Shown here: positions 1 to 40,705 of the stretch, piece by piece | How positions within the stretch are numbered: position 1 is the first letter of the stretch | How the letters are laid out: each line of letters starts with the position of its first letter | IMG/VR virus record: IMGVR_UViG_3300031616_000015 | Location: 1 to 40,705 of that record | Direction: 5' to 3' (one strand) | DNA: 40,705 bases | From: a virus | Made by a program: the position numbers and the translations under genes | The notes under the pieces: model-generated | What the model saw: the letters and a program-made list of their open reading frames with translations, nothing else | Told to the model about the DNA's origin: nothing | The model's database searches: none

Positions 1-450
1 AAGCTTCTGACGGATCAGCCCGTGCCGGGAGACCCGAACAAGACGCAGAGCATCTACGTCGCCACCCTCACCGTGCTCGGATCCGAATCCGTCACCGTGG
101 TCTCTCCGGCCACCGAGAAGGATGGCAAGAGCTATCCCGAGTCGTCGGAGACCTTCCTCACGCCGTTCACGTGGGAGAACTGGTACGCCTACGGTCGGGG
201 CATCGAAGTGAAGCTGTCCGGCCTCGAGAAGGCAGGGAAGCCGATGCTTCTCGGCGTGGTCAAGCGCTGCCCGACAGGCTCCGGCTACAAGGCGGGCGAA
301 ACCGTGGAGACGACCGCGAAGAAGTGGACGGACTACCGTGCCGCCATCCTCGCCGGACGCGACCCGGCGAAGCCTCAGTTCTCTTGGGGCATCGTGGACC
401 CGACTCCGGATCAGCGCGCTGTCGCGCTCGCCTGGTATCGCGGCCAGTAA
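1..450 (+). CDS. Hypothetical protein. This is the C-terminal part of a CDS that crosses the window junction. The full gene is 40384..40578 joined to 1..450 on the circular map, about 214 aa.
   Basis: The frame of track ORF 22..450 stays open back to base 1. It is the same frame as the stop-free reading from ATG 40384 to the window end. Bases 1-127 duplicate 40579-40705. Confidence 0.6.
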   Translation, partial: KLLTDQPVPGDPNKTQSIYVATLTVLGSESVTVVSPATEKDGKSYPESSETFLTPFTWENWYAYGRGIEVKLSGLEKAGKPMLLGVVKRCPTGSGYKAGETVETTAKKWTDYRAAILAGRDPAKPQFSWGIVDPTPDQRAVALAWYRGQ

Positions 451-649
451 CGCCAACGATGGGGGCTGGCCTAGGGCCGCGTGCATGCTGCGAAAGCAGT
501 AAAGCGGGCCAGTCTTAAACGACAGGCAGAACATGCGTCCATCGCTCCAAAAACCTCACACGTCGTGTTACAGTTGACACGACTGCACGGCGACCATCCG
601 CGCGTCCGCCGCATGGCGGACGACAGCCTTCCCGACGCAAGGGGCGAAC

Positions 650-1021
650 GTGAGCAAGTTCTACAGCATCGAAGTGAAGAACGAGGACAGCGGCACGGTG
701 TACGCGTACGCCGACGGCGACATCGAGGTTGTCTCGTACGTCGGCCGCAAGGCCATCGCGGACATCAAGAACGTCACGGCCGACGTCCGGCTCTCCCTGA
801 TCGAGGTCGACGAAATCGGCCAGGAGGCGGAGGAGACGCGTTCGATCGCGAAGCTGACCGCCGATGCCGGTACCGTCTCGTACGTCCTCAAGGCCAAGCT
901 GTCGGCGGAGCGCAAGCTCGCCAAGGCGTCCAGCACGGTCGAGGGTCAGCAGGCCGAGGCGGACGCCGCGCAGGACGTGCACAACCCCGTGAACGAGTTC
1001 GCCGGGGCTGGCGTCAACTGA
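650..1021 (+). CDS. Hypothetical protein (123 aa), acidic with an Ala/Lys-rich C-terminal half
   Basis: Track ORF. GTG start at 650 preceded by aagggg (SD-like). GC-rich third codon positions. The overlapping antisense ORFs are Arg/Pro-rich shadows. Confidence 0.55.
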   Translation: MSKFYSIEVKNEDSGTVYAYADGDIEVVSYVGRKAIADIKNVTADVRLSLIEVDEIGQEAEETRSIAKLTADAGTVSYVLKAKLSAERKLAKASSTVEGQQAEADAAQDVHNPVNEFAGAGVN

Positions 1022-1105
1022 GCCAAACAGGCCATGGGGGGTTAGCTGAGGCGGCATGGCCCCCCACGCAACGCGGTAGCTCTGCCGTAGGCCGGAAAAG
1101 AGCAT

Positions 1106-1154
1106 GAACGGCCACGCGCTTTCGGTCCCCGATCCCCTGAGCGCGTGGCCGTTC
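1106..1154 (+). terminator. Stem-loop with a 14-bp perfect stem (GAACGGCCACGCGC / GCGCGTGGCCGTTC) and a 21-nt loop
   Basis: Inverted repeat read directly at 1106-1119 and 1141-1154, between the 650..1021 and 1189..1368 genes. It is followed by the weak T-rich stretch tctctatcc. Confidence 0.45.
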
Positions 1155-1188
1155 TCTATCCGGAACACGAATCGAGAAGGGAACTGCC

Positions 1189-1368
1189 ATGTTCGTGAAC
1201 AAGGAACCGACGCTGGTCGTCCTACCAGGCAATCCGGAGCGTCCGAACTGTGTCGCGTGCGGAACGCTTACCGCCAAGATTCACCGCGAGGTACACGGCG
1301 GCATTGACATGCTCCTGTGCAACGACTACTGGGCTTGCAACCGCACGAGTGGAGTGATCGCGGCATGA
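1189..1368 (+). CDS. Small Cys-rich protein (59 aa: MFVNKEPTLVVLPGNPERPNCVACGT...CNDYWACNR...). It is below the ORF-track cutoff.
   Basis: ATG 1189 is preceded by gagaaggga (SD). I translated it by hand with no internal stop. Its TGA (1366-1368) overlaps the ATG of the next gene (ATGA at 1365-1368). Confidence 0.5.
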   Translation: MFVNKEPTLVVLPGNPERPNCVACGTLTAKIHREVHGGIDMLLCNDYWACNRTSGVIAA

Positions 1369-1685
1369 CGCGCGCCGAGCTACGGACGCGCGCAATGGAA
1401 GCCACGAGACTCTGTCCCTCATGTGATGGCGGACTGCCCGCAGCTTGCACGTGCACAGTCAACGTGCGTCAGGTGGTGTCGGATCTCCTGGCCGCGCTGG
1501 ACACGCAGCAGGATGCCGTCCTGGCCGCGCTGATTCAGTGTGCACGCGCGCTCGCGTTCACCTACGGCGGAAGTCCTCGACCGTCCGACACCGAGCACGA
1601 AGCACAAGCCTGTTGGGATGCGATGGTCGCGGCTTACGCCGCACTTGGCGTGACCGACACGCGTGACCTCATCCAAAATTCCTAG
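1365..1685 (+). CDS. Hypothetical protein (106 aa) with a CPSC-x-GG-x5-C-x-C motif
   Basis: In frame with track ORF 1317..1685. ATG 1365 makes a 4-nt ATGA overlap with the upstream small gene, so I prefer it to the 1317 alternative start. Confidence 0.55.
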   Translation: MTRAELRTRAMEATRLCPSCDGGLPAACTCTVNVRQVVSDLLAALDTQQDAVLAALIQCARALAFTYGGSPRPSDTEHEAQACWDAMVAAYAALGVTDTRDLIQNS

Positions 1686-1713
1686 TTGACGCGTAGCCTC
1701 GTTCGTGTAAACT
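1686..1713 (+). promoter_or_regulatory. Sigma70-type promoter TTGACG-N16-TAAACT, 7 nt upstream of ATG 1721 (leaderless gene)
   Basis: The sequence reads ccTAGTTGACGcgtagcctcgttcgtgTAAACTagtccacATG. The TAG at 1683-1685 is the stop codon of the upstream gene. The architecture matches five other sites in the window. Confidence 0.5.
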
Positions 1714-1720
1714 AGTCCAC

Positions 1721-2407
1721 ATGACAGCGATTGTGATGGACGGGATGAACCGCAGCGAGTACCTCGCGGACATGAACCGCGAGCTTATCGCGATGGGTCT
1801 CAAGCCCGTCCGCACGATCGAAGAGGCGCAGCGTCCGAGCACGGTCGGCAAGGCTGCTGAGGTGGCGGAGCGCACGCAGGGACGCGGCAACGGAAACGGG
1901 ACATCGCGCAAGCCCGGTTCGCTTGCCACCGAAGCTCAGATCAAGTACATCATCGAGTTGACTTTCCGGATCACGGGGATGCGCGACGCGATCGAAGACG
2001 TGAACGTCGCTGGCTTCACGAAGGCTGAGGCCAGCGAGATGATCGAGCGCCTGATTCCGGTCGCCCGCGAGGCTCGCACGGTTGCCCCGATCGCTGCTCC
2101 TCTGGCCGCTCCCGTCAAGTCGACTGCGGTCACCGAGGATGGGATGTACCTGAAGGACGGCGTTGTCTTCAAGGTGCAGATCGCGAAGCAGGACTCCGGC
2201 CGCCTGTACGCGAAGCGTCTCGGCCAGGGTGGATTCGAGTACGCGCCCGGCGCTATCAACACCCTGCGCGCTGAGCACAAGATGTCGCTCGATCAGGCGA
2301 AGGAATACGGCAAGCTCTACGGGGTGTGCTGCCAGTGTGGCAAGGACCTGACGGACGAGAACAGTATTGCGGCTGGCATCGGTCCGGTGTGCGCCAGGAA
2401 GTTCTAG
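1721..2407 (+). CDS. Hypothetical protein (228 aa) with a C-terminal CxxCG...S...GxGPxC motif, which I recall as the DUF6011 type
   Basis: Track ORF. It ends ...YGVCCQCGKDLTDENSIAAGIGPVCARKF. The ATG is positioned for a leaderless transcript from the 1686-1713 promoter. Confidence 0.65.
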   Translation: MTAIVMDGMNRSEYLADMNRELIAMGLKPVRTIEEAQRPSTVGKAAEVAERTQGRGNGNGTSRKPGSLATEAQIKYIIELTFRITGMRDAIEDVNVAGFTKAEASEMIERLIPVAREARTVAPIAAPLAAPVKSTAVTEDGMYLKDGVVFKVQIAKQDSGRLYAKRLGQGGFEYAPGAINTLRAEHKMSLDQAKEYGKLYGVCCQCGKDLTDENSIAAGIGPVCARKF

Positions 2408-2545
2408 GGGAACGATGGTGTGGACAGCCATAGAAGAATATGGGTTAGCTGCCAGGGCTGGTTGGGGCAGGAAGGTTATGCAGTCGCTTTGGCCCATATC
2501 ACCATCACTCAACAGCATCAATCAAGGGGCGAGGGGAAAAGGAAG

Positions 2546-3361
2546 ATGACAAAGAAATTCACTCCGAACGTGACGGTCACGCCGAGCATGGCCCGGCAGT
2601 GGCTTGACCGGAACGCCGAGAACAACCGGCGGCCGAAGAAATCCCGCATCCCGGCCATGGCCCGCGACATGGCCATGGGGCACTGGAATTCCGACACGGG
2701 CGAACTGATCAAGTTCGACGTGAACGGTACCTTGATCGACGGACAGAACAGACTTCACGCGGTCATCCTGGCGAACGTGCCGATCCAATTCGACATCATG
2801 GAAGGTCTGCCGACGTCCGTCATGCCCGTCCTCGACACGGGCGCGCCCCGTTCGGCGGGCGACGTCATGACCGTCGCGGGTGCCACCGACCGGATGCGAA
2901 GCGCGGCCATCGTGCGGTGGTCGATCATGTGGGACGCGAAGATCTACACGGGTGCGGGTAGCGCTCTGCGGCCGACTCACAGCGAGATCATCGACCGCTA
3001 TCGGGCAGACTCCGGCGCGTACAACGCGGCGGCCACTCGCGCCACAGACTGCCAGAACAGGGGCCTAGGTGTCGGTGCCCCGGCGGGCGTCGCGTTCTAC
3101 CTGTTCTATCGGCTGAGCCAGGAAGACGCACACGCGTTCTTCGATCAGTACGTGTCCGGCGCGAACCTCCCCGGCCTATCGCCCGTGCTGGCCTTGCGCA
3201 ACAAGATGACACGCCGTCGCCAGGATCGTCTCACCCGTCCGGAACAACTCGGGTACTTCATTCGGGCGTGGAACGGCTGGCGACTCAGCAAGCCGATGGC
3301 GCATCTCTTGCTCGTCAACGACAGCAAGCTGACGGACGACAACTTCCCGCAACCGAAGTAG
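2546..3361 (+). CDS. ParB-like nuclease-domain (ParB/Srx N-terminal type) protein, 271 aa
   Basis: In frame with track ORF 2420..3361. ATG 2546 is preceded by gaggggaaaaggaag (strong SD). The DGQNRL motif and the N-terminal KKSRIP/HW region are typical of ParB-like nuclease domains. Confidence 0.65.
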   Translation: MTKKFTPNVTVTPSMARQWLDRNAENNRRPKKSRIPAMARDMAMGHWNSDTGELIKFDVNGTLIDGQNRLHAVILANVPIQFDIMEGLPTSVMPVLDTGAPRSAGDVMTVAGATDRMRSAAIVRWSIMWDAKIYTGAGSALRPTHSEIIDRYRADSGAYNAAATRATDCQNRGLGVGAPAGVAFYLFYRLSQEDAHAFFDQYVSGANLPGLSPVLALRNKMTRRRQDRLTRPEQLGYFIRAWNGWRLSKPMAHLLLVNDSKLTDDNFPQPK

Positions 3362-3371
3362 AGGATCGGCG

Positions 3372-3515
3372 ATGCACATCTTTCACAAGTGGTCGAAGTG
3401 GTCTGAGCCGGTTCGCGTGAACATCCGCCGTCTCTATGACGGAGAGGTTGTTGGTAAAGACCGGCAGACGCGAGAGTGCGCGAAATGCGGGATGGTTGAA
3501 AGACGATTCCTGTGA
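3372..3515 (+). CDS. Small protein (47 aa, MHIFHKWSKWSEP...RECAKCGMVERRFL). It is below the ORF-track cutoff.
   Basis: Hand translation from ATG 3372 to TGA 3513-3515. The stop overlaps the GTG start of the next gene (GTGA at 3512-3515). Confidence 0.4.
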   Translation: MHIFHKWSKWSEPVRVNIRRLYDGEVVGKDRQTRECAKCGMVERRFL

Positions 3516-3712
3516 CTCGGCTGGGATTCAAGTACTGCGGATGGTGCGGCCAGGATAAGCCACTGCACGAATTCTACGTGAACAACAGCTTTGACCGGCA
3601 TCATCAGACGAGTCACCATCCCGGCTGCAAGGTATGCCGCCGCGCCATGGCCAAGAGGCAGGCTCCGGCGGCATACCAACGGAAACTCGAGAGAAAGGCT
3701 AGGGCATCATGA
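3512..3712 (+). CDS. Zinc-ribbon-like small protein (66 aa; CGWCG...HPGCKVC)
   Basis: Track ORF. It carries two CxxC pairs. Both ends are translationally coupled to neighbours (GTGA upstream, ATGA at 3709-3712 downstream). Confidence 0.5.
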   Translation: MTRLGFKYCGWCGQDKPLHEFYVNNSFDRHHQTSHHPGCKVCRRAMAKRQAPAAYQRKLERKARAS

Positions 3713-4059
3713 AGTATCAGGCGCACCTGAAGACCGGGGCAACCGTCGACGTGGAACTTGATGGCGAGATTGGGAGCACGTTCACCAACACAGTCAGAGA
3801 CTCCCTTTCTGTCGGCTGGCTGGTCGACGAGAACGGGGCGATGCTGAACATGGCGTACGTCGCGGCGCTCGTTCCCGTTCTCGATGACGCGGCCAAGACC
3901 CCGTTCGTCCCTGACATCATCATGGACGATGACGGCGACAAGTGGACTCTCTACAGGGACGGTCTGTATCACTACAGCGACGGGACGACAGATCACGTCG
4001 TTAGGCCGAGAACGCGTGCCGAAGTCGAAAGCTCATACGGAATCAGAGAGGAATGGTAG
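3709..4059 (+). CDS. Hypothetical protein (116 aa)
   Basis: Track ORF with an ATGA overlap to the previous gene and protein-like composition. Confidence 0.6.
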   Translation: MKYQAHLKTGATVDVELDGEIGSTFTNTVRDSLSVGWLVDENGAMLNMAYVAALVPVLDDAAKTPFVPDIIMDDDGDKWTLYRDGLYHYSDGTTDHVVRPRTRAEVESSYGIREEW

Positions 4060-4460
4060 TCGTGAATCTGTCGGAAGCGATCGAGCACGCACGTGCAGAC
4101 GTGGCGGAAGTCGGGGAGGGTTTCGTCTACAATCCGGGCGGCGAGAACCGCTGCTTCTACGTCAGCCAAGAGGATCCGCGCTTCCCGTCTGGCATACTGG
4201 AGTCGGCTGAACGGGAAGTGGCATCGGGCAGCAAGACGCACGGATGTCAGGTGGGTCGCATCCTCATGCGCGCGGGATTGATGACGGACGAGATTGCATC
4301 GTGCCAGAATTCCGCGATTGGAGTTGCGCAAATCATGCTCGGACAAGACAACGACGTCGCGCACTTCCTGAGTGACATTCAGGAAGCGCAGGACGGCGGC
4401 GACTCGGCGGGCGATGCACTCGCGAAAAGTCTGCGCTCTGTCCGCCATACTGGTCGGTAA
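4053..4460 (+). CDS. Hypothetical protein (135 aa)
   Basis: Track ORF. Its start overlaps the stop of 3709..4059. GTG 4062 is an alternative start. Confidence 0.55.
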   Translation: MVVVNLSEAIEHARADVAEVGEGFVYNPGGENRCFYVSQEDPRFPSGILESAEREVASGSKTHGCQVGRILMRAGLMTDEIASCQNSAIGVAQIMLGQDNDVAHFLSDIQEAQDGGDSAGDALAKSLRSVRHTGR

Positions 4461-4475
4461 CCCCGTAAACTAAGA

Positions 4476-4829
4476 GTGAGCCGCCCGGCGCGTGTAGTCA
4501 CCCACTACGAAGACGCATACGCCGGGCGGACATCCATTTTATCTGACGGGAAGTGGGACGTGACAAGACGCCACGGAACGGATTGGATCAAGACGTCCTA
4601 CCCGCAGGGCAGATGTCAAGACTGTGACAAATTGTATTACTCGTCGCGAGGCAACGCGAAGCAGAACCTCAAGCGCCTACGCCATCACGGCAAACAGCAC
4701 GTGTACGAATGCCCGACGCACGAAGGATGGTGGCACGTCGGCCACCTACCCGAAGCAGTCGTGCGCGGCGAGCACGGACGTGAAGAGCTAGTGCATGGTC
4801 GCAAGCGACAGACGGGCGAGGAACACTGA
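4476..4829 (+). CDS. Hypothetical Cys/His-rich protein (117 aa; CQDCDK...YECPTHEGWWHVGH)
   Basis: Track ORF with a GTG start. It is the last gene of the + block before the convergent hairpin. Confidence 0.5.
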   Translation: MSRPARVVTHYEDAYAGRTSILSDGKWDVTRRHGTDWIKTSYPQGRCQDCDKLYYSSRGNAKQNLKRLRHHGKQHVYECPTHEGWWHVGHLPEAVVRGEHGREELVHGRKRQTGEEH

Positions 4830-4862
4830 AACCCATCAATGCGATGATACGCTGAACAGACA

Positions 4863-4900
4863 GAGACGCCGCGCGAGCCTTCCCTCTCGCACGGCGTCTC
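4863..4900. terminator. Bidirectional terminator-like hairpin between the convergent gene blocks
   Basis: The sequence is GAGACGCCGCGCGAG-ccttccct-CTCGCACGGCGTCTC, a 15-bp stem with one mismatch. It lies between the + gene ending at 4829 and the - gene ending at 4913. Confidence 0.6.
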
Positions 4901-4912
4901 GCTGTGCGCTAC

Positions 4913-5197
4913 CTACCTGTTCGGTAGGTGCAGCTTGAGCCACGCTTGAGCTGCCGCGATGGTGCTCGGGCTCAGAGCGTCGGGATCGGTGCGTGTGTAG
5001 TACCCGGCCAGGAAGGTACCTGCCACGCCCAACAACGCCAGAGCGCTGCCCTCTGCCCAGTCCGGCAGGAATGAGACGTAGCTCGGCGCGATACCGGCGG
5101 CCAGGAGGGCAACCAGCGACACGAGGGACATGAGCTTGACCTTGCGTTCGGCCTTGCCTCGGGGGCCAGCCCCGGCAGTCTCCTTGGCGAATTGCAT
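4913..5197 (-). CDS. Membrane protein with two predicted TM segments (94 aa); holin-like by position
   Basis: Track ORF. Hydrophobic stretches are LMSLVSLVALLAAGIAPSYV and ALALLGVAGTFLAGYY. It is the last gene of the lysis end of the late operon. Confidence 0.55.
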   Translation of the reverse strand: MQFAKETAGAGPRGKAERKVKLMSLVSLVALLAAGIAPSYVSFLPDWAEGSALALLGVAGTFLAGYYTRTDPDALSPSTIAAAQAWLKLHLPNR

Positions 5198-5203
5198 GTC
5201 TTC

Positions 5204-5389
5204 CTACCTTTCGGGCGGGTAGCCGTAGGTGACCGGGGTAACGACCGTGCTCGTGGTCGCGGGGGTCGGCGTTGCCCCGCTGGCCGATGCTCGCACGCTC
5301 AGCGCCAGGATGACTAGGGCAATGACGACTGAGGCAACGGAAGCGAAGGTGGCGATGGTCGCGTACCAGTGCCACGGACCTTTTCCCAT
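5204..5389 (-). CDS. Small membrane protein (61 aa: MGKGPWHWYATIATFASVASVVIALVILAL... with a Thr/Pro-rich tail)
   Basis: Internal ATG 5389 of track ORF 5204..5572. From this ATG onward third-position GC is high. The upstream part of the long ORF is Ser/Arg-rich and looks off-frame. Confidence 0.5.
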   Translation of the reverse strand: MGKGPWHWYATIATFASVASVVIALVILALSVRASASGATPTPATTSTVVTPVTYGYPPER

Positions 5390-5568
5390 GCTGCTGCTGC
5401 GGCCCGTGTTCCGACTGCGCCCGCTGCGATTACGAGAAATGCTTTGTTCACTTGGGAAGGATCGACGAAGATAGCCTGTTGGAAAATCAACGTCCACCCG
5501 GCTGCTAATGAAGTGAAGTCCCGAACGAGGACCCACCACGGGGGACGTCGATGACGTCTCACGCTCAC
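5314..5568 (-). CDS. Possible membrane protein (84 aa). Only the N-terminal ~65 aa look protein-like.
   Basis: Track ORF. Hydrophobic segments are WWVLVRDFTSLAAGWTLIF and AFLVIAAGAVG. Its 3' end overlaps 5204..5389 in another frame, where its own codon bias collapses. Confidence 0.35.
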   Translation of the reverse strand: MSVRRHRRPPWWVLVRDFTSLAAGWTLIFQQAIFVDPSQVNKAFLVIAAGAVGTRAAAAAWEKVRGTGTRPSPPSLPLPQSSLP

Positions 5569-5619
5569 TCATGATCCAACTTTCCGTTGCCGCGTGACAA
5601 CTGTTACTTACAGTAGCAG

Positions 5620-6459
5620 TTATGCGGAGTGAAGCACATTCCGCACGGCTGTCTCAACGTCGGCAACGGTGAGGGAATCGCCCGTGATGGGCGGAAGTGC
5701 GGCGGCGATCATCGCGGCCAGGGCGGGAATGTCCACGGCGTTCACGGACTGCACGGCAGTGATGATCGAGGCGTGCGCGGATTGCTCCGTATCGCCGATG
5801 CTCTTCTGCCGTCCGAGAAGCGTTCCCAGCGCCGTTCCGGGGGCAACGGTGCCGTTGGTGACAGTTCCGTAGGTGGCTTCGGAAACACCCGGCCAGACAC
5901 CTTCGCTGTGGTCGGCAGGATTCGACCAACCCGGATCGTAACCCCACACCGCGCGCGGCCCGACGTTGTCCTTGATCCAGTCTTTGTCATCGTCGGTCAG
6001 AGCCACAAGATCCTCCAAGTGGTAGTCAGCGCTACTCAGTTCATCCGAGGCCTGATTGTATGCGCCGGACATGTGCATGTGCTTGTCGTGCGGGTTGGAG
6101 CCGGTATAGGCCTCCTGTGCCCATCCATTGCTCGCACGCCAGATTCGCCGGTTGAAGATGATGTACCGAATGAAGGCCAGTCTGCCCGCGCGCGCGAGGC
6201 GTAGCAAGTGCTGGACGATGTCCTCCATCGACACATTCGGATCTCCGGTGTCGGCATCCGTGTCCATGGCGCGTACTTCATCCTTGCTATCACCGTCCTT
6301 GTATTCCGCATTGGCGGTCAAGTCCGGATTGTGGCCGCTCGACTCACCCTGATGGGCAGTGTCCCCAATCGTCCCGTCCGAGGTCTTATCCCGGTTCGGG
6401 AAGTTGGCGTTCATCTGCGTACGCCACGCCTGCAACTGCTTTGTCAACACCCACGCCAT
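5620..6459 (-). CDS. Putative endolysin with zinc-peptidase-like His motifs (279 aa)
   Basis: Track ORF lying between the tail genes and the membrane proteins. AHQGESSGHNPD and HDKHMHMS resemble the H-x(n)-D / H-x-H ligand pattern of LAS/M15-type peptidases. This reading is from memory. Confidence 0.55.
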   Translation of the reverse strand: MAWVLTKQLQAWRTQMNANFPNRDKTSDGTIGDTAHQGESSGHNPDLTANAEYKDGDSKDEVRAMDTDADTGDPNVSMEDIVQHLLRLARAGRLAFIRYIIFNRRIWRASNGWAQEAYTGSNPHDKHMHMSGAYNQASDELSSADYHLEDLVALTDDDKDWIKDNVGPRAVWGYDPGWSNPADHSEGVWPGVSEATYGTVTNGTVAPGTALGTLLGRQKSIGDTEQSAHASIITAVQSVNAVDIPALAAMIAAALPPITGDSLTVADVETAVRNVLHSA

Positions 6460-6468
6460 GCCGCGCCC

Positions 6469-6831
6469 CTAACAGACTTGTCCGGTCGCCATCGCCATAC
6501 CCGTCACTCCCGGCCCAATGTTCAGTACAAGGTCAACGGGATTGGCTCCCGTCTGGACCTGTATATCACCGGTGTTCATTGAGGCGGTAACCGCGAGCCC
6601 TACGAGGGACGTGACGGCTACGGCGGGCGCGGCCAGGGCCAAGCCCACCACGGTCTCTCCAGTGCGCCACGTGCCCCCTGAGCCGTTCACCGTGACGCTC
6701 GGATACTGAGCGGCGGCACTTCCGCCGATGGCCACAGACAGGGTGGCGCACATGCCGACCGATCCACGCCAGATCGACTTAGCTGGGATGGTGAGCAGGA
6801 TTCCGCCGTTTGCATTCGCCATGTTCGCCAT
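6469..6831 (-). CDS. Hypothetical structural (tail-end) protein, Gly/Ala/Val-rich (120 aa)
   Basis: Internal ATG 6831 of track ORF 6469..6903. It is preceded by ggagag (SD) and lies 2 nt after the TAG stop of the upstream gene. Confidence 0.5.
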   Translation of the reverse strand: MANMANANGGILLTIPAKSIWRGSVGMCATLSVAIGGSAAAQYPSVTVNGSGGTWRTGETVVGLALAAPAVAVTSLVGLAVTASMNTGDIQVQTGANPVDLVLNIGPGVTGMAMATGQVC

Positions 6832-6833
6832 TG

Positions 6834-7322
6834 CTATCTCTCCTGCCACACGAGGGAAATCGACCACGTCTGATTGATGTTCCCTGCCGCCGTGGACATG
6901 CACATGCCCTCTCCTGGCCGATACGTCATCAGAGGTACGGGCAGTACGGAGTAGGAGGCTGCGTTCAGTCCCTCTTTCGTGGAGACGATGGGAGTGTGCG
7001 CTCCGTGCGCAAGCGCGGATGTGGTGACGGTGGGATTGCCGATGCGTACCTCGAGCGCGGGATCAACATAGCTCGTCTTGAAACGGGATATGGTGCTCGC
7101 CGCGATGAGCGTCCCTGAACTGGCTGCTGTGATTCGCTTGCGCAGCATCGAGCTTTGCGCAACGGTTACGCCGATGCCGTAGATCTCGACATCTATCTGT
7201 GTGATGGTAATCGTCTTGCCGCTATTGGCAGGATTGAACATCGAGATAAACGTGTTGGCCAAGACCACGCCTGGCGCATCGCTGAGGACGTAGAGATAGG
7301 TGGGCGGGGTGGTGACGCTCAC
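6834..7322 (-). CDS. Hypothetical tail-associated protein (162 aa)
   Basis: Track ORF in the late operon downstream of the minor tail genes. Confidence 0.55.
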   Translation of the reverse strand: MSVTTPPTYLYVLSDAPGVVLANTFISMFNPANSGKTITITQIDVEIYGIGVTVAQSSMLRKRITAASSGTLIAASTISRFKTSYVDPALEVRIGNPTVTTSALAHGAHTPIVSTKEGLNAASYSVLPVPLMTYRPGEGMCMSTAAGNINQTWSISLVWQER

Positions 7323-7375
7323 GCTGTCTCACCCGCTTTCCCATGGGAAGGTTAGGAACGGAGGTGGAACGGATA

Positions 7376-7717
7376 TTACTTGTCTTTGCCGATATTCGTT
7401 GCTGGCTTGCTGGAAGCCCGATCCTTGTTGACCGGGATCACGATAGGTGCGTTGCCGTGCGTTTCGACATTCGCGCCTTGATCCGCGAATGCATTGATGG
7501 GCATGGACACGCGTACTTCCTCGCGGACGTCCTTGTACTTCGGCCCGTCATAGGTGTCTATTTCGATGTCGGCATCGGCGGAGAACGTCAGCGAGCCATC
7601 GTCCTCGACAGTCAGCTCAGCATCCAGCCGTTTGTTCTTGACGCGGGCACGCGCGCGAGGCTTGGCTTCGGGCATGTCCGTCCAGAAATCTGCAACCACC
7701 GTGTACTTGGCCAGCAT
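7376..7717 (-). CDS. Hypothetical protein (113 aa)
   Basis: Track ORF. Its ATG shares one nt with the upstream TAA stop (TAATG). Confidence 0.55.
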   Translation of the reverse strand: MLAKYTVVADFWTDMPEAKPRARARVKNKRLDAELTVEDDGSLTFSADADIEIDTYDGPKYKDVREEVRVSMPINAFADQGANVETHGNAPIVIPVNKDRASSKPATNIGKDK

Positions 7718-7998
7718 TACGGAAGATCCGAACGCTTGACGTATGCCGCGTTCATCTGATCATCCGTCAGTTTGCCCGGATAGACAGAAGTCCACGTAAC
7801 CCAGTCGCCCGTTTCCACGATGAGCGAAGACAATCCCCCGTCGGGGTAATATTCCATAACGAGCGTACCGCCGGACTCTGATGCGATCGAAACGCTGTAT
7901 TCGCTGACTGCCTGTGCGGGTATCTGTGCCAGAATGGCAGTGCCGTTCGAGCCGGTGTACTGAACTCCGTTGACGAACGGAATCAATTGCTCAGCCAT
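7717..7998 (-). CDS. Hypothetical protein (93 aa)
   Basis: Track ORF with an aaaggaacagg SD-like stretch upstream of ATG 7998. Confidence 0.55.
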   Translation of the reverse strand: MAEQLIPFVNGVQYTGSNGTAILAQIPAQAVSEYSVSIASESGGTLVMEYYPDGGLSSLIVETGDWVTWTSVYPGKLTDDQMNAAYVKRSDLP

Positions 7999-8013
7999 TG
8001 CCTGTTCCTTTCG

Positions 8014-8526
8014 CTACAGCGAGTATCCGAGAAGGATACATGAGAAGTGCGACGTGAATCTTGCCGACACGTTTGAATTAGTCGCTCCGGTCGAATCCTG
8101 CAAGCCCATCAGTTCGGTGTAATCGGTTGAGCCGTTCATGTCAAAAATGGCTTGCGCGTATTGCGATTGGGCAATCGTGCCAAACGTATCTCGGTTACCC
8201 GTTGGAGTAGTTGTAGCAGCATTCTTTCGGATCGAACAATCAATGCTAGTTCCCGTTGCCGCGCCCGAGTAGTACGAACCAAAAAACAGATACGTACCGG
8301 GGATGTTCGGTGTGATCCGTGACGTGTTCGTGGTCGGATCATGGAAGCCGTAGACATCGATGTCTTCGGCGCCCGTGAACGTCAAGGCTGTGATGGTGTT
8401 GTCCGGGATCGATTGGGCCGCAGTCTGTACAAGCCTGACGAGAGCGGGATTCAGGGCGTACTTGATCAGGTCATTGATGGTGGATGCGAGGATGCGATCC
8501 CCCGTGGCGACGCTCGTGTATGCCAT
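8014..8526 (-). CDS. Minor tail protein / possible receptor-binding (fibre-tip-like) protein (170 aa)
   Basis: Track ORF. It has a TAATG overlap with the 935-aa tail protein. The Thr/Ser/Gly-rich, beta-rich composition is typical of tail tip proteins. Confidence 0.55.
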   Translation of the reverse strand: MAYTSVATGDRILASTINDLIKYALNPALVRLVQTAAQSIPDNTITALTFTGAEDIDVYGFHDPTTNTSRITPNIPGTYLFFGSYYSGAATGTSIDCSIRKNAATTTPTGNRDTFGTIAQSQYAQAIFDMNGSTDYTELMGLQDSTGATNSNVSARFTSHFSCILLGYSL

Positions 8527-11333
8527 TACAGCCCGTACCTTCCCGCTTGCTCTTCAGTCAATGTGATCGTACTACCGGAGGGCAGCGCCTTGGAGAATCC
8601 ACCTATGCCACGCGTGACCGTTGCTGTCTGCACGTACGGTCCTGATCCGCTTGATGCGCCCATGCTGTCGACTTGGATGGTCTCACCGGAAATGACCACC
8701 TCGTAAGGCTCCGACGTCGTTGACCAGATGTCACCGATATTGGTGGTCGAGAACACGATGGACGTGTCGTTGTCGTCATAGCTCGTGTTCGTGGTAGTCG
8801 AGCCCGATTCGTAGCGGCCGGTATCGTACAGGGCCACAACGTACGGACCGTACGGGGATGTGTTCCACGTGATCCGCCACGTGCGGTTACCCAGCACTTC
8901 CGATTGCAGGCCTTGCATCATCAGGCGGATGTCGTCGGTCGGAAGATGTGACGGCGGGTTGATGATGGTGAAGTAGTGCCCGACGTCCAGCGCGGCCAGG
9001 ATATGGCCCTTGCGCACCTTGGCCGCTGTGCCCGTGTAGTTCGTGCGCGCGAGTTCCACCATGACCTGAGTCCAGCGTTCCTCATCCCACGTCCCGAGGA
9101 ACGCATCCCAGCCCGCTAGGTCGTCAAGGCGGGCATTGAGGTATGGGTTGCGGTTGATGCTGGCTGGGATGACTCCGGCGCTATCGGAGCCTTTCGGGCC
9201 GTCCGTGTGCTGATGGAATCCTGTCGAGCCGTCCGCCCGGTTGGCGGTCACCGTGTTGCGCAGTAGCCCGTCATCGGGTACAGGGCGCGGGACGGTAGGG
9301 CCTAGTTCCTGTAGCGAGTAGTCGATCGATGGTCCGGTCTGATTGATCAATGACCGGTAGGTGCGCATGACCATTGCGCCGGTATCACGGTCTGGGTAGT
9401 ACTGCCCCTGTTCCGTGTCGACGCATTCCATGAGAATGTTCAGCGGTGTGTCTCGAGGCTGCCAACTCATTTGCTCGCTGCTGTCGTCGGTGCCGACGAC
9501 ACGCGTGTCAATGCCGTTGTTAAGTCCGATCCTCAGCCAGCGTGCGGCGGCAGTTTCGCCAGCAAAGGCGTTCGCAGCCTGAAGGTAGTCGATCGTATTG
9601 TTATCGAGGAAGATCTGTCCGGTCACGAAATGCGTGTACTGCGTACCGATATTGTTCGTTGCGCCCACGGCGTTCCACGCCCTGAATCGGCCAGCGGTGC
9701 CAGCGAACGTCAGCGTGGTAATACCGATCAAGAAATTGTCCGGGGGGTGATACCAACCCAAGTCGAGATCGACGTTTCCGCCCGACTGCGTCAGTTGAAT
9801 GCGGAAGAAATTCCAATCAGTCGGCGCACTTCCGTTGCCGGTGTGCGAGCTTGCGGAACTCGTGATCAGCGTGCCATTGTTGTCGTATGCCGCAATGTCG
9901 TATGTGGTCGCGGTAACGGAAAAGTTGATTCGCTGTATCGTTCCACCGGTCAAGTTCAGATTGAACATGGTCACGCTGGAACCGGGGATGCTGGCCATCT
10001 TCATAGTCCAGTTCGCATACGCGAAACCGGTGTTGGCGACCGACGTATCCGGTGTCATCTTGATGACCGTGCTCGTGCTGTTGACGGTTGCACTGCCTGC
10101 CGTCGCCGGAAGGTCGGACGGCGCACCGAATTGCACGTCTACGAACTGACCGCGTACGCCGTTCGTGTGCTTGTTTTCCATGGTTGTCGCAGCAGTGCCG
10201 TCCTCGCACGTCCACAGACCTGTGTTGCTGATGGACGTAAAGAAGTCGGTGAGCGGCGAGACAACGGGCGTAGAGCCCTTGCCTAGTCTGCGCGTGACAT
10301 CAGCAGCCTGCACGCGGTCCATGACGTCATTGCCACTCACATCCCACTCAATGGGGGAAGCGGCTAGCTCGCCACAAAAGCGCCGGTTGTCGGGAGTGAT
10401 CTCGCACGTGCCCTCGACAGTCCACGTGTTCGGCGTGCCCAGTCCATCGCTGAACGATGTGGTACCGCGAGCCTGATTGTAGATGTCGGCTTCCGCAACC
10501 AGCGTCGGCGAAGCGATTCCCTGGTACAGCTCAAACGCATAGATGCGTCCGCGCATACCGGTGTAATCCGCAATCCCTAGATTGTCGCCATTGTTGTGAC
10601 GTCCCAGTTCTAGGTTAGCCGTACTGGAGAACAGAGACGTTGTTCCCGCTATCGTGCTCGTAGTGCCCAACTGTGTCCATGTGCCAGCAATGGTGTCGGA
10701 AGTGTAGAACTTGGTGACACGGTTTCCTGATCCATCGTTTCCGTCCCACGTAACACGTACCGCTTGCGGACCGTACAACTGCGGCAGTACAACCGTGCTG
10801 GTTGTTCCGACCAACGCCGAGCCATCGGAGGATCGAACGAATTGGAGCTTACCCGCCTTGGTGATGGTGAACAGCCAGGAGGCTTGCCCGCCGTCCGCGC
10901 GTTTAGCGGCCAGGATATGCCCGTCAACACCATCGAGACTGCGGGCAAGTTCGAATTCGACACGGATATCAATCTCATCCGTGATATCAAGGACGGCTTT
11001 GTCCGTCGTCTTGACTTCACAACCATCCGATTCATCGAAGATGGCGAAGCTGCGATCCTCGGTGACACTGAAACGAATGGGAATGTAGGGGGGCAGCAAT
11101 CCGTAATACGGGCTGAGCGGATTGCGGTTGTTGTACTTTCCCGTACGGTCGTTCAGCGTGAAGTCACACGTGCACGGACTGGGTCGCCCCTGCTCGTTTG
11201 CTCGCCCTCTGGCCGATATCACCACCTCGTTCTCAAGGCGAACATCTGACGTGACATTCACCCATGCGCCGTCGATGAACATTTCGCCACGGATCGGCAG
11301 GGGGTTGCTCCCCGGAAAGCCGAGCAATGTCAT
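8526..11333 (-). CDS. Large minor tail protein (935 aa). The N-terminus is distal-tail-like and an internal domain is LamG/concanavalin-like.
   Basis: Track ORF immediately after the tape measure gene (ATGA overlap at 11330-11333). The internal segment ILAAKRADGG..WLFTITKAGKLQF..GRIYAFELY looks like a LamG-type lectin fold. Confidence 0.75.
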   Translation of the reverse strand: MTLLGFPGSNPLPIRGEMFIDGAWVNVTSDVRLENEVVISARGRANEQGRPSPCTCDFTLNDRTGKYNNRNPLSPYYGLLPPYIPIRFSVTEDRSFAIFDESDGCEVKTTDKAVLDITDEIDIRVEFELARSLDGVDGHILAAKRADGGQASWLFTITKAGKLQFVRSSDGSALVGTTSTVVLPQLYGPQAVRVTWDGNDGSGNRVTKFYTSDTIAGTWTQLGTTSTIAGTTSLFSSTANLELGRHNNGDNLGIADYTGMRGRIYAFELYQGIASPTLVAEADIYNQARGTTSFSDGLGTPNTWTVEGTCEITPDNRRFCGELAASPIEWDVSGNDVMDRVQAADVTRRLGKGSTPVVSPLTDFFTSISNTGLWTCEDGTAATTMENKHTNGVRGQFVDVQFGAPSDLPATAGSATVNSTSTVIKMTPDTSVANTGFAYANWTMKMASIPGSSVTMFNLNLTGGTIQRINFSVTATTYDIAAYDNNGTLITSSASSHTGNGSAPTDWNFFRIQLTQSGGNVDLDLGWYHPPDNFLIGITTLTFAGTAGRFRAWNAVGATNNIGTQYTHFVTGQIFLDNNTIDYLQAANAFAGETAAARWLRIGLNNGIDTRVVGTDDSSEQMSWQPRDTPLNILMECVDTEQGQYYPDRDTGAMVMRTYRSLINQTGPSIDYSLQELGPTVPRPVPDDGLLRNTVTANRADGSTGFHQHTDGPKGSDSAGVIPASINRNPYLNARLDDLAGWDAFLGTWDEERWTQVMVELARTNYTGTAAKVRKGHILAALDVGHYFTIINPPSHLPTDDIRLMMQGLQSEVLGNRTWRITWNTSPYGPYVVALYDTGRYESGSTTTNTSYDDNDTSIVFSTTNIGDIWSTTSEPYEVVISGETIQVDSMGASSGSGPYVQTATVTRGIGGFSKALPSGSTITLTEEQAGRYGL

Positions 11334-13219
11334 GCCGTCACTCCCGGTGATCCGAGGAAGCGCTGTACGCTCCCCTGCCCGTTGCGGTCGACCTCGTAGC
11401 GCAATCCCTCGATGATGACCGACATGAGGTCACGGGACGCTCCGGGCGCGGCACGCAGTAGCCACGTCCCGCCGCCCCCACCGCCCATGTCGGATGCCAT
11501 ACGCTGGGAGTCCCCGTTGCTGTGCACCGTGCTCCCGGTCGGCAGGGAGACGAGTTCAGGCCCTTGCTCGCCCACCCACGTCATGCCCCCCGTGACCATG
11601 CCGCTAGCCGCACCCTTGATGCCGCCGTGCGCGTACCCCATCGACTTCATGAGCGCGGCCACGTCAGCCGCAGCCTTGAAAGCGGCAAGCCCATACGTGG
11701 AGATAGTCACATTGATGTGCTTGTCCGTGATCTTCTTTAGCTCTTCATTCACGCTCTTGCGAAAGTGATTGAATTTCTCTTGAGCAGTTCGAAGCCTCGG
11801 GCCGATTCCGGGAATCCATGACAGCGCATCAGAGGCCGCCGCAAGGATCTTCCCGAATACGTCCAGCGCAACGCCAAGTAGGCTGAGCACTCCAGCTTTC
11901 ATGACGTCGATACCGGTACTCCACGCATGGCGCAGATCGTTGAACAGCTTGATGCTATTCGTGACAAGATTGTGTATCTTGCTGTAGGCGCTAGCCAGTA
12001 CGTCTACCAATTGCGCGACGAATACGATCAGCTTTTCGACAAGCGTCAACAGGTCTCCGAATAGGAGATTGGCGTCTTCCGAATGTCTGCTCAGGATTCC
12101 GAAGAACTTCCCGATAGCGTCGCCGATGGCGGGCATGTGCTTGGCGAGGGTTTCGAACAACGGCGCGGCGGCTTCCGCAGCTTTCAGGATTCCGGGCGTG
12201 GCGTTCTGAAGTAACGACACCAATCCCGTACCCAGTTCACCCAAGATTGGCGCGAACACATCTGCGAGATGCTTGAAGTCTGGAGTCAGGCTGATGATGA
12301 ACTTGTCAAGCTTCTCGAGTGTTTCGGCCAGAGGGACCCTGAACGGCTTGCCGAACTCCGTAAACAGCTTGCTGACGTTCGTCTTCAGCTCAGTACCCGC
12401 CGCAGCGATGCGAGGATCTTTGAATGCCGCAACGACTCCAGCGGCCAGCACACCGCCGCCCAATCCCAGGAGAACGGCGCTCGTGATGGCCGCACCGATG
12501 ACGGGCGCAAGCGCGGCCACGAGTGCCGTACCCGCGAGGGCCTTGACGAGAAGGCTGATCAGGTCGCCCGAGAAGAATGAGGAGAGGCTACCGCCTACGC
12601 CGTCACCGACCTTGTCACCGATCAACTCTCCGGCATGCTCAGCCTTGCTGCGGATCGAGCCATCCGTGTCCACATCCACAGACGTCTTGATCTTGTCTTT
12701 GATCTTCGTGTGGATAGTGCGCGAAATGTCGTCACCGATGCGCTCGCCCGCGTGCGCGGAATCCCCACTGGACTCGTCACCCACCGTGCGGATACTCGTC
12801 TTGATGCGGCGCGTAATGTGGTCGGTAATCCGCTCACTCATGGTTTCGCCCGCACGGTCGCCCGCACTCTGGCCGACCTCATCGCCGATGGTCTCGCCAG
12901 CCGTGCGGTAGAGCGCGATACCACCACCGCTAGTGAATCCTCGAGAGACTACCTCGGGTAGATGCTCGGTGAGGTGGTCGGAGATCTGACGCGTGATCTC
13001 ACCGGCGGACGAGTTGCCCAGCCGGATACCGATTTCCTTGCCGCTCTTCTGTAGCGGCGTAGTCAGGTTGCGTCCGAGATCGTTCATCCGTTCGGAGAAC
13101 TTCTGCTGATAGACGGTGGCAGACTCGTCCGCGAATTTCGTGATATCCGCGCGTGCGGCTTGGAATCCCTTGTTGACTTCATTACGGGAGGTAACCTTGA
13201 TGACTACTTCATTCGCCAC
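11330..13219 (-). CDS. Tail tape measure protein (629 aa)
   Basis: Long Ala/Gly-rich ORF with a central hydrophobic block (LVKALAGTALVAALAPVIGAAITSAVLLGLGGGVLAAGVVAAF). It directly follows the chaperone frameshift pair. Confidence 0.85.
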   Translation of the reverse strand: MANEVVIKVTSRNEVNKGFQAARADITKFADESATVYQQKFSERMNDLGRNLTTPLQKSGKEIGIRLGNSSAGEITRQISDHLTEHLPEVVSRGFTSGGGIALYRTAGETIGDEVGQSAGDRAGETMSERITDHITRRIKTSIRTVGDESSGDSAHAGERIGDDISRTIHTKIKDKIKTSVDVDTDGSIRSKAEHAGELIGDKVGDGVGGSLSSFFSGDLISLLVKALAGTALVAALAPVIGAAITSAVLLGLGGGVLAAGVVAAFKDPRIAAAGTELKTNVSKLFTEFGKPFRVPLAETLEKLDKFIISLTPDFKHLADVFAPILGELGTGLVSLLQNATPGILKAAEAAAPLFETLAKHMPAIGDAIGKFFGILSRHSEDANLLFGDLLTLVEKLIVFVAQLVDVLASAYSKIHNLVTNSIKLFNDLRHAWSTGIDVMKAGVLSLLGVALDVFGKILAAASDALSWIPGIGPRLRTAQEKFNHFRKSVNEELKKITDKHINVTISTYGLAAFKAAADVAALMKSMGYAHGGIKGAASGMVTGGMTWVGEQGPELVSLPTGSTVHSNGDSQRMASDMGGGGGGTWLLRAAPGASRDLMSVIIEGLRYEVDRNGQGSVQRFLGSPGVTA

Positions 13220-13466
13220 TGTTCATCGCCTCCCGTTCCTCATCCACCATCTTGACCAGCCGAAGGAATTCGGCATCTTCTCGCATCAGTGACGAATACG
13301 TGTACCCGCCGAATCGCTCCAACAGGTTCACCATCATCTCTGCGTTACCCAGCTCTACAGGCTTGAGGACAGGGTTTCCATCGGAATCGATCCCTCCGGG
13401 AATTGCTCGCCATCGGGCGAGCTCTTCTCTAAAGGGGCGGACGTTCCCATCACTGCGCCAACCCAC
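13209..13466 (-). CDS. Frameshift extension (T-like part) of the tail assembly chaperone. It is expressed only as a fusion with 13355..13771.
   Basis: This ORF overlaps the 3' end of the chaperone ORF in the -1 frame. A canonical slippery heptamer lies in the overlap. The ORF ends 11 nt inside the tape measure gene. Confidence 0.7.
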   Translation of the reverse strand: MGWRSDGNVRPFREELARWRAIPGGIDSDGNPVLKPVELGNAEMMVNLLERFGGYTYSSLMREDAEFLRLVKMVDEEREAMNSGE

Positions 13467-13771
13467 GCCAACACGACGTCCAGCGCAAAGTCAATGTCCT
13501 GACTCTTGAGTCCGGCCAGGGACAATTCAACCGGCACGCCGTCCTCATCCTCAAGGTTCCATTCGGTCAGCTTCGACGCGAACAATTCAAAGAGGGCGTC
13601 AACCTCTTTGATGTCTCCCTGGCCGAACTTCGCGCCCGTGCCGAACCGCGCGAGGTTCATGAGGGATATGAGCTGTTCAACGCTCGCGCCTTTCGCGCGA
13701 ACCTCAAGCCCCTCATATTCCTCATCCTCGAATCGCAGGACGTACACCTTTGTCTTGCGCTTGTAACCCAT
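13355..13771 (-). CDS. Tail assembly chaperone (G-like, 138 aa)
   Basis: Acidic ~140-aa ORF immediately upstream of the tape measure gene, with an overlapping -1 frame ORF. This is the conserved siphovirus arrangement. Confidence 0.8.
   Translation of the reverse strand: MGYKRKTKVYVLRFEDEEYEGLEVRAKGASVEQLISLMNLARFGTGAKFGQGDIKEVDALFELFASKLTEWNLEDEDGVPVELSLAGLKSQDIDFALDVVLAWVGAVMGTSAPLEKSSPDGEQFPEGSIPMETLSSSL
13430..13436 (-). promoter_or_regulatory. -1 programmed ribosomal frameshift slippery heptamer C_CCT_TTA
   Basis: On the - strand the zero-frame codons are GCC CCT TTA, and the -1 frame reads CCC TTT and continues into ORF 13209..13466. I checked the codon phase arithmetically against both ORF ends. 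Confidence 0.65.
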
Positions 13772-13801
13772 TCTCTCGCCCCTTGCCTTACTATTGGTAG
13801 A

Positions 13802-14206
13802 TCAGGCCCAAGTCGGGACGGTGCCGTCTGCGAGCACACCCGGTGCGGTCCACGTCAGAGATGCATCCTGGCCGCGCGTGGTCGCGTAGTCCGAGTACAG
13901 CAGCTCTCCGGCCAAGACCTGGGACGAAATCGTCAGGGCGGTAGTCCGGTTCACGCTCGTGCTCGGAACGGTGCGGAAGACCGCGTGTGACAGGTTGCTG
14001 GCGTTGTTGTGCACGCCATTCAGCGTCACGGACATGTCGGCCAGGAGGAGCAGCCGTTCCATGGCGCTCTTGTCCACACCGGTCACGTCCTGCACGCCGC
14101 GCGGCGTGGAGTATGCGAGGTTGGTAATGTCGTTGCTGATGGTTCGCGGTGTGCCGGACGAGTCGTCCACAGCAACCGCGAAACCCATGCCGCCCTGTTT
14201 GGCCAT
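13802..14206 (-). CDS. Tail-tube-like protein (134 aa), a short paralog of the major tail protein
   Basis: Track ORF with an AAGGAG SD. It shares the N-terminal MAKQGGMG and the TRGQDAS motif with 14857..15615. Confidence 0.6.
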   Translation of the reverse strand: MAKQGGMGFAVAVDDSSGTPRTISNDITNLAYSTPRGVQDVTGVDKSAMERLLLLADMSVTLNGVHNNASNLSHAVFRTVPSTSVNRTTALTISSQVLAGELLYSDYATTRGQDASLTWTAPGVLADGTVPTWA

Positions 14207-14209
14207 GCC

Positions 14210-14398
14210 TTACTCCTTTTCTGCCTGGTCGAACCATGAGGCTCGATGCCCCGGACCAAATTCGAGAATTAGGCGAGAAGTGCCAGTGAACTCGTTGACA
14301 CCGTTGACGTTCTGAACGTCGTGTGAGATCGAGACGTTGTCAACGTCATCCGATTCGAACACAAGTTCTTGCCCATAAATCGGTATACGTATCTCCAT
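14210..14398 (-). CDS. Hypothetical protein (62 aa)
   Basis: Track ORF with a ggggcgagga SD-like stretch before the ATG. Confidence 0.5.
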   Translation of the reverse strand: MEIRIPIYGQELVFESDDVDNVSISHDVQNVNGVNEFTGTSRLILEFGPGHRASWFDQAEKE

Positions 14399-14407
14399 TC
14401 CTCGCCC

Positions 14408-14860
14408 CTAGCCTTTCTCTTTCGCGTCAGCGATGTTCTGCTGATGCTCGCCGAAATCGTCGATCCAGTCTTGCGCCTTGGCATGTTGCATGCGCCGACC
14501 GGTCGGATTGCCGCGCCAGTCACCATCGCGCACAACGAAAATCGGATCACGCTCTAATGGCACCTGATGATCGGCGAAGCATTGCTGGCCGCTCGGGAAC
14601 ATGAACTCACGCACGGGCGAACCAATCGCGGTCACATCCTGAAACGTGCGTCCGGAGTGGTCGCGGATATATTTGGCTTGCCTCTGGCCGAGTTCGGTCG
14701 TGACGTCGATCTTCGTTACCCAGCCATTCGCGTACGCCTCGCAGTCCACTTCCTGGCACGTGGCCTTGCGGTAGTGTGTCTGCTTCGGCAGAGACAGGGC
14801 GTACGTCTTGAACGCTGTGACGGGTGCGTTCGTGGGAACGCGGAATAGTTCGCGCATCAC
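14408..14860 (-). CDS. Hypothetical protein (150 aa) lying between the two tail-tube paralogs
   Basis: Track ORF with an ATGA overlap to the major tail protein stop and protein-like composition. Confidence 0.6.
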   Translation of the reverse strand: MMRELFRVPTNAPVTAFKTYALSLPKQTHYRKATCQEVDCEAYANGWVTKIDVTTELGQRQAKYIRDHSGRTFQDVTAIGSPVREFMFPSGQQCFADHQVPLERDPIFVVRDGDWRGNPTGRRMQHAKAQDWIDDFGEHQQNIADAKEKG

Positions 14861-15615
14861 GACTGCGCCGTCAGGTAGCGCACGAAGTTCACAACAAAGG
14901 TTGCTTGCGAGAACGTGCCGGTGAAGTACATCTTCGTATACCGCTTGATCGACGTTGTGACGGTGCTTGTTGTGAGTCTCTGCTTTCCCACGGCAGAGAA
15001 ACCCGCCTCGAGGGAGCCGCCGTCAAGGGTGGCGAACGGGTCGCCGCCACCGTCGTCGGTACTGTGATTCCACCCGATGAAGATGTCGGTGCCGGTGAAA
15101 CTCGTCAGGTGTACGTACACGCTGGCACCGAATGCCGTGGCCGCGCCGTTGTCGATGGAAGCGTTACTCCCTGCTACGGTCGCAGATTGGGAACCGGCCG
15201 TGGCCTGAATTCCCCACTCCAGCCCGAAGCCGTTTCCCTGCACATCCACAGCGTGCGTGTAGGAGGCATCCTGGCCGCGCGTACCGTCGTAATTGATTTG
15301 CTTGCTGACGATGGACGCAGCGGGATTGCCCACGGCCGTGCCGATCAAATACGTGCAGATACGATCTGCTGTGGGACGTGTCTTCAGGATGGCGTGCGAG
15401 CCTTCGGCCCCGGCCGTAGTGCTCGGGTTGAACCATGCGACGAATCCCAGTCCGCCGTCACGCAGTAGTCCGATCCGCGACTCTGCCGACTGGGTAATGT
15501 CGGTGACGATGCCAGGCGCGGGGCCGCCGTGCACATTGCTCAGGGACCCGATATCTCCCGACAGATTGAACTCATCGACGTAAAACCGGTCGCCCATGCC
15601 ACCTTGCTTGGCCAT
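14857..15615 (-). CDS. Major tail (tube) protein (252 aa)
   Basis: Track ORF located after the head-tail connector genes and before the chaperones. It has a Gly/Thr/Ser-rich, beta-type composition. Confidence 0.7.
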   Translation of the reverse strand: MAKQGGMGDRFYVDEFNLSGDIGSLSNVHGGPAPGIVTDITQSAESRIGLLRDGGLGFVAWFNPSTTAGAEGSHAILKTRPTADRICTYLIGTAVGNPAASIVSKQINYDGTRGQDASYTHAVDVQGNGFGLEWGIQATAGSQSATVAGSNASIDNGAATAFGASVYVHLTSFTGTDIFIGWNHSTDDGGGDPFATLDGGSLEAGFSAVGKQRLTTSTVTTSIKRYTKMYFTGTFSQATFVVNFVRYLTAQS

Positions 15616-16076
15616 TAGGCCACCTCCGAATACACGTCGTTGAGAATGACGGGAACGAAGATTTCCATCACCCGAAACTTCTTATTGTCTTGATCGGCGA
15701 ATCCGGCCGTTGCGCGCAGCTGCTCGCCATCACTGCCGAACACGTCGATGTAGCGAACGCCGTTAACGTCGATGTCGAAGTTACCTGCAAGCGCGGAAAA
15801 GATCGCATCGGTAGCACCGATAATGCGAGGATCGATTGCGTCTTGCGGTTCTTGCAGCATGTTCGCATATACACGCATGGTGAATTCAATGCGCATACTC
15901 ACGCTCGCGAGACCGCTCGACTGAAGGGCTCGCAGGTCCGACACCCATACCGCACAGGACACACCGGTCAGAGTCGGCGCAGCTTTGGGCTCGTGACCGG
16001 TCACCACATCGAACTGACCCGATGACGCGGCCAGGGAGGTAAGGGCGTTGAACAAAGCTACGGAGTCGATGGCCAT
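15615..16076 (-). CDS. Tail terminator / head-tail joining protein (153 aa), assigned by position
   Basis: Track ORF immediately upstream of the major tail protein, with single-nt overlaps to neighbours at both ends. Confidence 0.5.
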   Translation of the reverse strand: MAIDSVALFNALTSLAASSGQFDVVTGHEPKAAPTLTGVSCAVWVSDLRALQSSGLASVSMRIEFTMRVYANMLQEPQDAIDPRIIGATDAIFSALAGNFDIDVNGVRYIDVFGSDGEQLRATAGFADQDNKKFRVMEIFVPVILNDVYSEVA

Positions 16077-16456
16077 CAGTTCATCCGTCCCATGAATCGC
16101 GCGACCACGCCGTCACCGATAATCGCGGCACGCGCGTTCATTCGCTGCGTCACGCGCCGGAAGATCATGTATCCCTTGAATCGCGTGGTCCGGTTGCGCG
16201 AACCTGTTCCCTCGAGCCACGGTCCATAGACGATGCCCTGATCCCAGATCTTCCATCCGGGCGGATCTACCTTTGCCTGCACATGCACGCGGTAGAACGG
16301 CGTCTGCTTTTTGAAGGTGACGTTCTCGATGGCACGTACTTCAGCCGCGCCGAGCGTCGACACGACGCGCGCTATGTCATCCGACGCATCCTGTGCAGCC
16401 TTGTCCGCGCGACCGTCGAAGAACGGTCCGGAGGTGTGCACCGTGACGTCAAACAT
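16076..16456 (-). CDS. Head-tail connector component, HK97 gp10-like by size and position (126 aa)
   Basis: Internal ATG 16456 (MFDVTVHTSGPFFDGR...) of track ORF 16076..16630. The upstream 58 codons are Arg/Ala-rich shadow sequence overlapping the previous gene. Confidence 0.5.
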   Translation of the reverse strand: MFDVTVHTSGPFFDGRADKAAQDASDDIARVVSTLGAAEVRAIENVTFKKQTPFYRVHVQAKVDPPGWKIWDQGIVYGPWLEGTGSRNRTTRFKGYMIFRRVTQRMNARAAIIGDGVVARFMGRMN

Positions 16457-17504
16457 TGCGATGCCCGATGCGGCCCTTGCGCCCGTACACCGCGTACGCA
16501 TCGGCGAAGACGTCCGCGATGCCGCGTCCCGATGCCTGGCGCTCGCTCTCGCCAGAGCCGATCGTACGGGCGTAGCCTGATGCGCCCTGCTCCACGTAGT
16601 TAATGGCGAGCGCCAACGCCGTCTCGCCAATCAGGGAGGGCGGAGCATTGCGCGTGAGGTCTGCTCCGGCCGTGTGTGCCGCCGCTGTCGTGCCCGCCAC
16701 TGCCCGCCGCACGGTGCACAGACGGGGCACGTACACGATGTCGGTGTTCGCGTGAGTGGCGAGGGTCGAGGCGTTGGCGGCACGCTTGACAGTGAGGTTG
16801 TTGCCGCTGATCGATTCGACGAACATCCGCTCAGCGCCGATGAGAACGACTTCACCCGTGCTTACCAGCGTCCCGCTCGACACGGGAATGGTGGTCGTTG
16901 ACATGCTGGCCGCGACTGATCCGGTCACCGTGGCGGTCGAGTCGATGAACTCTTTCTCCGTCACGAGCATGCGCTCTGAGTCGGCCAGAAGGGCATCGCC
17001 CACGCCGACTAGCGCAGAGTTCGTCACCGTGAGTTGCGTGACGGATGAGTTGATGGTGGCTACGAGATCTCCGGCGGCATCACTGCCGTTCGATCCGCCG
17101 AACTGACCGGTGAGCACGATGCCGCGCTGAATCGATGACCACGCTGCGCTGCTTTCGCGGATCAGGCGAATCGCAGTGTACGCGCCGCTTTCCTGCTGAT
17201 AGTCCAAGTAGTAGTCAACGTTCTCGACAAAAGTCGATCCGTCAACTACTATGGAAGTCAGCGCCAGGATCTCGTAATCCGCGTGGTCGAGCCACAACGT
17301 GCTACCGGCGACCCATCGCACGTCCGGGTAGCGGACGGCAAGTTGTGGCCAGAAACGGCGGTGCAAGCGGCCAGAGATATCACGGGACGCGGCACGAACG
17401 CAGTCGTCAATGCGCCTGTTGTTGCGCACCGAGTCAGCCTGTTCAACGGTCTGCTGAACACGCTCACGCGTCGTGTAACACACCTCATCGAGTGTGCTAG
17501 CCAT
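16449..17504 (-). CDS. Head-tail adaptor/connector-like protein with a large inserted domain (351 aa)
   Basis: Track ORF with an agagggga SD. The N- and C-terminal segments resemble gp6-type head-tail connectors (from memory). The middle is Ser/Thr/Val-rich. Confidence 0.5.
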   Translation of the reverse strand: MASTLDEVCYTTRERVQQTVEQADSVRNNRRIDDCVRAASRDISGRLHRRFWPQLAVRYPDVRWVAGSTLWLDHADYEILALTSIVVDGSTFVENVDYYLDYQQESGAYTAIRLIRESSAAWSSIQRGIVLTGQFGGSNGSDAAGDLVATINSSVTQLTVTNSALVGVGDALLADSERMLVTEKEFIDSTATVTGSVAASMSTTTIPVSSGTLVSTGEVVLIGAERMFVESISGNNLTVKRAANASTLATHANTDIVYVPRLCTVRRAVAGTTAAAHTAGADLTRNAPPSLIGETALALAINYVEQGASGYARTIGSGESERQASGRGIADVFADAYAVYGRKGRIGHRNV

Positions 17505-17586
17505 TGCGTCCCCTCTGCCTTGCTTTCTGGCCTAGGCCCCTCGGGACCAGGTGACACCGATATTCGATTATGCCTGCAATCGTACC

Positions 17587-17823
17587 CTACTGACGGGGTG
17601 GCCAGAAGCAGCAATGCCCGCCGGAGGTTCGCGCTTCCTCCTCAGTGTCGAACAGCGACACGGAGGTCAACCACTGCTCACTAGCCGAACCATCGTGAAT
17701 GGTCTTGACGTTGACCAGTGTGTCGTTCCATACACGCGTGATCACGGCAGGAGACAGGTCTGATCCGTTGTTGCTGACCGGATCAACCAGCGCGATCACC
17801 ATGCGACAGATGGAAGGTTTCAT
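17587..17823 (-). CDS. Hypothetical protein (78 aa; the start may instead be the internal ATG giving MVIALVDPV...)
   Basis: Track ORF with a GGGAGG SD 7 nt upstream of ATG 17823. Confidence 0.5.
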   Translation of the reverse strand: MKPSICRMVIALVDPVSNNGSDLSPAVITRVWNDTLVNVKTIHDGSASEQWLTSVSLFDTEEEARTSGGHCCFWPPRQ

Positions 17824-18119
17824 TCATGACCTCCCGAGGATGCGCTTGTCCGGCCACGTCCACCCGTCCGATGGGCAGTGGAGCTTCCCGTTCGGGGCTT
17901 GCTGGAGGGGGGTGCCGTCATTGGGGCATTCGACTGGTTCACGGTTTCGGTCAACCGCTCGCTGCTCTCGGTTGAAGAGGAGGATTTCTCCGTACTGCTC
18001 CCACGCCATTTGAATCCCTCCCGTTCGTAGAGCTTGACCAGACGCACGTCATCGTCGGTCCCCGAGTCGGCGAGCGTGCGGGCTTTGCGTTCCTCGTAGT
18101 CGCCTTGTGTCAGCTCCAT
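17820..18119 (-). CDS. Hypothetical protein (99 aa as an open frame). Only the first ~37 codons (MELTQGDYEERKARTLADSGTDDDVRLVKLYEREGFK) look coding.
   Basis: Internal ATG 18119 of track ORF 17820..18239, with an AAGGGA SD. Downstream of 18009 its third-position GC drops, and the overlapping frame (17824..18009) carries the bias. Confidence 0.4.
   Translation of the reverse strand: MELTQGDYEERKARTLADSGTDDDVRLVKLYEREGFKWRGSSTEKSSSSTESSERLTETVNQSNAPMTAPPSSKPRTGSSTAHRTGGRGRTSASSGGHE
17824..18009 (-). CDS. Small zinc-ribbon-like protein (61 aa; ECPNDG...LHCPSDG)
   Basis: Track ORF with a strong GGGAGGG SD 6 nt before ATG 18009. Its third-position GC is high compared with the overlapping frame. 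Confidence 0.6.
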   Translation of the reverse strand: MAWEQYGEILLFNREQRAVDRNREPVECPNDGTPLQQAPNGKLHCPSDGWTWPDKRILGRS

Positions 18120-18184
18120 AGTGCATCCCTTCTGTGGCGAACGCGCCGCGCCCGAACCAGGCACGGCGCGTTCAACTTCGGATG

Positions 18185-18646
18185 TTACGCCGCGACGATG
18201 GTTGCGCCAGTCACGATCGGGACATACGTGATATACCACGTGATGCCGCCGTCCGCGCCGGTTGCGGTCACCTGTTCGATGGTGCCCGCGTCGATGGCGA
18301 TGGCGTTCGCCGTTGCCATGACCGGAACCGCACCGATGCCGACGACGGGAGCCGTGGCAGCCGCGCCCGCGATGGTGATCAGGTCACCGGCGGGCGTGTC
18401 GGTCGTACCGAGGTCGGTTGCCGCGCACAGGTCCTGCGTGGTACCGGTCGTGGGGTTGGCCTGCAACTTGATGGTGTTCGCCACCGTGATTGCAGTCGTC
18501 ACCTTGCCGACGATTGACGTGATGATGCAGAGGCCGGAGACCGTGAACAGGGTCTTCGTTTCCACCACAAGCGGTGTGTATGCCTTGCTGGCCGTAGTGC
18601 CGAGCACGGCCAGCGTGAGCGCGCTGGGATTTTGAATGACGGTCAT
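18185..18646 (-). CDS. Hypothetical head-associated structural protein (153 aa, Thr/Ala/Ile/Val-rich)
   Basis: Track ORF in the head module downstream of the capsid gene. Confidence 0.6.
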   Translation of the reverse strand: MTVIQNPSALTLAVLGTTASKAYTPLVVETKTLFTVSGLCIITSIVGKVTTAITVANTIKLQANPTTGTTQDLCAATDLGTTDTPAGDLITIAGAAATAPVVGIGAVPVMATANAIAIDAGTIEQVTATGADGGITWYITYVPIVTGATIVAA

Positions 18647-18660
18647 CAGTCAGCCCCCGA

Positions 18661-19227
18661 TCACGCGTTCGCAGCGGGCGGGTTGAGCAGATTGCGCAGG
18701 TTGACGGGCTTGCGCTGGTAGCGAAGCTCGTGCAGGAAGTACAGGCACGCGGCCAACTGCGCCGTGCTCGTGGTGATCGCCGCGTTCAGGCTCAGGTGCG
18801 TGTAGCCCGTGGCCATCATCGCCGCGTTGACCTCGATGACCACCAACTTCTGCTGAGTGCCGTAGGTCGCACCGACCACCGTGCACTCAGAGGCGGTAGC
18901 ACCCGCAGTCTGGTCGATCTTTACCCACGTCTCGTCGTTGTCGAGCGCGGTCTCCGCCTTGATGTGGAACCGGGCGAGGTCGGTCGTACCCGCCACGCCG
19001 CCGGAAGTACCGCTGTCCAGGTCGGCGGAGGTGCCCGACGTGTACGCCGTATGCTGCTGAAGGTCAAGCACGAGATCTTCCGCGCCACCGACACCGGTGA
19101 CCACCACGAACGTGATGGCGTCCGCGCCGGACATCGCGATGCGCTTGCCAGTTGCGCCGTTGCTCGTGTCGAGGTCGACCGGGACCCAGCCAACACCGAT
19201 GTCAAAAAGCCTGCCGAGCGCTTCCAT
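18661..19227 (-). CDS. Hypothetical head-associated structural protein (188 aa)
   Basis: Track ORF with a gagaggggagag SD upstream of ATG 19227. Confidence 0.6.
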   Translation of the reverse strand: MEALGRLFDIGVGWVPVDLDTSNGATGKRIAMSGADAITFVVVTGVGGAEDLVLDLQQHTAYTSGTSADLDSGTSGGVAGTTDLARFHIKAETALDNDETWVKIDQTAGATASECTVVGATYGTQQKLVVIEVNAAMMATGYTHLSLNAAITTSTAQLAACLYFLHELRYQRKPVNLRNLLNPPAANA

Positions 19228-19281
19228 TGCTGTCTCTCCCCTCTCCGGGGGTGAGCCCTACTCCCGTATTTCGGGTGCGGG

Positions 19282-19539
19282 TTAGAGCGTTGCCACTCGA
19301 CCAGTGGTCAAGTAGTAGTGCACAGTACCGGATACTCCGGCGCTGACAGTGCAGGAATTCGACAGTGCGCCATCATTGAGGCCAACCGGGACTGACGTAG
19401 TACCAGAAATCAGATTCCCGTAATGCGCTGATGCCGACAGGATTACGCGCCCGGATTCACATTCAATGACCTCCGGATCACTTCCGTTCAGCATCACCGT
19501 TCCCGCTTCGACCTCAACGTCAACAACAATGTCACACAT
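19282..19539 (-). CDS. Hypothetical protein (85 aa, MCDIVVDVEVEAG...)
   Basis: Internal ATG 19539 of track ORF 19282..19572, preceded by aagggagaa (SD). The 19572 start lies inside the terminator stem, so I reject it. Confidence 0.55.
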   Translation of the reverse strand: MCDIVVDVEVEAGTVMLNGSDPEVIECESGRVILSASAHYGNLISGTTSVPVGLNDGALSNSCTVSAGVSGTVHYYLTTGRVATL

Positions 19540-19565
19540 GCACGTTTCTCCCTTTTGTTCCGAGG

Positions 19566-19616
19566 CTCGCATCGGCCAGAGGTGGGGGCGAGAGAATCAC
19601 CTCTGGCCGATGCGAG
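19566..19616 (-). terminator. Strong hairpin (19-bp perfect stem, 13-nt loop) just after the major capsid gene
   Basis: Positions 19566-19584 pair perfectly with 19598-19616 (...CTCGCATCGGCCAGAGGTG / CACCTCTGGCCGATGCGAG...). The capsid stop codon is at 19621. Confidence 0.7.
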
Positions 19617-19620
19617 GGTA

Positions 19621-20985
19621 TTAGTCCAGCGAACGCGTCTCGAGTTGAACGAACGCGCTCAGCGTCGGGCCGTTGTTCTCCGGGGTGAGCGGAGACAGGA
19701 GACCGGGCTGACCGTCCAGCCGTTCGATGATCCGGAAGTCGGTCTTGTCGGAGGTGAACGCGCTGTGCTCGGAGGTGTCCAGCGTCATCGTCATGGTGTC
19801 GCCGATGACGTACTTCGACCAGTCGACCAGCGAAATGTCACCCTGCGTACCGAGCACGGCCGGAGCCTTGCGAGTCCAGCGGATCGGGATGCCCAGGAGG
19901 GACATGGGCAGACGCTGCGGTCCGGCACCCTCGCCGAGCATGACCGCACTGCCACCCGTGCCCACGGGCAGGGCCATCGAGAAGATCTCCGGGATGGCGT
20001 CGGGGGTGATGTCCCACTCGGCGTTGCCGTACGACTCGGGCAGCAGCCGGGCGAACATCGCGAGGACGTTGTTCCACGTGATGGTTGGCGTGCTCTGGCC
20101 GGATTCGTCACCGACCACGATGAGCGCCGGGTTGTCGGCGTGCAGGCCACCGAGCGGCTTGTTGACGCCGTTGCCCTTGATGAACCCGAGGTCTTCGAAG
20201 TGCATGACGGCCAGCGGCATTGCCTGCCGCACCCACGCCTCAAGGGCGGTGGCGTCGCGCACGAGTTCGTTCGGGATCCGAGCCAGGCCGCCCAGCTTGT
20301 GGGCAACCAGCGCGAGCGCAGCGAACGTGCCGGAGGTCGGAGTGAACTCCTCCCCCTCGTCCAGCCATGACATGACGATGCCACCGAAGACCTCGCCCAC
20401 CTCAGTGGTGAAGTCGAGCACGGGCCACCGCAGCTTGCTCGTGCTCATCGGCACGACCATGGCCTGCGAACGGACGATACTGGCCTCGAGAGTCAGTGCC
20501 AGGATCTCCGCCCGAGTCTCCTCGGGGACGAGGTAGCCGCCCTCGCTCGGGATGCGCTCCGAGTAGGCAGCGGTGAATTCCTGGTACGCGGCAAGCCGCG
20601 CGTGCTGCTCCTTGGTGAGCTTCTTCTGCGGGGTGAGGATGTCGGACAACATCTGCCCGCCCGTGGCCCACGTCTTGTTCAGTGCGCCGGGAGCGCCAGC
20701 GTTGTACGTGCCGCCCTTTGCGCCAGCGAGCGCGATGCGCTCCGAGTCCGGGCGCACGCCGTTGCGCTTCGCGAGGTCGATGACGGACGCTGTGATCTGC
20801 TCTGTCAACTCCGACTTCAGGTCGGTCATCGCCTTGTCGCGGGAACCGATGTAGCCGTTGAGCTTTTCGCGGAAGTCGCCGGACTTCAGGTTTTCGGCGA
20901 AGACCTCGGGAGAGGTCATGGTCGTGTTGAGGTATTCCTCCCACTGAATCTGATTGGTGGGTACCGCCTTGACGGGTGCGGTCAT
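19621..20985 (-). CDS. Major capsid protein, HK97 fold type, with an N-terminal delta/scaffold-like domain (454 aa)
   Basis: Track ORF following the protease gene (ATGA overlap). The N-terminal third is coiled-coil-like. The remainder resembles HK97-family capsid proteins (from memory, supported by synteny). Confidence 0.85.
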   Translation of the reverse strand: MTAPVKAVPTNQIQWEEYLNTTMTSPEVFAENLKSGDFREKLNGYIGSRDKAMTDLKSELTEQITASVIDLAKRNGVRPDSERIALAGAKGGTYNAGAPGALNKTWATGGQMLSDILTPQKKLTKEQHARLAAYQEFTAAYSERIPSEGGYLVPEETRAEILALTLEASIVRSQAMVVPMSTSKLRWPVLDFTTEVGEVFGGIVMSWLDEGEEFTPTSGTFAALALVAHKLGGLARIPNELVRDATALEAWVRQAMPLAVMHFEDLGFIKGNGVNKPLGGLHADNPALIVVGDESGQSTPTITWNNVLAMFARLLPESYGNAEWDITPDAIPEIFSMALPVGTGGSAVMLGEGAGPQRLPMSLLGIPIRWTRKAPAVLGTQGDISLVDWSKYVIGDTMTMTLDTSEHSAFTSDKTDFRIIERLDGQPGLLSPLTPENNGPTLSAFVQLETRSLD

Positions 20986-22031
20986 GCGAACAATCCTTTC
21001 AATGCGGTATGGATACCCTCAACGTCGACTGACGTTACGGGAGTGGGTTCGGGTTCGATGGACGGAATCGGCCAGGAGGGCAAACGGCCGGACGTGAACA
21101 ACGAGTGCAGCGCGGTGAGGACGTCGGGTGCGGCGGCGTTCGATGGCGTGACCTTGTTGGCCGAACCGCCGATGCGTGTCACGAGCTTGGCGTCAAGCGC
21201 TGTCTGCGCCGTGTACCACGTATCACCGGAGTTCAGCAGGGCCAGCCATTCGGCCGTGTCGCCACCGACGCGCGAGGCATAGATGCCCGCCATGGTTTCG
21301 GTCAGCATGTCGAGCACGTCGGCCTGCGCGCGCATGTCCTTGGCAGTGCCGTACACCCCGCCGGATCCGGCGTGCACCATCACGGTCGCCGCCGGTTCCA
21401 TGACGACTTCCTCACCGGCGAGCATGATGACGGACGCGGCGGACGCGGCAACGCCGTCGACGTACGAACGGACCGTTCCGCCCGCGTAGTTATCCAGCGC
21501 GGCGTAGATGGCAGCGCCTTCGAAGATCGCACCGCCGCCGGAGTTGATGTGCACGTCAACGTCACCGGTCACGCCAGTCAGCGCATCGACCACATCCATT
21601 GCTGTGATGCCGTCATATCCGCCGATGTAGTCATAGATGTAGAGCTGATTCGCTTTGGCTCCGGCACCGGACGCTGAGGCGAGAGTTTCGTGTTCGAACC
21701 GAAGCTTCTCGGTGGGGCCGACCGCGTTGGTGAACGTCTTGGCGGAGAAGAGGGCAGAAACCTTCCGCATGCTCTCGATCGCCGCGACCTGTTCGGGTGT
21801 CATTGCATTCCCTCCACGTCGCTTGGCGACTTTTCCACGGCAGTGATTTCCGAATTCCTCGCCGACACAGTTGACGAATCCCTTACCGCCGGGATAGTCA
21901 GCATACGCATCTTCACGATTCTTGTAGAGCTTACCGTCGTTGTCGAGGCAAGGTTGACAGGTGTTGTCATCGATATGTTCGACAGCAACCCATCGATTTG
22001 CGAGAACCGGATGCGGATCGATTCGCCCCAC
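20982..22031 (-). CDS. Capsid maturation protease (ClpP/S14-like) fused to a short N-terminal MuF-like Cys motif (349 aa)
   Basis: VHINSGGGAIFEG...GVAASAASVIMLAG is ClpP-like. The N-terminal CQPCLDNDGKLY...NHCRGK resembles the C-terminal zinc motif of MuF/SPP1 gp7 head morphogenesis proteins. The gene lies between portal and capsid. Confidence 0.8.
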   Translation of the reverse strand: MGRIDPHPVLANRWVAVEHIDDNTCQPCLDNDGKLYKNREDAYADYPGGKGFVNCVGEEFGNHCRGKVAKRRGGNAMTPEQVAAIESMRKVSALFSAKTFTNAVGPTEKLRFEHETLASASGAGAKANQLYIYDYIGGYDGITAMDVVDALTGVTGDVDVHINSGGGAIFEGAAIYAALDNYAGGTVRSYVDGVAASAASVIMLAGEEVVMEPAATVMVHAGSGGVYGTAKDMRAQADVLDMLTETMAGIYASRVGGDTAEWLALLNSGDTWYTAQTALDAKLVTRIGGSANKVTPSNAAAPDVLTALHSLFTSGRLPSWPIPSIEPEPTPVTSVDVEGIHTALKGLFA

Positions 22032-22032
22032 A

Positions 22033-23298
22033 TCATGCCCCGATCGCAGCGGGAACGGGCGTTGCTGTGATCACGGGGCGTGGCGGCGGCTCCGGCAGAC
22101 CAGCCACCTGAGCGGCGTAGACCGGATCCTCCCCGGCGTTCACCAACAGCGCGTACACCTGAGCCTCAGCGAGCTTGTCGGCGCGTGCGGCCTCGCGGTC
22201 GAACGGCACAGGGTTGCTGTAGACGAACGACAGGTCAGGCGTCCACATCCCACCGAACTGAGGACCAAAGTCGTTGTTGAGCATGCCCTTCCACCGGTCG
22301 AGACGCGGCACGGTCAGCGTCTCCCCGAACCATGCCTTGCTCGCCTCAGCGGTGGCGCGGTTGACATCCTCGACTACACCGACCGCGAACTTGCTCATGC
22401 CGAATGCGAGTAGCACGGTGTCACGGTTCAGGTTCGCGGTCTCCACGAATTGCATGTCAGCAACGGACATGGGCTTGACGTCAAGCCAGTCGCCATCTTC
22501 GAGGAAGGCAGTGCGGTTGGCGTTGCGCACGCCCTGATGCCCGAGGTTGAATCGCTCCACAAGCTGATTGAATTCGGGATCGGACATCTGCCGTGACAAC
22601 TTGATGATGCCGCCGGGACGTGCGCCATTCTGAAAGAATGCCGCGTTCCATTCCGCAGAATAGTTACCCGCGTCAATGTTACTCAGAATGGTCTGAACGG
22701 GACCCATTCCCCGATAGGGATTCTTCGGGTTGGGCATCCGAATGGAGAGGACGTCCTCTTTCCGAATGGGCATTTCCTGGCCGTTCGGATCGACGTAGAT
22801 GTATCCCACGAGGAAATCCGTACGATCGGTGACGACAATCATCCGGTCGGGGCGCGCCACCCACAACTCGTATGGCACCGACCCCAACCGGGAGACGACA
22901 GTCCAGCCTTCACCGGTCAGATCAACGTGCTGCTGACCCGATTCGAAGTACTCCTGAGTCGTGTAGTAGTCGTTCGGCTTGCCCAGCACCGACAGCGCGG
23001 GATGCTTCGGCACGTCCACAACGCCCGGCATCTCGCACTTCCCGCGCGCATCCTCGTACGTGCACACCGCGCCGGGAGACCTGCGGTGCAGGTGCCAGCA
23101 CTCTTTAGCCACGGCCGTGCTCGTACGGTTGACGATGGAGAACAGGGTCGCGTTCGCGCCCATCGCGTCCATCTGCGCGACCTGGTTGCCACGGTCGGGA
23201 CGACCGGTACCCCATCGTCCCTGCATGCCAGCAGACACGTAGGGGATGGGGGTGCTGTTGACAAAACTTGACAGCAGCGTTCGCCCGAGTGACCTCAT
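22033..23298 (-). CDS. Portal protein (421 aa)
   Basis: Track ORF immediately upstream of the protease. Its size and sequence resemble HK97-family portals (from memory, supported by synteny). Confidence 0.85.
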   Translation of the reverse strand: MRSLGRTLLSSFVNSTPIPYVSAGMQGRWGTGRPDRGNQVAQMDAMGANATLFSIVNRTSTAVAKECWHLHRRSPGAVCTYEDARGKCEMPGVVDVPKHPALSVLGKPNDYYTTQEYFESGQQHVDLTGEGWTVVSRLGSVPYELWVARPDRMIVVTDRTDFLVGYIYVDPNGQEMPIRKEDVLSIRMPNPKNPYRGMGPVQTILSNIDAGNYSAEWNAAFFQNGARPGGIIKLSRQMSDPEFNQLVERFNLGHQGVRNANRTAFLEDGDWLDVKPMSVADMQFVETANLNRDTVLLAFGMSKFAVGVVEDVNRATAEASKAWFGETLTVPRLDRWKGMLNNDFGPQFGGMWTPDLSFVYSNPVPFDREAARADKLAEAQVYALLVNAGEDPVYAAQVAGLPEPPPRPVITATPVPAAIGA

Positions 23299-23570
23299 CG
23301 GCGTTCGCGCTTCGGCGACTCACCCGAGAGCATTTCGAGGATCAGCAAGGACACCCCGATGGCGGCATACCCCCACAGGTGGGAATAACCCCACACCGCA
23401 TAGCTGAGGAAACCGAACGCCGTGACCTGCATGACGGTCGTGCGTACCTTCGGCCAGGAAGGCAGCACCGAGGCGAAGAATCGGACGAGCACGAGGAGGA
23501 TCGGTGTTCGTGCTGGCCGCGTACGGCGCGCGGTGCGACCCCCTGCCCACGCTTCCGTAATGCTCGTCAT
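23295..23570 (-). CDS. Membrane protein (91 aa, 2-3 TM segments)
   Basis: Track ORF. Hydrophobic segments are ILLVLVRFFASVL, VTAFGFLSYAVWGY and AAIGVSLLILEML. It has an ATGA overlap with the portal start. Confidence 0.55.
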   Translation of the reverse strand: MTSITEAWAGGRTARRTRPARTPILLVLVRFFASVLPSWPKVRTTVMQVTAFGFLSYAVWGYSHLWGYAAIGVSLLILEMLSGESPKRERR

Positions 23571-23587
23571 GGCGCGAGCATACAGCA

Positions 23588-23617
23588 GAAACGCCCAGCA
23601 CCGCAGTGCTGGGCGTT
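23588..23617 (-). terminator. Hairpin with a 13-bp perfect stem and 4-nt loop (AAACGCCCAGCAC-cgca-GTGCTGGGCGTTT)
   Basis: Read directly. It lies about 60 nt downstream of the stop (23679) of the last gene of the small-gene cassette. Confidence 0.6.
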
Positions 23618-23678
23618 TCGCCGTCCCCCGCGTGGGATCCGCACGGTTGAGCTGAACAGTCGGGAGGAGTCTAGCTCA

Positions 23679-23831
23679 CTACTTCCCTCTGTGCCGACCG
23701 GGCTTGGCCGCATGCTTGCCCGGTTTGATGATCGGTCCGACAGCCTTGCCTTTCGGCTGAATCATCCGGCTGCTGGCGTAGGTGGCGGATCCGGCCGTGC
23801 CCGTGACCTTGGTCGGCTTGTTCTTTCCCAT
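23679..23831 (-). CDS. Small, highly basic protein (50 aa: MGKNKPTKVTGTAGSATYASSRMIQPKGKAVGPIIKPGKHAAKPGRHRGK). It is below the ORF-track cutoff.
   Basis: Hand translation from ATG 23831, which is preceded by gagaggtaagg (SD). It replaces the implausible 113-aa track ORF 23671..24012 in another frame. Confidence 0.5.
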   Translation of the reverse strand: MGKNKPTKVTGTAGSATYASSRMIQPKGKAVGPIIKPGKHAAKPGRHRGK

Positions 23832-23836
23832 GTGCC

Positions 23837-24028
23837 TTACCTCTCATCATCCACGATGCAGACTTCCACCAATTCGTTGACGATGTCCTGTAGCTCTCGC
23901 TCCTGTTCCTTCTCGGACATTTCTCGCCACTCGCCCCACGTGTAGCCGAGCTCACCCTTTCCGTACATCGAAATGTTCTTGTTACTCGCGTAGCGGTAGA
24001 CGACCGGATCACTATCCGCGTGTGCCAT
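23837..24028 (-). CDS. Hypothetical acidic protein (63 aa, MAHADSDPVVYRY...)
   Basis: Internal ATG 24028 of track ORF 23837..24145. It shares one nt with the upstream TAA stop (TAATG). Confidence 0.5.
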   Translation of the reverse strand: MAHADSDPVVYRYASNKNISMYGKGELGYTWGEWREMSEKEQERELQDIVNELVEVCIVDDER

Positions 24029-24201
24029 TACCTTCCTTCCTGAATCAATAGGATTCCGAATACAAAGAGCGACGCGGCCAGGAGCATAGTCCCCGCGCAC
24101 TCGATGACCTGAGTCGATCCGTGCGGAATACCCGCGTAGATCCATCCGACAACCGCAGACAGCGGCCCGAATATCACCAACGCAATACCCAGCGCGCGCA
24201 T
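24028..24201 (-). CDS. Small membrane protein with two TM segments (57 aa, MRALGIALVIFGPLSAVVGWIYAG...LLAASLFVFGILLI)
   Basis: Internal ATG 24201 of track ORF 24028..24333. It overlaps the upstream stop (TGATG). Confidence 0.5.
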   Translation of the reverse strand: MRALGIALVIFGPLSAVVGWIYAGIPHGSTQVIECAGTMLLAASLFVFGILLIQEGR

Positions 24202-24401
24202 CAGTAGATCATGCTTTCCGGGACGGCGTGATGGTCGACGGTCAGTGACCGATCGATGTGATACCAGCCGGACCAAAAATGCATCTCGGCGCGCGCCTGA
24301 TCCCGTGTCAGGTATTCGCAGGGCTCGCCGCATTCGTGCAGACTATCCACGCCAACGTATGGCACCTTCGCCACGCACTTCTGCGTTCCACTCTCCGCCA
24401 T
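24201..24401 (-). CDS. Hypothetical Cys-containing protein (66 aa, MAESGTQKCVAK...HECGEPCEY...)
   Basis: Internal ATG 24401 of track ORF 24201..24458, one nt after the TGA stop of the upstream gene. Confidence 0.5.
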   Translation of the reverse strand: MAESGTQKCVAKVPYVGVDSLHECGEPCEYLTRDQARAEMHFWSGWYHIDRSLTVDHHAVPESMIY

Positions 24402-24402
24402 G

Positions 24403-24642
24403 TCAGGCCCTTCCGTGCTTCTCGATGAACTTGTGAGCGTACATTTCGGCTTCGGCAAAGGTGGCCTCTACGCGAAGAACCTCACCATTCGGATGCTGCA
24501 CATACCAGTCACAACGCGAGAACTTCGAAGCGCCGTAGTTTGCGCGAACGATCTCGAATCCGGTTGCCTTGTCCAGATAGTGACCAGCCTTGACGCGCCG
24601 AAACTTGATCGGTTCCTGGCTGGCCGTTCCGCTCTCCGTCAT
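24403..24642 (-). CDS. Hypothetical protein (79 aa), leaderless; first gene of the cassette between terminase and portal
   Basis: Track ORF. ATG 24642 sits 7 nt after the -10 box of the 24650-24678 promoter. Confidence 0.6.
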   Translation of the reverse strand: MTESGTASQEPIKFRRVKAGHYLDKATGFEIVRANYGASKFSRCDWYVQHPNGEVLRVEATFAEAEMYAHKFIEKHGRA

Positions 24643-24649
24643 GTCAACT

Positions 24650-24678
24650 ACACTACGGCATCGAGCCTAGCGTGTCAA
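24650..24678 (-). promoter_or_regulatory. Promoter TTGACA-N17-TAGTGT followed by AGTTGAC-ATG (leaderless)
   Basis: The - strand reads cCTAGTTGACAcgctaggctcgatgccgTAGTGTagttgacATG. The TAG of the upstream box (24679-24681) is the terminase stop codon. Confidence 0.6.
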
Positions 24679-26013
24679 CTAGGCGAAGCGAACGCGCGTC
24701 ACGCCGTGCAGGTCGAGGTCGGCGACCACGTACCGCGCCGCGTCCATCGAGTCATCCTCGTCCTTGTGAGGCACTTCCTTGCTGGGCTTACCGTCCGCCG
24801 TCATTTCCCACACGTAGCCCTCGATCTCCTGTGCGAAGCCGATCGGCTTGCCAGCCTCGACCATCGACTCATCGCGAGAGACCAGCGAATCGCGGCACAC
24901 GTACAGCCGTGGCTTCCCGTCCGGCTGCACCCGTAGCCGCGCCGCCACGGCCTGCAAACCATCGCTGACGGTCTTCTGGGCGGGCACAGTGCCCATGCCT
25001 AGGTGGCGCTCGAGCGTGGCCCGGTCTTCAGCATCGTGGTCACAGACGATGGCACGCGGCTTCGGATACTTCCACGTCACCCCGTCCGCTTTCGTGACCA
25101 CCTTCAGGATCTCTTTCGCGTGATCCTCGACCAGCGTCTTGGTGCGGTAGATCTCCTTCTCGAGCCACAACCGGCCGTCCGGATCGATGGCCCACATCTG
25201 CCACACGAACGGGTGCGTATAGCCAAAGTCGACACCCCATATACGCGTCCACTCGTGGGGCAACACCTTGCGGTCAGAGAGGTGCACCTCTGGCCGCCAG
25301 TCCTCGTAGATCATGCCCTCTGCTGCGGCCCAGCGCCCGTATCGCAGACGTTCCTTACGCACCCCGGTAAGGGCGTCCAGCTTCTCGATGTACGCCTTAC
25401 CGCGCGCTGTGAGCCTGCCGCTCGGATCGAACAGGACGGGGTTGTCCTCATGCCGTGAATACAGCATGGTCGTCTTACCGTCATCGCACCGTTTCTTCAG
25501 CCAGTGCGAAGGCTGCTGCGGATTGCAGTCGGCAAGCAATTGCTGTGTCGGAATGCGCCCGTTGCGCAATCGGGAGGTGATCATCTCCCAATCGTTGAGC
25601 GTCAGTTCTGTCGCTTCCTGCACGTAGGCGCAGTCGTATTCCGAGGACATGATTTTCATGGGCTTGTCCATACCGCCGACCGACACGGTACTGCCATTCG
25701 AGTAGCGGAATGCGGCAGGCTCGGAGCCGCTACCGCCATACCATTCGACGATGCCCGTCTCCAGCGCCTCAGGCAGTACGTGCTCGCGGAAGGTGACGAG
25801 TCCCGTGTTCGTCAGTGAGACGTGCGTCTTGCGCACCATGAGTACGCGCACGCTGTCGGTGCTCAGGCAGCGCGCGTGGATGCGCTCGAGGATCCCGCGC
25901 GACTTCCCCGTGCCCGCCGCGCCAGCCAGCAAGACTTCCGGCTCACGCCGCTTGAATAGTTCGAGCGCTGCCCCGCGTGCACGGTAACAGCGCTCGATGA
26001 TCTTTCCCGCCAT
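24679..26013 (-). CDS. terL: Terminase large subunit (444 aa)
   Basis: It has a Walker A motif (GAAGTGKS), a Walker B-like motif (YDCAYVQEATE) and a C-terminal nuclease-like region (WGVDFGYTHPF...DEDDSMDA). Confidence 0.9.
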   Translation of the reverse strand: MAGKIIERCYRARGAALELFKRREPEVLLAGAAGTGKSRGILERIHARCLSTDSVRVLMVRKTHVSLTNTGLVTFREHVLPEALETGIVEWYGGSGSEPAAFRYSNGSTVSVGGMDKPMKIMSSEYDCAYVQEATELTLNDWEMITSRLRNGRIPTQQLLADCNPQQPSHWLKKRCDDGKTTMLYSRHEDNPVLFDPSGRLTARGKAYIEKLDALTGVRKERLRYGRWAAAEGMIYEDWRPEVHLSDRKVLPHEWTRIWGVDFGYTHPFVWQMWAIDPDGRLWLEKEIYRTKTLVEDHAKEILKVVTKADGVTWKYPKPRAIVCDHDAEDRATLERHLGMGTVPAQKTVSDGLQAVAARLRVQPDGKPRLYVCRDSLVSRDESMVEAGKPIGFAQEIEGYVWEMTADGKPSKEVPHKDEDDSMDAARYVVADLDLHGVTRVRFA

Positions 26014-26023
26014 GCCGACTAGT

Positions 26024-26212
26024 CTACGGCCGATCCCCCACCATGAGCATTCCGGGCTTCGTGAGATGCGGAATCAGGACCTTCGCGTCCTTCAGTTGTG
26101 CGAGCCTGTTCGGGCGAAAGCCACTTCCGTCTCCGTCCAGCCACTCCACTCCAGAGCCAAAGCCGAAAACCCATTCCGCGTCTCGCAACGCGGCCTCACT
26201 CATCTTTGTCAT
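26024..26212 (-). CDS. Small protein (62 aa from the second ATG: MTKMSEAALRD...), a member of the MGM(N/T)K cassette family
   Basis: Track ORF 26024..26218. The second ATG (26212) lies 7 nt after the TAGGCT -10 box, so I prefer a leaderless start there. Confidence 0.5.
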   Translation of the reverse strand: MTKMSEAALRDAEWVFGFGSGVEWLDGDGSGFRPNRLAQLKDAKVLIPHLTKPGMLMVGDRP

Positions 26213-26218
26213 ACCCAT

Positions 26219-26253
26219 AGCCTAGTTGACATCCCATCAGGATGTCAACTAGG
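26219..26253 (-). promoter_or_regulatory. Palindromic operator/promoter: CCTAGTTGACATCC-catca-GGATGTCAACTAGG, then TAGGCT (-10) and ATGGGTATG
   Basis: 14-bp perfect inverted arms read directly at 26221-26253. On the - strand, TTGACA (26243-26248) is followed by N18 and then TAGGCT (26219-26224). Confidence 0.55.
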
Positions 26254-26265
26254 CCAGCAAGATTG

Positions 26266-26364
26266 TTACGGCTTGCGCCTGCACGTTCCCAGGAACTCTG
26301 CGAACGTCCCTACGAACGCGCCGATCACGAGCCCTAGCGCAATGTGCATGATGAGCAGCGTCAC
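26266..26364 (-). CDS. Possible micro-protein with one TM segment (32 aa: VTLLIMHIALGLVIGAFVGTFAEFLGTCRRKP)
   Basis: Hand translation. Third-position GC is high (about 27 of 32 codons end in G/C). There is no clear SD, and ATG 26349 is an alternative start. Confidence 0.3.
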   Translation of the reverse strand: MTLLIMHIALGLVIGAFVGTFAEFLGTCRRKP

Positions 26365-26539
26365 GGCCGATGCCCGGTCAGTACGCCGCGTACACGGCCG
26401 TGTGGCCGCGCCCAGTACGGAGCTACGGCTTCCACCACGGTCTCTTGGGTGTGCCGCTGGTTCCGTGTGTGGTGTTCTTCGGTTTCTTCGGCTTGCGAGG
26501 TGGGATTGCCCCGCCCGCCAACGGTTTCTTCGGCACCCA

Positions 26540-26917
26540 TCAGCCGATCCGCTTGTACGAATCGATGCTGTTGTTGAACGGCGAAGCCATCGAACCGGAC
26601 GAGTTGGCGTAGATCAGGCCACGCGTACCGGCGCACCCGACACCGGTCCACACGTAGTACTGATGGTCGGTGCGGTTCCAGATGTAAGACGTCTGGCCAC
26701 CGTAGCCGCCCAGCGCCAGGCACTCGCCGGGGGACGTGTCAGCGTCGTCGTGGTCGACCATCGGGTACCACGAGCCAGACGTGTCGAAGAAACAGATGGC
26801 GTCTGCCGTACACACACCTACGGCCTGCGCGGGTTGAGCGGCCAGGAGGGTCAACCCCAACGCGAGGCACAACACTCCGAAGACCGCGAGCGCCTTGTTC
26901 GTGAACCGATTGATCAT
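26540..26917 (-). CDS. Secreted small protein (125 aa) with a signal peptide. It resembles the peptidase-inhibitor I36 / beta-gamma-crystallin-like family.
   Basis: GGAGG SD before ATG 26917. The signal peptide is ...LALGLTLLAAQPAQA|VG. The Cys pattern and the motifs ICFFD, SYIWNRTD, GCAG and FNNSIDSYKRI resemble actinobacterial I36-family proteins (from memory). Confidence 0.65.
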   Translation of the reverse strand: MINRFTNKALAVFGVLCLALGLTLLAAQPAQAVGVCTADAICFFDTSGSWYPMVDHDDADTSPGECLALGGYGGQTSYIWNRTDHQYYVWTGVGCAGTRGLIYANSSGSMASPFNNSIDSYKRIG

Positions 26918-26947
26918 CTTTCCTCCAGTGAGACAGGTCGGAAAAGA

Positions 26948-26989
26948 GCACGGGACCTAAGCATCCCACACCCATCGTGCACTTGTCAA
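26948..26989 (-). promoter_or_regulatory. Promoter for the secreted-protein gene: CTAGTTGACA-N17/18-(G)GATGCT, followed by a 24-nt conserved leader
   Basis: The - strand reads cgaCTAGTTGACAagtgcacgatggGTGTGGGATGCTTAGGTCCCGTGCtc...GGAGGaaagATG. The 24-nt block recurs inverted at 27791-27814. Confidence 0.45.
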
Positions 26990-27047
26990 CTAGTCGATCG
27001 GACAGAGAACGCGCCCCGAGGGGCGCGCCTCGCGTTCCTCCTGTCGA

Positions 27048-27233
27048 TCAGGCAACCACCACCCCGGCGTCCGTACGAACGATCAGGCCCATGTCTTCCA
27101 GCTTGCACAGGGAGTTGATGTTCATTCCTGCAACGCGGTGGTGGAAGTCTGCAATCGAGCCGACCTCAACGAGCTTCGCGAGGGTCTTGTTGTCGGTGGC
27201 GGAAAGCTTCGGGGCCTTGCTCGTCTTGTTCAT
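27048..27233 (-). CDS. Small protein (61 aa from the second ATG: MNKTSKAPKLSATDNKTLAKLVEVG...LEDMGLIVRTD); possible winged-helix DNA binder
   Basis: Track ORF 27048..27239. The second ATG lies exactly 7 nt after the TAGGCT box. The first 33 nt are identical to those of 27493..27720. Confidence 0.55.
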   Translation of the reverse strand: MNKTSKAPKLSATDNKTLAKLVEVGSIADFHHRVAGMNINSLCKLEDMGLIVRTDAGVVVA

Positions 27234-27239
27234 ACCCAT

Positions 27240-27273
27240 AGCCTAGTTGACATGCCCGAGCATGTCAACTAGG
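27240..27273 (-). promoter_or_regulatory. Palindromic operator/promoter: CCTAGTTGACATGC-ccga-GCATGTCAACTAGG, with TAGGCT as the -10 box
   Basis: 14-bp perfect inverted arms at 27242-27273. On the - strand, TTGACA (27263-27268) is followed by N17 and then TAGGCT (27240-27245). Confidence 0.55.
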
Positions 27274-27296
27274 TGGGCAGGAATTCCTCAAGATTT

Positions 27297-27491
27297 TCAG
27301 GCAATCAAGTCCCTGACTTCGATCCACCAATGGTGACCCTGGCCGTTCTTTTCGCGATATACCTTGGGGGCCTTGATCCACTCCAACTCCCACCAACCAC
27401 GCTCGTTCATGCCTTCCATGGGCTTGACGAGTCGGGCAGTACCTACCCGGCGGTACTGAATCATCGCGCCGGGGATCAACTTCGCTGTCAC
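27297..27491 (-). CDS. Hypothetical Trp-rich protein (64 aa)
   Basis: Track ORF. Its GTG start lies 1 nt after the stop of the upstream gene. Confidence 0.5.
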   Translation of the reverse strand: MTAKLIPGAMIQYRRVGTARLVKPMEGMNERGWWELEWIKAPKVYREKNGQGHHWWIEVRDLIA

Positions 27492-27492
27492 G

Positions 27493-27714
27493 TCACACCG
27501 CCCGGTAGTACGTCTCGGTGAACTGCTGGCCGTTCAGGACACGGGAGTCGACCGTGAGCCGGTTCTCCCGAGTGACGATGCCCTTCTTGGCGAGCGCGTA
27601 GATCGCGGCGAGGTTTCCACCTGCGAAGCGGTAATCCGTCTCACTCATCTCGATCGTACCCAGGATTTCTAGAGCCTTGGCTTGAGTCTTGGGGAGTGCG
27701 CTCGTCTTGTTCAT
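27493..27714 (-). CDS. Small protein (73 aa from the second ATG: MNKTSALPKTQAKALEILG...LAKKGIVTREN); possible winged-helix DNA binder
   Basis: Track ORF 27493..27720. It has the same leader, N-terminus and promoter geometry as 27048..27233. Confidence 0.55.
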   Translation of the reverse strand: MNKTSALPKTQAKALEILGTIEMSETDYRFAGGNLAAIYALAKKGIVTRENRLTVDSRVLNGQQFTETYYRAV

Positions 27715-27720
27715 ACCCAT

Positions 27721-27753
27721 AGCCTAGTTGACACCCCCGAGGATGTCAACTAG
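27721..27753 (-). promoter_or_regulatory. Imperfect palindromic operator/promoter: CCTAGTTGACACCC-ccga-GGATGTCAACTAG, with TAGGCT as the -10 box
   Basis: Read directly. On the - strand, TTGACA (27744-27749) is followed by N17 and then TAGGCT (27721-27726). Confidence 0.55.
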
Positions 27754-27772
27754 AACGAGGAAGATTCTTCGG

Positions 27773-27814
27773 TTGACAACATGTCAACTAGTGTGGGATG
27801 CTTAGGTCCCGTGC
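27773..27814 (+). promoter_or_regulatory. Candidate + strand (antisense) promoter: TTGACA-N17/18-(G)GATGCT plus the same 24-nt block as 26948-26971
   Basis: The sequence reads ggTTGACAacatgtcaactagtGTGGGATGCTTAGGTCCCGTGCc. Its geometry is identical to the - strand promoter at 26948-26989, but it points into the antisense of genes 27826..28427. Confidence 0.35.
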
Positions 27815-27825
27815 CTGATTCCGGC

Positions 27826-27957
27826 TCAGGCGTTGAGCGGACCGTGCTCGCCCGCATAGTCACACGCGAGGCAGACTCGCACGCCGTGATCGGCCAGAGG
27901 GACCAGCCCCCGCGCGCACCACTTGCAGATCTCACGGGCCGCGCGCGCCACGCTCAC
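27826..27957 (-). CDS. Zinc-ribbon micro-protein (43 aa: VSVARAAREICKWCARGLVPLADHGVRVCLACDYAGEHGPLNA). It is below the ORF-track cutoff.
   Basis: Hand translation. The GTG start makes a GTGA overlap with the stop of 27954..28427. It carries two CxxC pairs. Confidence 0.55.
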   Translation of the reverse strand: MSVARAAREICKWCARGLVPLADHGVRVCLACDYAGEHGPLNA

Positions 27958-28427
27958 GCCAGGTCCTCCGGAGCCACGCCCTCGATCGAATACTTCACGG
28001 TCGCGGTGGTTTCGGTCTTCGTGGCCGCATCGAGCCCGAGGCGCGTCGCGAGCGTGTTATCCGCCTTCAGTGCGGTGGCGAGCGCTCGATCCCGAGCGGC
28101 GTAGTCGCGCACGATCGCGCCAGTCTCGGGGTCGTACAGGATGTTGCCGTCCTTGCCCACGGCCACCGGCGCGCCAGCCATCTCGACCATCGCCACGGCC
28201 TGATCCTTGACGTACTTGATCAGCTCGATGGATTCCTGAATCAGCTCAGCACGGTCGATCGGCGGAATGGAATCGCGAACGTCTTTCTCGATCTGAGCAA
28301 CACGCTGTTGCGAGATTCCGTAATGCTCGGCGCACCATGCCTGCGTCTTGCCACGCAGTGAGATCCATCGCCAGATCTCTCCGTTGCGACCTTCAAGCTT
28401 GGTTTCGTCTCCCGGACGCCCAGCCAT
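27954..28427 (-). CDS. HTH DNA-binding protein (157 aa); candidate small terminase subunit
   Basis: Internal ATG 28427 of track ORF 27954..28457. The HTH-like segment is GKTQAWCAEHYGISQQRVAQIEKDV. Its size and position upstream of terL fit a small terminase. There is no other candidate of suitable size. Confidence 0.55.
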   Translation of the reverse strand: MAGRPGDETKLEGRNGEIWRWISLRGKTQAWCAEHYGISQQRVAQIEKDVRDSIPPIDRAELIQESIELIKYVKDQAVAMVEMAGAPVAVGKDGNILYDPETGAIVRDYAARDRALATALKADNTLATRLGLDAATKTETTATVKYSIEGVAPEDLA

Positions 28428-28434
28428 AAGTTGA

Positions 28435-29025
28435 TCATCCGCAACTAGAGTTGACAAGCCACGTTTTCAACGCTTTGAAAGAAAGCGCCGAGAGTGGCAA
28501 TTCTGGACCCCATGTCCATACGCTCGACCACTTCCATTCGAGCTTGGAAGCGGGAGACGAGTAGACGGCGCACGCGCGGTTTCGCGTCATCGCGTGACGG
28601 CCGAAGCGAAGACCGATCGAATGCGTCATTTGGAGCGGCCTCCCTGTCGATGCGTGCGTGTTGTTGCCGCAAGCATACCCCCGGCGCACCTCCCATCCGC
28701 AACCTTCCGCCAGTGCCTGCAACTTGAGCACGGACGCGGGCCACGGGAAGTCGGGCACGACATCCGCACGGGAGCTGATCAGCGGCGCGGGGAACACCTC
28801 GATCTCAACCTCACGCGCAACGTACGTGCCCATCGGGTAGCCGACCACAGGCCTGTACGCGCCAGCCTCGCCGCCGCGTCCGGCTACCTCGAGACACGCA
28901 CCGCACCGTGCCACCCGAGCGCGCTCCGGCGTGCACAGGGCATCGTTCGCACCGCACGAGGTGCACCGTGCCCACACGAGGTGGGATGCGGGCACCTCGC
29001 GCGGCTCTTCAAAGTCAAGCGTCAC
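28435..29025 (-). CDS. Hypothetical protein with an N-terminal Cys4 motif (196 aa; CTSCG...CGAC)
   Basis: Track ORF with a GTG start in an operon of overlapping genes. Confidence 0.55.
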   Translation of the reverse strand: MTLDFEEPREVPASHLVWARCTSCGANDALCTPERARVARCGACLEVAGRGGEAGAYRPVVGYPMGTYVAREVEIEVFPAPLISSRADVVPDFPWPASVLKLQALAEGCGWEVRRGYACGNNTHASTGRPLQMTHSIGLRFGRHAMTRNRACAVYSSPASKLEWKWSSVWTWGPELPLSALSFKALKTWLVNSSCG

Positions 29026-29278
29026 GGCGCTGCCTCTTCAGTTCGCTCTTCCGTGCATACACGCTCACGCCGATCCCGGATGCACGGAACGCTTCCTTGC
29101 GTTCCTTGTGCGTGCCGCTGAGGTATTCCCTGGCCGATCCGGTCAGCTTGACGCAGCGGCGTCCGGCGATGACCTCGCATCGCGGGCACGCGATACGACG
29201 ACAGTCGTCCGCGCGCAATCCGCCACCCGGAACGAATCCCGAGCCACGTGAATTGATGACACCCTTGACGTATGTCAC
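29015..29278 (-). CDS. Small basic Cys-rich protein (87 aa; CRRIACPRC...RRC)
   Basis: Track ORF with a GTGA overlap to the RusA stop. Confidence 0.5.
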   Translation of the reverse strand: MTYVKGVINSRGSGFVPGGGLRADDCRRIACPRCEVIAGRRCVKLTGSAREYLSGTHKERKEAFRASGIGVSVYARKSELKRQRRDA

Positions 29279-29793
29279 GGGATCTCCTCTGGGTCTCTAG
29301 CGGCCAGCACGGACACTTCCACGCCCGCCTTCTCGCCGTTCCGTGCCCACCGTTTCCACGTTCCTCGACTGCCGATGACAAGCGAATCATCTTTGATCAG
29401 ACCCGACTGGGTAAGCGCATCCAGTAGGTTTCTGAGTAGCTTGTCCCAATCACCAATGTCGATGGATGTGGGATGGTCGACATCGTGCGAAGGCCATAGT
29501 TCGCCTGCCACGCCAATCTGCCGATGGAAGCGGAACACGCATTCGATTTCGACTGCCCCGGCGTACGGTTCGGGCTCGAATCCGAGGACCTTGTTGCCAG
29601 CCTTGACGGGCGTGATTCCGAACTGTTTGCGGATGTGCCGCACCATCGCGTTCTTCCACGGCACCGCGAATTTGCCGGATTCCACGAGATGCACGACCAT
29701 CCGGCCGCCCTTGCCCCGCGACAGTTCGGGAGTGAGCGACCCCTTCGTGTGGGGCCGCCCCTCCACGAAGAATCGGGCGAGAGGTTCGCTCAC
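29275..29793 (-). CDS. rusA: RusA-family Holliday junction resolvase (172 aa)
   Basis: The N-terminal FFVEGRPHTKGS and the DIGDWDKLLRNLLDALTQSGLIKDDSLV block match the RusA pattern (D-x-D-N/K...D-a-l...DD), recalled from memory. Confidence 0.7.
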   Translation of the reverse strand: MSEPLARFFVEGRPHTKGSLTPELSRGKGGRMVVHLVESGKFAVPWKNAMVRHIRKQFGITPVKAGNKVLGFEPEPYAGAVEIECVFRFHRQIGVAGELWPSHDVDHPTSIDIGDWDKLLRNLLDALTQSGLIKDDSLVIGSRGTWKRWARNGEKAGVEVSVLAARDPEEIP

Positions 29794-29987
29794 TTGACCG
29801 GGAACAGCTTGTCAAGTTCCCGGTCCTTGAGCCGTTCCGCCCGGATCGAGCCGCGCAGCGTCAGTCCGCCGTTCTCCCCGATCAAGCCCGCGTTGAACAG
29901 TTGACGCATTTCTGGCCCGATCGCCCGCGTTGCCGCCCCGACGTGGTACCCGAGCGCGTCCTTGAGCAGTTCATCGTTTGTTCTCAT
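29790..29987 (-). CDS. Small protein (65 aa), leaderless; possible winged-helix-like DNA binder
   Basis: Track ORF. ATG 29987 lies 7 nt after the -10 box of the 29995-30023 promoter. It has a GTGA overlap with rusA. Confidence 0.6.
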   Translation of the reverse strand: MRTNDELLKDALGYHVGAATRAIGPEMRQLFNAGLIGENGGLTLRGSIRAERLKDRELDKLFPVK

Positions 29988-29994
29988 GTCAACT

Positions 29995-30023
29995 ACCCTA
30001 GTCGCTCAGGTCTGGCATGTCAA
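29995..30023 (-). promoter_or_regulatory. Promoter TTGACA-N17-TAGGGT followed by AGTTGAC-ATG (leaderless)
   Basis: The - strand reads tCTAGTTGACAtgccagacctgagcgacTAGGGTagttgacATG. The TAG at 30024-30026 is the stop codon of the upstream gene. Confidence 0.6.
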
Positions 30024-30836
30024 CTAGAACAGGAAGGTTTTGTCCTGCCAGACGTTCAACGCCGACTTCAGTTCAGCGGCGTACGCCGCGTACGCCTCAG
30101 GGTCGTGGATGGCGGACTTGATCGGCTCTCCGCACCTCCACGTACCACCTGGATGGATAACCTGCTTCGTGCACAAATGATTCAATGACGGCTCAAAGTC
30201 GTGTACCCCGCGCCCATGCCCCTCGTATGTCCGTACGAGCACCGTGTAAGCCGCTGAGGCGTCCTGTGCCGCGTTGACGGGCGCGCCCCCGACTCGGGTA
30301 CCCGCCTCGCCCGAAAGCCGCTGTACAGCCGCCTCAAGGGCCGCAACGCGCAACCTCAGGTCTTCCACGTCCGTACGAGATGCGGGCAGGGGCGTGAAGT
30401 TCGCCAGCAGGACCTTCGTGTCCCGTGCGATGTCCTCGACCAGAGCGGCTTCATGAGCGGCCAGGAGAACAGCATTCCGCGCCTGGCCCAGCGTTCCACC
30501 CCGGCGTACGCGCCATGCCCGAACTGTCTTCGCCCACGAGCCACGTTCGCCCGGACGCAGCGTCTCGCCTTCGGCGATCCATTCCACGTACCGGTATGCC
30601 AGTCGTTCGTCTTCGGCCAGGAGGCGCACCGTGGCACGCGACCGGCCGCCCCAATCCATGTCGCTGTGAACCACGCGCACCCGTTCCGCCCATTCGCCCG
30701 CCTGGCGGCATCCCCGGCACGTGGCGTCCGCCAGCCGGTTGGTCCGCATCTCGTGGTAGCCGAGCGGCAGTCCGCACGCGTTGCCCCACAAGCCTCCCGT
30801 TTCCCGTACCAACGCTCCAAGGTGAATCTCGTTCAT
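30024..30836 (-). CDS. Hypothetical protein (270 aa) with an N-terminal Cys motif and a central coiled-coil-like segment
   Basis: Internal ATG 30836 of track ORF 30024..30887, preceded by gagaggcgagag (SD-like). It is the first gene downstream of the iteron/box region. Confidence 0.6.
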   Translation of the reverse strand: MNEIHLGALVRETGGLWGNACGLPLGYHEMRTNRLADATCRGCRQAGEWAERVRVVHSDMDWGGRSRATVRLLAEDERLAYRYVEWIAEGETLRPGERGSWAKTVRAWRVRRGGTLGQARNAVLLAAHEAALVEDIARDTKVLLANFTPLPASRTDVEDLRLRVAALEAAVQRLSGEAGTRVGGAPVNAAQDASAAYTVLVRTYEGHGRGVHDFEPSLNHLCTKQVIHPGGTWRCGEPIKSAIHDPEAYAAYAAELKSALNVWQDKTFLF

Positions 30837-30894
30837 GTCTCTCGCCTCTCGTCTTGAATCGGCCAGGAAGGTCAACCCCCGAGCCACCTACCCG

Positions 30895-30943
30895 CGTCAA
30901 CTACCTACCCATCATGTCAACTAGGAATCTCTCGTGTCAACTA
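30895..30943 (-). repeat. Three direct TAGTTGAC(A/G) boxes phased at exactly 20 bp
   Basis: On the + strand the boxes read cgtcaacta (30895-30903), tgtcaacta (30915-30923) and tgtcaacta (30935-30943). Confidence 0.7.
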
Positions 30944-30983
30944 CTATTTTTCATAGAGATCCTGATCTTGAGGACTGGCAAAA

Positions 30984-31186
30984 GTACGCACGGTACGCAC
31001 GCGCCCCCTCCTAGGGTCGGGGGCGCTGGTACGCACTTACCGTCAGCCGGTATGCACCCCGGTACGCACCGGTACGCACCGCAGGTCAGAGGCGGTACGC
31101 ACTTGGTACGCACGGTACGCACCCCCGGTACGCACCCCGGTACGCACTGCCTTTTTGATCTTGGAGTGCGTACCGCAGTGCGTACC
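30984..31186. repeat. Iteron array: 11 direct copies of (G)GTACGCAC plus 2 inverted copies (GTGCGTACC); candidate replication origin or regulator-binding array
   Basis: Direct copies are at 30984, 30992, 31028, 31049 (GGTATGCAC), 31061, 31071, 31094, 31105, 31114, 31127 and 31139. Inverted copies are at 31166 and 31178. A GC hairpin (31001-31026) lies inside the array. Flanks are AT-rich and both carry TGATCTTG (30963, 31156). Confidence 0.85.
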
Positions 31187-31195
31187 TGCGACTAT

Positions 31196-33445
31196 TCACT
31201 CTTTTTTGGACATCTCGGACTCATGTTCGGCGATGACCAGAGGATCGGACGAAAAGCGGGCACCCCCGACATTGGTGATCAGTTCACGCTTAAACGCCCG
31301 ATCCCATCCCGTATGCCACGTTTGCTTCAACAGCCGCTCAGTCACCCCGCCGTAGAAGCGCTCGATTACCACAGTCCGCGCTTCCGCCTTCGTGAGTCCG
31401 CGACTCTCTCCGTGATCGGACAAAACGCGCACAATCAGATCAGTGACGGAGTCCGAATGCCTCTGCCAGTCCTCGCCACTTCTCCCAGCCGCCGCATCGC
31501 CTTCGGCCACCTTCCACGCATCCGGCTCAAGCACGAGGGACGTCACGTCCTCGCCGTCCTCATCCTGGCCGACCACCACGCGTGTGAAGACGAGCGTCAT
31601 GGGTGCGCGCTCGTCGATGTCCTTCTGTTTCTCCACGAGCAGTTGACCCCGCAGCGTGCCACCCGGAGCCGTCTCGTCCTTGACGACCTTGAGCTCCGTG
31701 TCCTGCGCTCCGTCGATGGCGGAACTACCCCTGGCATCGCCGCCCTTGCGCCCGGTGTGATGCACGGTGAGCACACACGCGCCCGTGGCCTGCCTCAACG
31801 CCTCCACAGCGGCGATGTAGTACCCCATGTCGGTGGCGTTGTTCTCCTCGAGGCCCACCGTCACCCGAGCTTGGGTGTCCATCACGATGAGGCACGGCAG
31901 GGATTGCCCGTCTGGCCCGTTCAGCAGCCTCCTGGCCGCCTCAACGAGCACTGCCCACTTCTTCCCGTCCGCGCTCTGTACGGGCCGTGGGAGCACGTAC
32001 ACGCCGTCCGGCAGGCCACCGTGCGCCTTCTCGTACGCCCGTACCCGCTTGCCCATGCCGCCCGCCCCCTCTGCCGCCACGATGAGCACGCGGGCCTGCG
32101 TAGTCTTCAACCCCTGCCACGGCTTGCCCGCCGCTACGTGCATGGCCATGTCCAGCGCCACGAAACTCTTGCGGGATCCGGGCGCGCCGATCAACCACGC
32201 CGCACTGTCGAGGTTCAGCAGCTCTTTGATCAGCGGTTGCGGCGGTGGGCGCTTGGCCACCTGATCGAGCGAGAGCATTTCGGCCAGTAGGGCGTCGACT
32301 TCATCCCCCGTAGGCACCGAAGACACGCCCGGAATGTCCTGCGTACCGCCCTTGACCTGCGGTGCGTACTCAGTGCGTACCTCTGCGATCCACGGGTCCA
32401 GCGAGGCTCTGCGTCCGTCCAGCACCGCCCTGAACTTCTCCACGGTCCACCTCGAGGCCGGGTGCGACTCGTCGTAAGCGGTCATCGCCAGTTGACGACG
32501 CAACAAGGCCATGGCCTCGTCGACATCCCAGAAGGCGGGCACGAAGTGGGCCAGCGTGACGGCCGCGTTGTTGCACCGATCCTCGATCATCCCGAGCGGC
32601 GCGGCTGCCAGGTCCATCAACGGTCCGCGTACGTGTGCCTGTGCCTGCACGAACGTGAAGCCGCGCGTCTCGACCGCCACCCCCGCCGCCGCCATTCCGG
32701 CCATCGAAGGTGAGGCGAACGGATCATCGGCATCCACGCCACCGCCCTTGACCCTCCTGGCCGCATCATTGCCCGCACCCGCGCGTGCCACCCTTACCAG
32801 CGCCACGATGTGCTCGCCGCTGTCGTCTGAGGATGTGCCGTCCTCTCGCCTGAACTCGGCCAGGAAGCCCGTATCCGGCTCACGCACCCACCGGTAGGGG
32901 TGCAGCTCCCCCATCGTCTCGGGGGCCTTGCTGGGACGCACCGTGGGCGAGATGAACGCGAAGCCGCGTCCCTGCCCGTCCGCCCCGCCCCCTTGCAGGT
33001 CCATGCCCGACAGGAATCCAGCGGATCGATGCTCACCCGTGGGGCTGATCAGTTCGTGCGTCCCGCCCGATGGCGTGCTCTGCGTCCCGAACGATCGGGG
33101 CATCCACCCCCGGTTGTCCAGATCTTCGCGCGAAATGTCCCCGCCGTGGCGGGGGTCGAAGTCCAGCATGTCCGCCCCGCCGGACTCGCGTACCCCGCCG
33201 ACCATCGCGAGGGCGTAGCCCGGTCGCCACCGTTCCAGCCAGGCCGTACGTGACGGTACGGTGCGCTCCCACTGTTTGGGGAGGTAGTACTCCCCCGGTT
33301 GCCACGGATTCGGTGCCGCGCAGAACACCGGTATGCCCGCGTCGATGAGTTCCCCGGCTATCTCCAGCGCCCGCGCCGTCTCCTCGTCCGTCAACGGATT
33401 GATCACAACGGAATTGATCACAACGTCTTGTACTGATTCGCCCAC
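31196..33445 (-). CDS. Bifunctional primase-polymerase (prim-pol) fused to a RecA/RepA-type replicative ATPase (749 aa)
   Basis: The N-terminal segment AGIPVFCAAP...ALAMVGG...DMLDFDPRHGG resembles bifunctional prim-pol domains. The central Walker A (LIGAPGSRKS) and LIVAAEG / VLTVHHTGRKG blocks resemble AAA_25/RepA-like ATPases. Confidence 0.85.
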   Translation of the reverse strand: MGESVQDVVINSVVINPLTDEETARALEIAGELIDAGIPVFCAAPNPWQPGEYYLPKQWERTVPSRTAWLERWRPGYALAMVGGVRESGGADMLDFDPRHGGDISREDLDNRGWMPRSFGTQSTPSGGTHELISPTGEHRSAGFLSGMDLQGGGADGQGRGFAFISPTVRPSKAPETMGELHPYRWVREPDTGFLAEFRREDGTSSDDSGEHIVALVRVARAGAGNDAARRVKGGGVDADDPFASPSMAGMAAAGVAVETRGFTFVQAQAHVRGPLMDLAAAPLGMIEDRCNNAAVTLAHFVPAFWDVDEAMALLRRQLAMTAYDESHPASRWTVEKFRAVLDGRRASLDPWIAEVRTEYAPQVKGGTQDIPGVSSVPTGDEVDALLAEMLSLDQVAKRPPPQPLIKELLNLDSAAWLIGAPGSRKSFVALDMAMHVAAGKPWQGLKTTQARVLIVAAEGAGGMGKRVRAYEKAHGGLPDGVYVLPRPVQSADGKKWAVLVEAARRLLNGPDGQSLPCLIVMDTQARVTVGLEENNATDMGYYIAAVEALRQATGACVLTVHHTGRKGGDARGSSAIDGAQDTELKVVKDETAPGGTLRGQLLVEKQKDIDERAPMTLVFTRVVVGQDEDGEDVTSLVLEPDAWKVAEGDAAAGRSGEDWQRHSDSVTDLIVRVLSDHGESRGLTKAEARTVVIERFYGGVTERLLKQTWHTGWDRAFKRELITNVGGARFSSDPLVIAEHESEMSKKE

Positions 33446-33484
33446 GTGATACCGTCCTATTGAGTTTTCGTCCAGTGAGACTCA

Positions 33485-33514
33485 GAACGGCGGACCTTCA
33501 GGGGTCCGCCGTTC
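33485..33514 (+). terminator. Hairpin with a 12-bp perfect stem (GAACGGCGGACC-ttcagg-GGTCCGCCGTTC), followed by ctcttttctc on the + strand
   Basis: Read directly in the 124-nt gap between two - strand genes. The T-tract is on the + strand, which is antisense to the flanking genes. Confidence 0.45.
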
Positions 33515-33569
33515 CTCTTTTCTCGCCAGTCTGTCCGTGTCCTGCCTGTCGATGTCCAGTGCGGTCACG

Positions 33570-33821
33570 CTACCCCGCGAGCATCCCGCGATACAGGTAG
33601 CGCTGAGGTTCGCGCACCATCGCACCGAAGGTCGATGCCAACTCACGCTCGTACACGGCTGTCTGAAATTGCGTCACGTCAAGGGCGTCGGCCAGGGACA
33701 TCAGGTCGTCATCGAACGCCGCACCGGTCGGCACCATCGGCACGTGCCAGACCCGGCGCAACGCGCTCACCGAGATGATCTGCCCGTCGACCGGGCCACC
33801 CCACAGTTCGATGTCGATCAC
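33570..33821 (-). CDS. Hypothetical protein (83 aa, MIDIELWGGPVDGQ...)
   Basis: Track ORF with a GTGA overlap to the upstream gene. Confidence 0.55.
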   Translation of the reverse strand: MIDIELWGGPVDGQIISVSALRRVWHVPMVPTGAAFDDDLMSLADALDVTQFQTAVYERELASTFGAMVREPQRYLYRGMLAG

Positions 33822-34231
33822 GCCACGTCCTCTTTCTCGGTGCCCGGCATGCCGGGGAGGAACTGCTGTTCGCGCAGCATGCGAGCCTCGCCGCTGTTCC
33901 TCTGGCCGGGTAAGTCGCGCAACTCGCCGTGCAGGTCCTCGGCGGTCATCGCCTCCAGCTCCTCGAGCGCGGGCACCTTGACCCTGCCGCCCACGAGCGC
34001 CCGTACGAACGCGGCACGCAGCAGGCCAGCCCGTCCGGCGACCACGTCCAGCCGCGACAGCCGCGCATCGGCCGCCAGTTCCATGTTGTCGAGCGTGGCC
34101 CCGCGCAACACCTGACGGTTGACTTCCGCGCGCGATACGCGCATGACCACCCGCAACGCGTCCATGCGGTCGAGGTCCCCCGTGTCTACCAGCGCCATGA
34201 ACTGATTCTTGATACGCCCTGCCGTTCCCAC
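33818..34231 (-). CDS. Hypothetical protein (137 aa); first gene of the - strand block
   Basis: Track ORF. GTG start at 34231 with a GGAAAGG SD 7 nt upstream. Confidence 0.55.
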   Translation of the reverse strand: MGTAGRIKNQFMALVDTGDLDRMDALRVVMRVSRAEVNRQVLRGATLDNMELAADARLSRLDVVAGRAGLLRAAFVRALVGGRVKVPALEELEAMTAEDLHGELRDLPGQRNSGEARMLREQQFLPGMPGTEKEDVA

Positions 34232-34312
34232 AATGTCACCTTTCCGTACGATTCATGCCCGATGCTGCGGCACGGTACCGCCGGACGACACCCACCGTAC
34301 CCTGCGGACTAG

Positions 34313-34341
34313 TTGACAGGCAACCCCCCACCGACTACGGT
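34313..34341 (+). promoter_or_regulatory. Promoter TTGACA-N17-TACGGT followed by AGTTGAC-ATG (leaderless)
   Basis: The sequence reads aCTAGTTGACAggcaaccccccaccgacTACGGTagttgacATG, with the ATG at 34349. Confidence 0.6.
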
Positions 34342-34348
34342 AGTTGAC

Positions 34349-34525
34349 ATGAACATGCCGCAGAGGGCCACGGTCCTCGACTTCCTCAGGTTCTTCCTGG
34401 CCGCGCTGATGCTGCTCACCACCATCAACCTCGCGACCAATCAGGACGGCTTTCTGGATTCCTTCCTCACTGGTCTTGCCGCCGCTGCCACTATCGCTCT
34501 GATCCGTGGGGGTCTCCAGAAATGA
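34349..34525 (+). CDS. Small membrane protein with two TM segments (58 aa, MNMPQRATVLDFLRFFLAALMLLTTINL...)
   Basis: In frame with track ORF 34313..34525. ATG 34349 is positioned for a leaderless transcript. It has an ATGA overlap with the next gene. Confidence 0.55.
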   Translation: MNMPQRATVLDFLRFFLAALMLLTTINLATNQDGFLDSFLTGLAAAATIALIRGGLQK

Positions 34526-34854
34526 CGAACATGCCGATCATCGCCACGACCATCACGCTCGTCTTCGATGTGTCATCCGCCCCCGTCTACACCCCGCCGC
34601 TTTACGGCCCAATGTTCCCGAAGACCTTGGAGGTCAGGGTCTTCGACGGCGGGCAGACAGCCGCCAATCTGGCCGCATTCAAGGTCAGGAGAGACGGCAC
34701 CCAGAGCGCCGTCGCGGTCAACCCGTACATCCCCATGGACGACCGCAGGAACGTCCCGTGGATCGCCGAGTGCATCGCCACTGCCATCGGTTACGCAGGC
34801 CACGCGAGTGCATTCGACGCAGAGGCGTTCGAAGTGGCGGAGATGCAACCGTGA
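34522..34854 (+). CDS. Hypothetical protein (110 aa)
   Basis: Track ORF, translationally coupled at both ends (ATGA, GTGA). Confidence 0.6.
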   Translation: MTNMPIIATTITLVFDVSSAPVYTPPLYGPMFPKTLEVRVFDGGQTAANLAAFKVRRDGTQSAVAVNPYIPMDDRRNVPWIAECIATAIGYAGHASAFDAEAFEVAEMQP

Positions 34855-35450
34855 CACCCGAAGAAAAGGCGGTCGTTCAGGCCGCCATTGCATGGCGGCA
34901 TAGTCTGGACAACAGGAGCTACGTCCGCATCGTCGGCAGTCCCGAAGACCGACTGCTGAATGCGACATTGACGCTCATCTACGGTTGCAGTGACTGCAAC
35001 TACGGGCGGCACGTGTGCCCCGGATGCGGCGAGAATATCGGCCACGAGGACAACTGCTGCATTCCGTACAGCATCATCGCGGGGGGCGAGCCGTGGACTG
35101 TGGCGGAGGTGCAGGAGCTGCCTCTGTGGGTACTCAGCGAGTGGCAGCACGTCATCATGGGGGACATCGTGCGCCTCCCTGGCCGACCCGAGACTGAGGC
35201 CAGCGTCGGCAGTGTGCAGCGTCAGCAGTGGCATGCCGACTCACGGGAGTACACCGGTCAGGACGGCAAGGTGCGCGACTGGGTCACGCCGCACGAGCAT
35301 GAGATCATCTTCGCTCGCCTGATCCTTGACGGCAGCGAACGTACGGTGAACTTCCCGCTAGAGACGCCGGTCGAAATCCTGACCACCGCCTCTCGCCGTG
35401 CCGCGCTCACCGTGCAGCAAGCCTTCCCCGGTTCCGAGGTCATCTCGTGA
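34851..35450 (+). CDS. Hypothetical Cys-rich protein (199 aa; CSDCNYGRHVCPGCGENIGHEDNCC)
   Basis: In frame with track ORF 34506..35450. GTG 34851 makes a GTGA overlap with the previous stop. The upstream part of the long ORF overlaps 34522..34854 and looks off-frame. Confidence 0.6.
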   Translation: MTPEEKAVVQAAIAWRHSLDNRSYVRIVGSPEDRLLNATLTLIYGCSDCNYGRHVCPGCGENIGHEDNCCIPYSIIAGGEPWTVAEVQELPLWVLSEWQHVIMGDIVRLPGRPETEASVGSVQRQQWHADSREYTGQDGKVRDWVTPHEHEIIFARLILDGSERTVNFPLETPVEILTTASRRAALTVQQAFPGSEVIS

Positions 35451-35644
35451 GCGGACTGCACAAGCCGCTGCACCTCGAATGTTCGGAGAGCGTGTCCGGG
35501 CACGATACGGGCGGACGCACGGACGGGCGCTGCACGTGGTGTCGTGCCCGCATCGATCCCCCCGCGCCGCGCCCCGAAGGCTTCCCCGTGTCTGCCCTGA
35601 CGGACGCGTACGGCTACTTCTACGATCCGGACTACGAGCCCTAG
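35447..35644 (+). CDS. Hypothetical small protein (65 aa)
   Basis: Track ORF with a GTGA overlap to the previous gene. Confidence 0.5.
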   Translation: MSGLHKPLHLECSESVSGHDTGGRTDGRCTWCRARIDPPAPRPEGFPVSALTDAYGYFYDPDYEP

Positions 35645-35648
35645 CTAG

Positions 35649-35678
35649 TTGACACGCCGCGTACCTACCGACTACTGT
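35649..35678 (+). promoter_or_regulatory. Promoter TTGACA-N18-TACTGT followed by AGTTGAC-ATG (leaderless helicase gene)
   Basis: The sequence reads gCTAGTTGACAcgccgcgtacctaccgacTACTGTagttgacATG, with the ATG at 35686. Confidence 0.6.
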
Positions 35679-35685
35679 AGTTGAC

Positions 35686-37554
35686 ATGGAGATTACGTTG
35701 GACCCGATGGCCATCCTGCGCCCGTATCAACGGGACGCGATCGATCACCTGTGGAAGTCGTGGGACGCGGGCATGACGCGCGTCCCGATGGTGCTCGCCA
35801 CGGGCCTCGGTAAAACGAAGATCTTCACGCGTGTCGTGCACAAGTGGCTCACCGAGAACGGAAGCAAGCGTGTGCTCGTCATCGCGCACACGGATGAGCT
35901 GATCTCGCAGGCAGCCGCAGAAATGCGTGCCGCCAACTCCGGGATCGCGGTCGGCATCGTCAAGGCTGGACTGAACGAGACGCACTGCCGGATCATCATC
36001 TCGTCTCGTCAGACTCTCGCTTCCGAAAAGCGTCGTGCACAGTTGAAGCGTGTCGGTCTGATCATCATCGATGAGGCGCATCATGCCGTTCGCACGAACA
36101 CGTACGGCAAGATCCTCGAGCACTTCGGCGCGTTCCCCTCGCCGTGCTCCTCATGCTCTGAGGGATTCAGCGGCGATCAGGCGGTACCGGGAGGGCAGTG
36201 CTGGGATTGTCAGGGGACCGGGCTCTACAACGGCGGAGAGACTGCCGTCAAGGTTCTCGGATTGACCGCGACTCTTTCGCGTGGCGACAAGGCGAAGCTC
36301 TCCACGGTGTGGGAGGACAAGCCCGTCCCGACCTTCCGCAAGGACATCCTGTTTGGAATCCGCAACGGCTTCCTGCTCGATGTGCGTGGCGAGCGTGTCA
36401 TCGTTCCCGACCTGAACATGAAGAACGTCAAAACGCAGGGTGGTGATTTTCAGGATGCGAGCATCGCGGAAGAGTTGGAACGCACTTTCGCACCGCAGAT
36501 TGTTGCGGAAAAGTACGCGACCGTGGCAAGGAAATCAGGAAGCAATGAGTTACGTCAGGGGATTGCGTTCTGGCCGTTGGTGGATACTGCCTACCATGGC
36601 GCGCAAGCTTTCAATGATGCGGGCATCTCGTCTGCGGTCATCCACGGTGGTCTACCGAAAGAAGAGCGCAAGCTCATCTTGAAGCGGTTTCAGGCTGGCG
36701 AGATAACCGTTGTCCACAATTGCATGGTGCTGACGGAAGGCTTCGACGCGCCGTGGGCAGACGTGGTGGTGATCGGTCGCCCGACACGCAACGGTGGCCT
36801 GTATCAGCAAATGGTCGGGCGCGTGCTGCGCCCTGATCTGACCGTTGAGGCGAGCCTGCGCGAGAAGGCACTCATCCTCGATGTCACGGGTGCAGGCGCG
36901 GACAACGATCTACGCTGCCTGATCGACCTCGCGCCGGAGCGTCCGCTGAGGAAGCATGACGACGACGATGAGGACTTCTCGCTACTCGATCTCGAGCTAG
37001 AGCTAGAAGAGTCCATCGCCAGCGGCGCGGCACCGTGGCTCGTGGAGGAGATCTACGAAGGGCCTGCTGACACCAAGGCGTTCGATCCTCTTCACCGAAC
37101 TTTGGCGTGGAATCAGACTCCGGACGGCACGTACTTCATGAGCGCCGGGGGCAGCCATTACATCTTCCTCGGTGAGTCCGCGTACGGCGATCCTGGCACG
37201 TACGACGTGGTGTGGTGCACGAAGGTGGATTGGAACACCCCGCCGCAGTCGGCGGGCTCGACCGACTACCGCGCCCTGCCGCTGGAAGAGGCGCTGCTGT
37301 GGGCGGAGGAGGAAGCGATCTCGCGTGGCGGGCACGGCGCGAAGACGCTGTCATCGCGTAAGAGTAAGTGGCGTGACGAGCCTGCCACTGAAGGGCTGAA
37401 GAGCAAGGCTCGCGCGAACGGCATCCGCAACAACAAGGCGACCGGTCGTGATCTGGACACGATGACAAAGGGTGAGCTGGGCGAATTGATCGACGCGAAG
37501 ATTGCAGCCAAGAGTATCGATCCGCTCGTACGCAGACTGAAGGGAACGCGGTAA
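35686..37554 (+). CDS. Superfamily 2 DEAD/DEAH-box DNA helicase (622 aa)
   Basis: Motif I is LATGLGKT, motif II is IIIDEAHH, motif III is LGLTATLSRGD and motif VI is QQMVGRVLR. Confidence 0.85.
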   Translation: MEITLDPMAILRPYQRDAIDHLWKSWDAGMTRVPMVLATGLGKTKIFTRVVHKWLTENGSKRVLVIAHTDELISQAAAEMRAANSGIAVGIVKAGLNETHCRIIISSRQTLASEKRRAQLKRVGLIIIDEAHHAVRTNTYGKILEHFGAFPSPCSSCSEGFSGDQAVPGGQCWDCQGTGLYNGGETAVKVLGLTATLSRGDKAKLSTVWEDKPVPTFRKDILFGIRNGFLLDVRGERVIVPDLNMKNVKTQGGDFQDASIAEELERTFAPQIVAEKYATVARKSGSNELRQGIAFWPLVDTAYHGAQAFNDAGISSAVIHGGLPKEERKLILKRFQAGEITVVHNCMVLTEGFDAPWADVVVIGRPTRNGGLYQQMVGRVLRPDLTVEASLREKALILDVTGAGADNDLRCLIDLAPERPLRKHDDDDEDFSLLDLELELEESIASGAAPWLVEEIYEGPADTKAFDPLHRTLAWNQTPDGTYFMSAGGSHYIFLGESAYGDPGTYDVVWCTKVDWNTPPQSAGSTDYRALPLEEALLWAEEEAISRGGHGAKTLSSRKSKWRDEPATEGLKSKARANGIRNNKATGRDLDTMTKGELGELIDAKIAAKSIDPLVRRLKGTR

Positions 37555-37721
37555 TGGAGTGGCCTCACGCAGCAAGATTTTTGAAAGATGGTGTCTGGCA
37601 ATTGGCGCGCGGGTGTCAGGGGTTTCTCACTGACAAGCATCCGGACGCGCCACGAGGCGTGTCGTTCTGCACATCGTGCAAGCGCACCGTGGTTAGGGGA
37701 ATGGGGAAGTGGTGGGAGTAG
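37554..37721 (+). CDS. Possible small protein (55 aa, MEWPHAARFLKDGVWQLARGCQGF...FCTSCKR...). It is below the ORF-track cutoff.
   Basis: Hand translation. Its ATG overlaps the helicase TAA stop (TAATG). Codon bias is only moderate. Confidence 0.35.
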   Translation: MEWPHAARFLKDGVWQLARGCQGFLTDKHPDAPRGVSFCTSCKRTVVRGMGKWWE

Positions 37722-38713
37722 ATCAGGCCGAAGACCCGTTCGCATCGGCCAGTGACATCAAGCCCGCGCCGAAGGAATTCGGGAAGGTGTACAACGGGCG
37801 GTACCACATGCCGTTGCTGTCCGGCGAGTGCGGCCCGAAGAGCGTCAAGGATGCCGACTACGTATCGGGCGGCATACAGCGCATGACGAACCTCGTCGGC
37901 GCGGCAGAGGACACGCGTGCGCTGAACGTGTGGGAACAGGCGATGGCGCTGGTTGGGCTCGCGCTGTCACCTGAGCTGTACGAAGAGCTGACACTGATGG
38001 TGCATCAGGCACGCAGTGACGGCGTCAACTTCGAACTACTGCGCGAGTATCCGAGGCTGCGGGAAGCGCTCGCTGGCACGCCTCAGGACTCGGGTGAGAG
38101 CATCGTCGGACGGGCGAAGCACGCGGCCAAGGCGAACGCCGCCGCGCAGCGTGGCACGAACAGGCACACAGCGTGGGAACATCGCGGCGAGACGGGCGAG
38201 TTGATCGGCACGCCCGCCATGCAGGAGCACGTCGTGGATGTCGAGCGCGTGTTGGCGAAGGCAGGCCTTGAACGCGTCCCCGGCCTCAGTGAGCGCATCG
38301 TGCGCAACACGGAGATAGGTGCCGTTGGCAAGTTCGATGACATCCTTCGGGAGATCTCCTCTGGCCGCTTCCTGATGGCGGACTTGAAGACAAAGGCTCG
38401 CGAGTTCTTCACGTTCGTCACGGTGGATGCTCAGCTAGCCGGGTACGCGTATTCGGATTGGATGCTGGCCACACGCCCTGCGCGAGACGGCGGGAACGTC
38501 GCGAGCTACGTCCCAGGTCCGCGCTATCACGTGGACCTGACGGAAGGTGTCATCCTGCACGCGCCGTCCGACGGCTCTCCGGCGCACCTCGACCGGGCAG
38601 ACCTCGTGCAGGGGTGGAGGGTGGCGCAGTTGGCGAGGCAGATCGTTGACGTCCGAGCGAACGGCAAGAGCGCGGCGCGCCACGTGGCGAGCATATGGGG
38701 AGTGCAGTCATGA
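37709..38713 (+). CDS. PD-(D/E)xK-type exonuclease (Cas4/RecB-like, 334 aa)
   Basis: The GKFDDIL ... FLMADLKTK arrangement fits a D...(D/E)xK nuclease core. The gene lies next to the helicase gene. Confidence 0.6.
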   Translation: MVGVDQAEDPFASASDIKPAPKEFGKVYNGRYHMPLLSGECGPKSVKDADYVSGGIQRMTNLVGAAEDTRALNVWEQAMALVGLALSPELYEELTLMVHQARSDGVNFELLREYPRLREALAGTPQDSGESIVGRAKHAAKANAAAQRGTNRHTAWEHRGETGELIGTPAMQEHVVDVERVLAKAGLERVPGLSERIVRNTEIGAVGKFDDILREISSGRFLMADLKTKAREFFTFVTVDAQLAGYAYSDWMLATRPARDGGNVASYVPGPRYHVDLTEGVILHAPSDGSPAHLDRADLVQGWRVAQLARQIVDVRANGKSAARHVASIWGVQS

Positions 38714-38973
38714 GCGATGAACTCACGTGGCAGGAAGTTGTTGAGATGTGGCAGGAATACCTCAAGCCACCTCCACCCTTCCGCTTTGCGGCGGTAATCT
38801 GCGTTGCCCCGGACATCTATTCGTCTCTGATAACCGAGAATCCTCCGACCTCCCCAAGCCTTTCCATGCAGTTCGCTGGCGTCGGCGTTTCCGCACAGTC
38901 GCACTACGCGCCGGGTGAGTGGCGGATGTTCGATCAGTTCGGAGAGGAATTGGCCCGTGGGTCATGGACGTAG
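38710..38973 (+). CDS. Hypothetical protein (87 aa)
   Basis: In frame with track ORF 38695..38973. ATG 38710 makes an ATGA overlap with the exonuclease stop. Confidence 0.55.
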   Translation: MSDELTWQEVVEMWQEYLKPPPPFRFAAVICVAPDIYSSLITENPPTSPSLSMQFAGVGVSAQSHYAPGEWRMFDQFGEELARGSWT

Positions 38974-39106
38974 GCCGCCGCCCGTACGGCGTAGCCCCAC
39001 ACGTAGCACGCTGGACTCCTGCTCGTTGACGGCCGTGGGGTTATTGCTCTTCTGGCCGATCATGCTTCCATGGCTGCTGTGGCGTGCGCGCAGAGGCACG
39101 CCGTGA
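38957..39106 (+). CDS. Possible small membrane protein (49 aa, ...LTAVGLLLFWPIMLPWLLWRARRG)
   Basis: In frame with track ORF 38915..39106. GTG 38957 minimises overlap with the upstream gene. Its stop overlaps the next start (GTGA at 39103-39106). Confidence 0.35.
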   Translation: MGHGRRPPPVRRSPTRSTLDSCSLTAVGLLLFWPIMLPWLLWRARRGTP

Positions 39107-39387
39107 CCATGGTCGGACATCCCGACGTCGTGCACTGCACGCGTACCTACTCACCGGTCGTGACTCACTACTACGGGCGTCTGAGCAACGGGCACTTCTT
39201 CTACTTCACGTACCGGTTCGGCCGCGTCACGCTGGCCGTGGGTTCCAGCAAGGTCGCTACGGACGGTCGGCATGATGTGGTGATGGCGCACGGCGCGGCC
39301 AGACAGGGCAACTTCGCTAGCGATCAAGTCCGTGACCAGGTGTTCTCTCACCTCTACAATCTCCTTCAAGAAACTTCGCTCAACTAG
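39103..39387 (+). CDS. Hypothetical protein (94 aa)
   Basis: In frame with track ORF 39070..39387, with a GTG 39103 coupled start. Its TAG stop (39385-39387) is part of the next CTAGTTGAC box. Confidence 0.5.
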   Translation: MTMVGHPDVVHCTRTYSPVVTHYYGRLSNGHFFYFTYRFGRVTLAVGSSKVATDGRHDVVMAHGAARQGNFASDQVRDQVFSHLYNLLQETSLN

Positions 39388-39416
39388 TTGACGCGGTGGC
39401 CAGCAGCGACTAGTGT
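39388..39416 (+). promoter_or_regulatory. Promoter TTGACG-N17-TAGTGT in front of a non-coding RNA locus
   Basis: The sequence reads aaCTAGTTGACGcggtggccagcagcgacTAGTGTtcttctcACGGGGG. No ATG follows. The predicted start is near 39424. Confidence 0.55.
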
Positions 39417-39423
39417 TCTTCTC

Positions 39424-39654
39424 ACGGGGGAGGTCAAGCCCTCAGGGCAAGGAACGGCACGGAAGTTCTCGGGACTCCTGAGGAGAAGGCGATTGAGTCG
39501 CGCCTCAGGCTCGCACCCGAGAACGTGCACCCACCACGGGAGTTCGTCAGGAATACCGTAGGGTCAGAGTATCTGGCGATGACGACACGGAAAGACGTGT
39601 GGCCCCCGCGCTTCGGCGCATGGCGCAATGCAGGTTCGAATCCTGCGAGGGGCG
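39424..39654 (+). ncRNA. Structured RNA of unknown class ending in a tRNA-like T-arm/acceptor minihelix (39602-39654). It is not a canonical tRNA.
   Basis: The T-arm GCAGG-TTCGAAT-CCTGC lies at 39630-39646. The 3' strand GAGGGGC (39647-39653) pairs with GCCCC (39602-39606). There is a GCGC-TTCG-GCGC hairpin at 39608-39619. Upstream long-range pairings are CCTCAGG 39440 / CCTGAGG 39477 and GTTCTCGGG 39465 / CCCGAGAAC 39516. The antisense ORF contains the AGFEPA signature typical of tRNA antisense. Confidence 0.4.
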
Positions 39655-39829
39655 CGAAGGTGTGACGCACCTAGTTTTGGCAGTAGCCGTTTACGACGAG
39701 TGTCACATCTTCACGGGAGCAAGGAATCGGCAGGCCCAATTTCATATCGGCAGTGTGCGGAACTATCCCGCAGAGACGCTCGTCCCCTGATGCGACACTA
39801 ACGCGGTTAGACGCAGAAAGTGACGCTAT

Positions 39830-40069
39830 ATGGATCGGCTACGTACTGACGGGACCCATAGCACGGATGTGATACGACTTGCGCGAACGTTTAACTCGTT
39901 CGGCTCCCACGTGGCAGCAGACAAAGAGCCGATGATCCTCCGCTTGATTCGAGCGGCCAGGAAGCAGAAGGCGGAGCAGACACGCAAGCTTCCGCCCGTC
40001 AAGAACGCGAAGGAGGCTCGCATCGTCAAGGGAGCGAAGCGCACGCATGGTGGAGGTGCCGACAACTAG
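39830..40069 (+). CDS. Hypothetical basic protein (79 aa) between the two RNA genes
   Basis: Track ORF with moderately GC-rich third positions and no clear SD. Confidence 0.45.
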   Translation: MDRLRTDGTHSTDVIRLARTFNSFGSHVAADKEPMILRLIRAARKQKAEQTRKLPPVKNAKEARIVKGAKRTHGGGADN

Positions 40070-40123
40070 CCGACTGCGCTAGCATCCCTCGCAGACAGTC
40101 AACTGCGCTAGCATTCGCAACAC

Positions 40124-40196
40124 GCCCCATATAGCTTAACGGTAGAGCGCTCCGCCCGATACGCGGGAAGACAAGGGTTCGAATCCCTTAGGGGCA
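40124..40196 (+). tRNA. tRNA-like gene, 73 nt, with tentative anticodon GAU (Ile) and irregular features
   Basis: T-arm is AAGGG-TTCGAAT-CCCTT. D-arm is GCTT-AACGGTA-GAGC. The anticodon stem is TCCGC/GCGGG with loop CCGATAC. The acceptor stem has only 5 G-C pairs plus mismatches, position 33 is C rather than U, and no CCA is encoded. Confidence 0.55.
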
Positions 40197-40303
40197 CGGC
40201 GCAAGTACCCGAGGTCACGCTCTCGCACTGTGACAGCGAGTCAAGGGGAACGCACCGCCGAGGACGGAAGGCATAGGCCGTGACAGTCCGGAGAGACGGA
40301 CGC

Positions 40304-40340
40304 GAGGGGACGAGCCTGGCCCGTCCTTGCTCGTCCCCTC
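40304..40340 (+). terminator. Hairpin with a 12-bp perfect stem (GAGGGGACGAGC / GCTCGTCCCCTC) and 13-nt loop, downstream of the tRNA
   Basis: Read directly at 40304-40315 and 40329-40340. Confidence 0.55.
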
Positions 40341-40383
40341 ACCTGCACACCCCGCATCATCCCGCACAGAAAGCAGACCTCGC

Positions 40384-40705
40384 ATGACACAAGCAACACA
40401 GCAAGCGGACCCGTGGGCCACGGCCAGTCAGGCAGCAACGGGTGCGGCTGAGGCCGCCAAGCCCGCAGACCCCAACGCCGACCCTTTCGCCAGCCCGGAC
40501 GAAATCGGCGGTAGCTCTGGTCCGCGCGGCCCGAAGTGGGCGGAAATCCTTGACCGGCTGGTCGTTCTAAAGCCCGTCAAGCTTCTGACGGATCAGCCCG
40601 TGCCGGGAGACCCGAACAAGACGCAGAGCATCTACGTCGCCACCCTCACCGTGCTCGGATCCGAATCCGTCACCGTGGTCTCTCCGGCCACCGAGAAGGA
40701 TGGCA
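40384..40705 (+). CDS. N-terminal part of the junction-spanning CDS, which continues as 1..450 (see first feature)
   Basis: The reading from ATG 40384 is stop-free to the window end (hand translated: MTQATQQADPWATASQAATGAAEAAKPADPNADPFASPDEIGG...KLLTDQPVPGDPNK). It is in phase with ORF 22..450. Confidence 0.6.
   Translation, partial: MTQATQQADPWATASQAATGAAEAAKPADPNADPFASPDEIGGSSGPRGPKWAEILDRLVVLKPVKLLTDQPVPGDPNKTQSIYVATLTVLGSESVTVVSPATEKDG
40579..40705. repeat. Exact 127-bp duplicate of bases 1-127 (assembly or terminal overlap of a circular or circularly permuted genome)
   Basis: Compared base by base: aagcttctgacggatcagcccgtgccgggagac...ccgagaaggatggca. Confidence 0.95.

Follow-up and report, generated by a model that had tools for sequence, protein, structure and literature searches.

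The terS-terL Region

The window, that is, the whole stretch of 40,705 nucleotides that was analysed, is a complete circular genome of approximately 40.6 kb with a terminal overlap of 127 nt. The phage is an actinophage from soil, and its relatives are uncultured soil actinophages that belong to one clade. The genome looks lytic, and no integrase or repressor family was found in any scanned ORF. Comparisons were made with a sister genome, the single close relative (L001/L005; overall identity to the window of 89.6%), and with members of the clade (L005, L006, L007, L009, L010, L011, and L016; terL identity of 64-95%).

The genes of interest lie on the minus strand between terL and a terS-like gene (27954-28457), whose encoded HTH matches Sigma70_r4 and KorA weakly and also matches phrog_645. 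In the direction of transcription, they comprise p73 (73 aa; 27493-27714), p64 (64 aa; 27297-27491, with a GTG start 1 nt past the p73 stop), p61 (61 aa; 27048-27233), the gene for the secreted protein p125 (ATG at 26917), and p62 (62 aa; 26024-26212), an ORFan that is the first gene of a unit running into terL (ATG at 26013, no Shine-Dalgarno (SD) sequence). A GC hairpin (27028-27009) that resembles a terminator and has a T-rich tail follows p61 on the same strand (27002-27030); one C:G pair of its stem is G:C in the sister genome, a compensatory change.

A family of three paralogous winged-helix regulators had been proposed here, and it was reduced by homology searches to p73 and p61, which share 34% identity (E 3e-7). 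p62 has no homologs besides itself, and both p62 and p65 (29790-29987) are unrelated to the p73 family (hhalign probability <1%). The pattern L..K...G(L/I)(I/V).R noted in the preliminary description reflects homology in p61 and p73 and does not extend to p62; in the same way, a winged helix is confidently predicted for p73 and, by homology, for p61, with p62 being unrelated in sequence. The AF2 model of p73 (9 sequences; pLDDT 86.6) has an H1-S1-H2-H3-wing (beta-hairpin) topology and TM values of 0.6-0.67 to winged-helix domains. Nearly all of its best Foldseek matches are proteins with a winged helix, such as TFIIE-alpha, PadR, MarR, and SlyA, at weak E values (best 0.013), and small phage HTH proteins were returned from a viral structure library. 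No significant Pfam, PHROG, or PDB sequence match was obtained for the p73 family, the best being Pfam MarR (E 0.057, in 2/9 members) and the PDB MarR entry 2eth (E 1.3). Relative to the sister genome, dN/dS stays under 1 in each of the three small genes, with a value of 0.37 for p62 and of 0.05, indicating strong purifying selection, for p73.

Promoter Geometry and Distribution of the Box

Three near-identical cassettes are present on the minus strand, as originally described, at 26210-26253 (c1), 27219-27273 (c2), and 27700-27753 (c3). They read CCTAGTTGACATCCTGATGGGATGTCAACTAGGCTATGGGTATG, CCTAGTTGACATGCTCGGGCATGTCAACTAGGCTATGGGTATG, and (T)CTAGTTGACATCCTCGGGGGTGTCAACTAGGCTATGGGTATG, respectively, so that c3 begins with TCTAG and not, as had been stated, with CCTAG. 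The segments 27219-27252 and 27700-27733 are indeed identical over 34 nt, and the palindrome arms are perfect in two of the three copies, c1 (15 nt) and c2 (14 nt), c3 being imperfect.

The common layout is TTGACA, 17-18 nt, TAGGCT, 6 nt (ATGGGT), and ATG. In c1, which heads the p62-terL unit, the -35 element TTGACA (26248-26243) is followed by an 18-nt spacer containing an inverted box (26223-26231), the -10 element TAGGCT (26224-26219), the discriminator ATGGGT, and a predicted leaderless ATG (26212-26210). The corresponding elements of c2 (27231-27273 up to the ATG), which is predicted to drive p61, are a -35 at 27268-27263, a 17-nt spacer with an inverted box at 27244-27252, a -10 at 27245-27240, and an ATG at 27233-27231. 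Those of c3 (27712-27753 up to the ATG), from which p73 and p64 are predicted to be co-transcribed, are a -35 at 27749-27744, a 17-nt spacer with an inverted box at 27725-27733, a -10 at 27726-27721, and an ATG at 27714-27712. The A of this second ATG is the 7th base past the -10 in all three cassettes, in agreement with the earlier claim. No SD sequence precedes it in any of them, whereas the leadered p125 gene of the same region has GGAGG before its ATG.

These features are those of promoters for the primary sigma factor of Actinobacteria (SigA/HrdB, sigma-70 type). An exact TTGACA is found in c1-c3 and in six further promoters, and TAGGCT at 17-18 nt agrees with TANNNT at 16-19 nt. The -10 consensus used here is that of Streptomyces avermitilis, in which the promoter consensus is TANNNT/BTGACN and leaderless mRNAs, with AUG as the preferred start, make up approximately 22% of mRNAs (PMC8780764). 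An AUG 6 nt past TAGGCT, with no SD sequence, likewise has the form of a leaderless gene start. A generic sigma-70 scan did not call the c1-c3 promoters because TAGGCT matches TATAAT at only 3/6 positions. The initial promoter reading, with a -35, a -10, and a predicted leaderless start at the second ATG, holds, the geometry being statistically enriched and kept in approximately 40 promoters of related phages.

The boxes, which had been described at three sites, occur genome-wide. Eighteen exact copies of the 9-mer TAGTTGACA were found against 0.06 expected from dinucleotide shuffles, all of them at intergenic or promoter sites, and allowing up to one mismatch gave 28 matches against 3.8 expected. 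The pattern TTGAC[AG]-16..19-TAnnnT has 9 matches (0.83 expected from shuffles), 8 of which are followed by ATG or GTG 5-8 nt past the -10 (0.15 expected). The box is the source of the -35 in at least nine promoters, eight with an ATG 6-7 nt past the -10, and these head almost every operon, including those of the helicase, RusA-terS, and the structural genes. Boxes range from 24.6 to 35.7 kb (11 kb), with variants of related sequence at 1.7 and 39.4 kb.

Second boxes are arranged in several ways. In four promoters, the second copy is direct: 24642-24681 (minus strand; TAGTTGACA-N22-TAGTTGACATG), which heads p79 and the structural operon and whose distal box overlaps the terL stop codon; 29987-30026 (minus strand), heading the operon from p65 and RusA to terS; 34310-34351 (plus strand), heading the rightward early operon with its 58-aa membrane-like ORF; and 35646-35688 (plus strand), heading the helicase gene, with boxes 32 nt apart. 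Upstream of a 287-aa gene, the segment 30895-30943 (minus strand) carries three direct boxes at 20-nt spacing, the third being TAGTTGACG; a CATGAT -10 is located 18 nt from the first of them. A variant cassette at 1683-1723 (plus strand), CTAGTTGACG-N14-TGTAAACTAG, takes its -10 (TAAACT) from a degenerate inverted box, and its predicted leaderless ATG (1721) opens a 228-aa DUF6011 protein. The p125 promoter (26939-26992, minus strand) combines one box (26984-26992) with GATGCT after 18 nt and with the conserved leader TAGGTCCCGTGC. An inverted copy of this promoter plus leader is present on the plus strand at 27770-27823 (TTGACA at 27772-27777, 18 nt, GATGCT, and TAGGTCCCGTGC), abutting a box at 27782-27790 and antisense to p43 and terS.

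Hairpins and Conservation in Related Phages

The predicted RNA hairpins of c1, c2, and c3 have energies of -30.8 (z -7.0), -29.9, and -24.1 kcal/mol, respectively. In a comparison across lineages, in which the values for c1-c3 are -19 to -21 kcal/mol (z -5 to -7), the promoter nearest terL in L007 (1633), the positional counterpart of c1, forms a hairpin of -30.5 kcal/mol. Those of L026 (1893), L100 (6298 and 9966), and L107 (1278) reach -30 to -35 kcal/mol (z -6.7 to -8.9), and that of L016 (9762) is weaker (-12.6 kcal/mol, z -3.8). In all compared lineages, the hairpin stops at the CTAG/CTAC of the -10, and the arm sequences are unrelated; the exception is L100, whose two hairpins resemble each other in their arms, show a compensatory change, and differ in half-site spacing (about 10 versus about 16 nt). 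Because stems of unrelated sequence occupy the same position in related phages, selection seems to act on the stem as such, and the palindrome of c1-c3 is this lineage's version of a hairpin-embedded promoter. The direct-second-box promoters, located inside long operons, never form a hairpin.

With regard to termination, no separate terminator was found upstream of c1-c3, and the non-hairpin p125 promoter comes after the canonical p61 terminator. The stems of c1-c3 are stable and are followed by GGCTATGGGTATG with no U-tract, and none was called in a terminator scan. A promoter is inferred for all units of the region and a terminator-like hairpin with a T-rich tail occurs only after p61; the promoter-embedded hairpins may serve as terminators for the other units.

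Relative to the sister genome, the boxes and the segment from the -10 to the ATG show 0 changes in approximately 99 nt, whereas the inter-box nucleotides differ. Only the 9-10-bp boxes are invariant, the extensions of the stem further inward not being kept, which counts against a role of the hairpin; the pattern fits a site for a sequence-specific protein equally well. The hairpin also does not account for the direct second box (four promoters), the triple box (30895-30943), or the adjacent inverted boxes (27770-27790).

The cassette was also sought in related phages, as had been suggested. The arrangement (C)TAGTTGACA...TAG(A/G)CT-6 nt-ATG is present in L005, L006, L007, L009, L010, L011, and L016, and exact TAG(A/G)CTATGGGTATG also in L006 (9051), L007 (1633), and L009 (3147). 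Relatives keep the promoter and not the second box. In the sister genome, c2 and the terminator are retained, and the place of p61, between 'ATGGGTATGA' and 'GAGGAACGCGAGG', is taken by an unrelated ORF that is KOW-like at a sub-threshold match. The terS-terL gap of L005, L006, L007, L016, and L100 contains one to five small promoter-plus-ORF units of unrelated content; most of the predicted leaderless small ORFs (n = 44) are singletons, and in Dagobah and P1312 the gene preceding terL abuts it. Throughout the clade, the junction, previously thought an unusual place for regulatory genes, is a hypervariable slot in which small units of promoter plus gene are variably present, separating genes that are direct neighbours in relatives. 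The slot genes are accessory (moron-like), and no indication of a regulator role for them was obtained in the analysis.

Interpretation of the Cassettes

Each cassette is probably a copy of the phage's standard promoter of the host primary-sigma type, embedded in a hairpin and punctuating swappable accessory genes. The distal box would provide the -35 (TTGACA) and TAGGCT the -10, and transcription would start at the A of the second ATG to give an mRNA without leader or ribosome-binding site. The proximal inverted box is predicted to pair with the distal one over 13-18 bp, and the 3' arm of this stem stops precisely at the -10. In transcripts reading in from upstream, the stem most likely functions as an RNA hairpin. 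Such a hairpin could be an insulator, a terminator lacking a U-tract, or a 3'-end stabiliser, and could keep the small units transcriptionally separate. The cassettes would punctuate the hypervariable slot of small, fast-turning-over genes and, together with the conserved 3' linkers and the terminator, would act as conserved joints for gene exchange, with c1 additionally heading the p62-terL unit.

A less probable reading is that one phage or host protein recognises TAGTTGACA throughout the genome and that the palindrome is a shared operator; the bound protein would block RNA polymerase and set the timing of early, middle, and late expression, a role compatible with that of the hairpin. Second boxes are inverted and lie in the spacer beside the -10 in c1-c3, are direct and span -8 to +1 at four promoters, and stand in tandem at the triple site; all four box-pair arrangements occur at promoters on one helix face, with centre-to-centre distances of approximately 20-21, 31-32, and 20 bp. 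The direct second box (AGTTGAC before ATG) is identical in 4/4 TAnnGT-type promoters with differing spacers, and the discriminators of relatives are unrelated there (ggtcttc, actggtc), which suggests protein binding to the boxes. The invariance of the boxes between the window and L001 points the same way, and precedents exist in L5-type repressors (PMC9283540) and Cluster O dyad repeats (PMC4351075). However, no candidate was found among the scanned ORFs, the box spacing of c1 is off by 1 nt from c2 and c3, the distal box is a -35 in any case, and the unrelated arms of same-position hairpins and the variable half-site spacing in L100 favour structure over a dimeric operator. The preliminary description had instead taken the palindromes as private operators through which p62, p61, and p73, as paralogous winged-helix repressors, autoregulate their own cassettes. 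The paralogy of p73 and p61, the confident fold prediction and purifying selection for p73, and the position of almost every p73 homolog directly behind a strong promoter, often bearing a dyad (-10, 6-7 nt, and ATG in 8/9), are in its favour. It is nevertheless unlikely: the same box serves at least nine promoters of unrelated genes, c2 drives the KOW-like ORF in the sister genome, p62 stands outside the family, and no sequence match assigns p73 to a curated family. A winged-helix fold, moreover, does not imply DNA binding. Although the dyads upstream vary from one lineage to another, helix 3 of the p73 family, which has few basic residues, is nearly invariant (GANLNAIDAL), which argues against p73 reading its own dyad. 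Similarly doubtful is a combined scheme, in which TAGTTGACA would be read twice, by sigma region 4 on the -35 and by p73/p61 on the second copy, in either orientation beside the -10 or the +1; moron-like genes of the terS-terL slot would then exert feedback on the promoters of the entire genome, and the hairpin promoters would be fused terminator-promoter joints through which small genes pass as cassettes from phage to phage.

Two further readings are highly improbable. The boxes cluster between terS and terL, with a tight inverted pair (27770-27790) directly downstream of terS and p43, and might be pac or cos recognition sites for the HTH-bearing terS-like protein, comparable to the repeated sites that terminases bind beside their own genes; yet they are spread over 11 kb with outlying variants, most copies stand in exact promoter geometry followed by ATG, and relatives retain the promoter without the second box. 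A 33-nt inverted repeat (26939-26971 and 27791-27823; 88% complementary) flanks 819 nt, and c3-p73-p64-c2-p61 could be taken as a small MITE- or IS-like mobile element. However, the arms are a promoter -10 with its leader (GATGCTTAGGTCCCGTGC), present twice in opposite orientation and in both cases at exactly 12 nt from a TTGACA, the same leader stands behind a promoter in the distant relative L009 (3467), and the sister genome has the same arrangement; no target-site duplication was seen by inspection, and no transposase was found.

Significance and Comparison with Known Systems

The window is a clean, statistically strong example of transcription organisation in an uncultured actinophage lineage, with one consensus promoter, predicted to be leaderless, at almost every operon and a hairpin-embedded subclass that flanks very small accessory genes, quickly exchanged, at the terS-terL junction. 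Should these hairpin promoters act both as insulators and as recombination joints, they would explain how ORFans are inserted into a late operon without disturbance, and would also offer strong leaderless promoters as finished parts for use in high-GC hosts. The -35 box duplicated in two orientations is, in addition, an easily testable case of structure- versus protein-based promoter control.

Morons, a concept from lambdoid phages, are promoter-gene-terminator units between conserved phage genes. The units described here resemble them in being small genes with a predicted promoter of their own (p61 also with a terminator-like hairpin) between terS and terL, mostly ORFans and variable in relatives. 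They differ in using the phage's own consensus promoter rather than a foreign signal and in forming a tandem array, from which c1 also feeds terL; prophage expression does not apply here.

Intrinsic terminators include forms without a U-tract that have been proposed for Actinobacteria and whose activity is disputed. As putative terminators, the stable 13-18-bp stems (-24 to -31 kcal/mol) found soon after the stop codon of the upstream gene are similar, whereas their lack of a U-tract and overlap with the -35 and spacer of the next promoter set them apart. The H1-S1-H2-H3-wing topology of the p73 model is that of phage winged-helix proteins (MarR/PadR/TFIIE-alpha-like), but p73 lacks significant family membership, its helix 3 has few basic residues, and its DNA binding is putative.

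The L5-type (gp71-type) repressors of Cluster A phages have over 20 binding sites, asymmetric 13-mers located in promoters and between genes (PMC9283540). The box is likewise a short asymmetric site at many promoters and short intergenic spaces, and the orientation of its -35 copies follows transcription. In contrast to those stoperators, no gp71-like two-domain repressor or integrase was found in any scanned ORF of this lytic-looking genome, the second boxes occur in both orientations rather than one, and the sites are putative binding sites. Cluster O mycobacteriophages have conserved SigA-like promoters, some predicted to be leaderless, and a 17-bp dyad repeat, present more than 30 times, to which no role has been assigned (PMC4351075). 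Both systems have several TTGACA/TAnnnT-type promoters per genome, leaderless predictions, and a multi-copy short dyad-symmetric repeat, although they are related neither in sequence nor as phages. The 17-bp dyad of Cluster O (TGTTCGGNNNCCGAACA) is a separate element, often inside genes, whereas the repeated unit here is the -35 box itself, duplicated within the promoter in inverted or direct orientation.

Genome and Relatives

The first 127 nt of the window (1-127) are identical to the last 127 nt (40579-40705), and the window is therefore a circularly assembled, complete phage genome of ~40.58 kb, with a G+C content of 61.5%. The leftward genes start with a PrimPol/helicase gene (31196-33445) and continue through RusA, an HTH-bearing terS-like gene (27954-28457) and terL (24679-26013, minus strand) to the structural genes; a helicase and an exonuclease are among the rightward genes, which start at 34349. 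None of the scanned ORFs gave an integrase or repressor family. A tRNA-Ile(GAT) is located at 40124-40197, and an Rfam RNA-family search returned tRNA only.

TerL is 54-57% identical to that of the nearest cultured phages, Thermobifida phage P1312 and Streptomyces phage Dagobah. DNA searches of phage collections gave no nucleotide-level relatives among cultured phages, and nothing beyond terL. Since the terS-like protein (p167) had no homology detectable by tblastn to the gene upstream of terL in either phage, its label is based only on position, the HTH and phrog_645. Pattern scans of IMG/VR contigs yielded one true relative, L001, and many uncultured relatives were recovered by a terL-based scan. 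L001 and L005 are one 22.9-kb contig, the sole close relative, which is 89.6% identical over the aligned region. L002-L004 were dismissed as unrelated (chance matches or other elements). The viral contig L004 (IMGVR_UViG_3300036833_000092), which surfaced through a pattern scan, carries at 8800-9200 a dense tandem array of 10-nt units like TTGACATGAC, many of them as TAGTTGACATGACTTGAC.

The Repeated -35 Box and Its Arrangements

The 9-mer TAGTTGACA, a box that supplies the promoter -35 element TTGACA, occurs 18 times in exact form, compared with 0.06 expected from dinucleotide shuffles, and all 18 copies are intergenic or overlap merely a start or stop codon. The pattern TTGAC[AG]-16..19-TAnnnT was matched nine times (0.83 expected); every match has a CTAG prefix, and in eight an ATG lies 6-7 nt past the -10 (0.15 expected). 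Promoters of this type were missed by a generic promoter and terminator scan, and a full-text search of the literature, covering TAGTTGACA and conserved leaderless promoters of actinophages, returned nothing specific. The sites of host transcription factors (DnaA box, DasR dre, PafBC, CRP-like) presumably bear only a partial resemblance to the box.

In the terS-terL region, a second, inverted box is found in three palindromic cassettes on the minus strand, c1 (26210-26253), c2 (27219-27273) and c3 (27700-27753), which head the small proteins p62, p61 and p73, respectively. Their positions and sequence agree with the preliminary description in all three cases. The 34-mer at 27219-27252 is identical to that at 27700-27733, and the palindrome has perfect arms of 15 nt in c1 and 14 nt in c2, those of c3 being imperfect. 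Each cassette is comprised of TTGACA, a spacer of 18 nt (c1) or 17 nt (c2, c3), TAGGCT, ATGGGT and ATG.

At four other promoters the second box is direct, as TAGTTGACA-N22-TAGTTGACATG, and reaches from the final T of the -10 as far as the A of the start codon. These promoters head p79 and the structural operon (24642-24681), the p65, RusA ... terS genes (29987-30026), the rightward early genes (34310-34351) and the helicase (35646-35688). In addition, three direct boxes 20 nt apart (30895-30943), a single box (26984-26992) at the leadered promoter of a secreted 125-aa protein (p125), two abutting inverted boxes (27770-27790) and TTGACG variants at 1683 and 39385 were observed. This duplication of the -35 box in either orientation is an added point of moderate interest.

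Several other sites lie near these boxes. The stretch that separates the PrimPol/helicase gene from the triple TAGTTGACA boxes holds an iteron-like array (30983-31186), likely a replication origin or binding array, in which GTGCGTACC is repeated 13 times (11 minus-strand copies, then 2 inverted); in the relative L100, an array of another repeat appears, from sequence context only, at the same place past the PrimPol gene (about 5040-5230). The plus strand of 27770-27823 reads like a promoter, TTGACA-18-GATGCT with TAGGTCCCGTGC behind it, and repeats in inverted orientation the promoter and leader of p125 (26939-26992, minus). This copy is retained in L001, faces antisense into p43 and terS, and may yield an antisense RNA directed at the packaging genes; in L009 (3467), this leader stands behind a promoter that is sense to terS. 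The 33-nt inverted repeat pair shared by these two regions (26939-26971 and 27791-27823) was also considered as a mobile-element boundary. This reading was rejected because the arms are promoter-plus-leader copies in opposite orientation, L009 has that leader behind a promoter as well, inspection shows no target-site duplication, there is no transposase, and the arrangement is shared by L001. Integron attC-like recombination sites were also rejected by eye, the core RYYYAAC/GTTRRRY being unmatched. At 39385-39830, a box-type promoter (CTAGTTGACG-17-TAGTGT) is followed by about 440 nt without a convincing ORF, in which a T-loop-like GGTTCGAATCC occurs (about 39626); Rfam and ARAGORN gave no match on this stretch.

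Predicted Leaderless Promoters across the Clade

Many copies of (C)TAGTTGACAtctggacta-N7-8-TAG(A/G)CT-N6-ATG, with strictly conserved leaderless spacing, were found in relatives with 64-95% terL identity (L005, L006, L007, L009, L010, L011, L016 and others), three of which have the exact TAG(A/G)CTATGGGTATG. An SD is absent from the genes behind these promoters; p125, a leadered gene of the same region, carries GGAGG. It appears that the cassettes were correctly proposed to be promoters with leaderless starts, and that this would hold for the whole clade. The second TGTCAACTA box is absent from these relatives and is therefore specific to the window/L001 lineage.

Among many leaderless ORFs of the window and L005-L101, the preferred start is M-T/N/A followed by K/N/E (ATGAC., ATGAA., ATGGCGAA). 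The conserved first codons M-N-K-T-S pointed out previously can thus be attributed in part to the A-rich start preference of leaderless messages, shared ancestry not being the sole cause. With regard to terL itself, there is no SD, and its ATG, 10 nt past the p62 stop, is preceded by TAGACT and 7 nt, which resembles the -10 spacing of a leaderless start but has no -35 (26013-26040). Through coupling to this variable small first gene, terL translation may be dependent on it.

Hairpin or Operator

When the -35/spacer region was folded for every regex-defined promoter, a sub-class was found to lie within a strong hairpin, the 3′ arm of which stops at the -10 CTAG/CTAC. It includes c1-c3 of the window and of L005, L007 1633, L026 1893, L100 6298, L100 9966 and L107 1278; the four strongest-stemmed relatives reach -30 to -35 kcal/mol (z -6.7 to -8.9), and weaker members are L016 9762 (-12.6 kcal/mol, z -3.8) and L013 4451 (-14.9 kcal/mol, z -2.9). 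L007 1633, which reads TAGGCTATGGGTATG, is the promoter nearest to terL and corresponds to c1 in position. Arm sequences are unrelated across lineages; in the two L100 hairpins they are related, with a compensatory change, but the half-site spacing differs (by manual count). A structure that is kept while its sequence varies freely points to the stem as such rather than to a dimeric operator. Within the window, promoters embedded in a hairpin are those placed behind a gene end that has no terminator of its own. The hairpin is never formed at promoters within long operons (direct second box), and the p125 promoter, which is not hairpin-embedded, comes after the canonical p61 terminator. Given this placement, c1-c3 may be read as punctuation in which promoter and insulator would be combined, and the 5′ arm would have slid onto the -35 box in the window/L001 lineage, thereby creating the "second box". 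As candidate joints of the hypervariable terS-terL gene slot, the hairpin-embedded promoters are another added point of moderate interest.

By analogy with the L5 stoperators (PMC9283540), the box could be a shared operator for a putative factor that binds the 9-mer. Such a factor would better fit three arrangements that the hairpin leaves unexplained, namely the direct second box, identical at four promoters with differing spacers, the triple box (30895-30943) and the abutting inverted pair (27770-27790). The two ideas are compatible.

Small Proteins behind the Cassettes

p61 and p73 are paralogous (34% identity, E 3e-7), and p62 and p65 (29790-29987) are unrelated to them. No homolog of p62 but itself was found, word-indexed searches with p73 and p62 returned the query alone, and Pfam and PHROGs gave no match for p62, p61, p73, p64 (the ORF after p73) or p65. 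The p73 family, nine small proteins, was reached solely by exhaustive profile search. Its AF2 model from nine sequences (pLDDT 86.6, 5/5 models above 81), which replaced a two-sequence run with 1/5 models confident, has an H1-S1-H2-H3-wing topology, and Foldseek matches were almost solely winged-helix domains (TFIIE-alpha, PadR, MarR, SlyA and small phage HTH proteins) at TM 0.6-0.67, with E-values of 0.005 or weaker. Sequence-family matches for this family were not significant, and the JGI name "YjhX" for the protein P0017 was not reproduced by Pfam. The dN/dS values against L001 are 0.05 (p73), 0.25 (p64) and 0.37 (p62); these are real genes.

Helix 3 (GANLNAIDAL) is nearly invariant among p73 homologs of other lineages, and the dyads before them differ, being CCCCAGACC/GGTCTGGGG in L100, TGACA/TGTCA in L101 and L108, and CGGCTATAGCCG in L105, which is not expected if p73 reads its own dyad. 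The preliminary description had suggested three autoregulated paralogous regulators with private operators, a claim that is not supported, given the unrelated p62, the genome-wide box and an unrelated ORF driven by c2 in L001. Its winged-helix guess probably stands for two of the three proteins, p73 and p61, on the basis of AF2/Foldseek and homology.

The helix 3-wing motif of p73/p61 (L..L...GLIVRT..G.V) is close to the repeat unit of long phage tail-fibre proteins (P0007 and P0011; e.g., LHNLASNGIITRTGSGTV, 5-9 repeats), either by convergence or, possibly, through a module common to both. Repeat-rich proteins with this motif, tail fibres among them, were also hit in the exhaustive profile search and were rejected as homologs because the matches are motif-level or repeat-inflated. 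p65 belongs to a family of conserved small proteins (...GLIG..GGLT.KGS...), always behind its own leaderless promoter upstream of RusA (window 29790-29987, L006 5435, L016 7649, L026 6056, L009 795), and is tandemly duplicated inside one 151-aa ORF in L009.

Portable Cassettes in the terS-terL Slot

All three cassettes are kept in L001/L005, with 0 changes in about 99 nt of boxes and -10..ATG segment; the inter-box nucleotides vary. At c2 in L001, identity extends to ATGGGTATGA, is lost across the whole ORF and returns at GAGGAACGCGAGG, just before the post-gene terminator hairpin, in whose stem one C:G pair has become G:C by compensatory change. The 62-aa replacement ORF matches KOW at a sub-threshold level and is unrelated to p61, and the 3′ linker TGAAAATCT(T)GAGGAA is found downstream of both this ORF and p64. 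The cassettes are portable. In L006, L007, L016 and L100, one to several small promoter-plus-ORF units, unrelated in content, occupy the terS-terL gap, which in L009 contains a leadered box only; terL of Dagobah and of P1312 is directly abutted by the gene before it. Singletons account for 32 of the 39 similarity groups formed by 44 leaderless small ORFs.

Between c2 and c1 lies a leadered unit (26540-26917 and 26266-26364) with two ORFs that are conserved in L001. One encodes a protein that carries a signal peptide and weakly matches peptidase inhibitor I36, and the other is hydrophobic and 32 aa long. An I36-like gene is located right after terL in L100.

Comparison with Known Systems

In Streptomyces, promoters have a -10 of TANNNT and a -35 of BTGACN, and 22% of mRNAs are leaderless, with AUG preferred (PMC8780764); the promoters of the window clade agree with this consensus and with leaderless mRNAs. 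Actinophages, too, have been described to possess conserved SigA-like promoters for which leaderless starts are predicted (PMC4351075). In kind, the known counterparts of the cassettes are leaderless SigA-like promoters conserved in phages, dyad motifs present in many copies, and morons.

Follow-up and report, generated by a model that had tools for sequence, protein, structure and literature searches.

A probable replication origin beside a primase-helicase gene in a phage genome, and its likely reader

A 203-bp array of 13 short repeats (iterons) in the viral record IMGVR_UViG_3300031616_000015 (positions 1 to 40,705, analysed in full and called the window here) is probably the replication origin of this phage, read by the product of the gene just upstream of it, to judge from sequence comparison and structure models. 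An earlier note, made from the letters of this DNA, had proposed an origin at this place, and comparative evidence supports that reading: the layout is conserved across relatives, the array is co-inherited with a predicted winged helix, and the Rep proteins of SaPI elements provide a precedent. The array extends from 30983 to 31186, beginning 10 nt past the stop codon of the primase-helicase gene, and lies where the note had put it, between the stop of this prim-pol/RepA-type ATPase gene (at 31196) and the start codon (ATG, 30836) of the gene that follows. The features of the locus are as follows.

31196..33445, minus strand: 749-aa three-part gene, putative initiator (Pfam, PHROG, structure model)
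31202..31447, minus strand: region coding for the predicted winged-helix domain (residues 667-748), proposed iteron reader (AlphaFold, Foldseek)
32339..32380, plus strand: inverted mini-copy of the array centre inside the gene (iteron, iteron, CAGGTCAAGGG, degenerate iteron)
31166..31186, plus strand: two iterons adjoining the stop codon, GTGCGTACC on the plus strand, opposite to the main block
31148..31165, no strand: AT-rich spacer of 18 nt, TGCCTTTTTGATCTTGGA, between opposed iterons and including CAAGATCA; candidate melting site
31094..31147, minus strand: direct iteron block A, five GTGCGTACC copies (minus-strand reading) spaced 9-13 nt
31081..31091, minus strand: non-iteron core CTCTGACCTGC at the array centre, conserved family-wide
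31028..31079, minus strand: direct iteron block B, four copies, of which the one at 31049-31057 is the GGTATGCAC variant
31001..31026, no strand: GC hairpin/palindrome, GCGCCCCC - GACCCTAGGA - GGGGGCGC (minus-strand reading)
30983..31000, minus strand: two distal iterons right after the hairpin (repeat search)
30936..30982, no strand: distal AT-rich region with the second CAAGATCA at 30963-30970 and the GC minimum of the locus; second candidate unwinding element
30896..30943, minus strand: three TAGTTGAC repeats and the next gene's promoter (-35 TTGACA at 30940-30935, -10 CATGAT at 30916-30911; promoter scan)

Exact searching of the window bore out the 11 direct and two inverted copies counted earlier, and their coordinates; 12 of the 13 iterons are exact GTACGCAC and one is a variant. 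Ten array copies of GTACGCAC are on the plus strand (30984, 30993, 31029, 31062, 31072, 31095, 31106, 31115, 31128, and 31140) and two on the minus strand (31166 and 31178). With GGTACGCAC taken as the 9-mer unit, nine direct copies match exactly; the direct copies at 30983-30991 and 31049-31057 read AGTACGCAC and GGTATGCAC, respectively, and both inverted copies are exact GTGCGTACC. Over the whole 40.7-kb window GTACGCAC occurs exactly 15 times, compared with 1.57 +/- 1.38 copies in dinucleotide shuffles, none of which (0 of 100) reached 15. Outside the array it is found only at 32362 and 32373, in the internal copy, where its presence is not chance, and at 23440, a lone occurrence within chance expectation. 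A dispersed operator or stoperator array was rejected on this confinement of GTACGCAC; TAGTTGAC, by contrast, is dispersed, with 24 exact copies over the window in promoter-like contexts, and because that motif is genome-wide the region that carries it at 30896-30943 is taken as the origin's neighbour and not as part of it. A 167-aa HTH protein (27954..28457) is a candidate binder of TAGTTGACA.

The opposed iterons at 31127-31147 and 31166-31186 flank the spacer at 31148-31165, which is located near one end of the array and not at its centre. In 20-nt windows, GC content falls to 25-30% over 30936-30965 and to 40% over 31146-31165 (39% for the spacer 31148-31165 itself) against a genome mean of 61.5%, and the AT-rich flanks reported earlier are thus real, as is the pair of TGATCTTG words (30963 and 31156) reported with them. 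The family mean GC drops to 53-54% at +230 to +270 from the stop. Analogous AT-rich spacers containing GATC occur in many relatives, and the 350 nt past the stop hold CAAGATC 38 times, in 29 of 70 loci, versus 1 and 12 times in two same-length coding controls. The distal AT-rich flank stands as a candidate, but the melting site likely includes the 18-nt spacer at 31148-31165 and is not the distal flank alone. Folded as a single strand, the array gives a z of -5.6, a value that the near-palindromic iteron (GTRCGYAC) itself inflates and that was left out of the argument.

The 749-aa protein matches Pfam AAA_25 (E=2.7e-31) and, at 21.7 bits, falls just below the 22.8 cutoff for Prim-Pol, a family matched in 12 of 30 relatives; Pfam searches with the protein and its relatives returned nothing beyond AAA_25 and weak Prim-Pol. 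PHROG matches are to DNA polymerase/primase and helicase families, and no phage DNA polymerase family was matched among the ORFs scanned. The nearest solved sequence, reached with a profile of 30 relatives, is the distantly related RSF1010 RepA (1G8Y, E=0.004, residues 377-517). By the limits of the full-length model, a RepA/AAA_25 helicase (residues ~380-640) is followed by a second linker and then by the C-terminal winged helix, and the linker at residues 359-375 has pLDDT below 50. The tail is predicted with high confidence to be a winged helix: the AlphaFold model of residues 620-749 (pLDDT 88.7) has H-H-H-beta-beta topology with a recognition helix at about residues 707-719, and the best Foldseek matches are winged-helix DNA binders (probability up to 1.0 but E of at least 0.03) and the C-terminal ends of further phage primases and helicases.

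About 55 of about 70 non-redundant relatives, whose primase-helicases are 35-88% identical and which include integrated prophages of Micromonospora, Actinoplanes, Virgisporangium, and Segniliparus, have a roughly 200-bp array that begins right past the stop codon. With an array defined as at least six exact copies of the top 8-mer of a locus, 56 arrays were counted among the ~70 non-redundant loci, with a median of 12 copies (IQR 9-13), most of them beginning no more than about 25 nt from the stop codon; around one fifth of the loci are without a clear array (e.g. L012, L015, L021, L035, L054, and L056). The common layout consists of head-to-head copies around a short AT-rich spacer followed by ~10 direct copies phased at ~11 bp; the head-to-head junction, at a median of +20/+43 counted from the stop, is seen in 42 of the 56 arrays, and spacing peaks family-wide at 9-12, 21-25, and 31-36 nt. 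The repeat sequence changes between lineages and is very different across relatives. Positions 30000-33500 had no near-identical match among cultured phages, a protein search against these phages returned distant relatives only (at most 56% coverage, ~28-41% identity), and a scan of viral contigs found one weak locus only. Three cultured relatives were inspected (Gordonia phage Puppers gp36, Mycobacterium phage Thonko gp57, and Rhodococcus phage Shagrat gp98), and none has intergenic space after the gene; they therefore offer no cultured model, and the phage collection searched contains no cultured representative of the clade.

The core CTCTGACCTGC has one exact match in the window, 31081..31091. 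TGACCTG is found downstream of the stop in 41 of 70 loci versus 3-4 in coding controls, is strand-specific, and lies at a median of +107 from the stop with locus-specific iterons on its flanks. CCTGGCCG was rejected as a shared element, being mostly a coding word (Leu-Ala), as was CAGGTCA at about -820 to -700 in many helicase genes as an origin copy, since it codes the motif P-V-Q-V there; GGGGTTGACCYTCCTGGCCG is common to the closest relatives only.

The GC-rich hairpin with a CCTAGG centre described earlier is present at 31001-31026 (arms 31001-31008 and 31019-31026, CCTAGG at 31010-31015), and an equivalent is located at about +150 to +220 in 57 of 70 loci versus 17 of 62 coding controls, frequently abutting an iteron directly. 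Stems vary by locus and loops are alike (GACCCTAGGA, CTCTCTTA, TACGTAGT); these hairpins were collected by a perfect-stem search, which would make a covariance-model test on them circular. An Rfam search of 30500-31600 at a permissive threshold had no match. A canonical intrinsic terminator was rejected for 31001-31026 because T-tracts are missing: none directly follows the stem-loop, and among the 57 loci a T-run (at least four within 45 nt) follows the hairpin in five, at 14-17 nt and never closer than 14 nt. The hairpin may be a tail-less actinobacterial terminator.

The last ~110 codons of the gene and the array are inherited together as one cassette, which begins near 31534, and three independent recombinant pairs share this boundary, with breakpoints at the border between helicase and C-terminal domain. 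Between the window and L005/L003 the flanks are ~88% identical but the last ~110 codons and the array only 33-68%, and the repeat differs (GTGCGTACC to CTCCGTACC); between the window and L002 the tail-array block is 98-100% identical and the flanks mostly 72-93%. L039 and L046 have helicases that are 46% identical, tails that are 83-94% identical, and the same repeat (breakpoint at -322). Families of recognition-helix sequences match families of repeats, and at matched helicase divergence (45-70%) winged-helix identity is 0.47 for same-motif pairs versus 0.25, with p-values that are indicative only, the pairs being non-independent. Over the full set of locus pairs, motif similarity and tail identity are modestly correlated after control for helicase identity (partial rank r ~0.13), and because this global correlation is weak the argument relies on the recombinants and on the motif-sharing pairs of the matched-divergence comparison, which do not constitute independent samples. 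The C-terminal domain and the iterons change together, which would place origin specificity in that domain through putative binding, and the likely iteron binder, as a candidate, is the primase-helicase's own tail.

The earlier note had named both the primase-helicase and the product of 30024..30836 as candidate binders; the former stands, through its tail, and the latter was rejected because it varies without a link to repeat type. This 270-aa protein has an identity of 70% with its counterpart in L002 and of 29% with that in L004, two loci that share the window's repeat, and of 64% with that in L005, where the repeat differs. No homologue of it was found downstream of the gene in any locus beyond these three, and it belongs to no known family in Pfam or PHROG. 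The small genes upstream were likewise rejected, as their region is mostly about 88-91% identical to that of L003, whose repeats differ.

Inside the gene, the mini-copy at 32339..32380 codes for residues 356-369 of the disordered linker, and 31072-31101 pairs with 32340-32369 as an inverted repeat (30 nt, 93% complementary, 1238 nt apart). Clusters of the respective locus motif lie inside the gene in L005, L008, L029, L041, L043, L046, and L057 as well, in all about a fifth of relatives. The internal cluster of L002 has the other repeat type; the internal copy is therefore dispensable or two specificities overlap.

The position of the array, between the end of a gene and the promoter of the next, and the strong GC hairpin where a terminator is expected would also suit regulation, with the winged-helix tail binding the repeats as an autoregulatory operator, as a roadblock on read-through into the next operon, or for initiator titration, and plasmid iterons do serve in both initiation and control. 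We consider a regulatory array unlikely, since a helicase-primase has no evident use for a site-specific duplex-binding domain other than loading, 52 of the 57 hairpins are without a T-tract, ~12 helically phased sites placed head-to-head around an AT-rich spacer have the geometry of an origin, and the array is retained while the downstream genes vary by locus; regulation and initiation are not mutually exclusive.

It is very unlikely that the repeats are the sites of another protein, whether a parS-like partition centromere, a packaging site, or sites for the 270-aa protein. Direct repeats just downstream of the repA gene in mycobacteriophages Miko and Rachaly are parS sites (PMC7157519), and the 270-aa protein is of no known family, but neither ParA, ParB, nor integrase families were found among the ORFs scanned, the terminase gene is ~5 kb distant, the 270-aa protein does not track repeat type and outside the closest relatives no downstream homologue was found, and the co-inherited unit consists of the helicase tail and the array. 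An attP reading would take the repeats as arm-type integrase sites and CTCTGACCTGC as the crossover core, and a ~200-bp repeat block with a conserved core at its centre does resemble attP. That reading is effectively refuted: an integrated attP would be split, yet the arrays are unsplit in the chromosomal prophage loci L080-L084, array and core being intact in L080 (Micromonospora sp. URMC 103, a 2.1-Mb contig) and L082 (Actinoplanes sp. HUAS TT8, a complete 11.6-Mb chromosome); L081 is from M. rubida NEAU-HG-1. The window yielded no match to an integrase family, and in every case it is the helicase gene that the array follows.

As an origin, the array most resembles in layout those of the SaPI Rep helicases, in which a C-terminal winged helix binds 6-12 iterons just 3' of rep that are opposed around an AT-rich centre, an arrangement demonstrated experimentally; in SaPI5 a primase is fused to the helicase, and SaPI Reps need no separate loader (PMC9371898, PMC7581432). 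The SaPI Rep/PriRep origins and the SCCmec Cch2 site share with the present locus iterons 3' of an initiator-helicase gene, and SaPI Rep also shares the C-terminal winged helix (a predicted fold here) and opposed iterons around an AT-rich stretch. SaPI Reps differ in having DUF927 or Primase_Cterm/D5_N helicases (PMC7581432), compared with an AAA_25/RepA-type helicase here. Their iterons are 5-6 bp versus 9 bp, and SaPIs are satellites whereas this is a tailed phage, whose locus also has a conserved hairpin and, inside the gene, an inverted copy. The array centre holds a conserved GC-rich core and the AT-rich parts are at the edges, unlike the AT-rich centre of SaPI origins, which counts against the origin reading. 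The likeness is one of functional analogy and not of membership, because Pfam gives only AAA_25 and weak Prim-Pol and the closest solved protein is RSF1010 RepA.

The iterons of RSF1010 are 20 bp, compared with 9 bp in about 13 copies here. The RSF1010/IncQ oriV system is alike in its RepA-type hexameric helicase (1G8Y) and archaeo-eukaryotic-type primase, and in combining iterons, GC-rich and AT-rich segments, and hairpins, which are used for priming in RSF1010 (PMC4234260, PMC8567376). It differs in that RepC, RepA, and RepB' are separate whereas one fused ORF is present here, and in its paired 40-nt ssiA/ssiB hairpins, compared with one 26-nt hairpin here whose ssi-like role is putative. 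The helicase of P4 alpha is SF3, compared with AAA_25 here. P4 also has crr, a distant second cis site made of the origin's repeats, with which the internal copy at 32339-32380 can be compared; the latter is an inverted mini-copy in the gene and found in about a fifth of relatives. P4 alpha has a TOPRIM primase, compared with Prim-Pol (AEP) here, and is alike in being a single protein with primase and helicase parts and a winged helix at its C-terminus by which it binds the repeats of the origin (PMC4234260).

The pRN1 ORF904 and Bordetella phage BIP-1 type has Prim-Pol, helicase, and a C-terminal winged helix, with an origin just 3' that contains a stem-loop (PMC4234260). The domain set and the downstream origin with its stem-loop are alike; the helicase there is SF3 and the stem-loop is ~100 nt without iterons, whereas iterons dominate here and the hairpin is 26 nt. 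In lambda ori, the initiator-binding repeats are in the linker-coding part of gene O, much as the internal copy here falls in DNA for a disordered linker, the main array being outside the gene; no lambda P-like loader is implied, because the initiator is itself helicase and primase. The location of lambda ori inside gene O is mentioned in PMC7157519.

For the array as origin, we infer a course of binding, melting, loading, and priming. The winged helix would bind the 9-bp GTGCGTACC repeats, and 13 of these, in phase with about one turn of the helix, would be enough for roughly two hexamers. Binding at the opposed sites around 31148-31165, at 30936-30982, or at both would open the duplex, the helicase would load itself without a separate loader, and the primase-polymerase would begin DNA synthesis, possibly at the core CTCTGACCTGC or the GC hairpin, with a host polymerase taking over afterwards. 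GC skew in the window tracks gene orientation and is therefore uninformative on an origin at 31 kb.

A broader and tentative reading, which we hold to be possible though doubtful, joins these observations in an all-in-one initiator that fuses functions like those of RSF1010 RepC, RepA, and RepB' and acts on an origin of two layers, one of swappable specificity and one mechanistic and invariant. The specificity layer would consist of the winged-helix tail and the iterons, traded between phages as a ~600-bp cassette, and the invariant layer of the core CTCTGACCTGC and the hairpin, with its conserved loop and varying stems, which the conserved primase and helicase domains would read as a loading or priming site. 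In some members a second, inverted origin core in the linker-coding DNA could serve bidirectional loading or handcuffing. If this is true, cassette exchange would let related phages switch replicon specificity, for example escaping cross-interference in co-infection or with resident prophages.

To our knowledge, the replication origins of actinobacteriophages are largely unmapped, and the locus gives an entire group of phages and prophages of ~40 kb, with Micromonosporaceae-like hosts, a concrete candidate origin and a domain that would read it. The relatives form a natural table of paired winged helices and 9-mers for studying how DNA-recognition specificity evolves, and possible parts for orthogonal replicons in actinomycete engineering. 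The conserved core and hairpin may mark the site where an AEP primase-helicase loads or primes, and the intragenic inverted copy would be a DNA element that constrains the sequence of a protein linker.

The window is a genome of about 40.7 kb with 61.5% GC and of siphovirus type, in which the terminase, portal, protease, capsid and tape-measure genes lie on the - strand; nothing close to it was found among the cultured phages searched. Its iteron array lies between two - strand genes, and the locus is laid out as follows.

Features of the locus, in gene direction
31196..33445, - strand: primase-helicase gene, 749 aa, upstream of the array (AAA_25 E=2.7e-31, Prim-Pol borderline), ending in its stop codon
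two iterons in reverse orientation
AT-rich spacer, 18 nt, TCCAAGATCAAAAAGGCA
five direct iterons
31081-31091: core CGCCTCTGACCTGCG
four direct iterons
31001-31026: GC hairpin with CCTAGG centre
two iterons beyond the hairpin
AT-rich DNA, about 47 nt, with a second CAAGATCA
three TAGTTGAC repeats with a promoter-like site
30836: ATG of the next gene
30024..30836, - strand: downstream gene, 270-aa protein without known family

The nearest solved sequence to the 749-aa protein is RSF1010 RepA helicase, and of 30 relatives 12 match Prim-Pol at E <= 0.001. The array (30983-31186) holds 13 copies of one 9-mer: nine exact direct copies on the + strand (GGTACGCAC), two direct variants (AGTACGCAC at 30983, GGTATGCAC at 31049) and two exact inverted copies (GTGCGTACC at 31166 and 31178), just as the earlier note had counted and described them. 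The hairpin, the 8-mer pair TGATCTTG (30963 and 31156) and the AT-rich patches that it reported were likewise all found. The 8-mer core of the iteron occurs 15 times in the window versus 1.57 +/- 1.38 times in shuffles. A lone GTACGCAC copy lies far from the array at 23440-23447 on the - strand, which is within the chance level of 1.6 per window. Cumulative GC skew turns at ~35 kb, near the gene-strand switch, and is therefore unusable for placing the origin. At 34232-34348 a divergent promoter region lies between the replication and structural genes, which run leftward, and a rightward group with a DEAD/ResIII helicase (35686..37554) and an exonuclease (37709..38713) among its members.

A protein search returned 323 relatives, many on 38-47-kb contigs, and the loci compared comprised three found via the exact protein, 75 metagenome loci and 6 genome loci (two Micromonospora, an Actinoplanes, a Virgisporangium, a Segniliparus and a Kribbellaceae MAG). 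Most carry a dense array of some 8-mer within the 600 nt scanned after the stop codon, and de-duplication left 56 arrays with at least 6 exact copies among ~70 non-redundant loci. The repeated word varies by locus (GTGCGTAC, CTCCGTAC, CTCCGCGC, TCAGGACA, GGTCTGGG, GGGCTGGA, CACTCCGG, GACTTCGG, TGACTCAA, GTGACGAA and others) on a common layout: the array starts no more than ~25 nt from the stop with 1-2 reversed copies, continues with ~8-10 direct copies to ~+200 (nt after the stop) and often has reversed copies at its far end, for a median of 12 copies (IQR 9-13). The distances between same-orientation neighbours show helical phasing, peaking at 9-12, 21-25 and 31-36 nt, and 42 of the 56 arrays have a head-to-head junction at median +20/+43, its spacer often AT-rich and containing GATC. 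A kept layout with a diverging word is the pattern expected for binding sites co-evolving with their protein. Several metagenome contigs (L003, L010, L014, L026, L031 and L051) end inside the array or within ~150 nt past the stop; the repeats probably break assemblies, and short contigs thus likely under-represent arrays.

Three comparisons between loci bear on which protein reads the repeats. Nucleotide identity of the window to loci L005 and L003 is ~87-97% over most of the primase-helicase gene, drops to 33-68% from 31534 to ~30954 (the last ~110 codons plus the array), where the repeat switches from GTGCGTACC to CTCCGTACC, and recovers at the TAGTTGAC repeats. Against locus L002 (JGI Ga0500644_0000628), the same block, -326 to +274 relative to the stop, is 98-100% identical with flanks mostly at 72-93%, and loci L039 and L046, with helicases 46% identical, have tails 83-94% identical, a common repeat (CACTCCGG) and a breakpoint at -322. 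In all three informative pairs the breakpoint falls at the end of the helicase domain. The tail beyond it (residues 620-749) is predicted to be a winged helix (helix-helix-helix-hairpin, pLDDT 88.7); its best structural matches are the winged-helix DNA binders Fur, MarR, forkhead, histone H1 and PadR, with probabilities up to 1.0 and E-values only 0.03 or worse, and its matches in a viral structure library are C-termini of other phage primases and helicases. Recognition-helix families follow repeat families; for example, T/S-W-T/I-D-S/A-W pairs with GACTTC-type repeats, RN-S/G-G-x-K/R-x-AW with GGTCTGGG and GGGCTGG repeats, and TS-x-x-SAVRDL with ACTCA-type repeats. Among locus pairs with 45-70% helicase identity, those sharing a motif versus those not sharing one had identities of 0.47 versus 0.25 in the winged helix, 0.43 versus 0.19 in the recognition helix and 0.59 versus 0.53 in the helicase, statistics that are only indicative as locus pairs are not independent. 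We infer that the repeats are recognised by the primase-helicase's winged-helix tail.

A family-wide core, (G/C)CTCTGACCTGC(A/G), sits mid-array at median +107 (31081-31091 in the window) in constant orientation, with the local repeat on both sides whatever its word; TGACCTG is present in 41/70 loci versus 3-4 in coding controls. Because the core stays the same when the tail changes, we suppose that it is used by a conserved part of the primase-helicase or by a host factor. A GC hairpin at ~+150..+220 (57/70 loci versus 17/62 controls) has varying stems (GCGCCCCC/GGGGGCGC in the window, CTGGCTAC/GTAGCCAG in L004, CCGTGTGTG/CACACACGG in L005) and similar loops (GACCCTAGGA, CTCTCTTA, TACGTAGT), is followed by no T-tract and often abuts an iteron directly. 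CAAGATC, present in both AT-rich stretches, occurs 38 times (29/70 loci) in the 350 nt after the stop versus 1 and 12 times in two coding controls. Across the family, GC content is 55-59% in the array, rises locally at the hairpin and falls at +230..+270.

The gene also contains an inverted copy of part of the array: 32340-32369 is 93% complementary to 31072-31101, 1238 nt away, and reads iteron, iteron, CGCAGGTCAAGGGCG, degenerate iteron. It encodes residues 356-369, in a linker predicted to be disordered (pLDDT below 50 at 359-375). L005 and L003 have an equivalent element with their own repeat, GTACGGAG, and internal clusters of the locus's own motif are also present in L008, L029, L041, L043, L046 and L057. 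L002 has four copies of the L005-type GTACGGAG at ~-1200 despite a tail and array of window type, and is therefore a recombinant; its mismatch of internal site and reader domain is, on this comparison, a natural one that a recent exchange of the cassette left behind. The internal site may be dispensable; otherwise the two specificities overlap, as the repeats agree at 7/9 positions.

The TAGTTGAC motif has 24 exact copies genome-wide (e.g. 24643/24674, 29988/30019, 30896/30916/30936, 34310/34341, 35646/35678, 39385) and 51 matches at <=1 mismatch versus 16 expected. Tandem pairs 31-32 nt apart fit a promoter TTGACA-N17-TA(G/C)nGT, followed by AGTTGAC and directly by ATG, an arrangement that points to leaderless genes with starts at 29987, 24642, 34349 and 35686; the trio beside the array is spaced by 20 nt and does not fit this promoter pattern. 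Upstream of the next gene's start, GGGGTTGACCYTCCTGGCCG (30858-30883), kept in the closest relatives (L002, L004, L005) and in L020 and L040, could belong to a 5' leader or be another protein site; outside that position CTGGCCG is just a common coding word. Three near-identical intergenic units of ~50 nt (26223-26251, 27244-27271, 27725-27752) each consist of TTCATACCCATAGCC followed by two TAGTTGACA(T) arms that form a palindrome about a short spacer, an inverted-repeat arrangement of the promoter motif. Such units may be terminators acting in both directions or operators of a phage regulator, and a 167-aa protein (27954..28457) with weak HTH, sigma70 region 4 and KorA matches is a candidate binder.

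Other roles for the array were weighed against an origin. The array may additionally serve as a regulatory operator or roadblock, but this role leaves both the site-specific domain of the primase-helicase and the origin-like geometry unexplained. In some mycobacteriophages, direct repeats that follow repA act as parS (PMC7157519); here a partition site, a packaging site or a site for another protein is not supported, as the window ORFs scanned gave no ParA, ParB or integrase family match and the terminase gene lies 5 kb away. The downstream 270-aa protein was rejected as binder since its identity, which is 70% in L002 and 29% in L004 (both sharing the repeat) but 64% in L005 (with another repeat), does not match repeat type and no homologue was found downstream in the other loci; the upstream small genes were rejected since their region is mostly ~88-91% identical to L003, whose repeats differ. 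An attP is excluded by arrays that are intact in chromosomal prophages.

In SaPIs, the C-terminal winged helix of Rep binds 6-12 iterons directly downstream of rep that face opposite ways about an AT-rich stretch, and no loader is needed (PMC9371898, PMC7581432). By analogy, the winged helices of the hexameric protein would sit on the phased repeats, whose ~12 sites would serve two hexamers, opposed sites around the AT-rich spacer would help duplex opening, self-loading would fall to the RepA-type helicase and priming to the Prim-Pol domain. No DNA polymerase family was matched among the window ORFs scanned, so a host polymerase would elongate. In RSF1010, ssiA and ssiB serve RepB' (PMC4234260, PMC8567376), and by this parallel core and hairpin are a candidate loading or priming site; the internal copy could play a part like that of P4 crr or provide a second site, for loading in the opposite direction.

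By function the locus belongs with iteron origins whose initiator helicase loads itself (SaPI Rep, SCCmec Cch2, P4 alpha, pRN1 ORF904), but by homology it falls outside those protein families because it has a helicase of RepA/AAA_25 type and a primase of AEP type; the protein resembles RSF1010 RepC, RepA and RepB' fused in one chain. The uncultured clade, the explicit cassette that joins tail and iterons, the core that does not vary, the hairpin conserved despite its varying stems and the intragenic inverted copy all appear to be new.

Follow-up and report, generated by a model that had tools for sequence, protein, structure and literature searches.

Among the closest described systems are the stoperators of cluster A mycobacteriophages, defined by upward of 20 asymmetric sites of 13 bp that are oriented with transcription (PMC9283540). 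In stoperator phages, a single protein is believed to shut down numerous transcription units together (PMC9283540, PMC10276819). The window analyzed here, the whole stretch of 40,705 nucleotides that makes up the ~40.7 kb genome of an uncultured actinobacterial phage, shares with the cluster A mycobacteriophages L5, Bxb1 and TipsytheTRex and with Streptomyces phage R4 more than 20 copies of one short asymmetric site at promoters and gene boundaries, and 19 of its 22 boxes are oriented with transcription, as stoperators are. The L5 stoperator 13-mer GGTGGMTGTCAAG also contains TTGACA on its other strand. However, the 22 boxes of the window are asymmetric 8-9-mers, the three that run against transcription being inverted partners; they are grouped into pairs or triples in helical phase, some of the pairs being inverted, and except for the copy at 17241 all lie in a promoter-shaped context, with separate elongation-blocking sites not evident. 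Moreover, searches of the window against Pfam, PHROGs and NCBIfam gave no match for an integrase, a classical repressor or an HTH-plus-stoperator-domain repressor, and the phage appears to be lytic. The likeness to stoperator logic pointed out in the first-pass annotation is therefore a loose one, and the system is not a member of this class.

The early promoters of phage phiC31 carry conserved inverted repeats that are bound by the c repressor. As in the T7-type and phiC31 promoter families, one conserved sequence stands before most transcription units of the window, but its promoters have host-type -35 and -10 elements, and the window encodes neither a phage RNA polymerase nor a sigma factor. 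It is set apart from known phage promoter families by a second use of the -35 box itself, placed at -10/+1 in promoters predicted to be leaderless. A literature search with the motif string returned nothing relevant, and we found no paper describing this promoter-box system.

A near-identity DNA search of GenBank phages gave zero matches for the window, and the nearest TerL matches, from Thermobifida and Streptomyces phages, are just 54-57% identical. No prophage copies turned up in 185,579 genomes. Scanning the genome collection for the bipartite promoter pattern yielded 31 matches against ~48 expected by chance; none of the 31 is related to the phage at the protein level, and the scan therefore provides neither prophage nor host evidence. 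Primase matches in Micromonospora (L022, L023) were rejected as a host clue, as they belong to small integrative elements without boxes. Within the window, a block of small genes sits between the TerS-like gene and TerL.

The 8-mer TAGTTGAC occurs exactly 22 times when both strands of the whole window are counted, which bears out in number and position the estimate of about 22 copies in the first-pass annotation. The enrichment claimed there is likewise real, since 100 dinucleotide-preserving shuffles contained 0.41 copies on average and 2 at most. The 9-mer TAGTTGACA, with one mismatch allowed, has 28 sites against 3.8 expected, and of the window's 38 TTGACA copies, 18 are preceded by TAG. 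All but one of the 22 copies fall in ~13 promoter-shaped sites within the non-structural part of the genome (Table 1), which are predicted to be sigma-A-type promoters serving essentially every transcription unit of the phage. The remaining copy, at 17241-17248, is indeed the sole one in the structural block, as had been noted; it is missing from the orthologous region of the relative L004 and is probably non-functional.

Table 1 Box promoters, the isolated box and candidate regulator genes of the window. Promoters and leaderless starts are predicted.
Feature	Position	Strand	Elements	Start codon or product
Single-box promoter, leaderless	1683..1723	+	TTGACG-16-TAAACT-AGTCCAC	ATG 1721; DUF6011 protein
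Isolated box	17241-17248	-	within structural ORF 16449-17504; sole copy in structural block	
Bipartite promoter	24640..24681	-	box 1 24674-24681; TTGACA-17-TAGTGT; box 2 24643-24650, AGTTGAC	ATG 24642 (79 aa)
Palindromic promoter	26210..26251	-	-35 box 26244-26251; inverted box 26223-26230 in 18-nt spacer; -10 TAGGCT 26219-26224, then ATGGGT	leaderless ATG 26212 (62 aa)
Single-box promoter	26960..26992	-	box 26985-26992; 18-nt spacer; GATGCT	
Palindromic promoter	27231..27271	-	boxes 27264-27271 and 27244-27251; -10 TAGGCT; layout as 26210..26251	ATG 27233 (61 aa)
Palindromic promoter	27712..27752	-	boxes 27745-27752 and 27725-27732; layout as 26210..26251	ATG 27714 (73 aa)
Promoter-like site, opposite strand	27773..27802	+	-35 from degenerate box cGGTTGACA; -10 GATGCT	
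Candidate regulator 3	27954..28457	-	N-terminal HTH weakly like sigma region 4.2	167 aa
Candidate regulator 2	29790..29987	-	family-conserved, predicted leaderless; always directly behind a box promoter	65 aa
Bipartite promoter	29985..30026	-	box 1 30019-30026; TTGACA-17-TAGGGT; box 2 29988-29995, AGTTGAC	ATG 29987
Triple array, 20-bp spacing	30885..30943	-	box A 30936-30943 (-35 TTGACA); box B 30916-30923; box C 30896-30903 (~+1)	
Candidate regulator 1	33818..34231	-	first gene of leftward operon; RHH-like N-terminus	137 aa
Leftward promoter of candidate regulator gene	34294..34323	-	-35 TTGCCT; 18-nt spacer; -10 TACGGT	
Bipartite promoter	34310..34351	+	box 1 34310-34317; -35 TTGACA 34313-34318; 17-nt spacer; -10 TACGGT 34336-34341; box 2 34341-34348, AGTTGAC at -7..-1	ATG 34349
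Bipartite promoter	35646..35688	+	TTGACA, 18-nt spacer, -10 TACTGT, box 2 35678-35685, AGTTGAC	ATG 35686
Single-box promoter	39385..39420	+	TTGACG-17-TAGTGT	no start codon behind

In these sites TTGACA forms the -35 hexamer and is followed after 16-18 nt by a -10 element of the form TA(C/G)nnT. A strict scan with the pattern TTGACN-N16-19-TAnnnT-N5-8-RTG returned just eight matches; each of them is TAG-prefixed and has an ORF opening precisely at its start codon. The sigma-70/sigma-A signature (-35 similar to TTGACA, spacer of 16-19 nt, -10 of the TAnnnT form) is present at these eight strictly defined sites. Further promoter-like sites are those at 39385, 26985 and 27773, the triple array and the leftward site 34323-34294. 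Because the ORFs open exactly at the start codon, whose A lies 6-7 nt past the -10 in the eight promoters, we predict leaderless mRNAs, and the whole -35/-10/start-codon geometry fits such transcription. The six shared layouts of the first-pass annotation (1683, 34310, 35646, 30019 and 24674 on the minus strand, and 39385) are real, the last lacking a start codon. In four of these layouts, the ORF in front terminates in the TAG of the upstream box (1683-1685, 24679-24681, 39385-39387 and, for a 287-aa gene, 30024-30026).

Additional boxes accompany the -35 box in three arrangements. In the direct type, found at four promoters, AGTTGAC makes up the 7 nt in front of the ATG (-7..-1), 31 or 32 bp downstream of the first box, as had been described. 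The inverted type has the extra box in the spacer of three to four promoters and in the promoter of a candidate regulator gene, and the triple type, seen once, has boxes 20 bp apart over -35, -10 and +1. All spacings thus amount to 20-21 or 31-32 bp, that is two or three helical turns. Read from the sequence, the second boxes are followed by no -10 and therefore cannot act as -35 elements themselves.

The four bipartite promoters are similar to one another (family D8). The 34310 promoter precedes a 58-aa membrane protein, and both its boxes are kept in five relatives (L010, L016, L017, L024 and L026), even with a different downstream gene. The 35646 promoter, in front of a SNF2/ResIII-type helicase gene, is kept in L010, L016 and L017, where its spacer differs by a 1-nt indel. 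The promoter of the conserved 65-aa protein (29985..30026) is kept in L016 and L018, while its orthologues in L008 and L019-L021 have the -35 box only. The fourth (24640..24681) immediately follows the stop codon of TerL, stands at the head of the structural operon from portal to tail and is kept in L004.

Several sites had not been listed in the first-pass annotation: three palindromic promoters, the triple array and two single or degenerate sites (26985; 27773/27783). At 26210..26251 the -10 and the TAG of the inverted box share bases. This palindrome keeps its arms in L004, with a changed loop; at 27231..27271 the arms are identical in L004 and the loop is again different, so that arms persist and loops vary among both paralogous and orthologous copies. 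In the triple array, which has an identical arrangement in L016, an extended -10 (TGaCATGAT) overlaps box B, and box C is followed by a Shine-Dalgarno-like GGGTAGG and the GTG (30887) of a 287-aa protein. The single box at 26985 precedes the leadered gene 26540-26917, which encodes a secreted 125-aa protein. At 27773..27802 a full inverted box (27783-27790) lies inside the 18-nt spacer, and L004 has a full TAGTTGAC here; transcription from this site would run antisense to the TerS-like gene. The +1 region of the 1683 promoter, which is kept in L010, is a degenerate box with 2 mismatches.

We then compared the promoters with those of related phages, as proposed in the first-pass annotation. In 16 bipartite promoters from 8 related metagenomic genomes (primase identity down to 59%), which were listed with a pattern requiring both boxes and, for L004, found through the motif itself, the two boxes never vary and stand 31-32 bp apart: 0 of 176 box positions changed against 46 of 180 spacer positions (p ~1e-15). 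Among the loci retrieved by protein homology, we saw no orthologous promoter without a box. Since the spacers are randomized while the boxes are invariant, this pattern points to ongoing selection rather than recent duplication. In the syntenic genomes L008 and L019-L021 the same leaderless-type promoters have a variable sequence between -10 and ATG, whereas AGTTGAC is invariant there in the window's clade. The +1 box is hence not required by leaderless promoters, which agrees with the earlier claim that the second copy exceeds the needs of a promoter.

In more remote relatives the -35 box is the only one retained, and it is embedded in lineage-specific dyads such as AACCAGTTGACAAGTGAACTGGTT. 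L020 has seven sites of the dyad AACCAGTT-N8-AACTGGTT with the -35 inside; around the -35, L030 has CTAGT-N10-ACTAG and L046 has GACCTG-TTGAC-...-CAGGTC. Such dyads look typical of operators diversifying together with a phage-encoded regulator, and the conservation pattern as a whole fits operator-promoters for a regulator evolving with its lineage. Co-variation of the dyad arms was rejected as proof of dimer binding, being partial only and mostly between genomes. The genomes L001, L002 and L007 from a motif scan of IMG/VR have similar arrangements, share no proteins with the window and, at a match number near chance, carry little weight; L003 and L006 are chance matches in low-GC contigs, and L005 contains an unrelated 10-bp tandem array.

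These observations bear on whether the box needs a dedicated regulator at all. It could be an extended, optimized -35 element for the host sigma-A holoenzyme, with the extra copies acting through the polymerase or having arisen by copying of promoter cassettes; in a variant, a second holoenzyme or sigma region 4 would dock non-productively on them as a decoy, reservoir or tuning element. TTGACA is the consensus -35, the bipartite modules resemble each other, profile, PDB and fold searches found no regulator, and (T/C)AGTTGAC is a family-wide feature of the -35, shared even by lineages that lack second copies. The CTAG prefix, which the first-pass annotation had taken as evidence for a regulator, is for this reason not clade-specific evidence when taken alone, and the family-wide (T/C)AG-prefixed box could be a pure RNA-polymerase determinant, which would argue against an operator. 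A conserved host sigma factor, however, hardly explains lineage-specific dyads around an invariant -35; polymerase recognition is not known to involve inverted copies or a strict phasing of 20-21 and 31-32 bp, and invariant boxes between randomized spacers speak against mere duplication. We consider it unlikely that the polymerase accounts for the boxes unaided.

The most economical account of the second box appears to be a sequence-specific DNA-binding protein. We favor, at a probability of roughly 55%, the reading that the promoter core box is also the operator of such a protein, most probably phage-encoded, which controls nearly all promoters together. The first-pass annotation had proposed a phage protein occluding the promoters. 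In favor of this are the invariant second boxes, the -35-overlapping dyads of sister lineages and a 9-mer that is identical with a MarR-operator half-site in Actinobacteria, the latter two of which strengthen the DNA-binding-protein reading; profile and structure searches yielded no binder. The box would be read twice, as the -35 by sigma-A and as the recognition element by the phage protein, with extra copies placed directly over -7..-1, inverted in the spacer into the -10, or as a triple over -35, -10 and +1. Protein units on two or three boxes, lying on one face of the DNA, may cooperate and exclude sigma region 4 as well as open-complex formation. The outcome would be coordinated repression, which we infer rather than activation, or timing of nearly all promoters. 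Because no integrase or classical repressor was found, shutting off all promoters, that of the structural operon included, has no evident purpose.

A similar operator layout is familiar from ribbon-helix-helix (RHH) repressors such as P22 Arc and Mnt, CopG of pMV158 and omega of pSM19035, small dimers that bind phased direct or inverted short repeats over -35/-10 and regulate their own genes. The boxes of the window likewise form phased direct and inverted repeats over promoters (20, 20-21 and 31-32 bp), although these spacings of 20-32 bp are larger than the classical ones and the operator coincides with a consensus -35. Also as in RHH operators, an inverted box, GTCAACTAG, lies in the own promoter of a candidate regulator gene, where it starts the spacer of the leftward promoter 34294..34323 and is the same DNA as box 34310-34317. 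A ~55-nt leader with a Shine-Dalgarno sequence and the GTG (34231) follow, and the layout is kept in L024, L025 and L026, making four lineages with the window. This inverted box may serve autoregulation.

The 137-aa protein encoded there, next to the divergent promoter pair containing the box, has a strand-helix-helix pattern of RHH type at its N-terminus, and its N-terminal subfamily tracks the box type by lineage (TAG, CAG or a third motif type). Its best PDB match is of the CopG family, at E=0.54 and, with an N-terminal profile, at just E=0.067; the AlphaFold model of the monomer has a helix where the RHH strand is expected. The second candidate, the 65-aa protein, has a confident AlphaFold model of helix-wing-helix, winged-helix-like shape and MarR-type matches solely at non-significant E-values. 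Neither protein had a significant hit in Pfam, PHROGs or NCBIfam, and two Foldseek searches with the two AlphaFold models gave no significant match. The third candidate, of 167 aa, is more likely a small terminase than a regulator. Paralogy among four small proteins was not supported. Across the Pfam, PHROGs, NCBIfam, PDB profile and fold searches, no protein of the window was demonstrably a DNA-binding regulator.

MarR operators typically overlap the -35/-10 region. Tandem TAGTTGACATGTCAAC palindromes, whose half-site is the 9-mer TAGTTGACA, adjoin marR genes in L051, L059 and L073, and winged-helix regulators appear to read this exact 9-mer in cells, a likely precedent for the phage box. A host regulator, for instance a MarR-family winged-helix protein with the chromosomal operator TAGTTGACATGTCAACTA, might accordingly bind the boxes, the phage promoters being tuned to obey or to titrate it. 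Tandem palindromes with this half-site occur in genomes of Streptosporangiaceae and Corynebacterium, next to marR genes in three of five cases and DoxX genes in two of five, and the nearest cultured TerL relative infects Thermobifida (Streptosporangiales). But the cellular half-sites abut beside marR, whereas those of the phage are 8-9 nt apart when inverted or form direct repeats (31 bp), and the window encodes no MarR-family protein. Sister lineages, presumably with related hosts, use different dyads, which fits phage-borne specificity better. Control by a host factor thus seems quite improbable to us. The small phage proteins are not supported as MarR homologs either, having no significant similarity to the actinobacterial MarR proteins at the box palindromes.

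The palindromes could also act at the level of RNA, as transcript hairpins for termination, processing or stabilization, and the boxes as micro-homologies for cassette exchange. Stems of 11 bp are possible in read-through RNA, the gene behind the conserved 34310 promoter differs between the window and its close relative L010, and the TerS-like gene and TerL are separated by the small-gene block. Hairpins, however, are impossible for the direct pairs and for the triple array; the sequence after the palindrome hairpin is GGCTATGGGTATGA, without a T-run, and a terminator scan called no intrinsic terminator (GC-rich hairpin plus T-run) at the palindromes. An identity of 8-11 bp is short for homologous recombination, which moreover would explain neither the helical phasing nor why the boxes stand at a fixed place with respect to -10 and +1. 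This explanation is very improbable.

Extending the favored operator reading to the whole family leads to a picture that we offer as speculative and rather doubtful. In this large family of uncultured actinobacterial phages, nearly every promoter would have its -35 within an operator specific to the lineage. For the window's clade this would mean that the operator site is the -35 box itself, present a second time at -10/+1 of leaderless promoters, and that host sigma-A region 4 would face direct competition for the identical sequence from a small phage protein of RHH-like, mini winged-helix or sigma-region-4-like type, giving a genome-wide cooperative on/off switch in a phage without an integrase. 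If the copies of the -35 box do let one small protein control ~13 promoters, the phage family would be a compact natural model for competition between a regulator and sigma region 4, for the regulation of leaderless promoters, which offer no 5' UTR to act on, and for operator specificity diversifying with its regulator across phage lineages. If the extra boxes act through RNA polymerase alone, the promoter architecture would be unusual in its own right. The ~42-bp promoter modules, with a consensus -35 and a predicted leaderless start, may be useful expression parts for high-GC Gram-positive bacteria.

The 39385 promoter is kept in L010, L016, L019 and L020. Downstream of it follow ~700 nt without a convincing ORF, which include a tRNA-like piece and run up to a tRNA-Ile (40124-40197).

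The box, an 8-mer (TAGTTGAC) or 9-mer (TAGTTGACA) with the -35 TTGACA behind a TAG prefix, is strongly overrepresented in the phage genome. The first-pass annotation had counted about 22 copies of the 8-mer and considered them enriched over chance; the exact number is 22 across the 40,705-bp window, both strands counted, against a mean of 0.41 and a maximum of 2 in dinucleotide-preserving shuffles. With one mismatch allowed, the 9-mer yields 28 sites compared to 3.8 expected, and 18 of the window's 38 TTGACA copies bear the TAG prefix.

A strict scan of both strands for TTGACN-N16-19-TAnnnT-N5-8-(A/G)TG returned only eight sites, all with the TAG prefix and each with a start codon that exactly opens an ORF. 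Their geometry points to sigma-A-type promoters with predicted starts giving leaderless mRNAs, which are common in Actinobacteria. The previously listed site coordinates and layouts were all reproduced, as were four cases in which AGTTGAC fills the 7 nt between -10 and ATG and four in which the preceding ORF ends on the TAG of the upstream box. At bipartite sites, the final T of the -10 TA(C/G)nGT doubles as the first T of box 2, and at palindromic sites the -10 TAGGCT takes its first three bases from the TAG of the inverted box. In the triple array, the -35 comes from box A, box B shares sequence with the extended -10 TGaCATGAT, and box C is positioned near +1. The second boxes are not -35 elements themselves because no -10 follows downstream. 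Box-to-box spacings of 20, 20-21 and 31-32 bp correspond to approximately two or three helical turns. The box at 17241, within a structural gene, is the only one outside a promoter-like context, and it is not conserved. Roles of the repeats as RNA hairpins or in recombination appear very improbable; against hairpins, the direct repeats are unable to form them and the palindromes lack T-runs downstream.

Coordinates of predicted promoters, transcription units and chromosomal palindromes (window positions unless a locus is named)
Feature	Position	Strand or direction	Layout
Class a, bipartite	34310/34341, 35646/35678, 30019/29988, 24674/24643		-35 from box 1; box 2 fills -7 to -1
Class b, palindromic	26244/26223, 27264/27244, 27745/27725		inverted box within spacer
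Class c, triple array	30936/30916/30896		20-bp spacing
Class d, single box	1683, 39385, 26985		one box, at -35
Class e, divergent or antisense	27773	plus	inverted box begins 18-nt spacer
Class e, divergent or antisense	34323-34294	leftward	inverted box begins 18-nt spacer
Strict-scan start codons	1721, 34349, 35686	plus	
Strict-scan start codons	29987, 27714, 27233, 26212, 24642	minus	
Long operon	~34231 down to ~5600	leftward	one strand
Opposite-strand genes	34349 through window end, on to ~5500	plus	
TAGTTGACATGTCAAC loci	L051 4035-4077, L059 752-795, L073 1758-1796, L062 3563-3600, L078 2713-2750		tandem perfect palindromes

The window (G+C ~61%) is essentially a complete phage genome; a primase identical to its own lies on a record from a 40,719-nt contig. 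The long operon runs from a small RHH-like gene through primase/helicase, RusA-like resolvase, HTH protein (probable small terminase) and TerL to portal, capsid and tail genes, the tape measure gene among them, and the opposite strand carries a SNF2-type helicase, an exonuclease, a DUF6011 protein and tRNA-Ile. The window yielded no hit to an integrase, repressor or partition ATPase, and no related prophage turned up among 185,579 genomes scanned; on these grounds the phage looks lytic. Our search found no close cultured relative, the best TerL matches being Thermobifida phage P1312 (57%) and Streptomyces phage Dagobah (54%). The phage belongs to a large uncultured family with >296 primase homologs, many on 40-44 kb contigs.

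When the window was compared with related phage genomes, every orthologous box was retained in the close relatives, found by protein homology (L010, L016, L017, L018, L024-L026) or by the motif itself (L004), +1 boxes and triple array included. The 16 bipartite promoters compared come from eight genomes with primase identities as low as 59%; neither box varies in any of them, and the spacing is 31 bp in 13 and 32 bp in three. Changes against the window amount to 0/176 in boxes and 46/180 in spacers (p ~1e-15), and palindromes differ in their loops with conserved arms.

Distant syntenic relatives were taken to reveal the requirements of the promoter as such. In L008, seven TAGTTGAC boxes occur, each single and at the -35 of a leaderless promoter, and the sequence from -10 to ATG varies among these promoters. 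In L014, the promoter reads cAGTTGAC-...-TATAAT-6-ATG. In L019-L021, L029, L031-L035 and L047, the -35 falls inside the dyad CAGTTGAC-N6-ACTGG, present in L020 as AACCAGTT-N8-AACTGGTT at seven sites; CTAGT-N10-ACTAG occurs in L030 and part of L028, GACCTG-TTGAC-...-CAGGTC in L046, and a further, different motif in L039 and L042. From this comparison of close and distant relatives, we infer that a (T/C)AGTTGAC box at -35 is family-wide, that each lineage pairs it with its own symmetric or repeated partner, and that full second copies are confined to the window's clade. The earlier argument that the sequence exceeds promoter need survives for the second copy at +1, given the variation in L008; the family-wide prefix at -35 is not by itself clade-specific evidence for a regulator. 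That the box is simply an extended -35, with extra copies acting through RNA polymerase or being duplication relics, seems unlikely, as such lineage-specific diversification would be predicted by a co-evolving regulator and not by a conserved host sigma factor.

The L008 motif takes the form TAGTTGAC(A/T)(A/T)CTGTATGAG. In the sister lineages (L020, L019, L021, L028-L035, L046, L047), the -35 lies within a lineage-specific dyad at nearly every leaderless promoter (for example AACCAGTTGACAAGTGAACTGGTT, CTAGTTGACATCTGGACTAG and GACCTGTTGACAGGTC; L020 positions include 12389, 14415, 4954 and 2204).

We favor, at somewhat better than even odds (about 0.55), a model in which the boxes are promoter cores doubling as operators for joint control of transcription units; its transcription starts, box binding, sign of regulation and binder identity are parts that we infer. 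Protein units on two or three phased boxes would cooperate and, once bound, would shut out sigma region 4 and prevent the open complex from forming, bringing nearly all units, the regulator's own promoter included, under common control.

Three small proteins were considered as putative binders. The first, gp33818-34231 (137 aa), opens the leftward operon, a position kept family-wide; its N-terminal sequence follows a ribbon-helix-helix pattern, and its own promoter contains the inverted box in four lineages. Its homologs form subfamilies differing exactly in the putative DNA-reading strand: a QFM type pairs with TAG boxes (window, L016, L008, L028, L030), a TQLL type with CAG dyads (L019-L021, L029, L031-L035) and a third type with a third motif (L039, L042), weak evidence because these groups are clades. 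Pfam gave no match and no search was significant; the best PDB match was a CopG-family regulator (E=0.067), with sigma-70 region 4.2 next (E=0.24-0.35), both non-significant, and neither the monomer AlphaFold model (pLDDT 77) nor Foldseek was informative. The second, gp29790-29987 (65 aa), occurs family-wide, always directly 3' of a box promoter, and is modeled confidently (pLDDT 93.5) as helix, hairpin and long helix; Foldseek found no significant match, several non-significant ones being MarR-type winged helices. The third, gp27954-28457 (167 aa, minus strand), is conserved across the family and has an N-terminal HTH that aligns weakly but repeatedly with sigma region 4.2 (Pfam Sigma70_r4, SigG, ECF and RpoH models); the dyad type is not mirrored in its recognition helix. 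Because it adjoins TerL in L021, the small terminase (TerS) is its more probable identity; in the window, ~1.9 kb of small promoter-bearing genes lie between the two.

A genome scan located the TAGTTGACATGTCAAC palindromes at five chromosomal loci from Streptosporangiaceae MAGs, Corynebacterium and one uncultured bacterium. The adjoining gene is marR in three of five and DoxX in two. The palindromes look like the operator of a self-regulating MarR protein, with the phage box forming the half-site; by this cellular precedent, winged-helix proteins appear to read the box sequence. Involvement of a host regulator at the phage boxes is a possibility, and the shared half-site speaks for it, although we judge binding by a host MarR-type protein improbable. 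The phage small proteins showed no significant similarity to the MarR proteins of these loci.

Cluster A repressor-stoperator systems use many copies of one asymmetric, orientation-biased site and one protein (PMC9283540); phage R4 is a further example (PMC10276819). The resemblance proposed earlier holds for the many asymmetric, orientation-biased boxes at promoters and between genes, but membership fails on three tested features: the window has no separate elongation-blocking sites, and neither an HTH-plus-stoperator-domain repressor nor an integrase was found in it. Phased direct or inverted sub-sites and the proposed autoregulation resemble RHH operators (Arc/Mnt, CopG, omega), the candidate's fold being putative. 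What is distinctive is that the -35 box itself recurs at the -10/+1 region of leaderless promoters, within a family embedding the -35 in lineage-specific dyads.

The interval from the TerS-like gene to TerL (26024-27714, minus) contains a gene for a secreted protein and three short ones (encoding 61-73 aa), and a separate palindromic two-box leaderless promoter precedes each of the three; comparable small genes in L008 retain the same -10/start motif TAG(A/G)CTATGGGTATG. A promoter core, consisting of the -10 GATGCT and roughly the initial 20 nt predicted to be transcribed, occurs twice as a 33-nt inverted repeat (88% match; 26939-26971 and 27791-27823). One copy serves the gene for the secreted 125-aa protein (26540-26917); the second is oriented antisense to 27826-27957 and the TerS-like gene. 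The repeat may be a promoter for antisense RNA, or may constitute the terminal repeats of a small-gene cassette of 0.9 kb.

The 39385 promoter is followed by ~700 nt without a convincing ORF (39421-40197), containing a tRNA-like T-arm segment (39602-39655) and ending at tRNA-Ile (40124-40197). The predicted first transcribed bases, TCTTCTYGTAAGGCAA, are conserved in L010, L016, L019 and L020, not in the window. The stretch that separates the triple-box promoter from the stop codon of the primase/helicase gene contains 13 densely packed copies of GTGCGTACC (11 direct, two inverted; 30983-31186, minus), with a GC-rich hairpin after them; equivalent arrays lie directly 3' of the primase gene in L016 (11586-11780), L018 (2255-2429) and L020 (12130-12368). 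This looks like a replication origin with iterons. A 313-aa protein of unknown function (2420-3361, plus; phrog_5931) has a homolog in L008 (8434-9270) with a ELIDGQNRMHAV stretch resembling the ParB/sulfiredoxin-type DGQHR motif; its gene adjoins the divergent promoter region in L008 and lies elsewhere in the window. The unrelated IMG/VR contig L005 carries a different, unexplained repeat, an array of ~400 bp with a 10-bp period (TTGACATGAC; 8817-9200) that has the TTGACATG core in common.

Follow-up and report, generated by a model that had tools for sequence, protein, structure and literature searches.

A tRNA-like minihelix without an anticodon arm in a putative early leader RNA of an uncultured actinobacterial phage

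Organization of the locus

The window analysed here is a 40,705-nucleotide stretch of viral DNA (IMG/VR record IMGVR_UViG_3300031616_000015). Positions 39388–39654 of the window contain a promoter and a series of RNA modules on the plus strand (Table 1). The promoter (TTGACG-N17-TAGTGT), which had been assigned to this position in a preliminary description of the sequence, is borne out by its conservation. Sixteen related contigs carry a TTGACN-N17-TA(G/A)N(G/C)T box with identical spacing at the syntenic site, and the pattern TTGACN-N17-TAGNGT occurs three times in the window, compared with 0.02 expected occurrences. A generic sigma-70 scan missed the promoter because TAGTGT shares only three of six positions with TATAAT. 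Based on the promoter spacing, transcription would start near A39424.

The region behind the promoter is non-coding and structured, in agreement with the preliminary description. A 57-aa ORF (39388–39561) was rejected as a coding sequence: it begins at the TTG of the −35 box, is broken by an insertion of ∼125 nt in one relative (L047; related loci are designated by L numbers) and is replaced in another (L141). The hairpins of the region are conserved and covary. The presumptive transcript begins with a variable stretch (39424–39464) that differs in L047, L141 and L144 by replacement or expansion. This stretch is followed by a large hairpin that we name M1, a small hairpin, a UGAC-GAAAGA hairpin and a 53-nt tRNA-like minihelix.

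The conserved sequence continues past the minihelix. The non-coding continuation at 39655–39829 is common to L047, L141 and L142, and conserved non-coding modules run to about position 40383. A terminator search downstream of the minihelix called none. The transcript therefore probably reads on, and the earlier proposal of an RNA of roughly 230 nt that ends at 39654 is not upheld. With no terminator and with continuing conserved sequence, discrete products, or an end at the minihelix, would need processing. The region 39388–39654 is best explained as a promoter followed by the first ∼230 nt of a long early leader, non-coding and composed of exchangeable RNA modules, in an uncultured phage of Actinobacteria. 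A tRNA-Ile(GAU) call located 470 nt downstream is degenerate in appearance, and a basic protein of 45 aa is encoded at 39932–40069.

Table 1. Features of the leader region in window coordinates
Feature	Positions	Strand	Sequence or structure
Promoter	39388–39416	+	−35 TTGACG (39388–39393), 17-nt spacer, −10 TAGTGT (39411–39416)
Variable 5′ stretch of the transcript	39424–39464	+	Local GCCC-UCA-GGGC hairpin (39438–39448); not conserved
M1 hairpin	39465–39524	+	Outer helix 39465–39473/39516–39524; inner helix 39477–39483/39503–39509
M1 invariant 19-nt loop	39484–39502	+	AGAAGGCGAUUGAGUCGCG; purine-rich; contains a GCGA-UUGAG-UCGC mini-hairpin
Small hairpin	39536–39559	+	ACGG-[GAGUUCGUCAGGAAUA]-CCGU; kept in L047; GCGG/CCGC in L152; CCGG/CCGG in L008
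UGAC and GARAGA-loop hairpin	39580–39600	+	UGACG, then ACACG-GAAAGA-CGUGU (39585–39600); ends 1 nt before the minihelix
Minihelix (top-half tRNA mimic, 53 nt)	39602–39654	+	Acceptor stem, UUCG hairpin in the D-arm position, canonical T arm
Minihelix, acceptor 5′ strand	39602–39608	+	GCCCCCG
Minihelix, hairpin in the D-arm position	39609–39618	+	(G)CGC-UUCG-GCG(C)
Minihelix, linker	between UUCG hairpin and T arm	+	AUGGCGCAAU
Minihelix, T arm	39630–39646	+	GCAGG-TTCGAAT-CCTGC
Minihelix, acceptor 3′ strand	39647–39653	+	GAGGGGC
Minihelix, discriminator	39654	+	G73, followed by the trailer CGA
Conserved non-coding continuation	39655–39829	+	Weak hairpin plus UAGUUUUGG (39660–39680); block GGGAGCAAGGAAU...CGUCCCCUGAUGC (39715–39793)

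Structure and conservation of the minihelix

The minihelix resembles the top half of a tRNA. The 5-bp acceptor stem, the UUCG hairpin and the perfect T arm that had been read from the sequence beforehand are all present. The T arm has the 5-bp stem and the 7-nt loop (UUCRANY) of tRNAs (GCAGG-UUCGAAU-CCUGC). Five of the seven acceptor pairs form in the window, and the two unpaired positions (6:67, C·A; 7:66, G·G) adjoin the T stem; all seven pairs form in L047 and L152. As noted previously, neither a D arm nor an anticodon arm of normal geometry is found. The D arm of tRNAs, with its 7- to 11-nt loop and G18 and G19, is replaced by a hairpin of 3–4 bp with a UUCG tetraloop, and the only source of a GG dinucleotide is the UGG of the linker, which could supply an elbow contact. 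The anticodon arm is absent: the acceptor 5′ strand is separated from the T stem by only 21 nt, compared with 41 nt in a class I tRNA. The pattern GGTTCGAATCC is observed twice in the window against an expectation of 0.03.

Structural support for the minihelix rests on comparison with relatives, since its own sequence does not fold better than shuffled sequences (z = −0.10 for a 63-nt piece; z = −2.0 for 246 nt). The alignment with two homologues has 96.7% of its cells paired and includes seven compensatory pairs, a result reached by none of 500 shuffles. The covariation across relatives that had been suggested as a check of the structure is thus observed. The acceptor/T-arm stack, the T-loop consensus (UUCGAAU/UUCGAUU) and the linker UGG are conserved in the window, L047 and L152, and compensatory changes affect three of the five T-stem pairs (L047 and L152). 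Covariance-model searches, which covered the collected related loci, gave minihelix scores of 100.8, 109.6 and 86.4 bits. Homologues of the module are found in L047 (source sample Ga0307509), which has a perfect 7-bp acceptor, in L152 (ERZ27397409) and, in a more diverged form, in L008. All three preserve the order of M1, small hairpin, UGAC-GAAAGA hairpin and minihelix. Two IMG/VR pattern scans yielded no homologue of the exact module beyond L008, and the homologues of the exact module number only three to four.

The minihelix is neither a canonical tRNA nor a tmRNA, as had been concluded from the sequence. ARAGORN called no tRNA or tmRNA at the region in its default, relaxed (-ps, -ps80), mitochondrial (-mt) and tmRNA (-m) modes. 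With -i -ps80, ARAGORN reported a tRNA-His interrupted by an intron of 149 nt; its 5′ end falls within the −10 box, and the call was rejected as an artefact. Rfam 15 contains no family that matches the element; no tRNA or tmRNA was found, and the tRNA model (RF00005, gathering threshold 29 bits) remained unmatched even at E ≤ 10 in a 1.2-kb search. The mascRNA-menRNA model (RF01684, cut-off 42.5 bits) did not match the window element either. Rfam scans of the window and of 20 related loci at the gathering threshold, and of the window region and L001 at the E-value level, returned only genuine tRNAs and chance matches.

The tRNA-like domain of tmRNA also combines an acceptor and a T arm with a reduced D region and without an anticodon arm. 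This architecture raises the reading that an anticodon-independent synthetase charges the minihelix, which would then act in ribosome rescue or as an amino-acid donor. In tmRNA, the RNA ends form the acceptor around a large domain with pseudoknots and a tag ORF, and a G3:U70 pair gives alanine identity. In the phage RNA, the minihelix does not enclose the large part, all of which lies on its 5′ side. The local closure 39602–39608/39647–39653 is conserved, whereas the upstream GCCCTC at 39438, which had been put forward as an alternative acceptor closure, belongs to a stretch that is not conserved among relatives and is unsupported. Position 3:70 is C–G in the window, L047 and L152, and the window discriminator is G73. 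No frame ends in a tag-like peptide. An element of L015 and L128 has the alanine identity set (G3:U70 with A73), but the features of the window and the empty ARAGORN tmRNA and Rfam searches make charging of the minihelix very improbable.

The minihelix could also be a feature of the DNA rather than of the RNA. Phage attP sites often carry tRNA 3′ halves, and an attP core could copy the 3′ end of a host tRNA gene. Alternatively, a transcript from the locus could prime replication in the manner of the RNA-primed prophage origins of mycobacteriophages (PMC7157519); the region adjoins replication genes (helicase and exonuclease). An attP core would not tolerate the compensatory T-stem differences that are found between near-identical flanks in L047, and no integrase family match was obtained among 35 ORFs scanned with Pfam and/or PHROGs. 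The switch in GC skew and gene orientation is located near 35 kb, away from the element, and there is no parABS context. Several tRNA-like elements per genome also argue against a DNA-level role, which we regard as the least probable of the readings considered here.

Recurrent hairpins and tRNA look-alikes in the phage lineage

M1 is a new and widespread motif that is separate from the minihelix. In the window, it consists of the exact loop AGAAGGCGAUUGAGUCGCG, a covarying helix of at least 7 bp and a loop-adjacent G–C pair, the features by which the motif is defined. The exact 19-mer with covarying flanks is present in 17 distinct contigs. Among eight aligned members, the inner helix is 100% paired and four of its seven pairs are compensatory, which none of 500 shuffles reached. 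The long-range pairings 39477–39483/39503–39509 and 39465–39473/39516–39524, which the preliminary description had listed as mutually exclusive or pseudoknotted, are thus real, but they are nested and neither exclude each other nor form a pseudoknot. The alternative partner CCTCAGG at 39440 lies in a stretch that is not conserved among relatives and is unsupported. Rfam holds no family for the M1 hairpin, and a literature search with the loop sequence string retrieved no paper. A metagenome scan with a 17-mer identified six true M1 members among the 120 matches listed, most of the others being chance matches inside genes. The 19-mer gave only four chance coding matches in reference bacterial genomes; M1 is therefore neither a host RNA nor a reference prophage element. 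In L144, L015 and L128, M1 is followed within 2–9 nt by a tRNA-like element.

Two further hairpins lie between M1 and the minihelix. The outer pair of the small hairpin changes from A–U to G–C and C–G across the homologues, as read by eye from the sequences. The UGAC-GARAGA pattern occurs twice in the window (0 expected) and in eight distinct related contigs (nine listed loci, of which L012 is the same contig as L008). Its stem is 100% paired, with four of five pairs compensatory. In the window, L047, L152 and L008, the UGAC-GARAGA hairpin is joined through 1–3 nt to a tRNA or tRNA-like element, and in L007 it is located directly 5′ of a genuine tRNA-Phe.

The minihelix does not stand alone but is one member of a set of anticodon-less tRNA look-alikes that extends throughout the phage lineage. 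A script run over 22 related loci listed 39 tRNA-shaped candidates, defined by a T arm, a paired acceptor and the trailer N73-CG; some of the candidates are misregistered or false. Only two of the 39 are tRNAs with a 3-nt anticodon according to ARAGORN. The look-alikes retain the acceptor, the T loop and the N73-CG trailer, whereas their anticodon arm has been lost, replaced, much enlarged or closed off by a stable tetraloop (GAGA in L144, GCAA in L010, GGAA in L001 and UUCG in the window). The trailer N73-CG(A/G) is common to genuine tRNAs and mimics, an argument that both undergo the same 3′ processing. Four tRNA-like elements of L001 are arranged nearly back to back with little cargo between them. 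These L001 elements match RF01684 weakly, at 17–18 bits, far below its gathering threshold of 42.5. An RNA-ligase-like gene (RLIG1, 36.9 bits) adjoins the island in L152.

The lineage is remote from cultured phages, which gave no nucleotide match for the region or the motif. Protein relatives among cultured phages are only distant (portal, 37% identity to Streptomyces phage Dagobah; exonuclease, about 30% to Streptomyces, Gordonia and Corynebacterium phages), and a protein-based scan of reference genomes found no relatives. Among contigs of sufficient length, the closest is L141 (91% exonuclease identity). L141 has M1 and lacks the minihelix module, which is therefore dispensable.

These comparisons bear on whether the minihelix is a decaying tRNA gene, a remnant without a function of its own after deletion of the D and anticodon arms. 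The two acceptor mismatches of the window, the absence of the module from a close relative, the L008 alignment, which suggests that deletions made the window form, and the degenerate look of the downstream tRNA-Ile(GAU) call are in line with decay. Decay does not account for the compensatory changes that maintain the T-stem and acceptor pairing of L047 and L152 despite a protein divergence of about 40%, or for the intact T loop. Shortened arms in independent elements are capped by stable UUCG or GNRA tetraloops, which we estimate at less than 5% of random 4-nt loops, and the top-half-only pattern is repeated in dozens of elements. Decay is accordingly an unlikely explanation.

Processing and decoy interpretations

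The reading that we favour, tentatively and at somewhat under even probability, is that the minihelix is a top-half tRNA mimic within the long early leader, where host RNase P and RNase Z cut it and where it serves as a processing handle rather than a decoder. The host would treat the mimic as a pre-tRNA. RNase P would cut 5′ of G39602, RNase Z or exonucleases would trim after G39654, and the CCA-adding enzyme would complete the 3′ end. Two products would be released: a structured RNA of ∼180 nt, with a 3′ end protected by the GAAAGA hairpin, and a small stable non-decoding tRNA-like RNA. The parent transcript would otherwise continue downstream. The conserved promoter, the secondary structures, the missing anticodon arm, the pattern across the lineage and the conserved junction of hairpin and tRNA or tRNA-like element are observations; the enzymatic steps and the roles of the released pieces are inferred.

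Several observations suggest processing, including the lineage-wide look-alikes, the trailer that they share with genuine tRNAs and the lack of a terminator after the minihelix. Only those parts of the tRNA are conserved that are read by RNase P, RNase Z and the CCA-adding enzyme. The unit of UGAC-GARAGA hairpin and tRNA or tRNA-like element recurs, including before a genuine tRNA-Phe. M1 and the tRNA-like element in L144, L015 and L128 are spaced as in MALAT1-mascRNA. There, RNase P cuts at a tRNA-like element and so generates the 3′ end of the RNA that precedes it, while the small RNA is completed by RNase Z and by the addition of CCA (PMC8457004). The mascRNA and menRNA at the MALAT1 and NEAT1 3′ ends (RF01684; PMC8457004) are likewise small tRNA-shaped elements with a degenerate anticodon arm; they immediately follow a structured 3′-end element within a longer transcript that is non-coding. 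The resemblance would be functional or architectural only. The mascRNA is eukaryotic and nuclear and has no sequence relationship to the phage elements; moreover, it keeps a short arm in the anticodon position, where the window element has none. Other observations speak against processing. The GAAAGA hairpin ends 1 nt before G+1, so that the RNase P protein would find hardly any single-stranded 5′ leader. The acceptor mismatches distinguish the window from L047 and L152, and the window element may be a weakened copy. The dispensability of the module and the small number of exact homologues point in the same direction.

Partial analogues are known from other systems. Species 1 and 2 of bacteriophage T4 are small, stable RNAs, transcribed and processed together with tRNAs, that have partial tRNA-like features without a known decoding role; they show no established sequence or structural homology to the phage elements, belong to another host clade and accompany a full set of genuine tRNAs. 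YrlA, a bacterial and phage Y RNA-like RNA that occurs in some actinophages, contains a tRNA-mimicking module with a T arm, a D arm and an acceptor-like stem. In YrlA, the acceptor-like stem is closed and the RNA ends pair into a Ro-binding stem in place of the anticodon stem, whereas the acceptor ends of the phage elements are open; an E-value-level Rfam scan of the region found no YrlA or other Y-RNA family. The TMER units of murine gammaherpesvirus 68 are non-decoding tRNA-like signals for processing by RNase P and RNase Z and set the ends of adjacent RNAs. Plant mitochondrial t-elements are similar signals that define the ends of neighbouring RNAs (PMC1920247). TMERs and t-elements belong to other kingdoms, depend on other polymerases and have no homology to the phage elements, which occur in arrays and beside a conserved GARAGA-loop hairpin. 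Clusters of non-canonical tRNA-shaped RNAs are also known from soil metatranscriptomes, where polycistrons of irregular tRNAs from uncultured organisms include some that are charged but unused in translation (PMC5389517). The soil tRNAs keep their anticodon loops, have 8/4 or 9/3 acceptor/T geometries and are associated with Acidobacteria and toxin–antitoxin loci (PMC5389517), whereas in the phage elements the anticodon loop is absent or replaced and the location is an early leader.

The nearly back-to-back array of L001 suggests that the tRNA-like RNAs do not merely punctuate the transcript but are its product. The main rival to processing, possible but distinctly less probable, is that the look-alikes act as decoys or sponges that are made in bulk at an early stage of infection and titrate host factors recognizing the acceptor end or elbow of tRNA. 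Such factors could be the tRNA-processing enzymes of the host or nucleotidyltransferases of the MenT/AbiEii type, defence toxins that modify the 3′ ends of tRNAs; the mimics would be invisible to the ribosome and to anticodon nucleases. Actinobacteria have MenT toxins that target the acceptor end, relatives of the AbiE abortive-infection systems (PMC7450476, PMC10435456). Consistent with decoys, the elements follow a strong early promoter, form tandem arrays with little cargo between the units and, under selection, retain the top half alone. The mosaic content of close relatives (L141 versus the window) is as in counter-defence islands, and the RLIG1-like gene beside the L152 island hints at tRNA damage and repair conflicts in the lineage. 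The acceptor sequences are, however, diverse and do not mimic one host tRNA, and decoys leave the conserved junction of hairpin and tRNA unexplained. The preliminary description had offered a tRNA-derived element in a longer precursor, a decoy and a new phage RNA as options, and processing and decoys, the two readings ranked highest here, were among them.

A more speculative picture, which we consider rather unlikely in its full extent, concerns the lineage as a whole. Uncultured 40-kb actinobacterial phages would use a strong early promoter to express arrays of purpose-built top-half tRNA mimics, in which selection keeps the acceptor, elbow and T arm and the anticodon arm is lost or tetraloop-capped. 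Together with the undescribed M1 and UGAC-GARAGA modules, the arrays would serve in counter-defence by soaking up attackers or sensors of the acceptor end, such as MenT/AbiEii-type nucleotidyltransferase toxins, or would hijack host tRNA-processing enzymes.

In phages of this kind, neither "tRNA-???" calls by ARAGORN nor low-scoring tRNAs should be taken for decoding tRNAs. Either interpretation leaves two undescribed conserved RNA motifs with clear covariation that can be made as short synthetic transcripts, and the 53-nt minihelix is a simple test substrate for actinobacterial RNase P, RNase Z, the CCA-adding enzyme and acceptor-end toxins. If the minihelix is a processing handle, actinobacterial phages would use tRNA-shaped punctuation to carve small RNAs from long early leaders, a strategy that is known from mitochondria, herpesviruses and MALAT1 but, to our knowledge, is not established for phages. 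If the look-alikes are decoys, they would represent a new class of RNA-based anti-defence factor.

Phage lineage and the promoter upstream of the structured RNA

The window (GC ~0.61) is a 40.7-kb phage genome or near-genome. A scan of 35 window ORFs turned up no integrase, and no cultured phage matched the window at the nucleotide level. The proteins nearest to those of the window are actinophage ones; the portal protein matches Streptomyces phage Dagobah at 37%, and the exonuclease matches Streptomyces, Gordonia and Corynebacterium phage proteins at ~30%. A search with the exonuclease yields over 200 homologues at E <= 1e-30, and many of these lie on uncultured ~40-kb contigs, which places the window phage in a sizeable uncultured actinophage lineage. 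Related loci (L-numbered contigs) were collected by searches with the exonuclease protein, with the exact loop sequence of the M1 hairpin in IMG/VR, with the M1 loop in metagenomes (mostly chance coding matches, with six true members) and with the M1 loop in reference genomes (chance matches only).

All sequence features listed in the preliminary description are present in the window. The promoter itself was not picked up by a TATAAT-based scan. The window holds three matches to its pattern, where 0.02 would be expected. In 16 related contigs, a TTGACN-N17-TA(G/A)N(G/C)T box lies at the corresponding site, which follows the exonuclease or a small ORF. The window copies of the promoter type, with the similar boxes at 34313 and 35649, are probably the set of host-RNA-polymerase promoters of the window phage. 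Transcription is predicted from promoter spacing to start near A39424, ~231 nt from G39654 at the minihelix end. No terminator was called after the minihelix in the window scan, and conserved non-coding modules run on past it to the next gene at 40384.

Positions of features in the window and in related contigs
Feature	Contig	Position	Details
Capsid, Clp-protease, portal, terminase genes	window	19.6-26 kb (-)	
Promoter-type copies	window	24650-24678 (-); 29995-30023 (-)	TTGACN-N17-TAGNGT
Similar boxes	window	34313; 35649	TTGACA-N17-TAC(G/T)GT
Primase-helicase	window	31196-33445 (-)	replication block
Helicase	window	35686-37554	replication block
Exonuclease	window	37709-38713	replication block
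Promoter	window	39388-39416	TTGACG-N17-TAGTGT
M1 hairpin	window	39465-39524	outer helix GTTCTCGGG/CCCGAGAAC; inner helix CCTGAGG/CCTCAGG
Small hairpin	window	39536-39559	outer pair varies: A-U in window and L047, G-C in L152, C-G in L008
GARAGA hairpin, first copy	window	39580-39600	UGAC + GARAGA loop
Minihelix	window	39602-39654	acceptor GCCCCCG/GAGGGGC (5/7 pairs); T stem GCAGG/CCUGC; no anticodon-position hairpin
Minihelix homologue	L047		acceptor GCCCCCG/CGGGGGC (perfect 7 bp); T stem GUGGG/CCUAC; no anticodon-position hairpin
Minihelix homologue	L152		acceptor GUCCCCG/CGGGGGU; T stem ACGGG/CCCGU; extra anticodon-position hairpin UGCC-GACGUA-GGCA
Conserved non-coding block	window	39715-39793	GGGAGCAAGGAAU...GGCAGUGUGCGG...CGUCCCCUGAUGC; also in L047, L141, L142
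Conserved non-coding block	window	39827-39908	UAUAUGGAUCGGCUA...CGAACGUUUAACUCGUUCGGCUCCC; also in L047, L141, L142
Small, very basic ORF	window	39932-40069	MILRLIRAARKQKAEQTRKLPPVKNAKEARIVKGAKRTHGGGADN
Direct repeat	window	40073-40085; 40102-40114	ACTGCGCTAGCAT, 16 nt apart; between small ORF and tRNA-Ile-like gene
tRNA-Ile(GAU)	window	40124-40197	38.7 bits; position 33 is C, not U; acceptor GCCCCAU/UAGGGGC, two mismatches
GARAGA hairpin, second copy	window	40281-40302	UGAC-N4-CGGARAGACG (GUGACAGUCCGGAGAGACGGAC)
GARAGA + GC-rich hairpin pair	window	40281-40340	12-bp hairpin GAGGGGACGAGC...GCUCGUCCCCUC directly 3' of second copy, without U tract
GAGAGA hairpin, 3 nt, genuine tRNA-Phe	L007	3835-3944	35.7 bits
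tRNA-like element	L144	3755-3823	full cloverleaf; anticodon stem with GAGA cap
tRNA-like element	L010		GCAA cap
tRNA-like element	L001	7702-7764	hairpins CCC-GGUAU-GGG and GCC-GGAA-GGC
tRNA-Ile homologue	L142		4-nt loop in place of anticodon loop
tRNA-like element	L152	5548-5643	normal D arm; anticodon-position insert ~45 nt by eye
tRNA-like elements directly after M1	L015; L128	3890-3957; minus strand, 5159-5236 (strand-oriented)	acceptor GGGCCUG/CAGGUCC
CUA-anticodon tRNA	L019	3078-3160 (-)	ARAGORN tRNA-Pyl; Rfam tRNA 45.6 bits
Motif ACAACUGAA	L001	7251-7764	3-9 nt 5' of many tRNA-like 5' ends; also in L144, L149, L152 leaders
Leader block CAUGGCUCAUAAUUUCGCGGGGUGCGCG.GCCGGUAGGUGGUU.GGCCGGUG (approximate)	L001; L002; L004; L149; L150	7635-7690; 7375-7420; 6595-6650; 4125-4180; 5210-5250	absent from window
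RLIG1 (RNA ligase 1)-domain gene	L152	3972-4568	198 aa; 36.9 bits (cutoff 25); between exonuclease and non-coding island
ProQ_C-like gene	L152	1-42	upstream of RLIG1-domain gene

The M1 and GARAGA hairpins

The long-range pairings upstream of the minihelix had been proposed as mutually exclusive or pseudoknotted. Both helices are real, but they are not alternatives; one is the outer and the other the inner helix of a single hairpin, M1. The 19-nt M1 loop (AGAAGGCGAUUGAGUCGCG) recurs without change in 17 distinct contigs, whose inner helices show at least eight different sequences. An eight-sequence alignment has the inner helix 100% paired with compensatory changes in four of seven pairs, and none of 500 shuffles reached the observed covariation. 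A variant loop, AGGAAG-GUUC-UWA-GAAC-A, is found in L142 and L152 with the frame unchanged. M1 occurs 5' of small secreted-protein genes, in a small RNA with a terminator and, as in the window, in early leaders. It is absent from Rfam, was not found in cultured phages or reference bacterial genomes, and a literature search returned no account of it.

The UGAC + GARAGA pattern matches the window twice (0 expected) and is present in eight distinct related contigs, with a stem that is 100% paired and compensatory at four of five pairs. A literature search found no description of the element in phages. The second copy and its adjoining hairpin, a pair that also precedes the gene at 40384 in L141, L142, L149, L151 and L152, could constitute a regulated, antitermination-type terminator. 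The small basic ORF is kept as a 45-52 aa gene in L141, L144 and L152 and has no Pfam match; a 79-aa version from ATG 39830 is probably too long. Its arginine-rich N-terminus resembles RNA-binding peptides such as lambda N, and by this likeness the protein is a candidate partner of the GARAGA hairpins. The two conserved non-coding blocks have no Rfam match, and the L142 equivalent of the block at 39827-39908 adjoins a tRNA-like element.

The minihelix and tRNA-shaped elements of the lineage

ARAGORN called only tRNA-Ile(GAU) in the window, which was also the only Rfam match at gathering level. When run in relaxed, mitochondrial, intron or tmRNA mode, ARAGORN made no credible call at the feature, and Rfam at E <= 10 gave nothing meaningful across 39200-40400, in agreement with the earlier view that the element is not a canonical tRNA or tmRNA. 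Membership of the tRNA family is ruled out by the missing D and anticodon arms and the lack of a model match, and that of the tmRNA family by local closure, C3-G70 and an absent tag. Single-sequence folding is weak, with z-scores of -2.0 (246 nt) and -0.1 (minihelix), and the structural case rests on comparison with relatives.

Minihelix homologues are found in L047, L152 and the more diverged L008. The window, L047 and L152 copies share CGC-UUCG-GCG at the D-arm position, a linker containing UGG, UUCGA(A/U)U as T loop and an N73-CG trailer. The covariation analysis suggested in the preliminary description was performed on these three sequences. Over 20 pairs, 96.7% of cells are paired and seven pairs are compensatory; the only unpaired cells are 6:67 and 7:66 of the window itself. 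None of 500 shuffles matched this pairing and covariation, and slid-partner controls were far lower. The three-sequence covariation is suggestive of a conserved structure. A decaying tRNA gene is a lesser rival, against which the compensatory changes and stable tetraloops speak. A covariance model built from these sequences scored them at 100.8 (window), 109.6 (L047) and 86.4 bits (L152). Since it also finds the L007 locus, the arrangement of a tRNA or tRNA-like element immediately preceded by a GARAGA hairpin is conserved as a unit. In L141, the closest relative with a sufficiently long contig (91% exonuclease identity), the promoter and M1 are kept and another insert replaces the small hairpin, GARAGA hairpin and minihelix. 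By this comparison, the three-part module is accessory. The window copy is a somewhat degraded member, for which we infer all function.

A script that required a T arm, acceptor pairing and an N73-CG trailer found 39 tRNA-shaped candidates in 22 loci, some of them misregistered or false. Just two of the 39 were called by ARAGORN as tRNAs having a 3-nt anticodon; it labelled several others 'tRNA-???' and gave them 'anticodons' of 2 or 4 nt. Judged from sequence, leaders in this lineage are full of tRNA-shaped non-decoders, and a literature search found no description of anticodon-less tRNA-like arrays in phages. The trailer CG(A/G) is common to genuine tRNAs and mimics. Given the conserved top half and varied anticodon region, the acceptor/T-arm/elbow half alone appears to be under selection.

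The window tRNA-Ile(GAU), whose counterparts in L141, L144 and L002 have an entirely different interior, may be another non-decoding mimic. The L015/L128 element carries the alanine identity set (G3:U70 and A73) and a truncated anticodon loop; ARAGORN reported the L015 copy as 'tRNA-??? (gg)' and made no call for L128. Such an element could be chargeable by AlaRS yet unable to decode. The L019 tRNA, on a contig that also has M1, is a possible amber suppressor. The motif ACAACUGAA, which also precedes the M1 outer helix in L011, L013, L015 and L018 and in L152 shares bases with the stop codon of the small basic ORF, may serve as a signal for processing or as a leader signal.

A proposed processing handle and its rivals

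The top half of a tRNA is the recognition target of RNase P, RNase Z and the CCA-adding enzyme. The most economical reading, which we hold tentatively at slightly short of an even chance, is that the minihelix is a built-in processing handle. Five observations favour this reading: only the top half is conserved, mimics and genuine tRNAs have their trailer in common, no terminator follows the minihelix, conserved non-coding modules carry on to the gene at 40384, and a stable hairpin stops 1 nt short of G+1. RNase P cleavage at the minihelix would yield a ~180-nt upstream RNA with the GAAAGA hairpin as its 3' end and would also free a 53-nt tRNA-like RNA, analogous to MALAT1/mascRNA (PMC8457004). 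Against a processing handle stand the near absence of a single-stranded leader for the RNase P protein, the weakened window acceptor stem, the dispensability of the module and the tandem mimic arrays with little cargo in L001.

Those arrays, like the mosaic content, agree with the main rival, which we consider unlikely, that the mimics themselves are the product and serve as decoys or sponges of acceptor-end-binding factors. The RLIG1-like RNA ligase gene beside the L152 island hints at tRNA-damage conflicts; it and the ProQ_C-like gene are accessory RNA-handling genes, both missing from the window. The MenT/AbiEii toxin family, known from Actinobacteria, exemplifies a possible decoy target (PMC7450476, PMC10435456). 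Lesser rivals are a tmRNA-like or charged RNA and an attP core or RNA-primed origin (PMC7157519).

As a processing handle, the minihelix would work most like mascRNA, plant mitochondrial t-elements and herpesviral tRNA-like units, although it has no sequence relation to them and the phage elements score far below threshold with RF01684 (mascRNA). The minihelix is related in kind to known tRNA-like processing or mimic elements. The lineage-wide pattern and the two new motifs, M1 and GARAGA, are surprising and directly testable.
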